Shown: positions 1 through 32,000 of the stretch, one piece after another
How the letters are laid out: each line of letters starts with the position of its first letter
How positions within the stretch are numbered: position 1 is the first letter of the stretch
Assembly: GCF_000017305.1 (NCBI RefSeq)
Contig: NC_009806.1
Location: 120,001 to 152,000, forward strand
Reading direction: 5' to 3'
Origin: Kineococcus radiotolerans SRS30216 = ATCC BAA-149
GTDB taxonomy: Bacteria; Actinomycetota; Actinomycetes; Actinomycetales; Kineococcaceae
DNA length: 32,000 bases
Notes under the pieces: model-generated
What the model was told of the DNA's origin: nothing
What the model saw: the letters and a program-made list of their open reading frames with translations, nothing else
The model's database searches: none
Made by a program: the position numbers and the translations under genes

Positions 1-206
1 TCGGGTAGGTACACCCAGATGCCGACGATGACCGCGACGGCGACCACGATGATGCCGACGATGAGCCAGATCAACCTGGGCGGCAGGCCGCCTGCGGTGT
101 TCGTCGGGGAGACGTTGCTGGCCTTACCGGCTCGGTCCGGATCGCGGTCTGCGATCGGTGGAGATTTCTTGGCCGACTTGTCGACGGCGCTCTCTGGATC
201 GGCCAT
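1..206 (-). CDS. Hypothetical membrane-anchored protein, 5' part only (gene runs off the left edge)
   Basis: Not in the ORF track because it is truncated. Minus-strand ATG at 204-206 gives MADPESAVDKSAKKSPPIADRDPDRAGKASNVSPTNTAGGLPPRLIWLIVGIIVVAVAVIVGIWVYLP. Codons are GC3-rich and there is a clear TM helix. Confidence 0.55.
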   Translation of the reverse strand, partial: MADPESAVDKSAKKSPPIADRDPDRAGKASNVSPTNTAGGLPPRLIWLIVGIIVVAVAVIVGIWVYLP

Positions 207-216
207 GCCAAGGGAT

Positions 217-229
217 CTTGCCGCTCGCT
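217..229 (+). promoter_or_regulatory. Conserved 13-nt box CTTGCCGCTCGCT, copy 1, 11 nt upstream of the minus-strand ATG at 206
   Basis: The exact 13-mer recurs at 432-444. Its 11-nt core CTTGCCGCTCG recurs on the other strand at 12538-12548 and with one mismatch at 12472-12484. It sits inside GGATC-N16-GATCC (213-238). Confidence 0.4.
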
Positions 230-431
230 CGTTGATCCGTCTCGTGGACGCTGGCACAGAGTGCACTACCGCGTCGCGGCGCACATCGGTGATGCCGCGA
301 TCTGCGTGGCTTCGGGGACGGGAAAGACGCGGGCACTGAGGAGGCCCTCAGCCGCGCTTGGTCGCAAGGAGACGTCAGTGGCCGTCGGGGCGCGAACTGT
401 GCGTACTCGACGCGCCGGGCTCACGTTAACC

Positions 432-444
432 CTTGCCGCTCGCT
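432..444 (+). promoter_or_regulatory. Conserved 13-nt box CTTGCCGCTCGCT, copy 2
   Basis: Exact repeat of 217-229. It lies in the 383-bp non-coding gap 207-589. Confidence 0.4.
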
Positions 445-589
445 TGACAGTAGGGGTACGCTCAAGCTGAGGTTCCCGGCGTAGCCCTCGGATTCGAGCG
501 ATCCCAAACCGTCGCTCACACATGTCACACACCCCCGCCTGTGTCACAGCGAAGACGCTGGCCTCGGAAGCGGTTCTTCACCTCGCGCT

Positions 590-1192
590 TCAGGCCCCCA
601 GAGCGGCGCTGGGGGGTTCTTCTCCCCCGGCACTGCTACCGAGCGAGCCCTCGATGGTGAGGGGGCTGGCACTCGCGGCTGGTGCTGGATCGGCGCCACC
701 TTGGGGCTCCTGATCGGGGGTGCGGCGACGGTTCCAGTACGCGCGCATCGCCTGGCTCTGGCGAGCGCTACCGGCCGGGCTGGGTCCGCGCCGGGTCTGC
801 TCGGGCGCGGGCGGGAAGAGCTGGCCGTCGTTGTACTGCTCCTCCAGCAGCTCGCACATCAGCGTCATCCCGGCGATGACCAGCTCGGACTTGGTGTTGA
901 AGCCGTCCACCTCCAGCTGGGTCCAGTACCAGGCGTTCTTGGCCCGCTCCTCCAGCTCCTTCGGGGTGTAGTGGCTGTGCGCTCGCAGCCCCGTCGAGCG
1001 GTCAGGGTTGTAGCGCCCGCCGCGGCGCGCTTCGGCAAGGGGTGCCGCCGGGGACTCCACCGACTCCTTGCCAATGTGTCCTGCCTTGCCGTTGCGGGGT
1101 TCGCTGCCGAACGGATCGGCAAGGGGGCTGTCGTGGGTCTCCGGGTCCTCGCTCACCGGCCCGCCTCTCGGCTTCGTAGCGGGTAGTGACAT
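590..1192 (-). CDS. Putative ribbon-helix-helix DNA-binding protein with disordered flanks (ParB/ParG-like C-terminal fold suspected); start uncertain
   Basis: ORF track, 200 aa. The segment LRAHSHY / TPKELEERAKNAWYWTQ / TKSELVIAGMTLMCELLEEQY reads as strand-helix-helix. GC3 is very high from codon 45 on. The first 44 codons contain TCA, CTA, CTT, GCA, GGA and ATT and carry the CCTTGCC boxes, so the true start may be GTG at 1060 (AAGGAG 3 nt upstream). Confidence 0.6.
   Translation of the reverse strand: MSLPATKPRGGPVSEDPETHDSPLADPFGSEPRNGKAGHIGKESVESPAAPLAEARRGGRYNPDRSTGLRAHSHYTPKELEERAKNAWYWTQLEVDGFNTKSELVIAGMTLMCELLEEQYNDGQLFPPAPEQTRRGPSPAGSARQSQAMRAYWNRRRTPDQEPQGGADPAPAASASPLTIEGSLGSSAGGEEPPSAALGA
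1033..1126 (-). promoter_or_regulatory. Cluster of four CCTTGCC(G) boxes forming two 7-8-bp inverted-repeat pairs, each with a 25-nt spacer
   Basis: CGGCAAGG 1033-1040, CCTTGCC 1066-1072, CCTTGCCG 1084-1091, CGGCAAGG 1117-1124. The 12-mer ATCGGCAAGGGG (1115-1126) recurs at 12495-12506 and as its reverse complement at 2329-2340. Confidence 0.35.
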
Positions 1193-1258
1193 GCCACATC
1201 GGGACGGCGTGGCTGTGACATGTCACTACTGCCGGCTGCGCAGGGTGCCTCGTTCACA

Positions 1259-2209
1259 TCAGCTCCCGTCGGAGGCGGTGGTGATCTTCCCCGGCGCCCA
1301 CGAGCCGCTGCCCTTGCTGACGCGGACTGTCGACAGCTCGCGTTCGGTGCGCTCCCCCTGACCGTCGAGGGCCGCCCACATGACGACGACGTCGACGACG
1401 ATGGGCAGATCCTGGGTGTCGTCGCGGCCGGTGCGCAGGACGGCGTGCGCCTGCTGGTGCGGTTGCGTCCACCCACCGGCTTCCACATCGGAGGCAAGGG
1501 CCTGCCAAGCGACCTCGAGCAGCTCCTGACCATCAGTCGACCCCAGCAGGGCCGGGTCGGTGATGGCGCGGTCCCGCGGCAGCGAGCTGTTGAGGAGGTC
1601 CTGCAGGACCTGGTCGCTGACCGGCCCTGCCAAGGTGTCCTCGGGCGTGGGGATCGAGGATGCGTCCTCGCCCGCCGCGGGCGTGGGCGGGGAGGGGGCG
1701 ACGCTGTCGGTGGTGGATGCGGCCGGCGGAAGCACGGGATGTGGAGCTCCTGCGGTCGTCGTGAGCGCCGGCGGCGCCGGGGACGACGCGCTGCCGCCCT
1801 CGACGTTGCCCGTGGGAGGCGTGGTGGCTTGCCGTTCGGTGGCGGTCGTCGAGGTGGCGGCAGGCGTGGGCGCCTCCCACGGCAAGGGAACAGGCAGCAA
1901 GCAGAGTGCCCCGACCACCGCCAGCAGCGCCGCGGCGCACGACGGCAGCAGCACGCTCCGACCGGGGACTGCGCGTTCGGGGCCTTCGACGTCGTCTCCG
2001 TCGTGCCCTCCGTCTCCGTCATCCCGGTCGTCTTCGTCGCTGAGGTCGTCCTCGGGGAGCTCGGCCAGGAGGTCGTCAGACTCCAGGCGCCGCGCGTCGG
2101 AGGCAGACGCGTTCGGCGAGGACGCATCGGGGAAGTCATCGGGGTCGGGATCGCTCGCAGCGAGCGGGCGGGTGCGGCGGCGGTCTGTACGGGCGGTGAT
2201 CGGTTGCAT
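1259..2209 (-). CDS. Hypothetical single-pass membrane protein: acidic N-terminus, TM, Pro/Thr/Ala-rich linker, C-terminal globular domain
   Basis: Of four overlapping long ORFs, only this frame has a natural amino-acid composition; the others are Arg/Pro/Gly-rich. AGGAG lies 9 nt before the ATG at 2207-2209. TM segment: VLLPSCAAALLAVVGALCLLPV. Confidence 0.75.
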   Translation of the reverse strand: MQPITARTDRRRTRPLAASDPDPDDFPDASSPNASASDARRLESDDLLAELPEDDLSDEDDRDDGDGGHDGDDVEGPERAVPGRSVLLPSCAAALLAVVGALCLLPVPLPWEAPTPAATSTTATERQATTPPTGNVEGGSASSPAPPALTTTAGAPHPVLPPAASTTDSVAPSPPTPAAGEDASSIPTPEDTLAGPVSDQVLQDLLNSSLPRDRAITDPALLGSTDGQELLEVAWQALASDVEAGGWTQPHQQAHAVLRTGRDDTQDLPIVVDVVVMWAALDGQGERTERELSTVRVSKGSGSWAPGKITTASDGS

Positions 2210-2328
2210 CCTTGGGCTCCTGTTGATCGGTTCTGGGCGTGGCGCTCGCGGTCAGCTCGGCCTGCTCCTTCACGGAGGTAGGTGCTGCCGGGGGTGCGGT
2301 TGCGACAGGAGCACGTCGTCGTATCTGG

Positions 2329-2358
2329 CCCCTTGCCGATGTGGGACTGACCTTGCCG
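2329..2358 (+). promoter_or_regulatory. Two direct CCTTGCCG boxes 20 bp apart in the 236-bp gap 2210-2445
   Basis: CCCCTTGCCGAT 2329-2340 (a 12-mer shared with 1115-1126 and 12495-12506 on the opposite strand) and CCTTGCCG 2351-2358. Confidence 0.35.
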
Positions 2359-2445
2359 GCGGCGGTGTCCGCTGGATCTCGGCGCTCGCTGGCCTGCTGA
2401 GAGGGACGCGTGCTGCTCAGGCGTGGGCTTGGACGTCGGCCTGAC

Positions 2446-3681
2446 TCAGGGGAAGTGGACGGCGCCGGCGTAGGAGCTCATCCAGACGGCCTCTTCGCGC
2501 ACGAAGGTGCCGGTGCGGGGGGCGTTGATCATCTGTCCCCCGCCGAGGTAGATGGCGACGTGGTAGATGCCGGTACCGGCGCCCGGGTTGGAGCCGAAGA
2601 AGATCAGGTCGCCGGGGGCGACGGCTTCCAGGCCGGCTGAGCGCGGGATGCGCTGCCCCTGCAGGGACTGCTGGGAGGACACGCGGGGTAGCTGGATGCC
2701 GGCGACGGCGTAGGCGTACTGGGTCAGACCGCTGCAGTCGAAGCCGACCGTGTTGGCTCCTCGACCGAAGCCGCGGGAGGGCCCACCGATGACGGTGCCG
2801 CCCGGGCCCGGGCGTCCCGATCCGCCGCCCCAGGAGTACGGCGTGCCGGTCCACTGCCGGGCGGCGGCGATGACGACCGCGGCTCGGCCGCTGGCTTCGG
2901 GGACGGCCGCTCCCCCGGCGGCCACCCCGATCTGGTCGAAGGTGTCGATGTTGGCCAGGACCTTGGCCACGTAGGTCTGCGAGCGGTTGTAGCCGTACAG
3001 GGCGGTGCTCAGCTGCTCGCGGTTGGAGAGGTCCTTCGCGCTGGTGCCGCAGAGGTGGACCACCGCGCCGAGGGTGACGTCGTAGGCGTTGTGCGGGTCC
3101 GCGACGCCGTCGCCGTTGCCGTCGCGGCCGTAGGCGACCCAACTGGTGGGGATGAACTGCACCGCTCCCACGGCACGGTCGTAGACGGTGTCGCCGTCCC
3201 AGCGCCCGCCGTCGGTGTCGTAGATGGCGGTGCGGTTGCCGCCGACGCCGGAGCCGTTCAGCGCTGGGCCGATGATGTGCGGGGTGATGTCGCCGGTGGG
3301 GCTGATCTGTCGCCCGGCGGCGAGGTTGGACTCCACCTGAGCGATGCCGGCCAGGATCGACCAGCGCATGCCGGTGCACTTCGGTGCCACGGTGGGAGTG
3401 GCCGCGGCCGCCTTGCCGAAGGCGTCCAGCAGGACCGCGTTGACGCCGGGCACCGAGGACGGGGCCAGTCCTGAAACACCGCCGCCCCCGCCGCTGAGCG
3501 CGGACACCACGACCAAGAGCAGGACCGCGACTGCCGCGACCACCGCCAACATCAGACCCGCCGCGGCGCCGACGATCCACTTCAGGGGGCCACCCCCCTT
3601 GCCGTTCCCTGCGCCGTCGACCTTGCCGGTGGCGTCCGTGCCAGCACCCGTCCCCGGCCGCGGGGTCGTGATGGTCGCCAT
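2446..3681 (-). CDS. Bifunctional cell-wall hydrolase: N-terminal TM anchor, lytic transglycosylase-like domain, C-terminal NlpC/P60 (TcpG / Tn916 Orf14 / VirB1 analogue)
   Basis: 411 aa. AGIAQVESN and GAVQFIPTSW are transglycosylase-like motifs. TPYSWGGG ... GFDCSGL ... IYHVAIYLG is the NlpC/P60 Cys-His signature. It lies directly downstream of the VirB6-like gene (3-nt gap). Confidence 0.9.
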   Translation of the reverse strand: MATITTPRPGTGAGTDATGKVDGAGNGKGGGPLKWIVGAAAGLMLAVVAAVAVLLLVVVSALSGGGGGVSGLAPSSVPGVNAVLLDAFGKAAAATPTVAPKCTGMRWSILAGIAQVESNLAAGRQISPTGDITPHIIGPALNGSGVGGNRTAIYDTDGGRWDGDTVYDRAVGAVQFIPTSWVAYGRDGNGDGVADPHNAYDVTLGAVVHLCGTSAKDLSNREQLSTALYGYNRSQTYVAKVLANIDTFDQIGVAAGGAAVPEASGRAAVVIAAARQWTGTPYSWGGGSGRPGPGGTVIGGPSRGFGRGANTVGFDCSGLTQYAYAVAGIQLPRVSSQQSLQGQRIPRSAGLEAVAPGDLIFFGSNPGAGTGIYHVAIYLGGGQMINAPRTGTFVREEAVWMSSYAGAVHFP

Positions 3682-3684
3682 GAC

Positions 3685-6018
3685 TCAGGCCGACTTCTTG
3701 CCGAAGCGGAAGCGGGGCATGCGAGATCCGGCGGCAGGTCGCGGCGGAGCAGTTGCGCGAGCAGCTTCAACGCGGCCGGCTTGCCGGTTGCGAGCCGCGG
3801 CGGCGGTCCGCCGCGGAGATGCGCCAGGGCGGGCACCGGTACGGGTGGAGCTCATGCCAGCGGTCGGTGCGGCGCTCGATCCAGCGCCCTTGGGGGTGGA
3901 CAGGCCGATGGCTGCTGCGGTCACGGCCGGGGCGGCCGCGCGACCTGCCGCCTTGCCGATCGCGACCGCGGGACGGGCAGCCGTGGCCAGGCCGTCGCGG
4001 TACTCCCCCGCGAACGCTTTGCCCTGGCCCACCTTGCGCTGCACGACCCCGCGAGCGGCTGCGGCGCGAGAGCGAGCGGCGGCCTTGACGATGCGGGTCG
4101 CCCGCGGCACGTAGACGGGAGCCCCGATGGTGGCCTTGGCGGCCACTCCCGCTACACCTCCGGCAAGGCTCGCCGCGGTGACCCCGGCCTTGACGACGCG
4201 GTTGCTGGTTACGCGCTGCAGGATGCGCTGGGCGGCGTTGCCTCCCCCGGCTGCTGCAGCGCCACCGACCGCGCCACCGCTCGAGGCGCCAGAACCGCCG
4301 AGCGCGCGGCCACCGGCGGCGCGCATGGCTGCGGCCTGCCCAATGGCCTGACGGGCCTGGGACAGCTTGGGCATCTGGGCCGGTCGGGCCTTGCCGCCGC
4401 CGCTGAAGGCGGCCGCCTTCTCCGCCATCCGCCGGGCGCGCTCGCTGATGCGTTTGCGCGCGACGACGGTCACGACGATGAAGGAGATGACCATCGCGTC
4501 GACGATGAAGAAGCGCACCAGCATGTCCGTGTTGGTCTTGGTGGTCAGGACCCCACGTAGGAAGACGCAGTAGAGCGCAAGCAGGATGATCAGGCCAGCG
4601 ACGGTGAGCACGGCCCCGAGCAGGCCTGCGACCGAGCTCCACAGGCCGCTGCGTTCGCCGGGCAGGATCGCCAGGATGACGTCGATGATCAACTTCACGG
4701 CGAAGAAGATGACCATCAGGGTCGCCAGGAAGATCAGGACGACCAGGACGATGCCCAGGGCGGCCAGAGCACCGCCGGCGGGGGTGAGGATCGCGATGGC
4801 TCCCACCCCGGTCCAGCCGGGGTCGTCGGCCCAGTCCTTCAGCTTCTCGTCGCAGTCGCCGACGGCCGAGCGCGCGGAGTCGTCGTCGGAGTCGTAGGGC
4901 CCGCCGGCCAGGGCCTTGTCGTAGGCGCTCTGGCAGGAGGTGCCGTCGATGACGCGGCCGTAGTTGATCATCTGGTGCGGCAGGCGGACGAAGGTGTCGA
5001 CCATGGCCCCGCCGGTCTTCTGCTCGATCAGTCCCGGGTCGGGGGTGGCGCTCTTGCCGTCGCTGGTGATGACGGTGGCCACGGCCTGACCTGCGTCGCG
5101 CGCGCCGTAGAGCACCCCGTGGGGACCGGTGATGAGCGCGACGGGATTGGCCAGGGCCCCGGCGGCCAGGACGGCGATGGTGGTCGAGACCAGCAGCTGC
5201 ACCAGGCCCTTGGCGAAGCGGCCGCTGGCGATGATGCACCCGACCCACAGGCCCATGACGACCAGCGCCAGTCCCCGCAGGCCCAGCTTGGCGATGACGT
5301 CGTTCTGCAAGGTCAGGGCCACCGGCTTGATCGCCTCGACCAGCCACTGCACCCACTCCATCTGCAGGGCCAGGTTGATCATGGCGACGGCCGCACCCAC
5401 GGTCCAGCGGTAGGCCTCCCACATCCCCGACAGCAGCACCCCGTTGGTGATCAGCTTCATCGCGTTCGTGACCCCGCCGGTGTCCACGCTGAGCTGGTAC
5501 TTCCCGATCGACAGCTCATGCGTGTCCGCCGCGTCCAACGGCGCCAACGGGCCACTGGACGACGTCGAGCCACCACCCGTCGCCGCGCTACCCGTTGCCG
5601 CACCGGCGCCGCCGGCGCTCGCGGGCGGAGCCGCTGGGTCTGCCGGAGCTGACGGGGTCGCCGGGGTCGCCGGGGTCGCGGAGCTCGCCGTGCCAGTGGA
5701 GGGAGTGGCGGCCGCCGACTGCTCCGGGGCCGGGCGCGAGGAACGTTCTCGCTGCGCTCCAGCAGACGCTTCGGGAGAGGGACTGTCTCTGTCCTGCGTA
5801 GCGTCGCTGCTGATGTCGTAGCCGGGCGCGTTCGGGGAGACCCGCCCGGTAGTCACCGCCGTGGAGGTCGCGGCGGGGACACCGGCCCAGGCCGAGGCGG
5901 GCTGGAGCAGCTGCACTCCTGCCAGCACGCACACCAGCACGCACAGCAGTACGCCGGTGACAGCCCACCGCGCGCGATGAGGGGTACCGGGGCGGCGCGA
6001 GGGCTGAAGGACCCTCAT
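3685..6018 (-). CDS. Polytopic membrane protein, VirB6/TrbL/TcpH-like T4SS channel component, with a long Ala/Gly/Arg-rich C-terminal tail
   Basis: 777 aa with a signal-like N-terminus and at least 6 hydrophobic helices in the central part. It sits between the VirB4-like and hydrolase genes as in Tn916 orf15. Its start overlaps the VirB4-like stop by 4 nt. Confidence 0.7.
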   Translation of the reverse strand: MRVLQPSRRPGTPHRARWAVTGVLLCVLVCVLAGVQLLQPASAWAGVPAATSTAVTTGRVSPNAPGYDISSDATQDRDSPSPEASAGAQRERSSRPAPEQSAAATPSTGTASSATPATPATPSAPADPAAPPASAGGAGAATGSAATGGGSTSSSGPLAPLDAADTHELSIGKYQLSVDTGGVTNAMKLITNGVLLSGMWEAYRWTVGAAVAMINLALQMEWVQWLVEAIKPVALTLQNDVIAKLGLRGLALVVMGLWVGCIIASGRFAKGLVQLLVSTTIAVLAAGALANPVALITGPHGVLYGARDAGQAVATVITSDGKSATPDPGLIEQKTGGAMVDTFVRLPHQMINYGRVIDGTSCQSAYDKALAGGPYDSDDDSARSAVGDCDEKLKDWADDPGWTGVGAIAILTPAGGALAALGIVLVVLIFLATLMVIFFAVKLIIDVILAILPGERSGLWSSVAGLLGAVLTVAGLIILLALYCVFLRGVLTTKTNTDMLVRFFIVDAMVISFIVVTVVARKRISERARRMAEKAAAFSGGGKARPAQMPKLSQARQAIGQAAAMRAAGGRALGGSGASSGGAVGGAAAAGGGNAAQRILQRVTSNRVVKAGVTAASLAGGVAGVAAKATIGAPVYVPRATRIVKAAARSRAAAARGVVQRKVGQGKAFAGEYRDGLATAARPAVAIGKAAGRAAAPAVTAAAIGLSTPKGAGSSAAPTAGMSSTRTGARPGASPRRTAAAARNRQAGRVEAARATAPPRPAAGSRMPRFRFGKKSA

Positions 6019-9000
6019 CCCTGGTCCTCGTCCCGGTCCTGGGGCTCGCCCTCGGGCTGGTGGCTGGTACTGGTGGGGGCGGCGCTGCGTCGCGGGCTGG
6101 CCTTCTTGCGCCGGCTGGGCGGCAGGGCTGCGCCGGGTGCACTGGAGGCTTCAGGGGCTGCTGCGGCGGTGACGTCCGCCGCTTGAGCTTGGTTGCGTAC
6201 GCGCGTGGGCTTGTCCAGGACGGCGGCCGCCGTGCCGGTGCTGGCGGTGCTGGTGCGCTGGGGACGTCGGATCGGTGTGGCCGGGCTCGTCGTCGACGGG
6301 CTCGTCGTCGACGGGCTCGTCGTCGACGGGCTTGTCGTCGAAGGAGGCGTCACGCGCGAGGTGGTGCGCCCGGTGCGCGTCCCGGGCTCGAGAGCGGAGG
6401 TCGCGGGTCGGGTCGCGTCACTGCGGGTGGCGGGGCGGGTGGCCGGGGGCGTGGCCGCAGCGGTCGAGGGGCTGGTGGGCTGCTTGAGCAGCTTGGAGCT
6501 GCTGGCGCGGGGCGTGGTCGAGTAGGCGATGCGGCGGGCTTCGAGGGCTGGACCGAGGATGCGGACCCGACCGATGCGGCGGTAGGAGTCGCGGAAGATG
6601 CCCTCCCCGCGCCGTTCCGGGTCGACCTTGCCGTCGGGGTCGGCGGGGTCTCGCGGAGACAGGTCGCCGGTGATCTCGTCGAGGTGCTCCTGGGTCGGCT
6701 CCAGGCCGATCCACTCCAGCGCCTTGCGGGCGAGGTTCTCGTCGGTCAGGCGCATGACGAGGCGGTAGGGAATCAGCCCACGCAGCGTCGGGGAGCCGAA
6801 GTCGTTCTCGCAGTCCTGTGAGCCCAAGCCGGCGGCCGCGCCGACCTTGCGGCCCTCGCGGACGAAGATCTCCAGCTCCTGCTCGCCTTCGATCGAGGCG
6901 GTGATGTGGTGGCACTCATCGCAGACGAAGAAGACGAGCTCGTCGGGATCGGCGAAGGCCACCGCGCGCGCCAGGGACATCAGCAGGGCGTACATGGCGC
7001 GCCCGAAGTGCTTCTCGGGGTCCATCTTGCGGAACAGGTGCTCGTTGAGGAGTTCGGCGCGGGTGGGCAGCTGCAGGCCGTGGGTGGTGAAGATCAGGGC
7101 GCGGGAGGACCACAGGTCCAGGGCCGGCAGCGTCTGGTCGAACAGGACCCGGGCGTAGCTCTTGGTGCGCAGGCCCCGCAGCTTGCGGCCCAGCTCGTTC
7201 GCGCCGGGCAGGTCGTGGCGGGCGGGGTCGAGCAGGTGCTCGGTCAGGGTCTGCAGGCTGTCGATGTCGTGCTTGGCCCGGTAGGCGGGGTCGGTGGTGT
7301 AGGTCAGGGCCAGCTCGACGTCGCTGTCGGGAACGATCGACAGCAGCGGGGTCAGCAGGCGCTGGGCCAGGCGGGAGCCTTCGTCGCCGGGGAACATGCG
7401 CAGCGGGTCCAGGCTCCACTCCAGGTACACGCCAGCGTCGAGGTTGTCCAAGACGGCGGCGACGGTGCACGAACCCAGCGAGCGGCCGAACGGGACGTAC
7501 TCGCCGGTGGATGAGCGGTCGATGCTGACCAGGCGAGCGCCGCGGTCCACGAGGGCGCCGGCCAGCGACTTCAAGGCGTAGGACTTCCCGCTGCCGAGCT
7601 CACCGGCGACGGCGACGGCGGCGGAGAAGTTGGCCAGGATGGTGGCGAACAGGTCGACCATGACCACCGATGTGGCCAAGGTGGTCTCGTTGACCGCCCA
7701 CAGGGCTCCGCGTCCATCGCCCAGGGCGCTGGAGACGTTCGGGACGGCGGCCGAGAACCCTTCTGAGAGGGAGATCTGGGTCAGGTCGTTGAACTTCTTG
7801 GGCCAGGCGGTGCCGGGCAGCATCGCCCACCAGGCGTCCTGCTGCTCCCCCAGCGGCCGCTCCAGGGGGTGGCCGAAGGCGTTGTAGAAGCGGGCGAGCG
7901 TGGCGCCGTTGATCAGGGCCTGTTCCCGGGTGGCGGCGCTGGTGGCGAAGAAGGTGATGGTCTGCAGCTCGACCTCGAGCTTGTCCTTGGCCAGCAGCGC
8001 CTGGTACTCGGTGAGGGCTGCGGCGACGGTGTCCAGCTCGTGGCTGCCGGTGGAGATCTCCCCTTCGCGCTGCATGTACTGGTCGTTGAGGTTCTTCACG
8101 GCGCGCTGGTTGCGGGAGAGGACTTCTTCGCGGGCGGTGTTGCGCATCCGCACGGCCCAGTCCACGGGCACGCCGCTGTCTTCGGCCTTGCCCAGCCACT
8201 CGGTGCCGGGGAAGACCGCACCGGCCGTGGGCGTCCCGGCGAGGACGGCCAGGGACTGGTAGGAGACCAGTGTGTCGTCGTCGGTGTCGACGATCTTGAG
8301 GACCTTGCGTTGGGACGGCAGCAGGCGTCGCAGTCGGGCGCGGAACCCCTTGCGCCAGCCGTCGGCGGGTACGTCGCTGACGGCGGCCTCGTCCAGGATG
8401 AGTCGCCCGATGCGCCCTGGGGAGGCCATGTGCTGCACCGCGGCGAGCTCGTGCTCGGTCATGTCGGCAGCGGCCTTGAGCTCGTCGGTGCTGGGGGCCG
8501 GCGGCAGCCAGGTGTCGTGCTGGCCCAGCCCGCGGGTCTGGGCGTGGCGGTAGAGCCACACGGTCTCGGCGGCGGTGGCTGGGCGGGCGTTGAAGGGGCC
8601 GGGGATGAGGGCCTGAATCTCGGCTGCCTGCTGCAGGCGGTCGGCCAGGATCGCGGTGGCCGGGACTCCCCGAGGGGCTCCGAGCTTGTTCAGCAGGCTG
8701 GTGGTGCCGGCGCGCAGGGGCTCGCTCAGGCGGCTGGCGCCGCTGTTGCGCAGCGGGACGCTGAGCCAGTAGGTGCGCTCTGACAGGGGCAGGTCGGTCT
8801 CGAGGCGTTCGGTGGTGGCTTCGACCTCAGCGGCCCACTCCGGCAGTTCCTCCAGAGGGTGGTTCAGACCGCGCAGCATGTCCCGGATGACCTGGACGGG
8901 GTCGGTGTCGACCTCGAAGCCCAGGTGCAGGGACTCCCCGCCCAGGCTGCGGTAGAGCATCTGGTGCAGGACGCGGATCTGCTCCTTCTCCGCGACCGCG

Positions 9001-9101
9001 CGACGCCCGTAGGCCTGCCCCTGCAGCCGCCACGTCGCCCAGACGGTGCCGTCGCGGGAGAAGAGCAGGTGTCCGCAGAGGTTCTGGATGGGATGTTCCA
9101 T
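6015..9101 (-). CDS. VirB4/TcpF-like conjugative T4SS ATPase with a ~170-aa low-complexity C-terminal extension
   Basis: 1028 aa. Walker A: GELGSGKSY. Walker B-like: [11 protein letters not shown]. It lies directly after a TcpE-like gene. The tail contains PSTTS x4. Confidence 0.9.
6283..6342. repeat. 15-bp tandem repeat GGGCTCGTCGTCGAC x3 plus one degenerate unit, in frame in the VirB4-like tail
   Basis: Read directly from the sequence. It encodes (PSTTS)n on the minus strand. Confidence 0.9.
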
Positions 9102-9109
9102 GGTGGTGC

Positions 9110-10000
9110 TCAGTGCCTTCCCGTGGAGCCGGTAGCAGTCAGCGGCCGGGCTGGAGAACCGGTGGTGGAGTCAGCAGCAGCTGTGGAAGTGGCTTTGGCG
9201 CGGGCCTGCTGGCGTAGCCGCTGCACGCCGGTGAGGGGCCCGGTGAGGGGCCCGGTGAGGGGCCCGGTGAGGGGCCCGGTGAGGGGCCCGGTGAGGGGCC
9301 CGGTGAGGGGCCCGGTGAGGGGCCCGGTGAGGGGTCCGGTGAGGGGTCCGGTGACCTCGTTCGGAGCCGTCACGTCCTGACGGTTCGCTGCGCTCGCCGG
9401 CACGATGGCCTGCGCACCGGTCTGGGCGATGCCAAGGAGGCCGCCTCGCCTGGCGGCTCGGGGCCGGGACGTGGACGAGACCAGGACGGGCGCGGCCTCG
9501 ACCGCGGGCGTGGGCGGGACCGGCGAGGGGTGGCGCTGCTGCAGCAGGGCTTCGGCGGCGATCATCGTGGTCTCATCGGCGATGACGATGGTGCTCATCA
9601 CAGGCGTCGCCTGACGCGCGGGCAGCGGCTTCCCTCGGTAGGTGCCCTCGGTGGCGCTGTAGCTGCCCAGCATGCCGCGCAGCACGGGGACCGGGCCGCG
9701 CCCGCGCCAGGGGACCTTGCGCATGACGATGATCACGGCCGCGGTCAGGCCCAAGAGCAGGGGCCCGTTGACGAAGAGGCCGCGGCCGCCACCCCACAGC
9801 GGCATGGTGCGGTACCCGACGACGAGCAGGCAGACGGCGGTGACGAACTGTCCGACGGTGTACGGCCCGTAGGGGATGTCGCTGCCGTTGGGCAGGCGCC
9901 CGATCAGTGTCGGGAAGCGGCGGGCGAGGGTGTAGAAGCGGGTGATGCGATGCCCGGGCGGGAGGGTGACCTCTACGCCGCCGGCGGTCGCGCTGTTCAC
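9110..10000 (-). CDS. TcpE/VirB3-like two-TM conjugation membrane protein with a long disordered C-terminal tail containing (TGPL)x10
   Basis: 296 aa, GTG start overlapping the upstream stop (GTGA). The N-terminal pattern [32 protein letters not shown] followed by two TM helices resembles the TcpE family. It is located immediately upstream of the VirB4-like gene. Confidence 0.65.
9230..9349. repeat. 12-bp tandem repeat GGTGAGGGGCCC x10 (last two units GGTGAGGGGTCC), in frame
   Basis: Read directly from the sequence. It encodes TGPL x10 on the minus strand. Confidence 0.95.
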
Positions 10001-10311
10001 AGCTGCACCGCAGAGGTGGTCGTGACGCGTCCGCTGTCCAAGTCGATCGCATCAGCGTGCACACCGGGTGTCTGCTGGACGGCGGGCAGAGCCACCGTCT
10101 TTTCGACGTCATCTGCGAGCAGATCCGGCTTCCGGACGACAACGACGACGACGGCAGCGATGACGACGGCGAGGACTACCCGGCCGAGGGTGATGGTCTT
10201 GAACCAGTTGAGGGTGGAGCCGACGACCCAGAACCCGATGAGGATCGCGAAGCCCTTGACGGTGGTTTCCGCGCTACCGGTCATCTGGTCGATGCGGTTG
10301 AAGATGTCCAT
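9997..10311 (-). CDS. Small two-TM membrane protein (TcpD-like position; possible VirB2-like)
   Basis: An internal ATG at 10309-10311 is preceded by AGGAGA. It gives MDIFNRIDQMTGSAETTVKGFAILIGFWVVGSTLNWF...VVLAVVIAAVVVVVV. The longer track ORF (to 10596) has a Pro/Arg/Ser-rich N-terminus overlapping the upstream gene and was trimmed. Confidence 0.65.
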   Translation of the reverse strand: MDIFNRIDQMTGSAETTVKGFAILIGFWVVGSTLNWFKTITLGRVVLAVVIAAVVVVVVRKPDLLADDVEKTVALPAVQQTPGVHADAIDLDSGRVTTTSAVQL

Positions 10312-10354
10312 GGCTGTCTCCTGAATGAGGTGAGAAGGGGTTGGTTGGGTCGGG

Positions 10355-11704
10355 TCAGGGGTGCTGCGCGGCGGTGCTGGCAGCAGGTGAGGCGTTGGCC
10401 GCGGAGCTGGCTGGGTGCGCGGTACCGGCGGCCGTCGGCAAGGTGAGCGCCGGGCCGGGGGCGATGGACGAGATCTCCCAACGCCCACCGCGGGCCGTGA
10501 GGTCCAGGGCGTACTGGGTGCTGCCGGGCTGCTGGTCGCGGTTGCCGAAGACGGCGGTGACCAGGACCTGGGCGTGCTGTCCGTCGGAGGGTGCATCCGA
10601 GGTGGGATCGTCCTCGCGGGCCAGGACGGACTGGACCTGCACGCTGAGGTAGGGCGCCGGCGTGATGGCCTTGATGACGTGGCCTGGGGTCACGTAGCGG
10701 GTGACGTCTCCGCTTCCCGTGGCGTAGGCCGCCAGGAACTGGCTGATGCTGGTGCCCAGGCCACCGGTGATGTTGACCTGCTGGTTGTAGGCCAGCTCGG
10801 CCCCCTCCCCCGAGACCGGGCCGGCGACCGGGGTGGGCAGCAGCAGCGCGCGCATCTGCCGAACCGGCATGCTCGAGGCCGCTCCAGCGGTCGGGCCGGT
10901 CACGGCAGTGGGTGCAGCAGCAGATGCAGAGCGTGAGGCGCCCGCAGCGGCCGTGCTCATCCCGTTCGTAGTCCCCACCTGCGCCAGGACGGGCACCGCG
11001 AAGTAGCGCCGGACCATCACGCGGGCTCCCGTGCTGTCGGGCTCTTCCACGTCAGCGGCGACGGTGACCTGCCACGCCGTCGAAGGGCCCGCAACGCCGT
11101 CCTGCTGCTCTGTTTCTGCGCCTGCCTCTCCCGCAGCGCTCTGGTCCGTGTTCGCGGCCGGTGCGCTGGGTGCGGCGGCGTAGTCCTGCACGTGCGTGAC
11201 GTCGGCGACAGCCACGTTCTGGATCCGCGAGACGGTCGAGGGCAGTCGGAACCCGTTGCTGGTCTGCAGGTAGAAGCTCAGCGCCTGCTCGTTACCGGCG
11301 GGGGTGGTCAGCCAGGCGGTGACGAACTCCTCCGCGAAGTTGCCCACCGCCGCGACCTCACCCGGGTCCTGCTGAGCGGCGGTGGACGCCGGTACTTGCG
11401 TGGACACGCGGATACCGGCCTGCCACCACAGGAGCAAAGCCGCCGGCCCAGCCAGCAGCGCCAACAGCAACAGCAGGCGCACCAGGCCAGCGCCGTGGGC
11501 GGCCCCGGAGGTCCAGCCCATCGTCCGGGCAGCCTGAGGGGCGTCCTGCGAGGTGTCGCCCTGACGGCCCTTGGAGCTGCTGCGGTTGGCGCCGACGCGG
11601 TTGGCGCCGCGGTTCAGGCGCGCCCGTAGGCCAGTGACCTCGCTGTCGATGGACGCCGGGGCGTTCGCCGATCGCGCCGCGGTTCGACGCGAGGCAGTCA
11701 GCAT
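10355..11704 (-). CDS. TcpC/VirB8-like conjugal transfer protein (single TM, large extracytoplasmic part)
   Basis: 449 aa. TM LVRLLLLLALLAGPAALLLWW is followed by GNFAEEFVTAWLT, a TcpC-like N-terminal motif. Its position relative to the small membrane proteins and VirB4 matches pCW3 tcpC-D-E-F. Confidence 0.6.
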   Translation of the reverse strand: MLTASRRTAARSANAPASIDSEVTGLRARLNRGANRVGANRSSSKGRQGDTSQDAPQAARTMGWTSGAAHGAGLVRLLLLLALLAGPAALLLWWQAGIRVSTQVPASTAAQQDPGEVAAVGNFAEEFVTAWLTTPAGNEQALSFYLQTSNGFRLPSTVSRIQNVAVADVTHVQDYAAAPSAPAANTDQSAAGEAGAETEQQDGVAGPSTAWQVTVAADVEEPDSTGARVMVRRYFAVPVLAQVGTTNGMSTAAAGASRSASAAAPTAVTGPTAGAASSMPVRQMRALLLPTPVAGPVSGEGAELAYNQQVNITGGLGTSISQFLAAYATGSGDVTRYVTPGHVIKAITPAPYLSVQVQSVLAREDDPTSDAPSDGQHAQVLVTAVFGNRDQQPGSTQYALDLTARGGRWEISSIAPGPALTLPTAAGTAHPASSAANASPAASTAAQHP

Positions 11705-12306
11705 GGCTGCCCGCCGATGCCGGTGATGTGGCCTGGGCCGGTCGCGATACGGCGGATCCCGCTCCAGCCGTAGACGGTGCCCAGCTCGAGCAGCAGGTCG
11801 CTGACCCGCTGGGTGCCACGGGGAGCCGATCCGCGGTCAGTGCCGGTCGGCAACACCGTTGTCGGGGCCCGCTCAGGCGCAAGGCTGTCCGACAGCCTCG
11901 TGGAGGCCGCGTCGGCGACGGCGAGGCGGTCCTCGATCCCCTCGTCAGACGCTTCGTCGGTACCGGCCAGCTCCTCGTCCCCGCGAACCTGCGCGCCCTG
12001 CAAGACGTGCCAGCTGGAGCGTGCTCGCTGCCACCGTGCACTGCTCAGCAGCTCGACCACGGCAGTAGCCGCTGCCAGGTCGAAGGGCTGGGACTGCAGC
12101 GTGCTCAGGCGGGCGCGCAGGGTCTGCATGCCGTCATAGGCCTCGGCGGTGGCGAAGAGCAGCTCCCCCACGACTTCCGGCGCATCTCCGTTCTGCCCTT
12201 CGGCGCTCGCCGGCGCGGTGCAGCTTCGTGCCGCGAGCGCGGACGGAGTCAGCTCGTGGGATGTGTCGGTCGGGCAGATGTCGGGTGCGGGTTCGTTCTC
12301 GGTCAT
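11698..12306 (-). CDS. Hypothetical acidic cytoplasmic protein, first gene of the T4SS operon
   Basis: ATG at 12304-12306 is preceded by GGAGGA (MTENEPAPD...). Its stop overlaps the next start by 7 nt. I recognise no motif. Confidence 0.65.
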   Translation of the reverse strand: MTENEPAPDICPTDTSHELTPSALAARSCTAPASAEGQNGDAPEVVGELLFATAEAYDGMQTLRARLSTLQSQPFDLAAATAVVELLSSARWQRARSSWHVLQGAQVRGDEELAGTDEASDEGIEDRLAVADAASTRLSDSLAPERAPTTVLPTGTDRGSAPRGTQRVSDLLLELGTVYGWSGIRRIATGPGHITGIGGQPC

Positions 12307-12470
12307 CGCTTCCTCCGGCCGTGGGTACAGGACGGGGCTCCCCCAGGTCCCTCTCATCGAGGTAGGTGCCTGCTCGCTGGGGGGTGTGACCGGAAGAGGT
12401 CAACAACTTTCGTCACCGAGAGTGATGTAGGTCACATCTCCGCTCGCAGGTCTCTGACCTGGGCAAACGA

Positions 12471-12550
12471 CCTTGCCGTTCGCTGCAGAGGCGTATCGGC
12501 AAGGGGTCGAGTCCACGTTGTGTCACTAGTGGCAAGCCGAGCGGCAAGGG
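12471..12550. promoter_or_regulatory. Box cluster in the divergent control region between the T4SS operon and the sigma-like gene
   Basis: CCTTGCCG 12471-12478 and CGGCAAGG 12497-12504 form an 8-bp inverted repeat with an 18-nt spacer. Also present: GGCAAG 12531-12536, CGAGCGGCAAG 12538-12548, and the nearby palindrome AGGTCtctGACCT 12448-12460. Confidence 0.4.
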
Positions 12551-12598
12551 GGGATCCGCAGCGTCAGCAGCTCCACCGCGCACGAACGGAGCTGACCG

Positions 12599-13618
12599 AT
12601 GTCTTCCACTCCCCTGCTGTCCCGCTCCAGCGCCTCCCGCGGCCTGCTGCCGTGCTCTTGCCAGCAAGGCAGCCGGGCGGCCTACACCCGCTCGTACTCG
12701 GCGCGCCTGCAGGTGTGCGCCGCCCTGAACCGGGAGTGGGACGCGATCCTGGAGGCTGGGCAGCACAACGAGCAGGTGGCCCGCTGGAGTCGCGGGCCCC
12801 TGCGCCACACCAGCGCCGCGGGGGTCGGATCGGTTCAGGATCTCGAGCAGGCGTGCCGTGACGCGGCAGGCAGCGCGAACGACACCCTGCTGCTGGCGCT
12901 ACTTCGCGCCTACCAGGACGGAGAGGCCTTCGCCGGCCGCGTCCTCCTGCAGCTGTTCCTGGGCAAGATCGTCCGCATGGGCCTGCCGGGTCGGACCGGC
13001 AGCACCGCCGAGGAGTACGAGTCCGACGCGTTGGAGGCCTTCTGGACGGTCATGAGCACCTACCCCTGCGACCGGCGGCCTCGCAGCGTCGCCGCCAACC
13101 TCGCCCTGGACACCCTGCACCAGGTGCGGGTGCGCCCCCAGACCATCGAGCGCCTGGACTGGGACCTGTGGAGCTGGGAGCTGCACAACCACGAGGAGCG
13201 GGCTAAGGAGCACGACCCCACCAGCAGCGTCCTCGTCCTTATCCGCGACGGACTGCAGGCCGGGGCCATCAGCGACGGGGAAGCCCAGCTGCTGGCGATG
13301 ACGTACGCGCCCTCCTCGGTGCCGATCACCGGCGTCGAGATGAGCATGCAGCTCGGGATTTCTGCGGCAACCCTGCGCCAGCGCACGTCGCGGGCGGTGG
13401 CACGCCTGAGCGCCTTCGTGCACGAAGACACCTCCGCTCCCCAGAGGCGCCTCTCCCCTACCTGCCCGGCCAAGACGCTTGTGACCGACCTGTCGCACTG
13501 GACCGACGAGTGCGAGCTTCTCGAGCTCATGGGCGCTACGGGGACGGCGAGCTCCGTGCACAGACGTCGGGACATGGGCCAGCAGGCAAGCCGACACGTC
13601 GGCTCGCACGAGCGCTGA
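12599..13618 (+). CDS. Sigma-70 family (ECF-like) sigma factor-like protein with N- and C-terminal extensions
   Basis: 339 aa. GGAG lies 7 nt upstream of the ATG. Region-2-like: EEYESDALEAFWTVMSTYPCDRRPRSVAANLALDTLH. Region-4-like HTH: ITGVEMSMQLGISAATLRQRTSRAVARL. Confidence 0.55.
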   Translation: MSSTPLLSRSSASRGLLPCSCQQGSRAAYTRSYSARLQVCAALNREWDAILEAGQHNEQVARWSRGPLRHTSAAGVGSVQDLEQACRDAAGSANDTLLLALLRAYQDGEAFAGRVLLQLFLGKIVRMGLPGRTGSTAEEYESDALEAFWTVMSTYPCDRRPRSVAANLALDTLHQVRVRPQTIERLDWDLWSWELHNHEERAKEHDPTSSVLVLIRDGLQAGAISDGEAQLLAMTYAPSSVPITGVEMSMQLGISAATLRQRTSRAVARLSAFVHEDTSAPQRRLSPTCPAKTLVTDLSHWTDECELLELMGATGTASSVHRRRDMGQQASRHVGSHER

Positions 13619-13625
13619 TGCAGTA

Positions 13626-14117
13626 GCTCGCACGCAGGCTCGCACGCAGGCTCGCACGCAGGCTCGCACGCAGGCTCGCACGCAGGCTCGCACGCAGGCT
13701 CGCACGCAGGCTCGCACGCAGGCTCGCACCCAGGCTCGCACGCAGGCTCGCACCCAGGCTCGCACCCAGGCTCGCACCCAGGCTCGCACCCAGGCTCGCA
13801 CCCAGGCTCGCACCCAGGCTCGCACCCAGGCTCGCACCCAGGCTCGCACCCAGGCTCGCACCCAGGCTCGCACCCAGGCTCGCACCCAGGCTCGCACCCA
13901 GGCTCGCACCCAGGCTCGCACGCAGGCTCGCACGCAGGCTCGCGTCCCGGCTCGCGTCCCGGCTCGCACCCAGGCTCGCGTCCCGGCTCGCGTCCCGGCT
14001 CGCACCCAGGCTCGCGTCCCGGCTCGCGTCCCGGCTCGCGTCCCGGCTCGCGTCCCGGCTCGCGTCCCGGCTCGCGTCCCGGCTCGCACGCAGGCTCGCG
14101 TCCCGGCTCGCACGGCG
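13626..14117. repeat. Array 1: 41 contiguous 12-bp units GCTCGC-NNNNN-G (variants ACGCA x12, ACCCA x17, GTCCC x11, one ACGGC)
   Basis: Counted unit by unit. The order is A8 B A B14 A2 C2 B C2 B C6 A C A'. There are no spacers. The array starts 8 nt after the sigma-like stop, and degenerate units continue into the gene end (13602-13625). Confidence 0.97.
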
Positions 14118-14244
14118 GCTTGTCCACAGACGCGTGTCCCTGCCGTTCTCCCGGCCTGCGTCATCGCTACGGTTCAGGCAATCAGCAGCCCGCACCCCAG
14201 TGAGCGCGCTCCGGTGGACATGGCCGAGGGCGCAGACGAGGACG

Positions 14245-15264
14245 ATGAGCATGGCCACCCCCACCATCGACCGCGATGGGCTCGGTCGAGCCCTTGCCTT
14301 CAGCAACATCAAGGGCGGCGTGGGCAAGACGTTCGCCACCGCGCAGTGCGCCGGCCTGCTGGCTTCAGTACCGGACTACCGCGTCTTGGCCGTCGACCTG
14401 GACATCCAGGGCAACCTGGACGAGGACTTCGGTCTGGGTGACCGCAGCGACGGAGGTCAGGGCCTGCTGCAGGCGGTCATGACGGGGACGGCTCCTCAGC
14501 CCCTCATGGACGTACGTCCAGGCTTGGACGTCATCTGCGGTGGCGAGTACCTGGCTGACCTTGCCGACGTCATCGACGCGCAGGCGAAGCGCCAACGCGA
14601 CCCCAACCGCGCCTACAACGCGCTGGCGACGTGCTTGAGCCCCCTGGCTGCCGACTACGACTGGCTGCTCTTCGACTGCCCCCCGGGCAACGAGACCTTG
14701 CTGCAGATGGCGCTGGGCGCGGCTCGTTGGGTGGTCATCCCCACTCGCACCGATGACTCCAGCCGCAAGGGCCTGCGCAAGGTGGCGCGCCGGTTCGTCG
14801 AGGCTCGCGCCGTCCGCGGGCCTGAAGCCCCTCTGGACCTGCTCGGCATCTTCCTCAGCGCCGTCAACAGCTCGGCCAAGACCCTGCGCCGAGAAGCGCG
14901 GGACGCGATCATCGGCGACCTGGGCCCCGCGGGGGAGCAGCTGATGCTCAACACGGTCATCCGCTACGCAGAGTCCTCTGCCAGCGGGGCCCGCAACCGC
15001 GGCCTGCTGGTGCATGAGCTCGAGCAGCAGGTCGCTACGGCCGAGCCGTGGTGGCAGGCCGCCCGCGAGGGTCGCCCCGTCGTGTCACAGCCCGGCGCAG
15101 CCAGTGCTGCCGGCCTGGCTTCGGACTTCCAGTCACTGGTGCAAGAGCTACTGGCCCGCATCAGCGCCGCCGAGTCCACCGATGGCGCAGCCCACAGCCA
15201 AGAGGTCAACGACGACGTCGACGCGTACGTGCAGGCCGCACTGCGCCAAGACGCGAGCGCCTGA
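14245..15264 (+). CDS. parA: ParA partition ATPase (deviant Walker A)
   Basis: AFSNIKGGVGKTF is a deviant Walker A. VLAVDLDIQGN and WLLFDCPPG are also present. The track ORF starts at GTG 14134 inside the repeat edge; ATG 14245 or 14251 is more plausible (GAGGAC lies 7 nt before 14251). Confidence 0.9.
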   Translation: MSMATPTIDRDGLGRALAFSNIKGGVGKTFATAQCAGLLASVPDYRVLAVDLDIQGNLDEDFGLGDRSDGGQGLLQAVMTGTAPQPLMDVRPGLDVICGGEYLADLADVIDAQAKRQRDPNRAYNALATCLSPLAADYDWLLFDCPPGNETLLQMALGAARWVVIPTRTDDSSRKGLRKVARRFVEARAVRGPEAPLDLLGIFLSAVNSSAKTLRREARDAIIGDLGPAGEQLMLNTVIRYAESSASGARNRGLLVHELEQQVATAEPWWQAAREGRPVVSQPGAASAAGLASDFQSLVQELLARISAAESTDGAAHSQEVNDDVDAYVQAALRQDASA

Positions 15265-15359
15265 TCAGGGCCGTGAGACGGCGCCCTCACTCAGACCCGA
15301 CGCGGCTTGCGGCTCACATGGCAGCTTGCATGTCCACTGACGCTGTAGCTGAGACGTCG

Positions 15360-15515
15360 GCTCGCACGCAGGCTCGCACGCAGGCTCGCACGCAGGCTCG
15401 CACGCAGGCTCGCATCCCGGCTCGCACGCAGGCTCGCATCCCGGCTCGCATCCCGGCTCGCATCCCGGCTCGCATCCCGGCTCGCACGTCGGCTCGCATC
15501 CCGGCTCGCACGTCG
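15360..15515. repeat. Array 2: 13 contiguous 12-bp units of the same family (ACGCA x5, ATCCC x6, ACGTC x2)
   Basis: Counted directly. Same orientation and same invariant GCTCGC core as array 1. It lies between the parA stop and the next gene start. Confidence 0.97.
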
Positions 15516-15605
15516 GCTCGCCGGTAGTGCCTAGGGTCCCGCTGTTGCGCTGCTGGCGGGCTCGTTCACCTTTCCTCATCCACCTCTGTCAGCACTGGAG
15601 ACGAC

Positions 15606-16508
15606 ATGAGCTCGAACACTCCCGGTCCCGCGAAACCTGCTCGCGGCCTGCCCACACCAGAGATCGACCTGGCCAGCGCCTTTCAGCCCTCCAGCGCCGT
15701 GGACCACACCAAGGGCCTGGGCGGAATGAGCCGTCGGCGGCCCGTGCGAGCCGCCGACTCAAGAGTCAGTGAAGCTGGGGCACGTGCTGGCGAGTCGGAG
15801 ACGAAGTCCATGGCAGCGGGGGAGGGGTCATCCCCGGCTCCGCGGGGACGACAGGCCGGCCCCGCGGAGCCGGCCCGCTTGGAGGTGGTGGAGCCCCTCA
15901 AGCAGCCGGGGGAGCAGGGTGCCTCTCCCGAGGGGGCGACGCAGGCCCCAGGGGCAGGAGACGTCACGCAGGATCCGACAGCGCTGAGGACCGGGGCGCC
16001 GGTGGCGACCCGCACGGAGTCCGCTCCTCGTGCCCGGCGTACGAGGTCGGTTGCGACGGGGGAGGGCGCGACGTCACGCAGGGCTCGTAGCGGATCGCCG
16101 ACCTCCTCAGCCCGACGGACGGCAGCAGGCGACGAGCCGAAGGCATCGGGGCGGCCGGCGGCGACCAAGGGCGGCGTGGCCTACGTGCCCGCAGCTACAC
16201 GCGACCTGCTGGCGAGGCTTCGGGGAGACCGGGGCCGGACCCTCGGGGAGCTGGTGCTGAAGGCCTTGAACGCGCAGCACGCCCAGTTGGCCGAGCTGAT
16301 GCAGCAGCGTCGTCCTCAGGTGGTCGAGGGCCCGCTGTTCTCCATGGCTCCTCCGCCTTCGCAGGTGCCGACGGTGCAGATCGCCATGCGCTTGAGCCAA
16401 GCCCACTGGGATGTGCTGGACACGCTGGTTGAGCAGTACGGGGCAGCCAACCGCGGCGAGCTCATCGACGCCGTCGTCCAGGCGGAGTACGGCTCCACCA
16501 GCGCGTGA
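15606..16508 (+). CDS. Putative centromere-binding partner of ParA: ~190-aa Arg/Pro/Ala-rich disordered N-terminus plus two tandem RHH-like motifs
   Basis: 300 aa. GGAGACGAC precedes the ATG. RHH-like 1: VAYVPAATRDLLARLRGDRGRTLGELVLKALNAQ. RHH-like 2: VQIAMRLSQAHWDVLDTLVEQYGAANRGELIDAVVQAEY. It sits directly after parA. Confidence 0.5.
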   Translation: MSSNTPGPAKPARGLPTPEIDLASAFQPSSAVDHTKGLGGMSRRRPVRAADSRVSEAGARAGESETKSMAAGEGSSPAPRGRQAGPAEPARLEVVEPLKQPGEQGASPEGATQAPGAGDVTQDPTALRTGAPVATRTESAPRARRTRSVATGEGATSRRARSGSPTSSARRTAAGDEPKASGRPAATKGGVAYVPAATRDLLARLRGDRGRTLGELVLKALNAQHAQLAELMQQRRPQVVEGPLFSMAPPPSQVPTVQIAMRLSQAHWDVLDTLVEQYGAANRGELIDAVVQAEYGSTSA

Positions 16509-16610
16509 TCGAGCAGCCGCGAGTCCTCACCTGGGCTCGCGGGGCCGGAGGCAACGGCGCATCCGGCCCTGGCGAACTCGGCCACGGCGAGCGAGAGGGG
16601 AGTGGCTTGA

Positions 16611-16634
16611 CCGGTGCAAGCGCTGCTTCACCGG
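16611..16634 (+). terminator. Possible terminator hairpin downstream of 15606-16508
   Basis: CCGGTG-C-AAGC gct GCTT CACCGG: a 10-bp stem with one bulge and no U tract. A weaker hairpin is CCGCGAG-N11-CTCGCGG at 16517-16541. Confidence 0.3.
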
Positions 16635-16876
16635 CGCCACTCCCAGTCGCTCTGACTACCCTCACGGGGTAGCCATTACCCTCCCAAGGTAGTGAAGACC
16701 CCCCATTCGGTGTAATACTCGCCCCCGTCCAGGCCCCGGGGGTGCCCGGTCGAAAGATTCCGGCGTCACCGGTCACACCTGATGGCCTGCCTGCACCTAC
16801 CGCAGTGAGCGGGGATTCCGGAGCAGCCTCCGGTCCAGAGCACGCTCGGCGGGAGGTGGAGAGGTGGAGCACGCAG

Positions 16877-17146
16877 GTGACGACAGGAGCCGCAGTGCTG
16901 CGGAGACCCCGAACGCCGCTGGCTACCCTGACCGCCGTGGTGGAGCCGTCTCGTACCGACTGGTGGCTGCTGGAGGACGTCGCAGTCTTCTTGGGCAGCT
17001 CCAAGAGCACGGTGACCGCCTACCGCTCCCGCGGGCAGCTTCCGGCGGCGGACACGACCTTCGGTCGATCCCCGGCCTGGCGCCCGCAGACGATCCGCGA
17101 TTGGGCTGCGCGCCGGCCCGGGCAGGGCTGGCGCAAGACCACCTGA
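16877..17146 (+). CDS. Excisionase/MerR-type helix-turn-helix DNA-binding protein (Xis-like)
   Basis: WWLLEDVAVFLGSSKSTVTAYRSRGQLPAADTTFGRSPAWRPQTIRDWAARRPGQGW fits the excisionase-family HTH pattern. The start is uncertain: the track ORF begins at 16742, and I prefer GTG 16877 (GGTGGAG 7 nt upstream). Confidence 0.55.
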   Translation: MTTGAAVLRRPRTPLATLTAVVEPSRTDWWLLEDVAVFLGSSKSTVTAYRSRGQLPAADTTFGRSPAWRPQTIRDWAARRPGQGWRKTT

Positions 17147-17199
17147 GCGCTGATCCCCAGCCTCATCCCGTCACGAGCGACTCGAGCGCGGCGCGCGCT

Positions 17200-17229
17200 G
17201 CACGTTACAGCTTTGGAGCTGTAACGTGC
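17200..17229. promoter_or_regulatory. Perfect 13-bp inverted repeat GCACGTTACAGCT-ttgg-AGCTGTAACGTGC (terminator or operator) 60 nt upstream of the Tad operon
   Basis: The arms were verified as exact reverse complements. The sequence is comparatively AT-rich for this DNA. It lies between the Xis-like stop (17146) and the lipoprotein start (17290). Confidence 0.5.
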
Positions 17230-17289
17230 GGAGTGAACACCCGGCGTCACTACCTTGCAGCTGCAGACGACCGATCCAAGGAGGACTCG

Positions 17290-17871
17290 ATGCAGCGCTT
17301 CACCACTTCCCGCCTGGCCGCAGCTTCAGCGGCCGTGGCGGTCCTACTGCTGGCCGGGTGTGGCAACAACGACGACATCGACTTCGGCAGCGACCCGCAG
17401 CAGGGGAGCAGCTCCACCAGCTCCCCGACCCCGAGCGTCGACACCGAGCAGCTCGAGCAGCAGAAGGTCCTGGAGGGCTACAACGCCTACTGGACGACCT
17501 ACGACGCAACGGCGGCACAACCGTCCCCAGACAAGGCGGTAGTCAGCCAGGCCCTGACGCCCGTGGCGGTCGACCCGGCCCTGGACACCTCAGTCAACGA
17601 CATCGTCAACGCCGCGCTGGCCGGCCAGAAGGCCTACGGCAACTACGTCGTGGACCCCAAGACCCCGGTCTTCCAGAACGAGGAGCACACCGAGGCCTTG
17701 GTCACCGACTGCATCGACTCCTCCCAGTCCGGCTGGGAGGACGCCACCACGGGTCAGAAGCTGACCGTCGGGGTGCCGGCCGTCTCCTCCAAGGCCACGT
17801 TGGTCAAGGGCGACGACGGCACCTGGCGGATGTCGCAGGTGACCTTCGACGACACGGTGACCTGCTCGTGA
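17290..17871 (+). CDS. Lipoprotein of unknown function, first gene of the Tad operon
   Basis: AAGGAGGA precedes the ATG at 17290. The signal ends in the lipobox LLLAGC. The track ORF from 16864 was trimmed. Confidence 0.85.
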   Translation: MQRFTTSRLAAASAAVAVLLLAGCGNNDDIDFGSDPQQGSSSTSSPTPSVDTEQLEQQKVLEGYNAYWTTYDATAAQPSPDKAVVSQALTPVAVDPALDTSVNDIVNAALAGQKAYGNYVVDPKTPVFQNEEHTEALVTDCIDSSQSGWEDATTGQKLTVGVPAVSSKATLVKGDDGTWRMSQVTFDDTVTCS

Positions 17872-18800
17872 GCGCCGTGGGACGCCGTCGTGGGCTCACC
17901 GCCGCCGCGGCGCTCGTCAGCACCCTCGTGGTCCTGCCGAGCGCCGTGGCCGACGACGGCGTCCCCCCGGTGGTCGTCAGCAACAGCCACGGTGGCGTGG
18001 GCACCACGGTCCATCAGACGGGCACGCCGGGGGGCTCGGGCAAGGCTGCCAACGGGGCGCAGACCGTGCGTGCTCGAGGTGCAGGCTCGACGTGCTCCTA
18101 CAACGACACCGTGGTGACCAGCACCGGGGGCACCGCGGTGACCCCGGCCGGTGCCGGACGCGCCAACGAGAACGCCGGTACCGGCCTGGTGGGGGACTCC
18201 ACCCAGGGCCGCTTCGTCACCCGCTTCTGCGGCGGGGCCTCCACCGTCATCTGGGTCCCCAACGGCGCTGTCGCTGGACCCGCGGGAGTTCCGACCGTGA
18301 CCCCGGAGATGCTCGCCCAGGACGCGCGCAACCTCCTGCCCATCCCCGTTCCCGCCTACGCCACCAACGGGTGGGGTCCCGGCGCCTCCCTGGTCAACAT
18401 GCCCACCTGGTGGTGGGTGACCAACGCCTCCGGGTCCCTGACCCAACGCACCAGCCTGGGAGCGGTGTGGGCGGAGGTGACCGCGACCCCGCTCACCTCC
18501 ACCTGGACCCCGAACACCCCCACCGACAACCCCGTGACCTGCACCGGCATGGGCATCGCGTGGCGGGACGGCATGAGCGAAGAGCAGGCCGGTCACTGCG
18601 CGGTCACCTACACCACCGCTTCCTTCCGGCGCCTGGCCGGAGCGGACCAGGCCTTCAACTCCCAGCTCAGCGTCACCTGGCGCGTGACATGGGTGGGCTC
18701 CGGCGGCACCGGCGGCACCCTCGCCCCGCTGTCGATGGACGCAGACATCCCCATGCAGGTCTACGAACGCCAGATCCTCAACAAGCCCCCCACTCCTTGA
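17868..18800 (+). CDS. Secreted protein of unknown function (Trp/Thr-rich C-terminal domain)
   Basis: The GTG start overlaps the lipoprotein stop (GTGA). Signal peptide: VSAVGRRRGLTAAAALVSTLVVLPSAVADDG. The track ORF from 17226 was trimmed. Confidence 0.75.
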   Translation: MSAVGRRRGLTAAAALVSTLVVLPSAVADDGVPPVVVSNSHGGVGTTVHQTGTPGGSGKAANGAQTVRARGAGSTCSYNDTVVTSTGGTAVTPAGAGRANENAGTGLVGDSTQGRFVTRFCGGASTVIWVPNGAVAGPAGVPTVTPEMLAQDARNLLPIPVPAYATNGWGPGASLVNMPTWWWVTNASGSLTQRTSLGAVWAEVTATPLTSTWTPNTPTDNPVTCTGMGIAWRDGMSEEQAGHCAVTYTTASFRRLAGADQAFNSQLSVTWRVTWVGSGGTGGTLAPLSMDADIPMQVYERQILNKPPTP

Positions 18801-18873
18801 TCACCCACGGCCGCTGAGCCGCTGACCACGAGCCAGCGACCAGCACCAGACCCACCACCACCAGGAGCTCCTG

Positions 18874-19632
18874 ATGTCCTTGACCAAAGCCGCGCAGAAG
18901 ACGCCCAACGGCACCCCCACCGCGACCGCAGCTGCCCTCAAGGACGCCTCGACGACCCCGACCAAGGGAGCGTCCATCAGGGCCCGCAAGAGCGATGGGA
19001 CCCCGGCACGCTCGCGCCCTCAGACCAAGAGCAGCAGCCAGGCGAAGACGAACCGACCGATGGCCGCGCTCGCGGTTCTGATCATCGTCGGCTCGGCCAC
19101 CGCTGGGGCGGTGCTGTACTCCAGCGCCGGTGACCGTCACGACGTGCTCGCCCTGGCCCGCGACGTGCCCGCCGGACAGAAGATCACCGCGGAGGACCTG
19201 CGGGTCGCTGAGGTCAACGGGTCGGGCTTCTCCGCGGTCATCAAGGAGCACGCCGACCAGGTCGTGGGCTCGACCGCCATCTCGAGCCTGCCCGAAGGGG
19301 CCCTGCTGACGAACAAGATGTACCAGGACGACCCGATCCCCGAACCGGGCAACGTCATCGTGGGGGCTTCGCTGAAGCCGGGTTCGGTGCCCTCGGACGC
19401 GCAGCCCGGGCGTCGGGTGGCCGTCTGGAAGGTCGGCGTCGTCAACGGCAACGCGCCGGTCGCCGACGCCGAGCAGATCGTGGAGTCGGCGCTGGTGACC
19501 GAGGTGTCCACCGACGTCGCCGGCGGCAACACGCTGCTGTCGCTGGACCTGCCCCGCGACAGCGCCGCCGCGTACACCTCCGCCGCGGCCGCGGGCACCG
19601 TGGCCGTCTCGGTGCTGCCGGTGGGCTCCTGA
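18874..19632 (+). CDS. cpaB: CpaB/RcpC-like Flp pilus assembly protein (TM + SAF domain)
   Basis: AGGAG lies 6 nt upstream. TM: MAALAVLIIVGSATAGAVLY. The SAF-like segment is VLALARDVPAGQKITAEDLRVAEV...LPEGALLTNKM. Confidence 0.8.
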   Translation: MSLTKAAQKTPNGTPTATAAALKDASTTPTKGASIRARKSDGTPARSRPQTKSSSQAKTNRPMAALAVLIIVGSATAGAVLYSSAGDRHDVLALARDVPAGQKITAEDLRVAEVNGSGFSAVIKEHADQVVGSTAISSLPEGALLTNKMYQDDPIPEPGNVIVGASLKPGSVPSDAQPGRRVAVWKVGVVNGNAPVADAEQIVESALVTEVSTDVAGGNTLLSLDLPRDSAAAYTSAAAAGTVAVSVLPVGS

Positions 19633-20960
19633 TGGCCCTCATCGTGCTCGGGGCAGCCAAGGGCGCCCCCGGAGTGACCACGACGACCGCCGCCCTGGCC
19701 GCGGTGTGGCCGACCCCCGCGCTCCTCGTCGAAGCCGACCCCAGCGGGTCCGACCTGCAGCTGCTGGCGCGCGGGGACAACGGCCGCCACCTGCAGGGTG
19801 GTCAGCGCGGCGCCGGAGTCCTGGGTCTGGCCAGTCACGGCGGGAACCGCTCCACCCTCCTGAAGGAGCCCATCACCCAGAGCTGCGACCTCGGCGTGCC
19901 CGTGATCATCGGCCCCCCGCACCCGCGGGCCGCGCAGGCGATGGGGCCGGCGTGGAACCAGGTGGGCAACGCTCTGGCTCAGCTCTCCCGCGAAGGCGAG
20001 TTCGACGTCCTGGTCGACATCGGCCGCCTCGACGACGAGAGCGTCGCCCTGCCCCTGATCAGCCGTGCCGACGTCGTGGTGCTGGTGACCCGGCGCAACC
20101 TGCGTGGCATCGCGCACACCCGCCGAGTGGCCGCCATCGTCGAGGAGCAGCTGCGCCTGAACTCCGCCGCCGCTGCTGGCGCCACCCCGCGCCTGCTGAT
20201 CGTCGACGACCTCGACACCCCCAAGCGCGTCGAGACTCAGTGGCCCCTGGCCGCGCGGGGTCTCACCCACTCCTGGTCGATGCTGCCGCCGATCACCTGG
20301 GACGCCGCCGGAGCCCGCGACCTCTTCGACGCCACCGCCGCCCAGCGCGACACCAGCGCCTTCCTCACCTCCGTGCGCACCATCGCCACCGAGCTGCACG
20401 ACATCGCCCGGCACTTCGCCGCCCCCGCCGGCGGCGACGCCGCGCTCGGAGCCGCACCCGAGCTTCCGAGTCAGTCCGTCGCGCCGTCGCCGCAGGCCGT
20501 CACCTCCTCGACGACTTCATCGGGCTCCTCGACTCCTGCGGCCGCCGCGGAAGCGCTGGGCACCACCAAGGACCTGGGTGGGCACCCGGCATCTCCCGAC
20601 ACCGCCGGTCTGAGTCCGCTGCAGGTCGGCGCGGTGGGCCCCCCGGTTCCTGCCGGCGTGGTGTGGCCCCCGCTGCCGCCGTCGCGACGAGGAACGGCTG
20701 CCGGCTCGCACGCCAGCGACTTCGGCACCGACCTGGACGCCAGCCTGGAAGAGCGAGACCCGGCCAAGACCGGTGAGAACCCCGACTCCGCGAGCGCCAC
20801 CGAGGAAGACCCCGACTCCGCGAGCGCCACCGGCCCCAGCACCGACCCCAGCACCGACCCCAGCACCGCCCGCGACGAGGAGACGGCTCCTGATCCGGTG
20901 ACCGTCACGCACCCCCACCGTGATCCGCAGCTGACGAGCTCAGGAGCAGGACAGCGATGA
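19632..20960 (+). CDS. TadZ/CpaE-like ParA/MinD-fold protein with a degenerate Walker A, plus a repeat-rich acidic Pro/Ser/Thr tail
   Basis: IVLGAAKGAPGVTTTTAALA occupies the position of KGGxGKT/S, with no Lys after the second Gly. DVLVDIGRLDD is Walker-B-like. It sits between cpaB and tadA. Its ATG overlaps the cpaB stop by 1 nt. Confidence 0.65.
   Translation: MALIVLGAAKGAPGVTTTTAALAAVWPTPALLVEADPSGSDLQLLARGDNGRHLQGGQRGAGVLGLASHGGNRSTLLKEPITQSCDLGVPVIIGPPHPRAAQAMGPAWNQVGNALAQLSREGEFDVLVDIGRLDDESVALPLISRADVVVLVTRRNLRGIAHTRRVAAIVEEQLRLNSAAAAGATPRLLIVDDLDTPKRVETQWPLAARGLTHSWSMLPPITWDAAGARDLFDATAAQRDTSAFLTSVRTIATELHDIARHFAAPAGGDAALGAAPELPSQSVAPSPQAVTSSTTSSGSSTPAAAAEALGTTKDLGGHPASPDTAGLSPLQVGAVGPPVPAGVVWPPLPPSRRGTAAGSHASDFGTDLDASLEERDPAKTGENPDSASATEEDPDSASATGPSTDPSTDPSTARDEETAPDPVTVTHPHRDPQLTSSGAGQR
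20779..20869. repeat. In-frame repeats in the TadZ-like tail: a 24-mer ACCCCGACTCCGCGAGCGCCACCG twice at 30-bp period, then CCCCAGCACCGA x3
   Basis: Copies at 20779-20802 and 20809-20832, and the 12-bp units at 20834-20869. They encode PDSASAT x2 and PSTD x3. Confidence 0.9.
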
Positions 20961-22315
20961 CTCTTCAACCCCTCACCTCTGGCATCGAGCAGCTGCCCGA
21001 CACCTCCCAGGTCGTCGACTTCGCCCTGGTGCAGCGTCTGCGGACGACGGTGGCGGCCGGCCTGAACGCCGAGCGCCGGCGGCGAGCCGACGACGAACAG
21101 CTGCGGGAGATGACCAGCCAGGACGAGCTGCTCTTCGCTGACTCCCTGATCACCCGCAGCATTGCGGCGGAGAAGCAGGACCAGATGCAGCTCGGGCACC
21201 GCCTGACCGGGGAGGATGAGCTGCGCGCGGCCCTGCGCGCAGCGATCTTCGGTCTGGGCCGACTGCAGCCGCTGGTGGACAACCCCGCGCTCAGCGACAT
21301 CGCCATCAACGGCTGCGACCAGGTCTGGGTCAAGACCCTCAGCGGGCAGAAGCTGCGCGGTCCGGCCGTCGCGGAGTCCGATGAGGAACTCATCCAGTGG
21401 GTTCGTGACACCGCGACCTACAACGGGTTGTCGTCTCGTCCCTTCGACCCGGCCAACCCCTACCTGCAGATGCGCCTGCCCGGCAACCACCGCCTCACCG
21501 CACAGATGTCGACCTCGGAACGTCCGGTGGTCTCGATCCGCCTCTACCGACTGCAGTCGGTGCGCATGCACGAGCTGCACGCCCGGGGGATGTTCACCGA
21601 CCGCATCGGCGCTTTCCTGCACGCCGCGGTACGCGCCAAGAAGGCGATCATGCTGGTGGGGGAGACCGGCTCGGGCAAGACCACGCTGCTGCGGGCGCTG
21701 GCCAACGAGATCCCGGCCCGCGAGCGCATCATCACCATCGAGCACTTCCTGGAGCTGGGGTTGCCCCCCGAGCTGCACCCGGACCTGGTCGCCTTCGAGG
21801 AGCGACCCGCCAACGCCGAGGGCCTCGGCGCGGTGACCATGGAGGACCTGGTCATGAACTCCCGGCGCATGGACCCCGATCGGGTCATCCTCGGGGAGTG
21901 CATTGGGCCTGAGGTGGTCGCGCTGCTGGACTCCATCACCCAGGGCAACGCCGGGGGACTGTCCACGATCCACGCCCCCACCGCCCACGCGGCCATCGAC
22001 AAGATCGCCCTCTACGCGGTCAAGGCGCCCACGCCGCTGACGATGGAGGCGGCCAACATGCTGACCTCCATCGGGTTGGATCTGCTGGTCTTGGTGAAGA
22101 AGACCGAGCTGCCCGACGGCACCGTCCGTCGTCACGTCGCCAGCATCGTCGAGGTCGGCAAGTACGACGGGCAGCAGGTCATCACCAACGAGCTCTTCAG
22201 AGCGCCGACCGGCGCGGTGCAGGCCCTGCCCAAGGCCGCGCTGTCGGACGAGCTTCGCGAGAGCCTGAAGGCTGCCGGCTACGACGACAAGCAGTGGGCG
22301 CAGGACGCGCGATGA
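20957..22315 (+). CDS. tadA: TadA/CpaF pilus assembly secretion ATPase
   Basis: 452 aa. Walker A: VGETGSGKTTLLRAL. Typical CpaF stretches: RIITIEHFLEL, DRVILGECIGPE, GGLSTIHA. ATGA overlap with the upstream gene. Confidence 0.95.
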   Translation: MTLQPLTSGIEQLPDTSQVVDFALVQRLRTTVAAGLNAERRRRADDEQLREMTSQDELLFADSLITRSIAAEKQDQMQLGHRLTGEDELRAALRAAIFGLGRLQPLVDNPALSDIAINGCDQVWVKTLSGQKLRGPAVAESDEELIQWVRDTATYNGLSSRPFDPANPYLQMRLPGNHRLTAQMSTSERPVVSIRLYRLQSVRMHELHARGMFTDRIGAFLHAAVRAKKAIMLVGETGSGKTTLLRALANEIPARERIITIEHFLELGLPPELHPDLVAFEERPANAEGLGAVTMEDLVMNSRRMDPDRVILGECIGPEVVALLDSITQGNAGGLSTIHAPTAHAAIDKIALYAVKAPTPLTMEAANMLTSIGLDLLVLVKKTELPDGTVRRHVASIVEVGKYDGQQVITNELFRAPTGAVQALPKAALSDELRESLKAAGYDDKQWAQDAR

Positions 22316-23358
22316 TCGACCAGACCTTCCTGCTGGTCACCCTCGCCGGTCTCGTCTTCGGGTTGGGTGTCGTCCTGCTCGTGCTGGCCCTGCGCGGTCA
22401 GGGCGCCGGCGTTCGCCCACCGCGGGCCTTGCAGCTGGGTCATTGGCCGCGCGAGACCAGGATCCGCTGGGGCGTGGCGGTGGCCGGGGGGCTGCTGACC
22501 CTGCTGATCACCCGGTGGATCACCGTGGCGCTGGCCATCGCCGTGATCGCGGTGATGTGGCCGCGTCTGTTCGGCGGCGCGCGCAGTCAGGCTCGCCAGA
22601 TCCGCAAGCTGGAGGCGCTGGCCAGTTGGGTGGAGTCGTTGCGCGACACCATCAGCACCGGGCAGGCACTGCCGGAGGCCCTGCCGGCCAGCGCACTGAC
22701 CGCGGCCCCTGAGATCGCCGAGCCGCTGGCGAACCTGTTGGACCGCATGCGCGCGCGCCAGTCCCTGGACCAGGCGCTGCTGCTGCTGGCCGATGACCTC
22801 GACGATCCTGAGGCGGACAGCGTCATCGGCGCGTTGGCCATGAACGCACGGGTGCAGGGCAAGCGGCTCAACGTGGTGCTGACGTCGCTGGCGGAGTCGG
22901 CGCGCAAGCAGCTGACCATCCGCCGTGAGATCGAGGCCGGGCGGGCGAGCATGCGCCGCGGGGTGACGTTCGTGATCATCACCACCTGCACGCTGGTCAT
23001 CGGCATGACGGTCTTCAACCGCGACTACGTCGAGCCGTACTCCACCGTCACCGGTCAGATCGTCTTGGCCATCGTCATCGGGCTGTTCACCGCCGGCTTG
23101 TTCTGGCTGCGGCGCCTAGCCGACTTCGAGACCCGGCGCCGGTTCCTGGTGACACCCCAGACCACCTCGCAGGCGGCGGCTCAGTCCCTCCAGCCCGTCC
23201 CGTCGGCTCAGTCCGGGGAGCGAGCTGACGTGCGGGGCGCAGGCGAGGTCGACGTGGCCTCGTCCTTGGACCTGCCTTCGGCGCCGACGCTGGCTCCCGC
23301 CGGGGTCACCTCTGCCCCGACCTCCGCCTCGACCTCTGCCTCCGGAGGGACCCGATGA
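22312..23358 (+). CDS. tadB: TadB-like T2SS-F family inner-membrane platform protein
   Basis: ATG 22312 overlaps the tadA stop (ATGA). It has N- and C-terminal TM helices and a central cytoplasmic helical domain typical of the family, plus a low-complexity C-terminal tail. Confidence 0.8.
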   Translation: MIDQTFLLVTLAGLVFGLGVVLLVLALRGQGAGVRPPRALQLGHWPRETRIRWGVAVAGGLLTLLITRWITVALAIAVIAVMWPRLFGGARSQARQIRKLEALASWVESLRDTISTGQALPEALPASALTAAPEIAEPLANLLDRMRARQSLDQALLLLADDLDDPEADSVIGALAMNARVQGKRLNVVLTSLAESARKQLTIRREIEAGRASMRRGVTFVIITTCTLVIGMTVFNRDYVEPYSTVTGQIVLAIVIGLFTAGLFWLRRLADFETRRRFLVTPQTTSQAAAQSLQPVPSAQSGERADVRGAGEVDVASSLDLPSAPTLAPAGVTSAPTSASTSASGGTR

Positions 23359-24272
23359 CCGCGATGGTGCTGGTGGCCATGCTGCTGGCGGCGGGTCTGC
23401 TGCTGCTGGTGCGCGCGCTGCGTCCCTCCCAGCCTTCCCTCGGTGAGCAGCTGGCCCGCTTGGGCGCGCAGACCAGCTACGACGAGCGGTACCGGGCCGC
23501 GGCCAGCACCGCACGCTCGCACACCTCCAAGGCCCACCGGTGGCTGGCCCGGCGCCTGGCCGGCACCCCGGTCATGACCAGCACCATCGACGACAAGCTC
23601 AGCCGCGACCTGTCCCTGCTCAACGTCGACGCCGCCGCGTTCACCGCAACCCGAGTGGCCATGGTCGCGGCCGGGTTCCTCCTCGCTCCGGTCCTCTGCT
23701 TCATCGCCTTGGCCGTCACCGGTGGAAGCACTCCCGCGGTGGTGGTCCTGACCGTGACGTTGCTCGTGACGTTGGTGGCCTACGTGGTGCCGGCCCGGCG
23801 GGTGCACAGCACCGCGGAGTCGCGGCGCGCAGACTTCCGCGCCGCCATCACCTCCTACATGGACTTGGTGGCCATGCGCGCCGCGTCTGGGGCCGGCGCC
23901 TCCGAAGCCCTCGCCGACGCAGCGCGCATCGGACGCGGATGGCCTTTCGCGCGCGTCCGCCTGGCCCTGGCCGATGCGCGCATCAGCGGCTACACCCCTG
24001 CCCGCGCGCTGGGACGGCTGGGAGAAGAGATCGGCATGCACGAGCTGCAGGACCTCTCCGCGCAACTGCTGCTGGCCGACGCGACCGGCGCGCAGGCCGA
24101 GGTGACCTTGCGCGAGCGCGCTCGGTCGTTGCGCGATGCCCAGCTGGCGGTAGCCCAGGGCAAGGCCGGTGAACGCAGCCAGACGATGGTCATCGCGCAG
24201 CTGCTGCTGGCGTTGGGGTTCATGCTCTTCGTCCTCTACCCGCCGGTCTCGAACTTCATGACGGCGCTGTGA
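23355..24272 (+). CDS. tadC: TadC-like T2SS-F family inner-membrane platform protein
   Basis: ATGA overlap with tadB. Architecture is the same as TadB (TM, helical domain, C-terminal TM pair MVIAQLLLALGFMLFVLYPPV). Confidence 0.8.
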   Translation: MTAMVLVAMLLAAGLLLLVRALRPSQPSLGEQLARLGAQTSYDERYRAAASTARSHTSKAHRWLARRLAGTPVMTSTIDDKLSRDLSLLNVDAAAFTATRVAMVAAGFLLAPVLCFIALAVTGGSTPAVVVLTVTLLVTLVAYVVPARRVHSTAESRRADFRAAITSYMDLVAMRAASGAGASEALADAARIGRGWPFARVRLALADARISGYTPARALGRLGEEIGMHELQDLSAQLLLADATGAQAEVTLRERARSLRDAQLAVAQGKAGERSQTMVIAQLLLALGFMLFVLYPPVSNFMTAL

Positions 24273-24541
24273 TGAACCCGCCCACCAGGTCATCGACCAG
24301 GCAGCTGGCTAGGCCCCCGACCACGACACGACACGAACCCCGGCGTGCGCCCCGGTTCGTGCTCCGGTCCAGACCATCCCGTACGGGGCGCCAACCGCCA
24401 TCCCGGTCTCGACATCAACTCGGCGTTGTCCACAGCCTCGGCTGCGGCGATGGCCGTGATGACCACCTCGGTGATCTGCTCACGGAAGAGCCCCCAGTCC
24501 ACACCAGCCGCTCCCGCCGCACCGCATCCTCGGAGGAACCC

Positions 24542-24904
24542 ATGTCCAGCACCGTCCTCGACGCAACCTCGAGCACCAGCGCTGAGCTCACCACCGGCTC
24601 CGCCAGCGACTTCGCCACCGTCATCCGCTCCACGGGTTCCTCGGTGCCGACCCAGCGCATGACCCCGGCCGCGCGCGCGGTCCAGATGGCCCACCGGCTC
24701 ACCTTCCACCTGCCGGCGCTGATCGTCGTCGCCGCCGTGATGAGCCGCCTCGTGCAGGCTCCGCAGGAGCAGGACCAGGAGGAAGGCTTCTCAGTCGCGG
24801 AGTGGGTCATCGGTGTCGCCATCATCGCCGCGCTCGCCATCGCCGTCGGCGCCTTGATCACCACCAAGGTCACCGACAAGGCCAGCAGCATCAACCTGGG
24901 CTGA
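24542..24904 (+). CDS. flp: Flp-family pilin with an unusually long N-terminal extension
   Basis: The C-terminus EEG/FSVAEWVIGVAIIAALAIAVGALITTKV matches the Flp G/XXXXE[YW] processing motif followed by a hydrophobic helix. GGAGGA lies 5 nt before ATG 24542, and GC3 is high throughout 24542-24740. An alternative short start is ATG 24740. Confidence 0.7.
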   Translation: MSSTVLDATSSTSAELTTGSASDFATVIRSTGSSVPTQRMTPAARAVQMAHRLTFHLPALIVVAAVMSRLVQAPQEQDQEEGFSVAEWVIGVAIIAALAIAVGALITTKVTDKASSINLG

Positions 24905-24911
24905 GCTGCAG

Positions 24912-24939
24912 CCGTCGGGTGCCGAACGGCACCCGACGG
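24912..24939 (+). terminator. Perfect 12-bp stem / GAAC loop hairpin 8 nt after the flp stop (terminator or attenuator)
   Basis: CCGTCGGGTGCC gaac GGCACCCGACGG, verified as exact complements. There is no U tract, which is common in actinobacteria. Confidence 0.65.
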
Positions 24940-24963
24940 TCCCGTCCCGCCCCCGGATCCGAC

Positions 24964-25491
24964 ATGAAGGACGTCTCCATGTTCAGCACCTTGCACGCGA
25001 CGCGGCAGCGGTTGCGTTCGACCGCGCCGCGGTCGAAGGCCGCGCCGGCGGCCGTGTCGGCGAGCAGGGCCGAGCAGGACACGGAACGCCAGCCGGGGGA
25101 GGGCCGGGATCAGACCAAGGGTGAGGAGGGCTCCACCGCGGTGGAGCTGGTGATCCTGACCCCGCTGATGTTCCTGCTGGTGCTGCTGATCGTGCAGTTC
25201 GCTCTCTTCCTCCACGCTCGCCAGGTCGTCACCGCGGCCGCGGAGCAGGGTGTGCGCAGCGAGCGGTTGTCTCGAGCCGGTGGGGGAGAAGGTGCCCAGA
25301 CCGCGCTCGCGTTCGCGGCCCGTGTCGGCGGCAAGGCGGTGACCGGGGTCAATGCTCGGGTCGCGCGCGGGGCAGACGCGGTGACGGTCAACGTCAGCGG
25401 GGAAGGTCAGTCGATCATCCCGTGGATGCACCTGACGGTCACCGGGACCAGCAGTGGCTCGATCGACCAGTGGACCGGGGACGTGTCGTGA
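24964..25491 (+). CDS. tadE: TadE-like pseudopilin
   Basis: GSTAVELVILTPLMFLLVLLIVQFALFLHARQVVTAAAEQGVR is a classic TadE N-terminal domain. The start may instead be ATG 24979 (AAGGA 7 nt upstream). Confidence 0.85.
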   Translation: MKDVSMFSTLHATRQRLRSTAPRSKAAPAAVSASRAEQDTERQPGEGRDQTKGEEGSTAVELVILTPLMFLLVLLIVQFALFLHARQVVTAAAEQGVRSERLSRAGGGEGAQTALAFAARVGGKAVTGVNARVARGADAVTVNVSGEGQSIIPWMHLTVTGTSSGSIDQWTGDVS

Positions 25492-26018
25492 GCGACTTCC
25501 AGACGCGGTCTCACACGCAGACCCAGACACCGGCTCAGACGTCGGCCCAAGCGCATGCACGGGTCGGTGCCCTGGCGACCGCGCGGCGGGTGCTGAGTCC
25601 TCAAGGCCGATCCGAGGAGGGGGCGGGAATGATCGACCTCGTCGTCGTCACGCCCATCCTGGTGTCCATCCTGTTGCTGGCCGTGGGCCTGGGGCGGGTC
25701 CGCAACGCTGACCAGCTCGTGCGCTCGGCCGCGGAGGACGCTGCACGCGCAGCTTCCCTGCAGCGCACCGTCGCCGGCGCTCAGGCCGCGGCCGCCGACA
25801 CGGTGAGCAGCTCGCTGCAGTCCGCTCAGACGTCGTGCACCGGCGGGCCGGCGGTCTCCGTCGACATCAGCCGGTGGCGACCGGGAGGTTCGGTCAGCGT
25901 GACGGTCAGCTGCACCGCAGCCTTGTCGGACCTGACCGCTCCGGGACTGCCGGGCAGCAAGACGATGAGCGCGCGCGGAACCTCGCCCATCGACACCCGC
26001 CGGTCGGTCGCGACGTGA
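25488..26018 (+). CDS. Second TadE/TadF-like pseudopilin
   Basis: GTGA overlap with tadE. GAGMIDLVVVTPILVSILLLAVGLGRVRNADQLVRSAAEDAARAAS has the TadE-like layout. Confidence 0.7.
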   Translation: MSDFQTRSHTQTQTPAQTSAQAHARVGALATARRVLSPQGRSEEGAGMIDLVVVTPILVSILLLAVGLGRVRNADQLVRSAAEDAARAASLQRTVAGAQAAAADTVSSSLQSAQTSCTGGPAVSVDISRWRPGGSVSVTVSCTAALSDLTAPGLPGSKTMSARGTSPIDTRRSVAT

Positions 26019-26575
26019 ACCGCTGGCCATCGCCCTGGGCCGCGGCCAACAGCGTGAGTGCTGGTGCGCATCGTCTCGACGTCGTTGAGGTCATTGATGG
26101 CCCTGCCGTTCCTGCCGTCCCCGCTGGCCCCGCTGTCCCCGCCTCGAGGGCAGGTGCGGGGGAGGAGGGCTCGGCACTGGTGTGGGTGGTGCTGTGCCTG
26201 CCGATGCTCTTCGCCCTGCTCGGCCTGATCTTCGACGGCGGAGCGGCTATCGCTGGGGCTCAGCAGGCCGACAACGTCGCCGACCAAGCCGCTCGCGCCG
26301 GCGCGGACCAGCTCGACGTCAGCGCGGCGCGCTCGGAGCAGGCGTTGTTCGGTGGCGCCGACACCGCTCGGGCGTCGCGGGCGGCCTGCGAGTACGTGAG
26401 CGTCGCTCTACCGGGGGCGAGCTGCACGGTCACAGCCAACGCCGACACCGTCACCGTGGCCGTCGCCGCCACCGTCCCGGCGCAGTTCTTCGGGGTCATC
26501 GGCATCCACCAGCTGAGCATCGACGGCAGTGGGTCTGCCGACAGCCACACCGGTATCGACGAGGAGGTTCAGTGA
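26015..26575 (+). CDS. TadG-like pilus assembly protein
   Basis: GTGA overlap with the upstream gene. GSALVWVVLCLPMLFALLGLIFDGGAAIAGAQQADNVADQAARAGA matches the TadG/TadE-G-like N-terminal pattern. Confidence 0.7.
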   Translation: MNRWPSPWAAANSVSAGAHRLDVVEVIDGPAVPAVPAGPAVPASRAGAGEEGSALVWVVLCLPMLFALLGLIFDGGAAIAGAQQADNVADQAARAGADQLDVSAARSEQALFGGADTARASRAACEYVSVALPGASCTVTANADTVTVAVAATVPAQFFGVIGIHQLSIDGSGSADSHTGIDEEVQ

Positions 26576-29500
26576 TGAAGCAGGTCCGCGCAGTCCTGGC
26601 GGGGGTGGCACTGCTGGCTCTCGTCGCCGGCGTGCCGGTGCTGCTGCTCCACTTCGTCGGCAACCCGCTGCCGGCGTCGGTGCCGGACGTGTCGATGCTG
26701 CTGAACACGCAGGTCGACTCCACCTTCGTGATCAACACCTTCGCCGTCGTCGTGTGGTTGGCGTGGCTCAACTTCCTGGGATGCGTCCTGGTCGAGGCGA
26801 GCTCGGTCATCGGTGAACTGCGCGGGCGCCCCCGCGTCGGAGTGAGCATCCCGCTGAACTTCGGCGGGCAGCACGTCGCTCGCCGGCTGGTCATCACGGC
26901 GGTGGCGGGCATCGTCGGGGTCTCCGCACTGGGACCGACCGCGGCCATGGCCGCCACGCACACCACGACGACCTCTAGCGTCAGCGCGGTCAGCGCGGTA
27001 GGTACGGGGTCGCTGGGAGCGGTGACCACCGAGGCCTCCACATCGCCTGGCGGCGGTGCCGCGGCCTTGGCCGAGGTGGGTGCTCCGAGCGTGGATCCCG
27101 CCTCGCTGGGCGCTCCTGCTCAAGCCGCGCCGGGCGAGGCAGGAACGGCGCCTGCTGCCTCCTCGGTGCTTCCCACCTACGAGGTGAAGGGCAGTCCCGG
27201 CAACCACGACAACCTGTGGGACATCGCCGAGGTCCACCTGGGTGACCCGTTGCGCTGGCACGAGATCTGGGACCTCAACCACAACCACGTCATGAGCGAT
27301 GGGGACCGCTTCGAGCATCCCGAGATGATCCGGCCCGGGTGGGTCTTGAGCATGCCCGCCGACGCGGTGGACCTGCCCAGCATGACCGCCGCAGCTCCCA
27401 TGCCCGCGGTGTCAGCTCCTGACACCGGTGCAGGTGAGCAGGGCGGCCCCGCCACGCAGGAGTCTCCGTCCGCAGCAGATCAGGGCGCCGGCACCAGCAC
27501 GGGCGCGGACGCGGACGGGAACGGAGGAGCGGGGGCCACGAGGGCTTCGCAGGTCCCCTCGAGCCCCGCAGCTCAGCCCGCTCCGGCAGCCCCCAGCGCC
27601 TCGGCTCCGGCAGCCCCTTCCGCCTCTACCCCCTCACCCGCGACCTCCAGCAGCTCCGAGAGGGCAGCGGCCACGACGAGCTCCGCTCGTGATGCTGCTG
27701 CCAGCGATACCGCGGATGACGCGGTGGTCGACATGCGCACCGTCGGGGGGATCGGGCTGCTGCTGGCCTCCGGCCTGCTGGGCGCGGTGGCTCTGCGTCG
27801 ACGCCGGCGCGAAGTCCGGCGCCGGGCGGGGTTCCGCGCTCGCGCACCGCACGCGGCCGCGGCCGCGATGGAGACCGAGCTGCTGAGCCTGCACACGCCC
27901 ATGTCACTGGACCTCATCGACCGCGGTCTGCGCCGCCTGTCGGCCGACTTGGCCGAACAGGAGCAGCCCCTGCCGGGGATCGCCACCGCACGCCTGAACG
28001 GCGAAGGGTTGCTGCTCAGCCTCTTCGAGGCAGCAGAGCTACCCGCTCCCTGGGAGCAGGTGGACGACGAGGGGTTCGAGTGGCTGCTCAGCGGCGCGGC
28101 CGCGGCGGAGTCCGACGACGACATCGACGCTCGCGTGCCCGCACCGTGGCCGAGCCTGGTGACCCTCGGCTACGACGTCGACGACGCGCACCTGCTCGTC
28201 GACCTCGAGGAGCTGCTGGCTCTGAACATCGCCGCCGCCGACGAACAGCAGAGCCAGGCCATGCTCAACGCGTTGGCCCTGGAGCTGGCTACCACGCCGT
28301 GGGGCGCTGGCCTGCAGGTGACGCTGGTGGGCTGCTGCGAGGACCTGGCCGGTCTCGTTCCCGAGCGCATGCGCTACCTGCCGGATCTGCCGTCGCTGAC
28401 GCGCGAGCTGCAGCTGCGACGCAACGACGTGGCGCGGGTACTGGCGGAATCGGGTCTGGACGACGTCGCGCAGGCTCGCCAGGAGGTGGAGGCCGGCGAC
28501 GTGTGGTCGCCGCACATCATCCTGGTCGGTCACCCGCTGGACGCTGATGAGCAGGCAGCCATCGGCGAGCTGCTCAACGACCTGCCCCGGGTGGGCATCG
28601 CCGCAGTGACCACCGACACGGAGGGACTGGGGGAGTGGGGCCTGAGCGTCGACGTCACCGACCCCGCGTGGGCGGAGCTGACGCCGACCCGCACCCGACT
28701 GCGACCGCAGACGCTGGGCGGTGAGGACTACGACCTGGTCCTGCAGATGCTCGACTCCGCCGAGCAGGAGGCCAGCGAACCCGTCGAGTACGCCTTCGCC
28801 ACGCCCAGCACCGAACCCCACCTGCTGGGCAGCATCCCCGCCGTCATCGACCTCACCTCCTGGGACGAGGAAGAGGGGCCTGTCGCCGCTGGTCAGTACA
28901 CCGCCGCAGCGTCGGCCATGACCAGCTCGACGACCAACTCCACGACCAGCCCCGCTGCCGACGTCCTCGGCGAGGTCAGCGATGCCCACCCGGGCAACGG
29001 CTTCACCGGTGGCCAGGCGGCCGGTGGTGTCTTCGAGAGTGCGAGCGGTGACACGAACGGCGACCCGAGCGCGCACCGGGACTCGGACCTGAGCGGTGCC
29101 GCCACGGTGAACCGCGCGCCGGCACACGGGGCCGACCTCGAGGGCGACGCGGAAGCCTGCGAGGCAGCCGCGAACGTGCGCGCAGCTCAGCTGCTGCGTG
29201 AGGCCGGTTTCGATGAGCAGATGCCGCTGGTGCGGGTCCTGGGGCCGGTGGACGTCCAGCGCGATGGCCAGACCATGGAGCTGACCGGGCGGCGTCTGGC
29301 GCTGGGGGTCTACCTCGCCTTGAACCCCGGTGTGGGTTCGCGAGAGCTCATCGACGACTTCTTCCGTCAACGGACTGCTCCCACCACCCTGCACCCGCGC
29401 GTCACCGAACTGCGCAAGGCCTTGGGAACCCACCCTCACACCGGAGAGCAGCTGGTGCCCTTGAACTCCGACGCCGCGGGGTACCGACTCCACGAGTCGG

Positions 29501-29949
29501 TCCTCACCGACTGGGACCTGCTGCAGCGCCTGGCGGCCAGCGACGACATCGACATGCTGGAGGCCGCCCTGAGCCTGGTGCGTGGTGTGCCGTTCGCACG
29601 GGTCGGCAGCCGCGTCACGCGCTACTACGTCTGGACCGAACGCGTGGAGGGTGAGATCCGGCAGCTGGTGACCGACATCGCCGTGACCGTGGCCGTCCGC
29701 GCTCACGAGGCCGGGCAGTTCCAGCGAGCCGAGCGTGCAGCCGCGAAGGGGCTGCTTCTCGAGCCTGGACACGAGCAGCTGCGGCGAGTGCACTGGCTCG
29801 CTCTGGCGGCGCTGAACAAGCGAGAGGCGCTGCGTCACAGCGTGGAAGAGCTGACGCAGGTCAATGAGGAGCTCGGATGCGATGAGGACCCCGACACGGT
29901 GACCCTCATCGATCAGCTGCGCGCTCAGGGCGCGCTGCAGGCCGCGTGA
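26575..29949 (+). CDS. Large membrane protein: 3 TM, extracytoplasmic LysM, 4th TM, cytoplasmic central domain, C-terminal SARP-type winged helix + BTAD
   Basis: GAGGAGG lies 7 nt before ATG 26575. LysM-like: TYEVKGSPGNHDNLWDIAEVHLGDPLRWHEIWDLNHNHV...IRPGWVLSMP. TM4 GGIGLLLASGLLGAVAL is followed by RRRRRE. SARP-like: VRVLGPVDVQRDGQTMELTGRRLALGVYLAL...AGYRL...DWDLL, then a BTAD-like helical repeat. The track ORF from 26182 was trimmed. Confidence 0.8.
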   Translation: MKQVRAVLAGVALLALVAGVPVLLLHFVGNPLPASVPDVSMLLNTQVDSTFVINTFAVVVWLAWLNFLGCVLVEASSVIGELRGRPRVGVSIPLNFGGQHVARRLVITAVAGIVGVSALGPTAAMAATHTTTTSSVSAVSAVGTGSLGAVTTEASTSPGGGAAALAEVGAPSVDPASLGAPAQAAPGEAGTAPAASSVLPTYEVKGSPGNHDNLWDIAEVHLGDPLRWHEIWDLNHNHVMSDGDRFEHPEMIRPGWVLSMPADAVDLPSMTAAAPMPAVSAPDTGAGEQGGPATQESPSAADQGAGTSTGADADGNGGAGATRASQVPSSPAAQPAPAAPSASAPAAPSASTPSPATSSSSERAAATTSSARDAAASDTADDAVVDMRTVGGIGLLLASGLLGAVALRRRRREVRRRAGFRARAPHAAAAAMETELLSLHTPMSLDLIDRGLRRLSADLAEQEQPLPGIATARLNGEGLLLSLFEAAELPAPWEQVDDEGFEWLLSGAAAAESDDDIDARVPAPWPSLVTLGYDVDDAHLLVDLEELLALNIAAADEQQSQAMLNALALELATTPWGAGLQVTLVGCCEDLAGLVPERMRYLPDLPSLTRELQLRRNDVARVLAESGLDDVAQARQEVEAGDVWSPHIILVGHPLDADEQAAIGELLNDLPRVGIAAVTTDTEGLGEWGLSVDVTDPAWAELTPTRTRLRPQTLGGEDYDLVLQMLDSAEQEASEPVEYAFATPSTEPHLLGSIPAVIDLTSWDEEEGPVAAGQYTAAASAMTSSTTNSTTSPAADVLGEVSDAHPGNGFTGGQAAGGVFESASGDTNGDPSAHRDSDLSGAATVNRAPAHGADLEGDAEACEAAANVRAAQLLREAGFDEQMPLVRVLGPVDVQRDGQTMELTGRRLALGVYLALNPGVGSRELIDDFFRQRTAPTTLHPRVTELRKALGTHPHTGEQLVPLNSDAAGYRLHESVLTDWDLLQRLAASDDIDMLEAALSLVRGVPFARVGSRVTRYYVWTERVEGEIRQLVTDIAVTVAVRAHEAGQFQRAERAAAKGLLLEPGHEQLRRVHWLALAALNKREALRHSVEELTQVNEELGCDEDPDTVTLIDQLRAQGALQAA

Positions 29950-30896
29950 TGACCACTGCAGCGCTGGTGGCGCTTCCTCTCTACGCGACGCTCACACCGG
30001 CCCTGACTTCGTCGGTCGGGGGAGTGGGCCTGCTCGTGGGGGTGGCCGCAGCCGCTGCGGTGCTCGCCGGCGCCGCTCAGCCGTGGCTTGGACACCGCGC
30101 CGGCCTCCTCGGTCGACCTCACCGCGCAGGCGCGGCCGCGGTGACCGGGCTGCTGACCCTGCTGAGCTGCCTGGCGGTGGGCCAGCTCCGCCCGGCACTG
30201 CTGGCGACCGCGCTGACTGCAGCAGTCACCTACCCCCTCTTCACCGTCGATCTGAAGCAGAAGCGTCTACCGATCGCCCTGGTCCGCCCGGTCACAGGGT
30301 GGGTGCTGGTGACCCTCAGCCTCGACGCGCTGCTGATCGACGGCGGCGGGCGACGGATGGCGACGGCACTCGCGGGCGCGGTCGCGGGTGCAGTGGTCTT
30401 CCACGGCCTGCGGGTGATCTCCCGCGGGGGGATGGGCCGGGGGGACGTCCGCCTGGCCAGCCTCCTGGGTCTGCTCCTGGGGTGGTTGTCCCCGGCGACG
30501 GCGCTGCTGGGGTTGGCGTTGAGCTTCGTGCTGGCGGCCGCGGCCCTGGTGCCCTTCCTGCTCACCCACCGCCTCCAGCGACACACGAAGGTGCCGTTCG
30601 GCCCGTTCATGCTTGTGGGCGCGTGGACCGCGGTGGGGCTGCACGCCGTGGCATTTCTGTCGGCGTCGGGAGTGAGCTCGAGCTTCTCGCGCGCCACCGG
30701 CGTGATCGAGACCCTTTCCGCCTGGGCAGGCCCTGCTCTGCTGCTGACCGCACTCGCTGTGGCGGTGTGGACGACAAGGGAGGTGGCTCAGCGTGCCGGG
30801 GGCCTAGGCCCGGTGGTGTACCCGCAGCCGATGACGGCGACCGCGCCCGGCGTCGTGGTCAGAGAGGACGGTTGGCCGTGGCGCTCCTCTCGATGA
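29946..30896 (+). CDS. tadV: A24-family prepilin peptidase (TadV/CpaA-like)
   Basis: Multi-TM protein. Candidate catalytic Asp motifs are FTVDLKQKRLP and GGMGRGDVRL, with C-terminal VPFGPFMLVGAW. GTG 29946 or ATG 29949 overlaps the upstream stop. Confidence 0.85.
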   Translation: MMTTAALVALPLYATLTPALTSSVGGVGLLVGVAAAAAVLAGAAQPWLGHRAGLLGRPHRAGAAAVTGLLTLLSCLAVGQLRPALLATALTAAVTYPLFTVDLKQKRLPIALVRPVTGWVLVTLSLDALLIDGGGRRMATALAGAVAGAVVFHGLRVISRGGMGRGDVRLASLLGLLLGWLSPATALLGLALSFVLAAAALVPFLLTHRLQRHTKVPFGPFMLVGAWTAVGLHAVAFLSASGVSSSFSRATGVIETLSAWAGPALLLTALAVAVWTTREVAQRAGGLGPVVYPQPMTATAPGVVVREDGWPWRSSR

Positions 30897-30961
30897 CTTC
30901 GGGCTGGCTCCTCGAGCAGGCACCTGCACGCGATGTAGCCGCTACCCCGGCGACCCCAACG

Positions 30962-31057
30962 GCTCGCACGCAGGCTCGCACGCAGGCTCGCACGCAGGCT
31001 CGCACGCAGGCTCGCACGCAGGCTCGCACGCAGGCTCGCACGCAGGCTCGCACGCAG
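30962..31057. repeat. Array 3: 8 perfect units GCTCGCACGCAG plus one degenerate unit
   Basis: Counted directly. Same orientation as arrays 1 and 2. It starts 65 nt after the tadV stop. Confidence 0.97.
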
Positions 31058-31342
31058 GCTCGCGACGGCGCGATGCTGGAGCCCTTGAGGGAGTGGCGGC
31101 CGCACCACCACCTGGGCGCTGTCTCGGCCGAACCGCGGGCGAAGTGGTTGACTGTGTCCTCAACGCGACGTCACGCCCGCCGACCAGGCCAGCGACAGGT
31201 CAGGCGCGAAATCTTCTGCTGCGTCCTGTCACATGGGCGCTTGTGCAGGCACCTACCTGGACGTGAAGACCTACAGCCTCCGCCCTCCAGCTTCACCGCG
31301 CCCTGGATCCTCGCCGCGCCGGCGCCTCCAGCGTCATCCGTC

Positions 31343-31359
31343 TCGAGTCGGCGACTCGA
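31343..31359. promoter_or_regulatory. 17-bp palindrome TCGAGTCG-g-CGACTCGA upstream of a small RHH gene
   Basis: Read directly. It lies 86 nt upstream of the ATG at 31445, in a lower-GC non-coding stretch. Confidence 0.35.
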
Positions 31360-31444
31360 CCTCGGCCACGGACATGATCGCGGTTCTCCGCGTGTCGCGG
31401 CGAGTCTGCCTGATACAGCATCAAGACTGCGGTAGGACTAGCGC

Positions 31445-31681
31445 ATGCCTGAACGCAGGAAGCCAGGAACGCCGTCACGCGGGGATCGCAAGCCGATCAT
31501 CACTCGCGTGCCCACGGACCAGGCCGCTCACTACGAGCAGTGCGCAGCGGCTCTGGGGCTACCGCTCTCGGACTACATCGCGCTCTGTCTCGCTGAGCGG
31601 CACGGCAAGCCCGTGCCCTCCTACATCAAGGTGCGCAAGCCCGACGAGTCTCACCAAGAGGAGCTGCGCATCAGCGCCTGA
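31445..31681 (+). CDS. Small ribbon-helix-helix (CopG/Arc/MetJ-like) DNA-binding protein
   Basis: 78 aa. KPIITRVPTDQAAHYEQCAAALGLPLSDYIALCLAERHG reads as strand-helix-helix. Codon bias is moderate. Confidence 0.5.
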   Translation: MPERRKPGTPSRGDRKPIITRVPTDQAAHYEQCAAALGLPLSDYIALCLAERHGKPVPSYIKVRKPDESHQEELRISA

Positions 31682-31829
31682 CTCCGACGCGGCCGGTCTC
31701 TCCACGGCCTGCACGCCACCATCCAGAATCGACGACGGCGGCTTCGCCGATCGGGAGTTCGCCGCTCCCGTGCTGACCGACTCCGCCGCCGTCGTGCTCC
31801 ACCCTGCTGAAAGTCGAAATGGAGCACTC

Positions 31830-32000
31830 ATGAGCGTAGACGCTCAAGCGCGTCCTTGTGCACCCCAGGACGCTCAACACGCCCATCTGACGGTCGGCCA
31901 CCCGACCGCCGGCGCATCACCTGTCACTTCCGTCTCACGCCCCGTGCACATGGCCTGTGCACTCCGGCGAGCTCGCCCGGTGAAGTGCGAGGTCGCGTCG
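31830..32000 (+). CDS. Possible 5' end of a gene running off the right edge (weak)
   Basis: ATG 31830 is preceded by TGGAG and the frame stays open to the window end. GC3 is only about two thirds and no motif was recognised. Confidence 0.2.
   Translation, partial: MSVDAQARPCAPQDAQHAHLTVGHPTAGASPVTSVSRPVHMACALRRARPVKCEVAS

Follow-up and report, generated by a model that had tools for sequence, protein, structure and literature searches.

Few type I partition systems with an RHH-fold ParB ("type Ib") have served as models, namely those of TP228, pB171, pSM19035 and pCXC100, and all of them rely on symmetric RHH dimers that bind 4-9-bp repeats. In pB171, two clusters of 6-bp repeats (parC1 and parC2) flank the operon. 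The system of pCXC100, a plasmid of Leifsonia xyli subsp. cynodontis, is of type Ib and has an uninterrupted short-repeat centromere directly upstream of parA, in which nine 9-nt repeats have been footprinted (PMC3074162). In the delta/omega system of pSM19035, separate parS arrays of heptads overlap the promoters of parA, parB and the copy-control gene copS, and contiguity of the repeats is required for ParA activation (PMC9499535). TP228 has an array of boxes bound by an autoregulating RHH protein (PMC3130281).

The locus described here belongs to pKRAD01, the 182,572-bp linear plasmid of Kineococcus radiotolerans, whose reference genome was Sanger-finished (PMC2587704). The window, i.e., the whole 32,000-nucleotide stretch of this plasmid that was analyzed, harbors three arrays of 12-bp repeats with a GCTCGC core, and its par locus is flanked by T4SS and Tad-pilus modules. 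We propose, with a probability of about 0.72, that these are binding-site arrays of a type Ib partition system of pKRAD01. A centromere-like role had been put forward for the longest array in a first-pass annotation made from the window alone, and it is supported by the conservation of the arrays, by the covariation of repeat period with the type of centromere-binding protein (CBP), and by the predicted RHH fold of the latter.

Array 1 (13626-14117, plus strand) is composed of 41 contiguous head-to-tail units of 12 bp, each made of GCTCGC, five further nucleotides and a G; positions 1-6 and position 12 are invariant in 41/41 units. TRF reports the same structure, with a period of 12 bp, 40.7 copies and a score of 661 (13626-14113). 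The units fall into three variants, A (GCTCGCACGCAG, 12 copies), B (GCTCGCACCCAG, 17 copies) and C (GCTCGCGTCCCG, 11 copies), with one additional A' unit, and follow one another block-wise in the order A8 B A B14 A2 C2 B C2 B C6 A C A'. In the whole window, GCTCGCAC occurs 52 times versus 4.75 +/- 2.3 expected, and 44 of these copies lie inside the three arrays. TRF and unit parsing have thus confirmed the 41 units of the first-pass annotation, and re-parsing reproduced its block-wise order exactly; its exclusion of a CRISPR also stands, as the units are contiguous, with zero spacers between repeats. The extent that it gave holds for the 41-unit core, but the phased structure is longer. Two in-phase units (GCTCGCACGAGC and GCTGATGCAGTA; 13602-13625, plus strand), which overlap the stop codon of orf339, lead into the perfect array in unbroken register, and six degenerate in-phase units (GCTTGTCCACAG ... 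GCAATCAGCAGC; 14118-14189, plus strand) prolong it, for a total of 49 units and 588 bp (13602-14189). The degenerate tail shows autocorrelation at lag 12 (z 3.2) and aligns without indels to the corresponding arrays of three related loci, L131, L133 and L125, which suggests that it is the ancestral-type end of array 1, the perfect part being the homogenized portion of a putative centromere or operator. The tail probably overlaps the parA promoter, whose position is inferred only. Three independent short-read contigs carry parA, each of ~1.3 kb, and the one that was read has both ends inside arrays 1 and 2; such contigs confirm that the repeats exist, and the count of 41 rests on the reference assembly.

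Array 2 (15348-15527, plus strand) sits between parA and the CBP gene and comprises 14 GCTCGC units (15360-15527; variants ACGCA, ATCCC and ACGTC) preceded by one in-phase leading unit. Array 3 (30962-31069, plus strand) has nine units, eight perfect A and one partial, and is found 65 bp past a prepilin-peptidase gene and ~380 bp upstream of orf78. The arrays are thus dispersed over ~17 kb of the plasmid. Unit A is common to all three, in direct orientation throughout, with runs of identical A units of 96, 48 and 96 bp in arrays 1, 2 and 3, respectively. Upstream of array 1, orf339 (12599-13618, plus strand) has a weak sigma-70 region-4-like HTH (Sigma70_r4, E 0.069, not significant), and its position is occupied by a gene in Kineococcus-type relatives. 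Downstream of array 3, orf78 (31445-31681, plus strand) gives a weak RHH signal (Pfam NikA-like, E 0.01, below the cut-off), and possibly represents a regulated target or an alternative binder of that array. Like these two genes, that of an HTH_17 protein (16742-17146) is conserved near the arrays. An inverted-repeat search around array 3 yielded no oriT-like structure, and an Rfam scan of the window returned zero families.

Three minus-strand ORFs of 421, 355 and 267 aa traverse array 1, and its plus-strand frames are stop-free yet devoid of any start codon. The GC3 frame plot displays coding signal in orf339 and parA and is flat across most of the array. A coding repeat was rejected, given the lack of plus-strand starts, the overlap of the minus-strand ORFs with genuine plus-strand genes, the flat GC3 profile over most of the array and the absence of a gene call there in relatives. 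The three ORFs are considered spurious, as the first-pass annotation had proposed. Because the arrays both create such repeat-protein ORFs and break short-read assemblies, recognizing them should improve annotation.

The parA gene (14251-15264, plus strand) lies directly downstream of array 1, as had been claimed, and codes for a 337-aa ATPase with Pfam matches to AAA_31 (1.3e-21) and CbiA (3.5e-12). Its deviant Walker-A motif, KGGVGKT, is located ~20 residues from the N-terminus, and the protein lacks the N-terminal HTH domain of type Ia ParA proteins, as do ParA proteins of type Ib systems. It is 40-46% identical to ParA proteins of actinobacterial plasmids and 100% identical to that of K. 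radiotolerans. Neither sigma-70 promoters nor terminators were found on scanning the surroundings of parA, such a scan being uninformative for an actinobacterium with 71% GC; as no promoter was predicted, the overlap of the arrays with operators is conjecture.

The putative CBP is the product of orf300 (15606-16508, plus strand), a protein of 300 aa whose N-terminal peptide is followed by ~180 aa of low complexity and by a C-terminal domain predicted to be a single-chain tandem RHH. Among close relatives, the N-terminal peptide is conserved as GLPxPEIDLxxAFQPSSxVDHTxGLGGxSRR. AF2 modeling of the C-terminal domain on a 98-sequence alignment gave two successive beta-alpha-alpha modules (pLDDT 92.6, pTM 0.82), with the strands encoded at ~16164-16190 (beta1) and ~16371-16397 (beta2); this model supersedes an earlier one built on four sequences, whose pLDDT was 54.7 and whose Foldseek output was meaningless. 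The best Foldseek matches of the predicted domain are TraY chains of the F relaxosome (probability 0.97-1.00, TM about 0.5). The family numbers 134 representatives; Pfam RHH_1 matches 53 of the 98 aligned members, at best with 9.9e-10, and motif 1 also matches RHH_5, RHH_10 and Antitox_RHH. Searched against Pfam and the PDB, the window protein alone and a four-sequence profile gave no matches, and no pCXC100 ParB chain was among the reported matches of the PDB profile searches. Neither hhalign of the first RHH half against the second nor that of each half against a four-member alignment of pCXC100-type ParB proteins (E 0.1-0.35) was significant. The first-pass annotation had placed an RHH-type protein after ParA. 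The RHH fold is borne out by prediction, and the gene does lie downstream of parA, as in type Ib systems; the protein is, however, not small, with two predicted RHH modules per chain as a variation on the type Ib theme, and array 2 intervenes between the two genes.

The arrays are conserved beyond pKRAD01. In the related contig ERZ24825746 k141_100478, whose CBP is 75% identical and whose orf78 is 94% identical, all three occur at matching positions, with 28, about 10 and 6 units in unbroken 12-bp register; there, the unit core reads GCT(C/T)GCA(C/T) and the spacers vary. Degenerate homologs of array 1 are present in L131 (8363-8698, 28 units), L133 (about 29 units) and L125 (9692-9943, 21 units), and homologs of array 2 in L131 (9788-9907) and L133, with about 10 degenerate phased units each, and in L125 (11118-11213, 8 units). 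The arrays of L133 resemble those of ERZ24825746 k141_100478, and at the position homologous to that of array 3, L134 has six degenerate GCTCGCAC units (9542-9613). L125, whose ParA is 81% identical, has array cores of GCTGGC/GCCAGC. In more distant relatives the architecture is kept and the motif is changed, as in L129, where the core is GGTA, and in L130, where the contig end carries a 25-bp x10 tandem and not the 12-bp unit. The information content per column at period 12 reaches z = 28.6 in L131, 17.2 in L125 and 7.2 in L129, versus z <= 3.8 at periods of 9-11 and 13-15. As in type Ib systems, multiple short repeats thus adjoin parA, and their position, phase and core are kept in the relatives.

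Since the units of the relatives are non-identical yet phased, the perfect arrays of pKRAD01 would be the lineage-specific homogenization of an older functional array. That phase, core and position are kept over hundreds of bp without indels would be impossible by slippage and argues for selection on the phased motif, on which repeat expansion would have been layered. The sequences thus make it most likely that the block-wise perfect repeats stem from a phased array that was ancestrally degenerate and has recently been homogenized and expanded, a process that might have occurred by slippage, unequal exchange or gene conversion. Another expanded 12-bp tandem, (GPLT)x10, is present within coding DNA of pKRAD01 (9228-9354). 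In view of that expansion, mutational bias, and not selection, may account for how perfect and how long the arrays are.

Comparison of par loci on actinobacterial plasmids whose ParA is related to that of the window has revealed that the repeat period covaries with the type of CBP, tandem RHH proteins being associated with 12 bp and single RHH proteins with 9 bp. Among loci with tandem-RHH CBPs, lag-12 signals were obtained for Rhodococcus qingshengii pLP2 (z 9.0, ~50 units) and R. fascians pGS01 (z 5.6, ~40 units), and weak ones for R. antarcticus and Aeromicrobium. In these four cases the tandem-RHH gene directly follows parA and the neighboring genes are different, those upstream of the par locus of pGS01 being on the opposite strand; the CBP gene comes after parA at every locus examined. 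Loci with single-RHH ParB proteins of the pCXC100 type show lag 9 (z 3-11 in 6/8), which matches the footprinted repeats of the pCXC100 centromere (PMC3074162); lag 9 was seen too at two loci without an annotated CBP. In addition, the window and L131, on the one hand, and L125, L129 and L130, on the other, have both different core motifs and different residues in the predicted beta-strands, which is suggestive of a tie between orf300 and the arrays. The assignment of orf300 as the putative binder is based on its adjacency to the arrays and on the covariation of period with CBP type. Several features that the first-pass annotation had regarded as unusual are less so in this light. Arrays of the tandem-RHH subfamily range from 21 to about 50 units, making 41 typical (pGS01 and pLP2 being examples); phasing by 12 bp is no oddity, as RHH arrays are normally off-helical (7 bp for omega, 9 bp for pCXC100); and dispersal into three arrays has a precedent in the three promoter sites of pSM19035 (PMC9499535).

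In the public collections scanned, the unit itself is no common minisatellite, in line with what the first-pass annotation would have required of a par-linked repeat. A scan of a genome collection for 3.5 copies of GCTCGC N5 G found at least 120 loci, unrelated 12-mer arrays of 3-18 units in diverse phyla, and the ACGCA, ACCCA and GTCCC variants were absent among the matches listed. Variant-aware scans returned one irrelevant locus in viral sequences and 34 loci of 3-5 units in metagenomes, with no homologs of ParA, the CBP, orf339 or orf78 nearby. With blastn against plasmids, the sole matches were low-complexity ones to a CGCTCC-type repeat of Streptomyces plasmids, which were discarded as not homologous. 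The literature collection searched, which was incomplete, yielded no account of these repeats, of how pKRAD01 is partitioned, or of a partition protein with a tandem RHH.

How such arrays might work can be sketched from the predicted fold. With two RHH modules in one chain, each orf300 monomer would supply a complete, asymmetric two-stranded beta-ribbon and would read one asymmetric 12-bp unit with the core GCTCGC(A/G)(C/T). Monomers would load head-to-tail at a 12-bp pitch, with a rotation of ~50 degrees about the helix from one unit to the next, and coat 100-600 bp of DNA; their long disordered N-terminal tails, with the conserved peptide, would recruit ParA and stimulate its ATPase activity, and plasmid copies would thereby be positioned. 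By analogy with pSM19035, the arrays upstream of parA, the CBP gene and orf78 probably double as autoregulatory operators. Whether orf300 and the 134 representatives form an uncharacterized class of partition adaptors, i.e., monomeric CBPs with a TraY fold on unidirectional arrays of 20 to ~50 units phased by 12 bp, is in our estimate an even call. On that reading, the class would take the place of the dimeric RHH ParB proteins and of the 7-9-bp repeats that known type Ib systems use, and the pKRAD01 arrays, with their common unit A, would evolve in concert and may link partition to how the CBP gene and a NikA-like/Rep-like module are controlled.

The arrays might instead be purely operators, bound by a global transcriptional repressor through which par, conjugation and replication genes would be coordinated; the partition site would then lie elsewhere. 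Each array does lie upstream of the start of a gene or operon (parA, the CBP gene, orf78), the degenerate tail of array 1 abuts a conserved parA-proximal region, and RHH proteins are classic repressors, with sites that regulate three promoters in pSM19035. However, the characterized RHH-ParB systems all use the operator array as the centromere (PMC3074162, PMC9499535), arrays of 28-50 units (340-600 bp) are much longer than repression would require, and no other candidate centromere was seen adjoining parA. We consider this exclusive role unlikely; the two roles are compatible, and operator function is probably part of the partition reading. Binding of the arrays by another protein, orf300 then having a different target, appears quite unlikely. 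The orf339, HTH_17 and NikA-like orf78 genes are conserved beside the arrays in Kineococcus-type relatives, and orf78, downstream of array 3, is strongly so, but in pGS01, pLP2, Aeromicrobium and R. antarcticus both the 12-bp arrays and the tandem-RHH gene are found without those neighbors. The period moreover tracks the CBP type, and the co-variation of beta-strand residues with the core motif points, suggestively, in the same direction.

It is very unlikely that the arrays are the product of slippage in a slippage-prone replicon, with no protein partner that recognizes their sequence, whether as a minisatellite of a neutral or selfish kind or as a locus of recombination or contingency. Perfect block-wise repeats are typical of recent slippage, pKRAD01 has expanded another 12-bp unit in a coding region, and the identical A runs in three directly oriented arrays could drive deletions; on such a scenario, the number of units may influence parA expression or favor inter-array deletions. 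Against it stand the non-identical units of the relatives, which hold phase, core and position as described above, and roles as a recombination hotspot or contingency locus are not needed to explain the data. Replication iterons of a linear plasmid origin are also direct repeats, often found near par or rep genes. They are usually 17-22 bp long and spaced, whereas the units here are 12 bp and uninterrupted, flank parA and not a rep gene, and are spread over 17 kb, which would be atypical for an origin. A relative has a separate 36-bp x4.3 repeat by an HTH_36 (Rep-like) gene, downstream of orf78, that is a better candidate, and an iteron function for the arrays is highly improbable.

Should the partition reading hold, one polypeptide would amount to a whole RHH unit, an asymmetric monomeric building block that reads 12-bp units lined up in strict phase over very long arrays. 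The tandem-RHH family would then offer a natural test of how contiguity, polarity and pitch of an array bear on ParA activation, of how centromere specificity and plasmid incompatibility diversify, and of how centromere arrays evolve by concerted homogenization. Members of the family are spread widely over actinobacterial plasmids, among them the linear plasmids of Rhodococcus, whose partition is poorly characterized.

Among described systems, TP228 parH/ParG/ParF shares with pKRAD01 short degenerate boxes with variable spacers upstream of a ParA-family gene (PMC3130281). It differs in that parH is ~100 bp long and made of tetramer boxes with AT-rich spacers. Both TP228 and pB171 have small dimeric RHH proteins, no perfect tandem units and no arrays of >=500 bp. 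F-plasmid TraY, in which two RHH modules are fused into a pseudo-dimer, is the best structural match to the predicted C-terminal domain of the CBP, and a tandem RHH in one chain is predicted here as well. TraY, in contrast, binds oriT for conjugative nicking with no ParA partner, has no long disordered N-terminal tail, is not tied to long phased arrays and is only ~15% identical to the CBP; the pKRAD01 gene shows no oriT or relaxase linkage and follows parA instead.

The likeness to pCXC100 is that of an actinobacterial plasmid with a ParA of the same broad group, the ParA of pKNR, which has a pCXC100-type ParB, being ~40% identical to that of the window. The pCXC100 CBP combines a flexible N-terminal tail with a C-terminal RHH and has no detectable sequence signature (PMC3074162). 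Its nine or ten 9-nt repeats (~90 bp) are bound by RHH homodimers, whereas pKRAD01 has 49 phased 12-bp units and two further arrays; its parB directly follows parA, whereas parA and the CBP gene of pKRAD01 have an array between them, and the predicted single-chain tandem RHH encoded there has no significant similarity to pCXC100 ParB. Neither significant homology to pCXC100-type ParB, which is marked by a single RHH and a W-S-x-F-V ... P-G-R tail, nor the 9-nt period of that family is thus found in pKRAD01. With pSM19035, the common features are contiguous non-palindromic short repeats, an RHH ParB and promoter sites in several arrays (PMC9499535). That system, of a Firmicute host, uses 7-bp heptads in mixed orientations, 7-10 per site, and the dimeric 71-aa omega, whereas pKRAD01 has 12-bp units in a single orientation, up to 41 of them perfect, and a proposed monomeric tandem-RHH CBP.

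The ParA encoded at 14251-15264 (plus strand) is 100% identical to a K. radiotolerans protein, and its replicon, the linear plasmid pKRAD01 (CP000751), was Sanger-sequenced and finished (PMC2587704); neither repeats nor partition are mentioned in the K. radiotolerans genome paper (PMC2587704). A Gram-positive-type T4SS module (AAA_10/VirB4-like, TcpC-like and NlpC/P60 genes; about 590-12357, minus strand) precedes orf339 (12599-13618, plus strand), array 1 with its in-phase flanks (13602-14189) and parA, which are followed by array 2 (about 15348-15527), orf300, the gene of the putative centromere-binding protein (CBP; 15606-16508), an HTH_17 gene (16742-17146), a Tad/Flp pilus cluster (18874-30896), array 3 (30962-31069) and orf78 (31445-31681). 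The C-terminal segment of the orf339 product has a faint sigma-70 region-4/HTH_10-like match (E 0.07-0.19), its stop codon falls within the first in-phase units of array 1, and a gene also occupies its position in Kineococcus-type relatives. A 1255-aa ORF (26182-29949; 1117 aa in the gene call of a relative) lies between TadE/TadG-like pilin genes and the prepilin peptidase gene; its sequence contains extended low-complexity stretches rich in Ala, Ser and Pro, and Pfam gives no match. The product of orf78 gives a weak NikA-like relaxosome RHH (ribbon-helix-helix) match, below cut-off (PF21983, E 0.01), and the gene may indicate that an oriT/relaxosome or replication-control module lies downstream of array 3.

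Tandem Repeats Finder placed array 1 at 13626-14113 (period 12 bp, 40.7 copies, score 661), and cutting it into 12-mers yielded 41 units (13626-14117), all with GCTCGC at positions 1-6 and G at position 12. With the variable pentamers ACGCA, ACCCA and GTCCC denoted A, B and C, and the single last unit A', their order is A8 B A B14 A2 C2 B C2 B C6 A C A'; both analyses thus bear out the invariant core and block order described in the first-pass annotation. Its 492-bp limit did not hold, since two in-phase units precede the core (13602 and 13614) and six degenerate ones follow it (14118-14189), extending the phased structure to 49 units or 588 bp. Arrays 2 (14 units, 15360-15527) and 3 (nine units, 30962-31069) share one strand with array 1, and all three are intergenic. 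They hold 44 of the 52 occurrences of GCTCGCAC in the window, where 4.75 +/- 2.3 were expected. A 4-bp sub-periodicity runs within the 12-bp arrays, both here and in the relatives' loci L131 (8363-8698) and L125 (9692-9943), unit A being parsed at 4 bp as GCTC-GCAC-GCAG. Runs of identical A units (96 bp at 13626-13721, 48 bp at 15360-15407 and 96 bp at 30962-31057) are in direct orientation, 1.7 kb and 17 kb apart, so that homologous recombination between them could delete parA or the entire par-Tad segment.

In three independent K. radiotolerans short-read assemblies the parA contigs measure only about 1.3 kb each, and the one that was read ends within arrays 1 and 2, which indicates that the repeats are real in other data sets, their unit count being outside the reach of such contigs. 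Array 1 is crossed by three minus-strand ORFs (421, 355 and 267 aa), all of which overlap orf339 and one of which reaches into the start of parA as well. As these two plus-strand genes carry a GC3 coding signal, which is flat over most of the array, the apparent repeat-protein ORFs are spurious, as had been proposed.

Degenerate versions of all three arrays are found at homologous positions, with an unbroken 12-bp register, in a syntenic metagenomic relative (ERZ24825746 k141_100478, loci L131 and L134), whose orf300 and orf78 homologues are 75% and 94% identical. On this contig, 28 units precede parA (consensus GCTnnCA, many being GCT(C/T)GCAC), about 10 lie between parA and the orf300 homologue, and six (GCTCGCAC...) follow the prepilin peptidase gene. 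The arrays of a further relative, L133, are similar, and L125, with a ParA 81% identical, has 21 and eight phased units with GCTGGC/GCCAGC cores. The parA-proximal tail of the array aligns between species without indels. When information content per column was compared with shuffles, period 12 reached z = 28.6 (L131), 17.2 (L125) and 7.2 (L129); periods 8 and 16, as 4-bp harmonics, were also prominent, and periods 9-11 and 13-15 were near background (z <=3.8). The architecture is kept in the distant relatives L129, with the core GGTA, and L130, with a near-perfect 25-bp x10 tandem at the contig end. Spacers that vary freely around a phased core whose position is conserved from species to species are the hallmark of a protein-binding array.

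The array tails of all relatives contain, in phase, a conserved TGTCCAC(A/T)G motif (GCTTGTCCACAG; 14118-14129 in the window; L125 9872-9883; L131 about 8627), which may act as a promoter element or as a second binding site; a similar motif, ATGTCCACTGAC, lies just ahead of array 2 (15330-15341). Past the 3' end of the window, L134 carries a 36-bp x4.3 tandem (10966-11120), internally palindromic (GACCTACCGGCAGACCTGACCGGTAGGTCCGATCAC), within or adjoining the gene for a 386-aa HTH_36 protein, which follows the orf78 homologue; this tandem is a candidate for an iteron or origin region.

The orf300 protein had no match in direct Pfam and PDB searches. An exhaustive HMMER search gave 134 representative homologues, mostly of 170-260 aa, which share with it a C-terminal domain of about 110 aa made of two beta-alpha-alpha motifs. 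With an alignment of 98 sequences as the basis for this and the following results, Pfam RHH_1 was matched by 53 of the 98 members (best E 9.9e-10) and RHH_10 by seven (best 4.9e-08); motif 2 matches RHH_1, and motif 1 matches RHH_5, RHH_10 and Antitox_RHH. The family profile weakly matched MazE9, CopG and NikR (motif 2) and VapB26 and 56B (motif 1). AF2 modeled the domain (pLDDT 92.6, pTM 0.82) with the elements beta 13-21, alpha 22-35, alpha 39-60, beta 82-90, alpha 91-104 and alpha 109-121. In the Foldseek search of the PDB, the ten best hits all came from the F-plasmid relaxosome (chains E, F and G; probability 0.97-1.00, TM about 0.45-0.54); by sequence search, chain 9f0x_E is TraY, as are 18 chains across the same six entries. 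TraY is the classic protein with tandem RHH modules in a single chain. Hits to VirC2 and AvtR scored much more weakly (E 0.39-2.3, probability 0.15-0.30). Together, these matches and the model predict a single-chain tandem RHH behind a disordered N-terminal stretch of about 180 aa; the RHH-type protein anticipated after parA is thus retained as a predicted fold, in the form of two RHH motifs in one chain.

Covariation of repeat period with CBP type was followed across actinobacterial plasmids whose ParA is related to that of the window (about 38-46% identity). Loci with tandem-RHH CBPs show lag-12 autocorrelation upstream of parA: z 9.0 over about 50 degenerate TTCC-core units on the Rhodococcus qingshengii linear plasmid pLP2 (L144 800-1437), z 5.6 over about 40 degenerate nGTA units on R. 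fascians pGS01 (L003 1990-2490), and weak signals in R. antarcticus and Aeromicrobium. No gene lies over the parts of the pLP2 and pGS01 arrays checked in the PLSDB tables, which cover protein-coding genes only. Loci with pCXC100-type single-RHH ParB show lag 9 in six of eight cases (z 3-11; one ambiguous, one without signal), as do two more loci without an annotated CBP. The centromere of pCXC100 consists of nine uninterrupted 9-nt repeats, footprinted experimentally (PMC3074162), and recovery of this period validates the approach. The pitch appears to be set by the binding unit, 9 bp for an RHH dimer and 12 bp for a tandem-RHH monomer. The orf300 protein is assigned as the putative array binder from adjacency and from this covariation; the sample behind it is small, two of its cases being weak and a 25-bp unit being the one exception.

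One tandem-RHH monomer would bind each asymmetric unit via a hetero-ribbon, which would account for the single unit orientation in GCTCGC-core arrays. Contiguous loading at a 12-bp pitch, each unit being rotated by about 50 degrees given a 10.5-bp helix, would build a helical coat of monomers whose N-terminal tails would bring in and activate ParA. A second role, as operators, is proposed for the arrays, which lie upstream of parA, of the CBP gene and of orf78, by analogy with pSM19035, where heptad arrays overlap the delta, omega and copS promoters and ParA activation requires at least four contiguous repeats (PMC9499535).

The perfection of the pKRAD01 units is, on comparative grounds, a lineage-specific homogenisation over an older protein-binding array. 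Unit A is common to all three arrays, whereas spacers vary from unit to unit in the relatives, which suggests exchange between arrays. A second 12-bp tandem, CCGGTGAGGGGC x10.6 (9228-9354, minus strand), is coding: it lies in the ORF at 9110-10000, whose product is a 296-aa membrane protein from the T4SS cluster, and encodes (GPLT)x10 within that protein's C-terminal tail; the relative (L131 3856-4713, minus strand) has a single SPLSG there. A general slippage tendency may therefore contribute, and mutation rather than selection may account for how perfect the arrays are.

As far as sequence can tell, the locus has the testable attributes of a type I partition system with an RHH-ParB (type Ib), in agreement with the initial reading. 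The orf300 protein falls outside the pCXC100 ParB sequence family. In public scans, short unrelated 12-mers with the same hexamer occurred sporadically in GC-rich genomes, and among the matches listed there was elsewhere neither an array of pKRAD01 unit variants longer than five units nor one adjoining par genes. In the literature covered by the searches, which was incomplete, neither a 12-bp par centromere nor a tandem-RHH partition protein nor the pKRAD01 repeats proved to have been described. Off-helical spacing, variable spacers and multiple arrays each have precedents. What sets this locus apart from every characterised type Ib example is the length of its units, the length of its arrays and the architecture of its CBP.

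Follow-up and report, generated by a model that had tools for sequence, protein, structure and literature searches.

The 13 genes at 17290-30896 of the window (the whole 32,000-nt stretch analysed here) are part of a conserved plasmid backbone, neither host chromosome nor variable cargo, and the window is almost certainly a section of the linear plasmid pKRAD01 (182,572 bp) of Kineococcus radiotolerans. We are inclined, with some reserve, to read them as a monoderm Tad/Flp type IVc pilus operon within a linear conjugative-type plasmid backbone, whose filament would aid mating by the neighboring T4SS. The most likely role of such a pilus is that of an element-encoded contact organelle for conjugation. 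The 13 plus-strand genes emerge both from GC3-guided ORF calling and from gene calls made independently on a public contig of identical sequence, and most neighbors among them overlap by 1-4 bases. Protein families were assigned with Pfam and NCBIfam profiles:

17290..17871, plus strand: lipoprotein of 193 aa, lipobox LLAGC in the translation
17868..18800, plus strand: secreted protein of 310 aa, a frequent companion of actinobacterial Tad loci
18874..19632, plus strand: CpaB/RcpC-like SAF-domain protein (PF08666, E 2e-11)
19632..20960, plus strand: TadZ/CpaE-like (Ssd-type) protein with a long disordered tail (TIGR03815, E 4.6e-6)
20957..22315, plus strand: TadA/CpaF ATPase, T2SSE (PF00437, E 1.2e-27)
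22312..23358, plus strand: TadB platform protein, T2SSF (PF00482, E 1.4e-4)
23355..24272, plus strand: TadC platform protein, T2SSF (PF00482, E 7.4e-5)
24542..24904, plus strand: Flp-type prepilin, with a hydrophobic helix behind the cleavage motif QEEG↓FSVAEW
24979..25491, plus strand: first TadE pseudopilin (PF07811, E 2.2e-13)
25629..26018, plus strand: second TadE pseudopilin (PF07811, E 2.9e-7)
26180..26575, plus strand: TadG-like (Tad/TadE-G) protein (PF13400, E 1.8e-9)
26575..29949, plus strand: membrane protein of 1124 aa, LysM...BTAD family (weak LysM match, E 0.076)
29946..30896, plus strand: TadV-type prepilin peptidase, Peptidase_A24 (PF01478, E 1.5e-7)

The matches of TadB and TadC (E ~1e-4) lie just under the Pfam cut-off, and TadB shares 28-45% identity with annotated T2SSF genes. 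The TadZ-like protein matches the actinobacterial CpaE/Ssd model weakly, far below the model cut-off; its gene is conserved in position and the Pimelobacter homologue carries a ParA family annotation. The Flp candidate, which has no Pfam match and probably starts later than 24542 (e.g., at 24689), aligns by position with ERG↓xxxxE/Q pilins, has positional equivalents in 12 related loci and gave tblastn matches at 51-67% identity in eight loci. Homologues of the lipoprotein were found at 76% identity in the related locus L054 and at 29-32% in three others, and those of the secreted 310-aa protein, for which neither Pfam nor NCBIfam yielded a family match, adjoin CpaB in most of 45 genome loci. 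The LysM...BTAD family protein is a conserved late gene in plasmid Tad loci, and its positional homologues (28-33% identity) bear a LysM domain (E as low as 6e-13), a BTAD domain (E ~1e-6) or both. The first-pass annotation had claimed a complete 13-gene Tad/Flp operon; the ORF calls and profile matches bear this out, and the predicted gene content supports completeness for a monoderm (secretin-less) Tad/Flp type IVc system.

Divergent from the Tad operon, a T4SS operon occupies the minus strand:

590..1192, minus strand: conserved T4SS-operon gene, 67-72% homologues at the same position in L054 and one further locus; no Pfam match
1259..2209, minus strand: conserved T4SS-operon gene, 40-65% homologues, located downstream of the hydrolase in five related loci
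2446..3681, minus strand: cell-wall hydrolase (NlpC/P60 + SLT) with a VirB1-like role (PF00877, E 6.8e-23; PF13406, E 8e-6)
3685..6018, minus strand: polytopic membrane protein, VirB6-like, CD3337/EF1877 mobilome membrane family (NF046089, E 2.9e-10; sub-threshold, 39.5 bits against a cut-off of 120)
6015..9101, minus strand: VirB4-like ATPase (PF12846 AAA_10, E 1e-33)
9110..10000, minus strand: conserved T4SS gene, 31-70% homologues upstream of VirB4 in relatives; within it, at 9228-9354, a 12-bp coding unit is repeated perfectly 10.6 times
9997..10311, minus strand: small T4SS gene of 104 aa, called on an identical contig; small ORF at the matching position in all relatives
10355..11704, minus strand: TcpC/VirB8-like protein (PF12642, E 1.8e-8)
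11698..12306, minus strand: first gene of the operon, 202 aa, called on the identical contig; 35% homologue in L054

Judged by these predicted proteins, the minus-strand Gram-positive T4SS is real. Its VirB6-like protein has syntenic homologues after VirB4 in all relatives, and VirB4 homologues occur on 463 PLSDB plasmids, including 57 from Mycobacterium. With TcpC, the NlpC/P60 hydrolase and the FtsK/TcpA-type coupling protein that relatives carry just beyond the operon, its markers resemble the Tn916/pCW3 (MPF-FA) type no less than FATA; the coupling protein of the K. radiotolerans element would lie past the left edge of the window. Between the two operons is a center of 4.9 kb (12358-17289) with genes for an ECF-like sigma factor, ParA and small DNA-binding proteins and with two of the 12-bp arrays; a third array lies behind tadV:

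12599..13618, plus strand: ECF-like sigma factor, conserved at the T4SS/Tad divergence point
13626-14113: first 12-bp array, preceding parA, ~41 units of GGCTCGC plus 5 variable bases
14134..15264, plus strand: ParA partition ATPase (PF13614, E 1.7e-21; PF01656, E 4.9e-12), start codon uncertain
15354-15521: second 12-bp array, 14 units of the same family
16176..16508, plus strand: small conserved gene after parA, 110 aa, called on the identical public contig
16895..17146, plus strand: HTH_17 DNA-binding protein, encoded shortly before the Tad operon (PF12728, E 1e-4, sub-threshold)
17202..17227: palindrome in the Tad leader, a candidate operator, ACGTTACAGCT-TTGG-AGCTGTAACGT
30961-31063: third 12-bp array, shortly behind tadV, with GGCTCGCACGCA repeated perfectly 8.6 times

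A K. radiotolerans protein named 'RNA polymerase sigma factor / sigma-24' (NCBI, UniRef) shows 100% identity to the sigma-like protein. The latter matches the profile of M. tuberculosis SigL region 4 (E 0.001); its fold matches are mostly to sigma factors, none of them significant, and homologues occur in nine related loci. The C-terminal part of the 110-aa protein, a possible centromere-binding partner, is 38-59% identical in two related loci, one of which is L054. This locus also has the HTH_17 protein at 66% identity and keeps the leader palindrome as ACGTTACAGCC..GATGTAACGT. All three arrays are built on the unit GGCTCGCACGCA. The earlier picture of a T4SS and a Tad operon diverging from a module of ~5 kb, with 12-bp arrays common to the parA region and the Tad flank and both systems on one mobile replicon, is upheld.

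From this arrangement we propose a backbone with the TcpC/VirB8-like protein, VirB4, the VirB6-like membrane protein and the NlpC/P60-SLT hydrolase leading leftward, the plasmid ECF-like sigma factor at the divergence point followed by a putative par module of ParA and 12-bp-unit arrays, and the Tad operon leading rightward behind its own conserved palindromic leader. The two operons of this backbone may be co-regulated. TadV would cut the Flp prepilin and the TadE/G pseudopilins at a G↓xxxxE site, and TadA, TadB, TadC, the TadZ-like protein and CpaB would polymerize a thin filament, which the LysM/BTAD protein and the lipoprotein might anchor or guide through the thick wall. The filament would then capture or hold recipients, allowing the pilus-less T4SS to form the mating junction, a role analogous to that of the type IV thin pilus of IncI plasmids.

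The first-pass annotation had asked whether VirB4 and TadA homologues travel together. In the comparison of neighborhoods, at least 22 elements from more than 12 genera carry both Tad and this T4SS family, and many of them repeat the divergent layout. The order T4SS, sigma-like gene, ParA and Tad recurs on pAP13 (Brevibacterium), pC1c (Curtobacterium), pCSL1 (Clavibacter), Microbacterium plasmid B and a plasmid of Micrococcus luteus, whose cargo is unrelated and whose proteins are only 25-45% identical to those of the window; in Haloactinopolyspora the sigma-like gene alone separates the two systems. Looser versions exist in Arthrobacter, Rhodococcus, Kitasatospora, Nonomuraea and others; both systems are carried by pAL1 and pREL1 and by one plasmid each from Kitasatospora and Nonomuraea, as well as by further plasmids among the tblastn matches. 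The closest TadA relative (84% identity) shares a 105.7-kb contig with a VirB4 relative at 74%, and the next tier (~50%) has the same gene order and adjoins a TrwC relaxase, DUF6112 and ArdC, so that these nearest relatives all stand in conjugative contexts. Across linked loci, VirB4 distances rise with TadA distances (Mantel r 0.46-0.65, p 0.013-0.0001), a correlation confounded by host phylogeny. Together with the Tad gene content, the plasmid location, the precedents of IncI and PAPI-1 pili and of the pRAW ESX system, and the fact that plasmids of this kind do transfer, these observations argue for a pilus that serves conjugation. The pairing is not new to the literature: it is the backbone of many actinobacterial plasmids and had already been noted in Cutibacterium acnes (PMC5696575) and on Micrococcus linear plasmids (PMC11707576).

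Other observations weigh against a role in mating. Tad is not universal with this T4SS: in the DNA retrieved, no Tad lies near the T4SS of Kineococcus sp. SYSU DK003 (VirB4 69%), K. rhizosphaerae (54%), pFiD188 or a Gordonia plasmid, which shows that the T4SS can persist without an adjacent Tad and that the pilus may not be indispensable. In the linked-loci comparison, the TadA of the window is nearest to that of Kitasatospora (45%), whose VirB4 is the most distant (27%), pointing to module exchange and not to strict co-descent. About 38 of the 45 more distant Tad loci (TadA ≤43%) are found on large contigs and have no conjugation gene closer than 10 kb; the Tad machine is not intrinsically conjugative. 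Gram-positive Tad pili are known for adhesion and DNA uptake, and no experiment is known to tie any actinobacterial Tad locus to conjugation.

A lesser but serious possibility is that Tad is a host-benefit module for adhesion, colonization or biofilm formation, carried as long-term plasmid cargo with no direct part in mating pairs and linked to T4SS and par by backbone hitch-hiking or by an indirect benefit, as denser communities favor plasmid spread. Tad pili are adhesins in most studied bacteria, and the sister T4SS elements without Tad and the mostly chromosomal location of the distant Tad loci fit this explanation. The plasmid tad of C. acnes has been discussed as an adhesion or virulence factor, with a plasmid pseudopilin on the cell surface, and the same source cites adhesion as a function of Bifidobacterium Tad pili (PMC5696575). 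The pairing itself speaks against mere cargo, as its exact gene order is often kept while the flanking cargo differs completely, the T4SS-par-Tad block makes up ~2/3 of the 54.5-kb pC1c, and Tad also goes with a second, unrelated conjugation set (TrwC, DUF6112, ArdC). Plasmid cargo normally turns over fast, yet the pairing persists at 25-45% identity across orders. We regard as improbable a DNA-uptake (competence) pilus that would serve host transformability or recipient uptake; M. luteus transformation requires chromosomal Flp pilus biogenesis genes (PMC4322843, discussed in PMC5696575), but the scanned ORFs of the window include no comEA, comEC or dprA-type genes, the partner that is conserved is a T4SS and not competence genes, and a conjugative element would gain little from a host that takes up foreign DNA. 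Many actinobacteria have chromosomal Tad loci of the same core gene order, but a Kineococcus chromosomal core operon merely beside an integrated T4SS element is very hard to credit and already contradicted: the window matches pKRAD01, no tRNA gene was found, parA and repeat arrays lie between the operons, and the nearest TadA relatives are element-linked while the Kineococcus chromosomal CpaF is only 46% identical, so that the operon travels with the element, as first proposed, and is not the chromosomal core of element-free relatives.

Among the closest published counterparts are plasmids of C. acnes, where Davidsson et al. (2017) described tad together with VirB4/TcpC/FtsK-like genes on plasmids and explicitly asked about a functional link (PMC5696575). 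As in the window, tad lies directly beside this locus on the linear plasmids p15.1.R1, pIMPLE-HL096PA1 and p09-9, a kind that also includes the resistance plasmid pTZC1; according to published descriptions, on which this likeness is based, these plasmids are transferable and differ in order (Propionibacteriales) and human-skin host. On Micrococcus linear plasmids, pili and T4SS ORFs have been noted together (PMC11707576). The Micrococcales plasmids pAP13, pC1c, pCSL1, those of Microbacterium sp. No. 7, the pLMA1/pLMA7-type (Micrococcus) and pAL1 (Arthrobacter) share the gene order of the window, with T4CP, hydrolase, membrane protein, VirB4 and TcpC on one side of the sigma-like gene and ParA, SAF, TadZ, TadA, TadB, TadC, Flp, TadE, TadE, TadG, LysM protein and peptidase on the other. 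Their proteins are only 25-41% identical to those of the window, their TadA belongs to a different lineage, weak homologues of the lipoprotein and 310-aa genes follow the pseudopilins instead of preceding CpaB, and no long 12-bp arrays were detected.

On pRAW, of the mycobacterial plasmids with the same VirB4/TcpC T4SS family, ESX is required for conjugation besides the T4SS-like locus (PMC4173767). This second envelope machine (ESX-P1) is a type VII secretion system, whereas the partner in the window is a Tad pilus, with no ESX genes present. Mihasan and Brandsch reportedly described the pAO1/pTC1 group in 2016 as having a predicted T4SS and conserved DNA repeats. Arthrobacter pTC1 resembles the window in that ParA is followed by lipoprotein/hypothetical genes and a Tad locus with a LysM protein, but its transfer genes after Tad are of another type (MOB-suite: MPF_T, MOBF), with no TcpC/VirB4 of the window's family within the stretch fetched. 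Plasmid pAO1 conjugates at 1e-3 to 1e-2 per donor (PMC10494377), and tandem DNA repeats lie 5' of backbone genes in this group (PMC10494377, PMC6305408). The tad loci of M. luteus likewise encode an actinobacterial secretin-less Tad with a Flp pilin, but they are chromosomal, needed for DNA uptake and have no T4SS link (PMC4322843). Finally, the IncI thin pilus (R64, TP114) and PAPI-1 are, as proposed for the window, cases of an element-encoded type IV filament beside a separate T4SS. They are type IVb systems of diderm Proteobacteria with PilV adhesins and a shufflon, whereas the window encodes a predicted Tad (IVc) system of a monoderm, and no shufflon was seen in it. The IncI pili assist transfer (PMC12857230), improving mating in liquid or in the gut, and the PAPI-1 pilus is essential for it (PMC9045228).

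Open reading frames called from third-position GC (the G+C content is ~71% over the entire window) and independent gene calls on an identical public short-read contig (L003) concur in placing 13 plus-strand genes at 17290-30896, with overlaps of 1-4 bases at most of the gene junctions. The first-pass annotation had proposed a 13-gene Tad operon across precisely this interval, and both sets of gene calls as well as the family matches bear this out.

Genes of the Tad operon
Gene 1, plus strand: lipoprotein, 193 aa
Gene 2, plus strand: secreted protein, 310 aa
Gene 3, plus strand: SAF/CpaB protein (PF08666, E 2e-11)
Gene 4, plus strand: TadZ-like protein, 442 aa; position conserved, sole family match weak (TIGR03815, actinobacterial CpaE/Ssd, E 4.6e-6; 26 bits, cut-off 154)
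Gene 5, plus strand: TadA/CpaF-family secretion ATPase (PF00437, E 1.2e-27; 97 bits, cut-off 24.9)
Genes 6 and 7, plus strand: TadB and TadC, T2SSF-type platform (PF00482, E 1.4e-4 and 7.4e-5, 22-23 bits, slightly below the 25.2-bit cut-off)
Gene 8, 24542-24904, plus strand: small Flp-type prepilin, from the motif QEEG↓FSVAEWVIGVAIIAALAIAVGALI with a hydrophobic helix, and from its position
Genes 9 and 10, plus strand: two TadE pseudopilins (PF07811 twice)
Gene 11, plus strand: TadG-like protein (PF13400)
Gene 12, plus strand: membrane protein, 1124 aa; LysM and/or BTAD domains in positional homologues
Gene 13, plus strand: predicted A24 prepilin peptidase, TadV (PF01478, E 1.5e-7)

TadB and TadC are 28-45% identical to same-position genes annotated as T2SSF in the compared loci. 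For the prepilin, Pfam gives no Flp match; small genes at the equivalent place in 12 related loci carry ERG↓xxxxE/Q, compared with QEEG↓FSVAEW here. The prepilins of the window and of three loci with ~50% identical TadA (L067-L069) have unusually long leaders of 50-70 residues, in which a second hydrophobic segment precedes the G↓xxxxE/Q site. An assignment of TadA as the VirB11 of the T4SS was ruled out, as TadB, TadC, pilins and the peptidase accompany it. Judged by its predicted products, the operon is a Tad/Flp (type IVc) pilus system of the monoderm form.

The operon on the opposite strand encodes the following proteins, from which it is predicted to be a Gram-positive conjugative T4SS.

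Main genes of the T4SS operon
6015-9101, minus strand: VirB4/AAA_10 ATPase (PF12846, E 1e-33)
10355-11704, minus strand: TcpC, VirB8-like (PF12642, E 1.8e-8)
Minus strand: CD3337/EF1877-like, VirB6-like membrane protein (NF046089, E 2.9e-10, sub-threshold)
Minus strand: NlpC/P60+SLT cell-wall hydrolase (PF00877, E 6.8e-23)

Neither a coupling protein nor a relaxase is encoded within the window. In relatives, a gene for an FtsK/SpoIIIE-type protein is located 2-3 genes beyond that of the hydrolase, and the FtsK/SpoIIIE-type coupling protein of pKRAD01 would lie just left of the window. TcpC and NlpC/P60, together with the FtsK/TcpA-type coupling protein (T4CP) of the relatives, resemble the Tn916/pCW3 (FA) class (PMC4027160). 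A near-perfect 12-bp tandem repeat of 10.6 copies at 9228-9354 (CCGGTGAGGGGC on the plus strand) is situated inside a conserved T4SS gene (ORF 9110-10000, minus strand), where a predicted four-residue unit is encoded ~10 times.

Between the two operons lie 4.9 kb containing g10 (an ECF-like sigma gene), ParA, two small genes and two arrays of 12-bp units, and a third array follows tadV.

Features of the central module and its surroundings
12599-13618, plus strand: g10, 339 aa, at the T4SS/Tad divergence point
13626-14113: 12-bp array 1, ~41 units
15354-15521: 12-bp array 2, 14 units
17202-17227: palindrome with perfect 11-bp arms, ACGTTACAGCT-TTGG-AGCTGTAACGT, between the HTH_17 gene and the first Tad gene
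30961-31063: 12-bp array 3, 8.6 units

The unit GGCTCGCACGCA, in which GGCTCGC is invariant and five bases vary, is common to all three arrays, and only nine further copies of GGCTCGC occur on the plus strand elsewhere in the window. The earlier proposal that such arrays bracket both parA and Tad is thereby upheld, with arrays of one shared unit flanking parA and closing the Tad operon. Their sequence is not conserved among the relatives examined, of which only K. rhizosphaerae has a different 12-bp array, with eight units, beside parA. Public short-read (Logan) contigs end at the arrays. The arrays probably act as a centromere or as sites bound by a regulator, both roles being putative. They are reminiscent of the 'conserved DNA repeats' of Arthrobacter plasmids, which Mihasan and Brandsch reportedly described in 2016 along with a predicted T4SS.

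The g10 product is 100% identical to a K. radiotolerans protein named as a sigma factor by NCBI and UniRef. A profile built from ten g10 homologues matched region 4 of M. tuberculosis SigL (E 0.001), and the Foldseek matches of its low-confidence AlphaFold model (pLDDT 56) are enriched in sigma factors, none of them significant. It looks like a divergent ECF-type sigma factor and may be the master regulator for the transfer genes; the gene is kept at the divergence point in most relatives, on plasmids of Microbacterium, Rhodococcus, Arthrobacter, Haloactinopolyspora and Kineococcus. The palindrome, a likely candidate operator, is conserved in the 105.7-kb metagenomic contig L054 with two arm changes, as is the ribosome-binding region. 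This palindrome in the Tad leader and the adjoining HTH_17 gene upstream suggest that Tad expression is controlled by the plasmid. A single match to a loosely defined ECF-type promoter pattern, located ahead of the first Tad gene, overlaps the palindrome and was set aside, and neither sigma-70 promoters nor intrinsic terminators were found in a scan of 12300-18900. In the spacer that separates the T4SS operon from the sigma-like gene (12358-12598), CTTGCC(G/A)/CGGCAAGG is present in several copies, both direct and inverted.

The linear plasmid pKRAD01 has a published length of 182,572 bp (CP000751; PMC2587704), and the genome paper (PMC2587704) mentions neither pili nor secretion. There are no tRNA genes in the window and hence no obvious integration site; because of this and of the match of g10 to a K. 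radiotolerans plasmid protein, we consider the element to be a plasmid that carries both machines. A PLSDB megablast search with 20 kb of the window yielded nothing relevant, only a 51-bp Azospirillum match, and a GTDB genome scan with TadA yielded no close relative, the best being 43% identical. A chromosomal core origin of the Tad operon, which would have spoken against the first-pass view that Tad travels with the element, is contradicted by the element linkage of the closest TadA proteins and by the chromosomal CpaF of Kineococcus xinjiangensis, which is only 46% identical to the TadA of the window. The mobility of Tad with the element is instead supported by the conjugative contexts of the nearest TadA relatives and by the recurrence of the same layout on other plasmids.

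When TadA and VirB4 were used in tblastn searches against PLSDB, the same actinobacterial plasmids occurred among the matches listed for both, those of TadA being saturated with Gram-negative VirB11/CpaF, and many of the matched regions were retrieved and compared with all window proteins. In the recurring layout, a g10-like gene separates a T4SS block (FtsK-type T4CP, hydrolase, membrane protein, VirB4, TcpC) from a divergent block that starts with ParA and continues with SAF, TadZ-like, TadA, TadB, TadC, Flp, TadE, TadE, TadG, LysM protein and peptidase. This layout was found on pAP13 (Brevibacterium), the 54.5-kb pC1c (Curtobacterium), pCSL1 (Clavibacter), Microbacterium plasmid B and a Micrococcus luteus plasmid, all five with just 25-41% protein identity to the window and with unrelated cargo. 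According to tblastn synteny and record annotations, the window shares this backbone, its T4SS and Tad operons pointing away from a centre that contains parA and a g10-like gene. In Haloactinopolyspora alba the g10 homologue alone lies between the divergent operons, while pREL1, a Nonomuraea plasmid and a Kitasatospora plasmid possess both systems in tandem or 13-17 kb apart. With overlaps of the match lists included, both systems occur on at least 22 elements, which belong to more than 12 genera. On pAL1, the backbone is split by the insertion of a complete BREX type 1 defence system (L063 28164-40958), with the T4SS/g10 block on one side and the ParA-Tad block on the other.

The closest VirB4 on a long contig (74% identical) is that of L054, which has the same centre, first three Tad genes that are 75-79% identical and a TadA that is 84% identical. 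The next tier of TadA proteins (~50% identical) comes from L067-L069, in which the Tad gene order is unchanged. There, Tad is preceded by genes for a TrwC relaxase and a DnaB-like protein and followed by DUF6112, two membrane-protein-sized genes and ArdC (L067 18413-21461, L068 18437-21407, L069 19444-21437), and these loci are, by predicted gene content, a second type of conjugative element with the same 12-gene Tad module. Across the linked loci, a correlation was found between the distances of VirB4 and those of TadA (Mantel r 0.46-0.65, p 0.013-0.0001); it is confounded by host phylogeny.

Tad is absent within 10 kb in two Kineococcus elements whose VirB4 proteins are 69% and 54% identical, and within 20 kb on pFiD188 and a Gordonia plasmid; mycobacterial plasmids of the same VirB4 family have ESX in place of Tad. 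The window TadA is nearest to that of Kitasatospora (45%), and of the VirB4 proteins the one from Kitasatospora is the most distant (27%); modules have therefore been exchanged. Tad is thus a frequent, repeatedly recruited but not universal partner of the T4SS. In Kineococcus sp. SYSU DK003 (L053 1-1052, JBJLSI010000022.1), a 1007-aa Ricin-B-lectin protein, possibly an alternative surface adhesin, follows the par genes in the slot that Tad takes in the window. A cutinase-family gene adjoins the same T4SS in mycolic-acid bacteria, on pREL1 (L062 18118-20118), pFiD188 (L072 14798-16228) and the Gordonia plasmid (L073 28684-30708), two of these three plasmids being without Tad nearby.

Cell contact in Gram-positive T4SS conjugation is poorly understood, especially in Actinobacteria, and the known models rely on adhesins; no pilus is known to take part. 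The best-supported reading, which we place slightly on the probable side, is that Tad is a contact organelle for conjugation, in which an element-encoded Tad filament would join donor and recipient for a pilus-less T4SS. MPF-FA and MPF-FATA are both classes without a known pilus, and the choice between them therefore does not affect the argument. The contact-organelle reading is favored because the linkage is deeply conserved despite cargo turnover, because Tad associates with two different conjugation gene sets, and because precedents exist in IncI plasmids and PAPI-1 with their type IV pili and in pRAW with its T4SS-like locus and ESX-P1. Among the more distant genome Tad loci, ~38 of 45 have no conjugation gene within 10 kb, and that the operon is adhesion cargo is conceivable, if rather unlikely. 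We are more doubtful about a stronger version, in which a minimal VirB4/TcpC/FtsK-type T4SS would depend strictly on Tad as a structural partner, the two making up a chimeric apparatus that would be switched on by the plasmid ECF-like sigma factor at the divergence point. Such an apparatus would parallel the VirB4/T4CP with type IV pilus in PAPI-1 and the T4SS with ESX on pRAW, and would be the first monoderm conjugative pilus and a widespread actinobacterial system outside current T4SS classifications. A DNA-uptake pilus like the competence Flp pilus of M. luteus (PMC4322843) is very improbable.

A full Tad pilus operon is a stable backbone partner of one T4SS family, in a pairing that spans many actinobacterial genera and plasmids with catabolic, resistance and virulence traits, and in mycobacteria the same T4SS family demonstrably requires ESX as a second machine. 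Should the pilus play a part in transfer, the spread of these plasmids in soil and on skin would be accounted for, the T4SS repertoire would gain a new hybrid, and there would be a target for blocking transfer, e.g. that of resistance plasmids in C. acnes. Otherwise, some other explanation is needed for the persistent linkage.

The arrangement itself is already known at the level of description, from C. acnes plasmids (Davidsson et al. 2017, PMC5696575) and from a conserved region of Micrococcus linear plasmids in which pili and T4SS ORFs occur together (PMC11707576). The first-pass statement that a functional Tad-T4SS coupling in Actinobacteria is not known to be characterised has to be qualified for the arrangement, which was reported earlier, and stands insofar as those reports are descriptive only. 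C. acnes plasmids of this kind are transferable, and so is pAO1 (PMC10494377). The December 2025 T4SS review (PMC12857230) includes T4P and ESX hybrids and never mentions Tad. According to PMC12857230 and PMC9045228, transfer is helped by type IV pili, or depends on them, in IncI plasmids and PAPI-1. Like these, pKRAD01 has a type IV filament locus and a T4SS on one element, within one 32-kb stretch; unlike their type IVb pilus with a PilV-type adhesin, its system is Tad (IVc), and Pfam scans of the window revealed no PilV-like or shufflon genes. On pRAW, the T4SS-like locus and ESX-P1 are both required (PMC4173767). None of the window ORFs scanned has an ESX-type domain, and where ESX/T7SS partners the T4SS on pRAW-type plasmids, the window has Tad in the partner position.

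Follow-up and report, generated by a model that had tools for sequence, protein, structure and literature searches.

SARPs such as AfsR and EmbR (also ActII-ORF4, DnrI and RedD) are soluble proteins from antibiotic gene clusters that carry an OmpR-type winged helix and a BTAD at the N terminus, joined to NB-ARC/TPR domains in AfsR and to an FHA domain in EmbR. Their DNA sites are direct repeats, and every SARP characterized so far is, to our knowledge, an activator of transcription. The activators ToxR, TcpP and CadC are anchored in the membrane by one TM that separates an N-terminal winged helix from a periplasmic domain at the C terminus, and TcpP and ToxR are regulators of a type IV pilus. 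In FtsK, which has a gamma domain, and in TraB of Streptomyces, the order is anchor, motor, C-terminal winged helix. FimV/HubP of Proteobacteria have an external LysM, one TM, and a cytoplasmic part that is acidic and ends in a TPR-like domain (PMC12918733).

The gene studied here lies in a 32,000-nt stretch of Kineococcus radiotolerans DNA (the window; Table 1), where it is second-to-last in the Tad pilus operon of an actinobacterial mobile element. Pfam matches of the flanking genes bore out its placement inside a Tad operon, as proposed in an earlier, sequence-only reading. The reading frame is supported by its GC content, which is 86% at codon position 3 versus 52% at position 2, and a GAGGAGG Shine–Dalgarno sequence lies 7 nt 5' of the ATG. 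The stop of the upstream TadG-like gene is joined to the target start by a TGATG overlap, and TGATG recurs at the 3' junction, where the target stop overlaps the ATG of the prepilin peptidase; both overlaps suggest that the gene is expressed together with the pilus genes. Gene calls on two further contigs include an identical protein (P0001), flanked by the same genes. Adjoining the locus in the window is a Gram-positive T4SS module with VirB4-like, TcpC and NlpC/P60-SLT genes.

Table 1. Features of the Tad locus and of the target protein (window coordinates; residues are those of the target)
Feature	Residues	Position	Strand	Basis
SAF/CpaB-like		18874-19632	+	Pfam and gene calls, identical contig L005
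Unknown gene		19632-20960	+	Gene calls, identical contig L005
CpaF (T2SSE)		20957-22315	+	Pfam and gene calls, identical contig L005
TadB (T2SSF)		22312-23358	+	Pfam and gene calls, identical contig L005
TadC (T2SSF)		23355-24272	+	Pfam and gene calls, identical contig L005
Flp prepilin		24542-24904	+	Upstream Tad gene on the target's strand
TadE, first		24979-25491	+	Pfam and gene calls, identical contig L005
TadE, second		25629-26018	+	Pfam and gene calls, identical contig L005
TadG-like pseudopilin		26180-26575	+	Pfam and gene calls; directly 5' of target
Upstream Tad gene block, whole		18874..26575	+	Same strand as target
LysM / pseudo-FtsK / SARP membrane protein, complete ORF	1124 aa	26575..29949 (stop included)	+	ATG to TGA
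Three-TM N-terminal module	1-125	26575..26949	+	Hydropathy; family conservation
Extracytoplasmic acidic segment with LysM	126-388	26950..27738	+	Positive-inside topology
LysM peptidoglycan-binding domain	~200-262	27172..27360	+	Family profile, leave-out HMM
TM4, then RRRRRE	389-407, 408-413	27739..27813	+	Hydropathy
FtsK/EccC-like RecA-fold domain	~431-745	27865..28809	+	AF2, Foldseek, family profile
Degenerate P-loop, AAADEQQSQ	553-561	28231..28257	+	Aligns to EccC Walker A GATGSGKSE
Acidic low-complexity linker, 132 aa	746-877	28810..29205	+	Net -16
OmpR-type winged helix-turn-helix	884-975	29224..29499	+	AF2, Foldseek, profile matches
BTAD, TPR-like, all-helical	976-1124	29500..29946	+	Pfam on members, profile, leave-out HMM
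Prepilin peptidase, Peptidase_A24, TadV-like		29949..30896	+	Pfam and gene calls; overlaps target stop

The target belongs to a family of ~800–1300 clusters at 50% identity, whose members with known location are nearly all actinobacterial. All five modules were present in 198 of 228 proteins, and most of the remainder look like contig-truncated fragments; the five modules thus evolve as one unit. The sequence-only reading had asked whether the architecture co-occurs with tad loci, and among the 62 loci with enough flank, 59 carried CpaF, TadB or TadC 5' of the gene, in the same orientation and at offsets that are conserved. The same gene order was seen on Cutibacterium acnes pIMPLE-HL096PA1, Arthrobacter pAL1, a Pseudonocardia MAG and an Aeromicrobium chromosome, and 218 plasmid records carried a homolog. 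The Tad subtype with the target gene also keeps the SAF/CpaB-like envelope protein. The gene is absent from the tad-1 and tad-2 clusters of M. luteus, which are pilus-forming or transformation-competent monoderm Tad loci, and is therefore not universally required.

Our literature search found no functional study of any family member. Two orthologs, PAGK_2369 (WP_015588743; C. acnes pIMPLE-HL096PA1) and WP_011928069 (Arthrobacter pAL1), share the family and the Tad gene order, including a position after TadE/TadG-like genes, at only ~30% identity to the target; the FtsK-like domain was previously unrecognized in both. PAGK_2369 was tabulated with the Pfam domains "LysM, BTAD" by Kasimatis et al. 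2013 (PMC3666418), and the label "TadB" given to the C. acnes gene in that table is a mis-assignment.

The domains are clear only from family profiles and structure prediction. Searched alone, the target matched none of the Pfam models for LysM, Trans_reg_C and BTAD, matched the NCBIfam LysM model only weakly (E = 0.076), and gave nothing significant from Pfam, NCBIfam or PDB. Kyte–Doolittle analysis gave four hydrophobic segments (approximately aa 6–28, 50–72, 103–125 and 389–407), and the charge distribution (N-tail +2, loop 1 -2, loop 2 +1, external segment -21, post-TM4 juxtamembrane +9) fits an N-in topology under the positive-inside rule, with RRRRRE marking entry into the cytoplasm. The earlier topology (N-in, TM1–TM3, then TM4 followed by RRRRRE) thus stands, with corrected lengths: the external segment is ~263 aa rather than ~280, and the cytoplasmic part ~717 aa rather than ~650. 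An HMM of the three-TM module, which has invariant or near-invariant columns at P21, W61, W64, E74, Q99, A102 and L105, matched most family members; PDB and Pfam searches linked it to no known family. The external segment is 63% A+S+T+P+G. Its LysM, also proposed earlier, was confirmed by the family profile (E = 1.1e-11 against the Kbp LysM, 2e-8 against TsaP) and by an HMM built from Pfam-LysM-positive homologs with the target left out, which scored the target at 67 bits over aa 200–276; Pfam LysM matched 16 of 48 family members. In 190 of 198 members, the LysM is followed by a hydrophobic 19-mer ahead of the FtsK-like domain.

For the central domain, the AF2 model (pLDDT 88.6, pTM 0.85) matched the FtsK motor (E = 9e-9) and TcpA (2.5e-8) in Foldseek, as well as EccC/EssC ATPase domains (probability 1.0), and the family profile matched Thermomonospora curvata EccC (E = 8.7e-6) and the EccC5 DUF (E = 9.6e-5), with further profile matches to FtsK. 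A scan of the FtsK-like regions for the Walker A motif [AG]x4GK[ST] found it in none of 225 members, so that the domain is a pseudo-ATPase. What had been a speculative FtsK/EccC-type domain with its Walker A replaced is therefore upheld, with an extent that differs from the ~560–760 first suggested (Table 1). As in EccC/EssC and FtsK/SpoIIIE/TraB/TcpA, a RecA-type FtsK fold directly follows TM helices. The family stretch LVTxGxDxxGxxxLVDLE aligns to VPIGLDADGRPLELDIKE of T. curvata EccC, and the degenerate P-loop GDPxxxRxVLxALAxELA is close to DGDPKAVYGMVRALIMQLA of the EccC DUF domain; in sequence, this remnant looks most similar to the membrane-proximal DUF of EccC. The domain is set apart from the EccC/FtsK group by the missing Walker A and its strong acidity (net -44). 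Unlike EccC/EssC, the target has a single FtsK-like domain with no active ATPase domains after it, and its fusion partner is a SARP module, not a set of substrate-binding ATPase domains or the gamma domain of FtsK. In the model, pLDDT drops to 52–61 over the final ~40 residues (aa ~730–770, the start of the linker). Across the family the linker between pseudo-ATPase and SARP module is A/P/D/E-rich, with a median of 64 aa. As to how a tethered SARP might gain access to DNA, we note the length of the linker that precedes the module in the target.

The SARP module (aa 878–1124, 247 aa) was modeled by AF2 with a pLDDT of 94.6, and the six best PDB fold matches in Foldseek were all AfsR or EmbR. 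Its family profile matched EmbR (E = 2.6e-20) and AfsR (E = 6e-14) end to end, the family profile also matched the winged helices of CadC, ToxR and TcpP (E = 7e-5 to 2e-3), Pfam BTAD matched 21 of 48 members and 19 of 27 C-terminal fragments, and a leave-out SARP HMM gave the target 150 bits. These results bear out the proposed C-terminal winged helix and BTAD. The complete SARP unit is retained, as are the LxLVRGxPF motif and the recognition-helix Arg/Lys pair (recognition helix of the target ...TLHPRVTELRKALG), but the unit stands at the C terminus of an integral membrane protein encoded in a pilus operon, with LysM and the FtsK-like pseudo-ATPase as partner domains. With ToxR, TcpP and CadC the target shares a cytoplasmic OmpR-type winged helix tethered to the membrane and a sensor part outside, in reversed order; those proteins lack BTAD, FtsK-like domain and LysM, and the likeness is one of logic, not family membership. 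Judged by alignment to the AfsR DNA-contact residues (PMC10936776), the family keeps most of them: among 216 members, the equivalent of W74 is Trp in 69%, of S91 Ser in 62%, of R92 Arg/Lys in 68%, of R94 Arg in 95% and of K95 Arg/Lys in 58%. In the target itself the R92 position is occupied by Glu945, a residue seldom found there in the family, and the R87 position by His940, changes that may alter or weaken DNA binding by this protein. Its SARP module is mildly acidic (net -8).

We tentatively favor, at a little short of an even chance, a wall-anchored, membrane-tethered and probably oligomerizing SARP activator of the actinobacterial Tad locus. The one-component trans-envelope regulator first suggested from the sequence fits the evidence, and a membrane-tethered activator has precedent, since ToxR, TcpP and CadC work while anchored in the membrane. 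LysM would attach the protein to the wall at the pilus machine or close to it, and the pseudo-ATPase would form oligomers beneath the membrane, probably ring-shaped like those of FtsK and EccC, gathering several SARP modules. The linker would let these reach direct repeats at promoters and recruit RNA polymerase as AfsR does, with output that could depend on wall or machine status. Likely targets would be the tad operon, whose activation would feed back positively on the gene as a co-transcribed member, and possibly neighboring plasmid genes. Neither DNA target named in the sequence-only reading held up. The element at 17200–17229 is palindromic, unlike the direct repeats that SARPs recognize, and the 12-bp direct-repeat arrays, which have an 8-bp conserved core and occupy three intergenic gaps of the window, are replicon-specific, with no comparable array in 87 related loci. 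The tad intergenic regions of the window contained no exact 7-mer direct repeats with helical spacing. In a crude test, repeat spacings of 11 or 22 bp showed no enrichment in the regions 3' of tadC (62 loci) or 5' of the SAF gene (30 loci), which are largely coding, as their 3-nt periodicity indicates. The failure of these searches to find a DNA target, the target's Glu945 and His940, and the acidity of the SARP and FtsK-like domains all weigh against the activator reading.

Gene position, translational coupling, LysM and a ring-type pseudo-ATPase would equally be expected of a structural machine subunit. A serious rival, compatible with an activator role and less probable in our estimate, casts the protein as a structural hub in the Tad machine of monoderms, comparable to FimV/HubP or TsaP, with vestigial DNA binding: LysM would anchor this machine to peptidoglycan, docking to TadB/TadC/CpaF or the SAF-domain protein would fall to the three-TM module and pseudo-ATPase ring, and the TPR-like BTAD with the winged helix would form a protein–protein interaction platform. 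That the gene consistently follows the run of pseudopilin genes favors a hub, as do the profile match to TsaP, a LysM protein of the type IV pilus machine, the retained SAF/CpaB-like protein, and the similarity to the membrane-proximal EccC DUF, a scaffold domain of a secretion machine. The target, with a cytoplasmic pI of ~4.1, also shares with FimV/HubP (PMC12918733) the LysM-TM-acidic-TPR-like outline and the association with a type IV filament machine. Yet it has four TMs versus one, folded FtsK-like and winged-helix domains in the cytoplasm, and a monoderm Actinomycetota host, and neither the NCBIfam FimV model nor the FimV-specific C-terminal motif was found in it. Moreover, the whole SARP module is retained in ~200 divergent members together with the recognition-helix Arg and other DNA-backbone contacts, which is hard to explain without DNA binding, and we know of no SARP with a non-DNA role.

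DNA binding would also be central to a DNA-tethering or handling factor derived from an FtsK/TraB-type translocase, whose winged helix would bind repeated plasmid sites and keep the plasmid close to a Tad/T4SS apparatus anchored in the wall, to serve conjugative transfer, partition or the uptake of DNA. The domain order parallels that of FtsK gamma and TraB, a T4SS module adjoins the locus here and likewise on C. acnes plasmids, and the plasmid-borne homologs and the window's 12-bp arrays fit such a role. We nevertheless consider it improbable: without a Walker A, DNA translocation is not possible, the net charge of the FtsK-like domain makes it unsuitable as a DNA pore, the arrays are missing from the related loci, the family also occurs in chromosomal tad loci (e.g., Aeromicrobium), and an OmpR/SARP-type winged helix with BTAD is the architecture of RNA-polymerase-recruiting activators. 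That the domain matches are themselves chance similarity in a long GC-rich, low-complexity ORF might be suggested by the lack of significant single-sequence matches and by the ~35% of the protein that is low-complexity (external segment and acidic linker). This is refuted, and has practically no chance of being right, given two independent high-confidence AF2 models with specific fold matches, the two leave-out HMM scores, 799 cluster representatives matching the central domain at E <= 1e-10, conserved synteny and the codon-position GC.

The target architecture brings SARP, FtsK-like and LysM parts together in one membrane protein, in an unstudied family that is widespread and found almost only in such Tad pilus operons. 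We propose that its gene product serves as a dedicated accessory component in one type of Tad/Flp pilus locus of single-membrane actinobacteria.

The gene encoding the 1124-aa membrane protein is real and lies in the Tad operon. Its codon-position GC (75%, 52%, and 86% at the first, second, and third positions) follows the pattern expected of a true gene at 70% genome GC, and its start is preceded, at 7 nt, by the ribosome-binding site GAGGAGG. TGATG overlaps mark both junctions, with a TadG-like gene upstream and a prepilin peptidase gene downstream. Pfam matches identified the same-strand neighbors as SAF (CpaB/RcpC-like), CpaF (T2SSE), TadB and TadC (two T2SSF), two TadE, one Tad/TadE-like, and Peptidase_A24, and two other public contigs encode an identical protein with identical neighbors. 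Hydropathy analysis detected four membrane segments (aa 6–28, 50–72, 103–125, and 389–407), the fourth followed by RRRRRE. The charges along this layout (+2, −2, +1, −21, and +9) obey the positive-inside rule and therefore fit a predicted N-in topology in which the external segment spans 263 aa and the cytoplasmic part 717 aa. An earlier sequence-only reading had described the ORF and its membrane layout correctly, apart from slightly different lengths for these two parts. Feature coordinates are collected in the table. Also in the window, a probable Flp prepilin (120 aa, no Pfam match) has an unusually long leader of ~85 aa before its G/FSVAEW processing motif.

Coordinates of the 1124-aa protein gene, other features of the window, and selected genes of related loci
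Feature	Position	Strand	Remarks
1124-aa membrane protein ORF	26575–29949	+	ATG to TGA, 1124 aa
Probable Flp prepilin	24542–24904		120 aa
442-aa protein	19632–20960		between SAF gene and cpaF
T4SS module	2446–11704	−	Gram-positive-type conjugation module
NlpC/P60 + SLT wall hydrolase	2446–3681	−	T4SS module
777-aa protein	3685–6018	−	T4SS module; no Pfam match
VirB4-like AAA_10 ATPase	6015–9101	−	T4SS module
TcpC-like protein	10355–11704	−	T4SS module
12-bp tandem array	13626–14113	+	40.7 copies, core GGCTCGCA
12-bp tandem array	15354–15521	+	14 copies, core GGCTCGCA
12-bp tandem array	30961–31063	+	8.6 copies, core GGCTCGCA
Fourth, unrelated 12-bp array	9228–9354		10.6 copies of CCGGTGAGGGGC; beside VirB4-like gene
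ParA/MinD-type ATPase gene	14134–15264		just upstream of Tad subtype
ParA/MinD-type ATPase gene, retrieved Arthrobacter pAL1 locus	9267–10199		just upstream of Tad subtype
ParA/MinD-type ATPase gene, retrieved C. acnes plasmid locus	3031–3957		just upstream of Tad subtype
ParA/MinD-type ATPase gene, retrieved Pseudonocardia MAG locus	1–938		just upstream of Tad subtype
EccC-type FtsK_SpoIIIE gene, retrieved Aeromicrobium marinum locus	12764–17233		1489 aa
WXG100 gene, retrieved Aeromicrobium marinum locus	19077–19373

Searched alone against Pfam, NCBIfam, and the PDB, the protein sequence gave nothing significant (best match LysM, E = 0.076, NCBIfam), so profiles and structure prediction were needed. 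A database search returned 80 homologs of 850–1480 aa, and for many of them LysM and/or BTAD matches had been precomputed. A profile of 72 of these matched, in order, LysM domains (Kbp, E = 1.1e-11; TsaP, 2e-8; SafA, 9e-4), FtsK/EccC (T. curvata EccC [4nh0], E = 8.7e-6; EccC5 DUF, 9.6e-5; FtsK, 0.025), the OmpR-type winged helices of CadC, ToxR, and TcpP (E = 2e-4 to 2e-3), and TPR-like repeats. When 48 members were scanned individually, Pfam reported BTAD (PF03704) in 21, LysM (PF01476) in 16, Trans_reg_C in one, and FtsK_SpoIIIE in none. To guard against circularity, we also built HMMs only from homologs with Pfam LysM or BTAD matches, leaving out the 1124-aa protein and its close relatives; the LysM HMM scored the protein at 67 bits (aa 200–276) and the SARP HMM at 150 bits (aa 880–1120). 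Profile, leave-out HMM, and per-member matches thus bear out the LysM domain that the sequence-only reading had proposed. The family LysM region has five invariant residues (L214, A218, G223, I252, and P261), and we infer from the positive-inside rule that it is extracytoplasmic.

Known SARPs are soluble proteins that activate antibiotic gene clusters. For aa 860–1124, the AlphaFold2 model (pLDDT 94.6, pTM 0.90) had SARP modules, from AfsR and EmbR, as its six best PDB fold matches, each covering the whole module: AfsR, from transcription complexes, at E = 6.6e-8 (24%–25% identity over ~265 columns), and EmbR at E = 1.9e-6. Later matches covered the TPR-like part only or the winged helix only. 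A profile of 27 C-terminal fragments aligned end to end with EmbR residues 10–260 (E = 2.6e-20) and AfsR residues 21–268 (E = 6e-14); PF03704 was also found in 19 of these fragments, with the 1124-aa protein alone falling below the Pfam threshold. By modeled fold and by profile, the C terminus belongs to the SARP family, consistent with the winged helix and BTAD seen at the outset and with the leave-out HMM.

Through an HMM alignment, we mapped onto 216 family members the DNA-contacting residues given in the AfsR cryo-EM paper (PMC10936776), among them W74 (Trp in 69% of members; F930 in the 1124-aa protein), R87 (Asn 41%, Arg 15%; H940), T88 (Thr 23%, Ser 16%; P941), S91 (Ser 62%; T944), R92 (Arg/Lys 68%; E945), R94 (Arg 95%; R947), and K95 (Arg/Lys 58%; K948). 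Because these contacts are largely kept, the family looks competent for DNA binding. The 1124-aa protein retains the R94/K95 pair and has Glu as its R92 equivalent; judged from these residues, its lineage has an unusual recognition helix.

The central domain was modeled from the 72-sequence alignment (aa 410–770; mean pLDDT 88.6, pTM 0.85). Foldseek matched the model to PDB entries with a probability of 1.0, namely, the FtsK motor (E = 9e-9), the pCW3 coupling protein TcpA (2.5e-8), and EccC/EssC ATPase domains, at moderate TM-scores of ~0.35–0.45. A profile restricted to the central domain matched the PDB weakly (E = 0.0096), and its alignment served to locate the P-loop position. The family stretch LVTxGxDxxGxxxLVDLExxGxLxIxG aligns with VPIGLDADGRPLELDIKE...LCIGATGSGKSE of EccC ATPase 1, which places the Walker A position (GATGSGKSE in EccC) at G-D/P-P-x-x-x-R in the family and at AAADEQQSQ in the 1124-aa protein. 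The pattern [AG]x4GK[ST] occurred within the central domain of 0 of 225 family members. For Walker B, no conserved D-E followed the candidate strand P-E/H-I-V-L-L-A/G-x-P (aa 646–654), which was picked by eye and not by superposition. The degenerate P-loop motif is strikingly like DGDPKAVYGMVRALIMQLA of the EccC N-terminal DUF domain, which also sits directly under the membrane. Given the modeled FtsK/EccC fold and the failed Walker A test, we classify the domain as a derived pseudo-ATPase outside the functional translocase family. An FtsK/EccC-type P-loop domain with its Walker A replaced, offered earlier as speculation, is thereby supported. An active DNA translocase is ruled out by the Walker A count together with the central-domain net charge of −44.

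The family is large. With the central domain alone as phmmer query, 1.84 billion cluster representatives yielded 1284 sequences at E ≤ 1e-3, 799 at E ≤ 1e-10, and 160 at E ≤ 1e-30. The full module order (three TM segments, one or two LysM, FtsK-like domain, winged helix, and BTAD) was present in 123 of 148 new representatives and in 198 of the 228 proteins collected overall; most exceptions look like contig-truncated fragments, and a few are distant members in which the central domain was not detectable. A TM segment separates LysM from the FtsK-like domain in 190 of the 198. Ahead of the winged helix comes a linker rich in A, P, D, and E, with a median length of 64 aa across the family, and its start in the 1124-aa protein has a pLDDT of 52–61 in the central-domain model.

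We searched contigs from one genome per species for related loci, using as query an alignment of the 12 closer sequences, since the 72-sequence alignment had no sufficiently conserved stretch. In all, 273 stretches encode a relative (best identity 30%), and the 80 loci retrieved from these were all from Actinomycetota, except for one Terriglobus-labeled MAG and one unclassified bacterial MAG. Tad genes lie upstream in nearly all testable loci: among the 62 loci whose upstream flank reached 7.5 kb or more, CpaF, TadB, or TadC was found in 59 and CpaF in 56, upstream on the same strand and at conserved offsets. That this architecture goes with tad loci, a question raised by the sequence-only reading, is thus shown for the loci that could be assessed. 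The same gene order was seen in Cutibacterium acnes pIMPLE-HL096PA1, the Arthrobacter conjugative linear plasmid pAL1, a Pseudonocardia MAG, and the Aeromicrobium marinum chromosome, and tblastn placed homologs on 218 plasmid records, including those of Streptomyces (143), Rhodococcus (29), Curtobacterium, Cutibacterium, and Micrococcus. The family gene is missing from both tad-1 and tad-2 of M. luteus, the clusters that natural transformation requires there, so it is a marker of one Tad subtype rather than a core part of every Tad system; the protein, which has no Pfam Tad-family match, is an accessory component specific to this actinobacterial subtype.

Several neighboring genes recur with this subtype or adjoin it. 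A 442-aa protein with no Pfam match occupies the expected TadZ position; 51 of the 62 related loci encode a relative at the same position. As a marker of the Tad subtype on plasmids, it gave one match by tblastn, its sequence being too divergent. A ParA/MinD-type ATPase gene, encountered in the window and at three related loci, could encode a plasmid partition ATPase or a functional TadZ equivalent. Upstream of the Tad genes, on the opposite strand, the window carries a T4SS module, and C. acnes Flp-pilus plasmids likewise pair a T4SS with the same Tad subtype. At the nucleotide level, 18 kb of the window compared with plasmids by megablast had no meaningful match. Immediately after its chromosomal Tad locus, A. 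marinum has an EccC-type FtsK_SpoIIIE gene and a WXG100 gene, so that a type VII secretion locus adjoins the gene carrying the EccC-DUF-like pseudo-ATPase.

The only literature entry that we found is a "LysM, BTAD" listing in a table, mislabeled as TadB (Kasimatis 2013, PMC3666418); full-text searches recovered no functional study of the family and no recognition of its FtsK-like domain. Database annotation of the family by LysM or BTAD content is already known, and what we class as new is the proposed SARP-type activator in a membrane-anchored architecture, together with its new biological context.

The results show the architecture, how constant it is, and its dedication to Tad loci; the mechanism that follows is inference. 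The most likely function of the protein, which we propose tentatively, is that of a wall-anchored, membrane-tethered SARP activator. We favor it because the complete SARP module, including its DNA-backbone contacts, is kept in ~200 divergent members; because every characterized SARP, to our knowledge, activates transcription; because ToxR, TcpP, and CadC set a firm precedent for winged-helix activators anchored in the membrane; and because the long, acidic, low-complexity linker gives the module reach. Through LysM, the protein would attach to peptidoglycan or sense it, and the FtsK-like pseudo-ATPase would probably oligomerize under the membrane. SARPs bind direct repeats as side-by-side protomers (PMC10936776). 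If the protein activates the tad promoter, positive feedback would follow, since its gene and the tad genes are transcribed together. Against activation stand the Glu at the R92 position and the outcome of our search for SARP boxes, which yielded no candidates.

Known SARP sites are direct repeats spaced 11 or 22 bp near the −10 element. In four tad intergenic regions of the window, we found no exact 7-mer direct repeats spaced 10–12 or 21–23 bp. The repeat-spacing spectrum of 62 regions downstream from tadC and 30 upstream of the SAF gene, a crude test on largely coding regions, showed 3-nt periodicity only and no 11/22-bp peak. Two sets of DNA targets suggested earlier fared no better. Three 12-bp arrays share an 8-bp core followed by 4 variable bases, and all three occupy gaps between + strand ORFs, two of them on either side of the ParA-like gene and the third after the prepilin peptidase gene. 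Comparable arrays were absent from 87 related loci, which makes them specific to the replicon of the window and does not support them as targets of the regulator; they may serve as centromeres or iterons. The other suggested target, at 17200–17229, is a perfect 13-bp inverted repeat (GCACGTTACAGCT-N4-AGCTGTAACGTGC), more AT-rich than its surroundings and located at the start of the 17226–18800 ORF; as a palindrome, it resembles the operator of a dimeric regulator and fits SARP direct-repeat binding poorly. At ~16660–16720, two non-coding copies of TACCCTC-N5/6-GGTAG, 20 bp apart and 5′ of a small ORF, may be a second operator.

It also counts against activation that gene position, coupling, LysM, and a ring-type scaffold domain are all equally typical of a structural subunit (FimV/HubP, TsaP, or the EccC DUF domain). 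That the protein is mainly a structural hub, which would be compatible with an activator role, seems to us somewhat unlikely. The protein shares with FimV/HubP a LysM and an acidic cytoplasmic region but differs in having four TM segments instead of one and C-terminal helices that form a BTAD after a winged helix, and searches of NCBIfam and Pfam gave no FimV-type match; its likeness to ToxR and to FimV is confined to logic and outline. A DNA-tethering role we regard as very improbable. Also on the unlikely side, the protein could be structural and regulatory at once: a peptidoglycan-anchored pseudo-ATPase ring at the base of the single-membrane Tad machine would carry several SARP modules on flexible tethers, so that transcription of the pilus genes, and perhaps of the conjugation genes nearby, would be gated directly by pilus assembly or by the local state of the wall. 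If true, this would be a secretion-machine-coupled transcription switch made from an inactivated DNA-translocase fold, and it would tie Tad pili to the transfer of plasmids in Actinomycetota, among them the acne-associated plasmids of C. acnes.

Hundreds of actinobacterial Tad loci encode a membrane protein, putatively anchored in the wall, whose predicted cytoplasmic part ends in a complete SARP module, and this would extend SARP biology to surface structures and mobile elements. The unannotated pseudo-ATPase would be the second dead FtsK-fold domain under the membrane in an envelope machine, after the EccC DUF. The architecture would surprise specialists in both SARPs and type IV pili, and the family is large, with a function that is directly testable. 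Its hosts include the Flp-pilus plasmids of C. acnes, Arthrobacter pAL1, and many Streptomyces and Rhodococcus plasmids, giving it medical and environmental relevance. For the poorly understood Tad systems of Gram-positive bacteria, the family is a concrete candidate for regulation or for anchoring in the thick wall.
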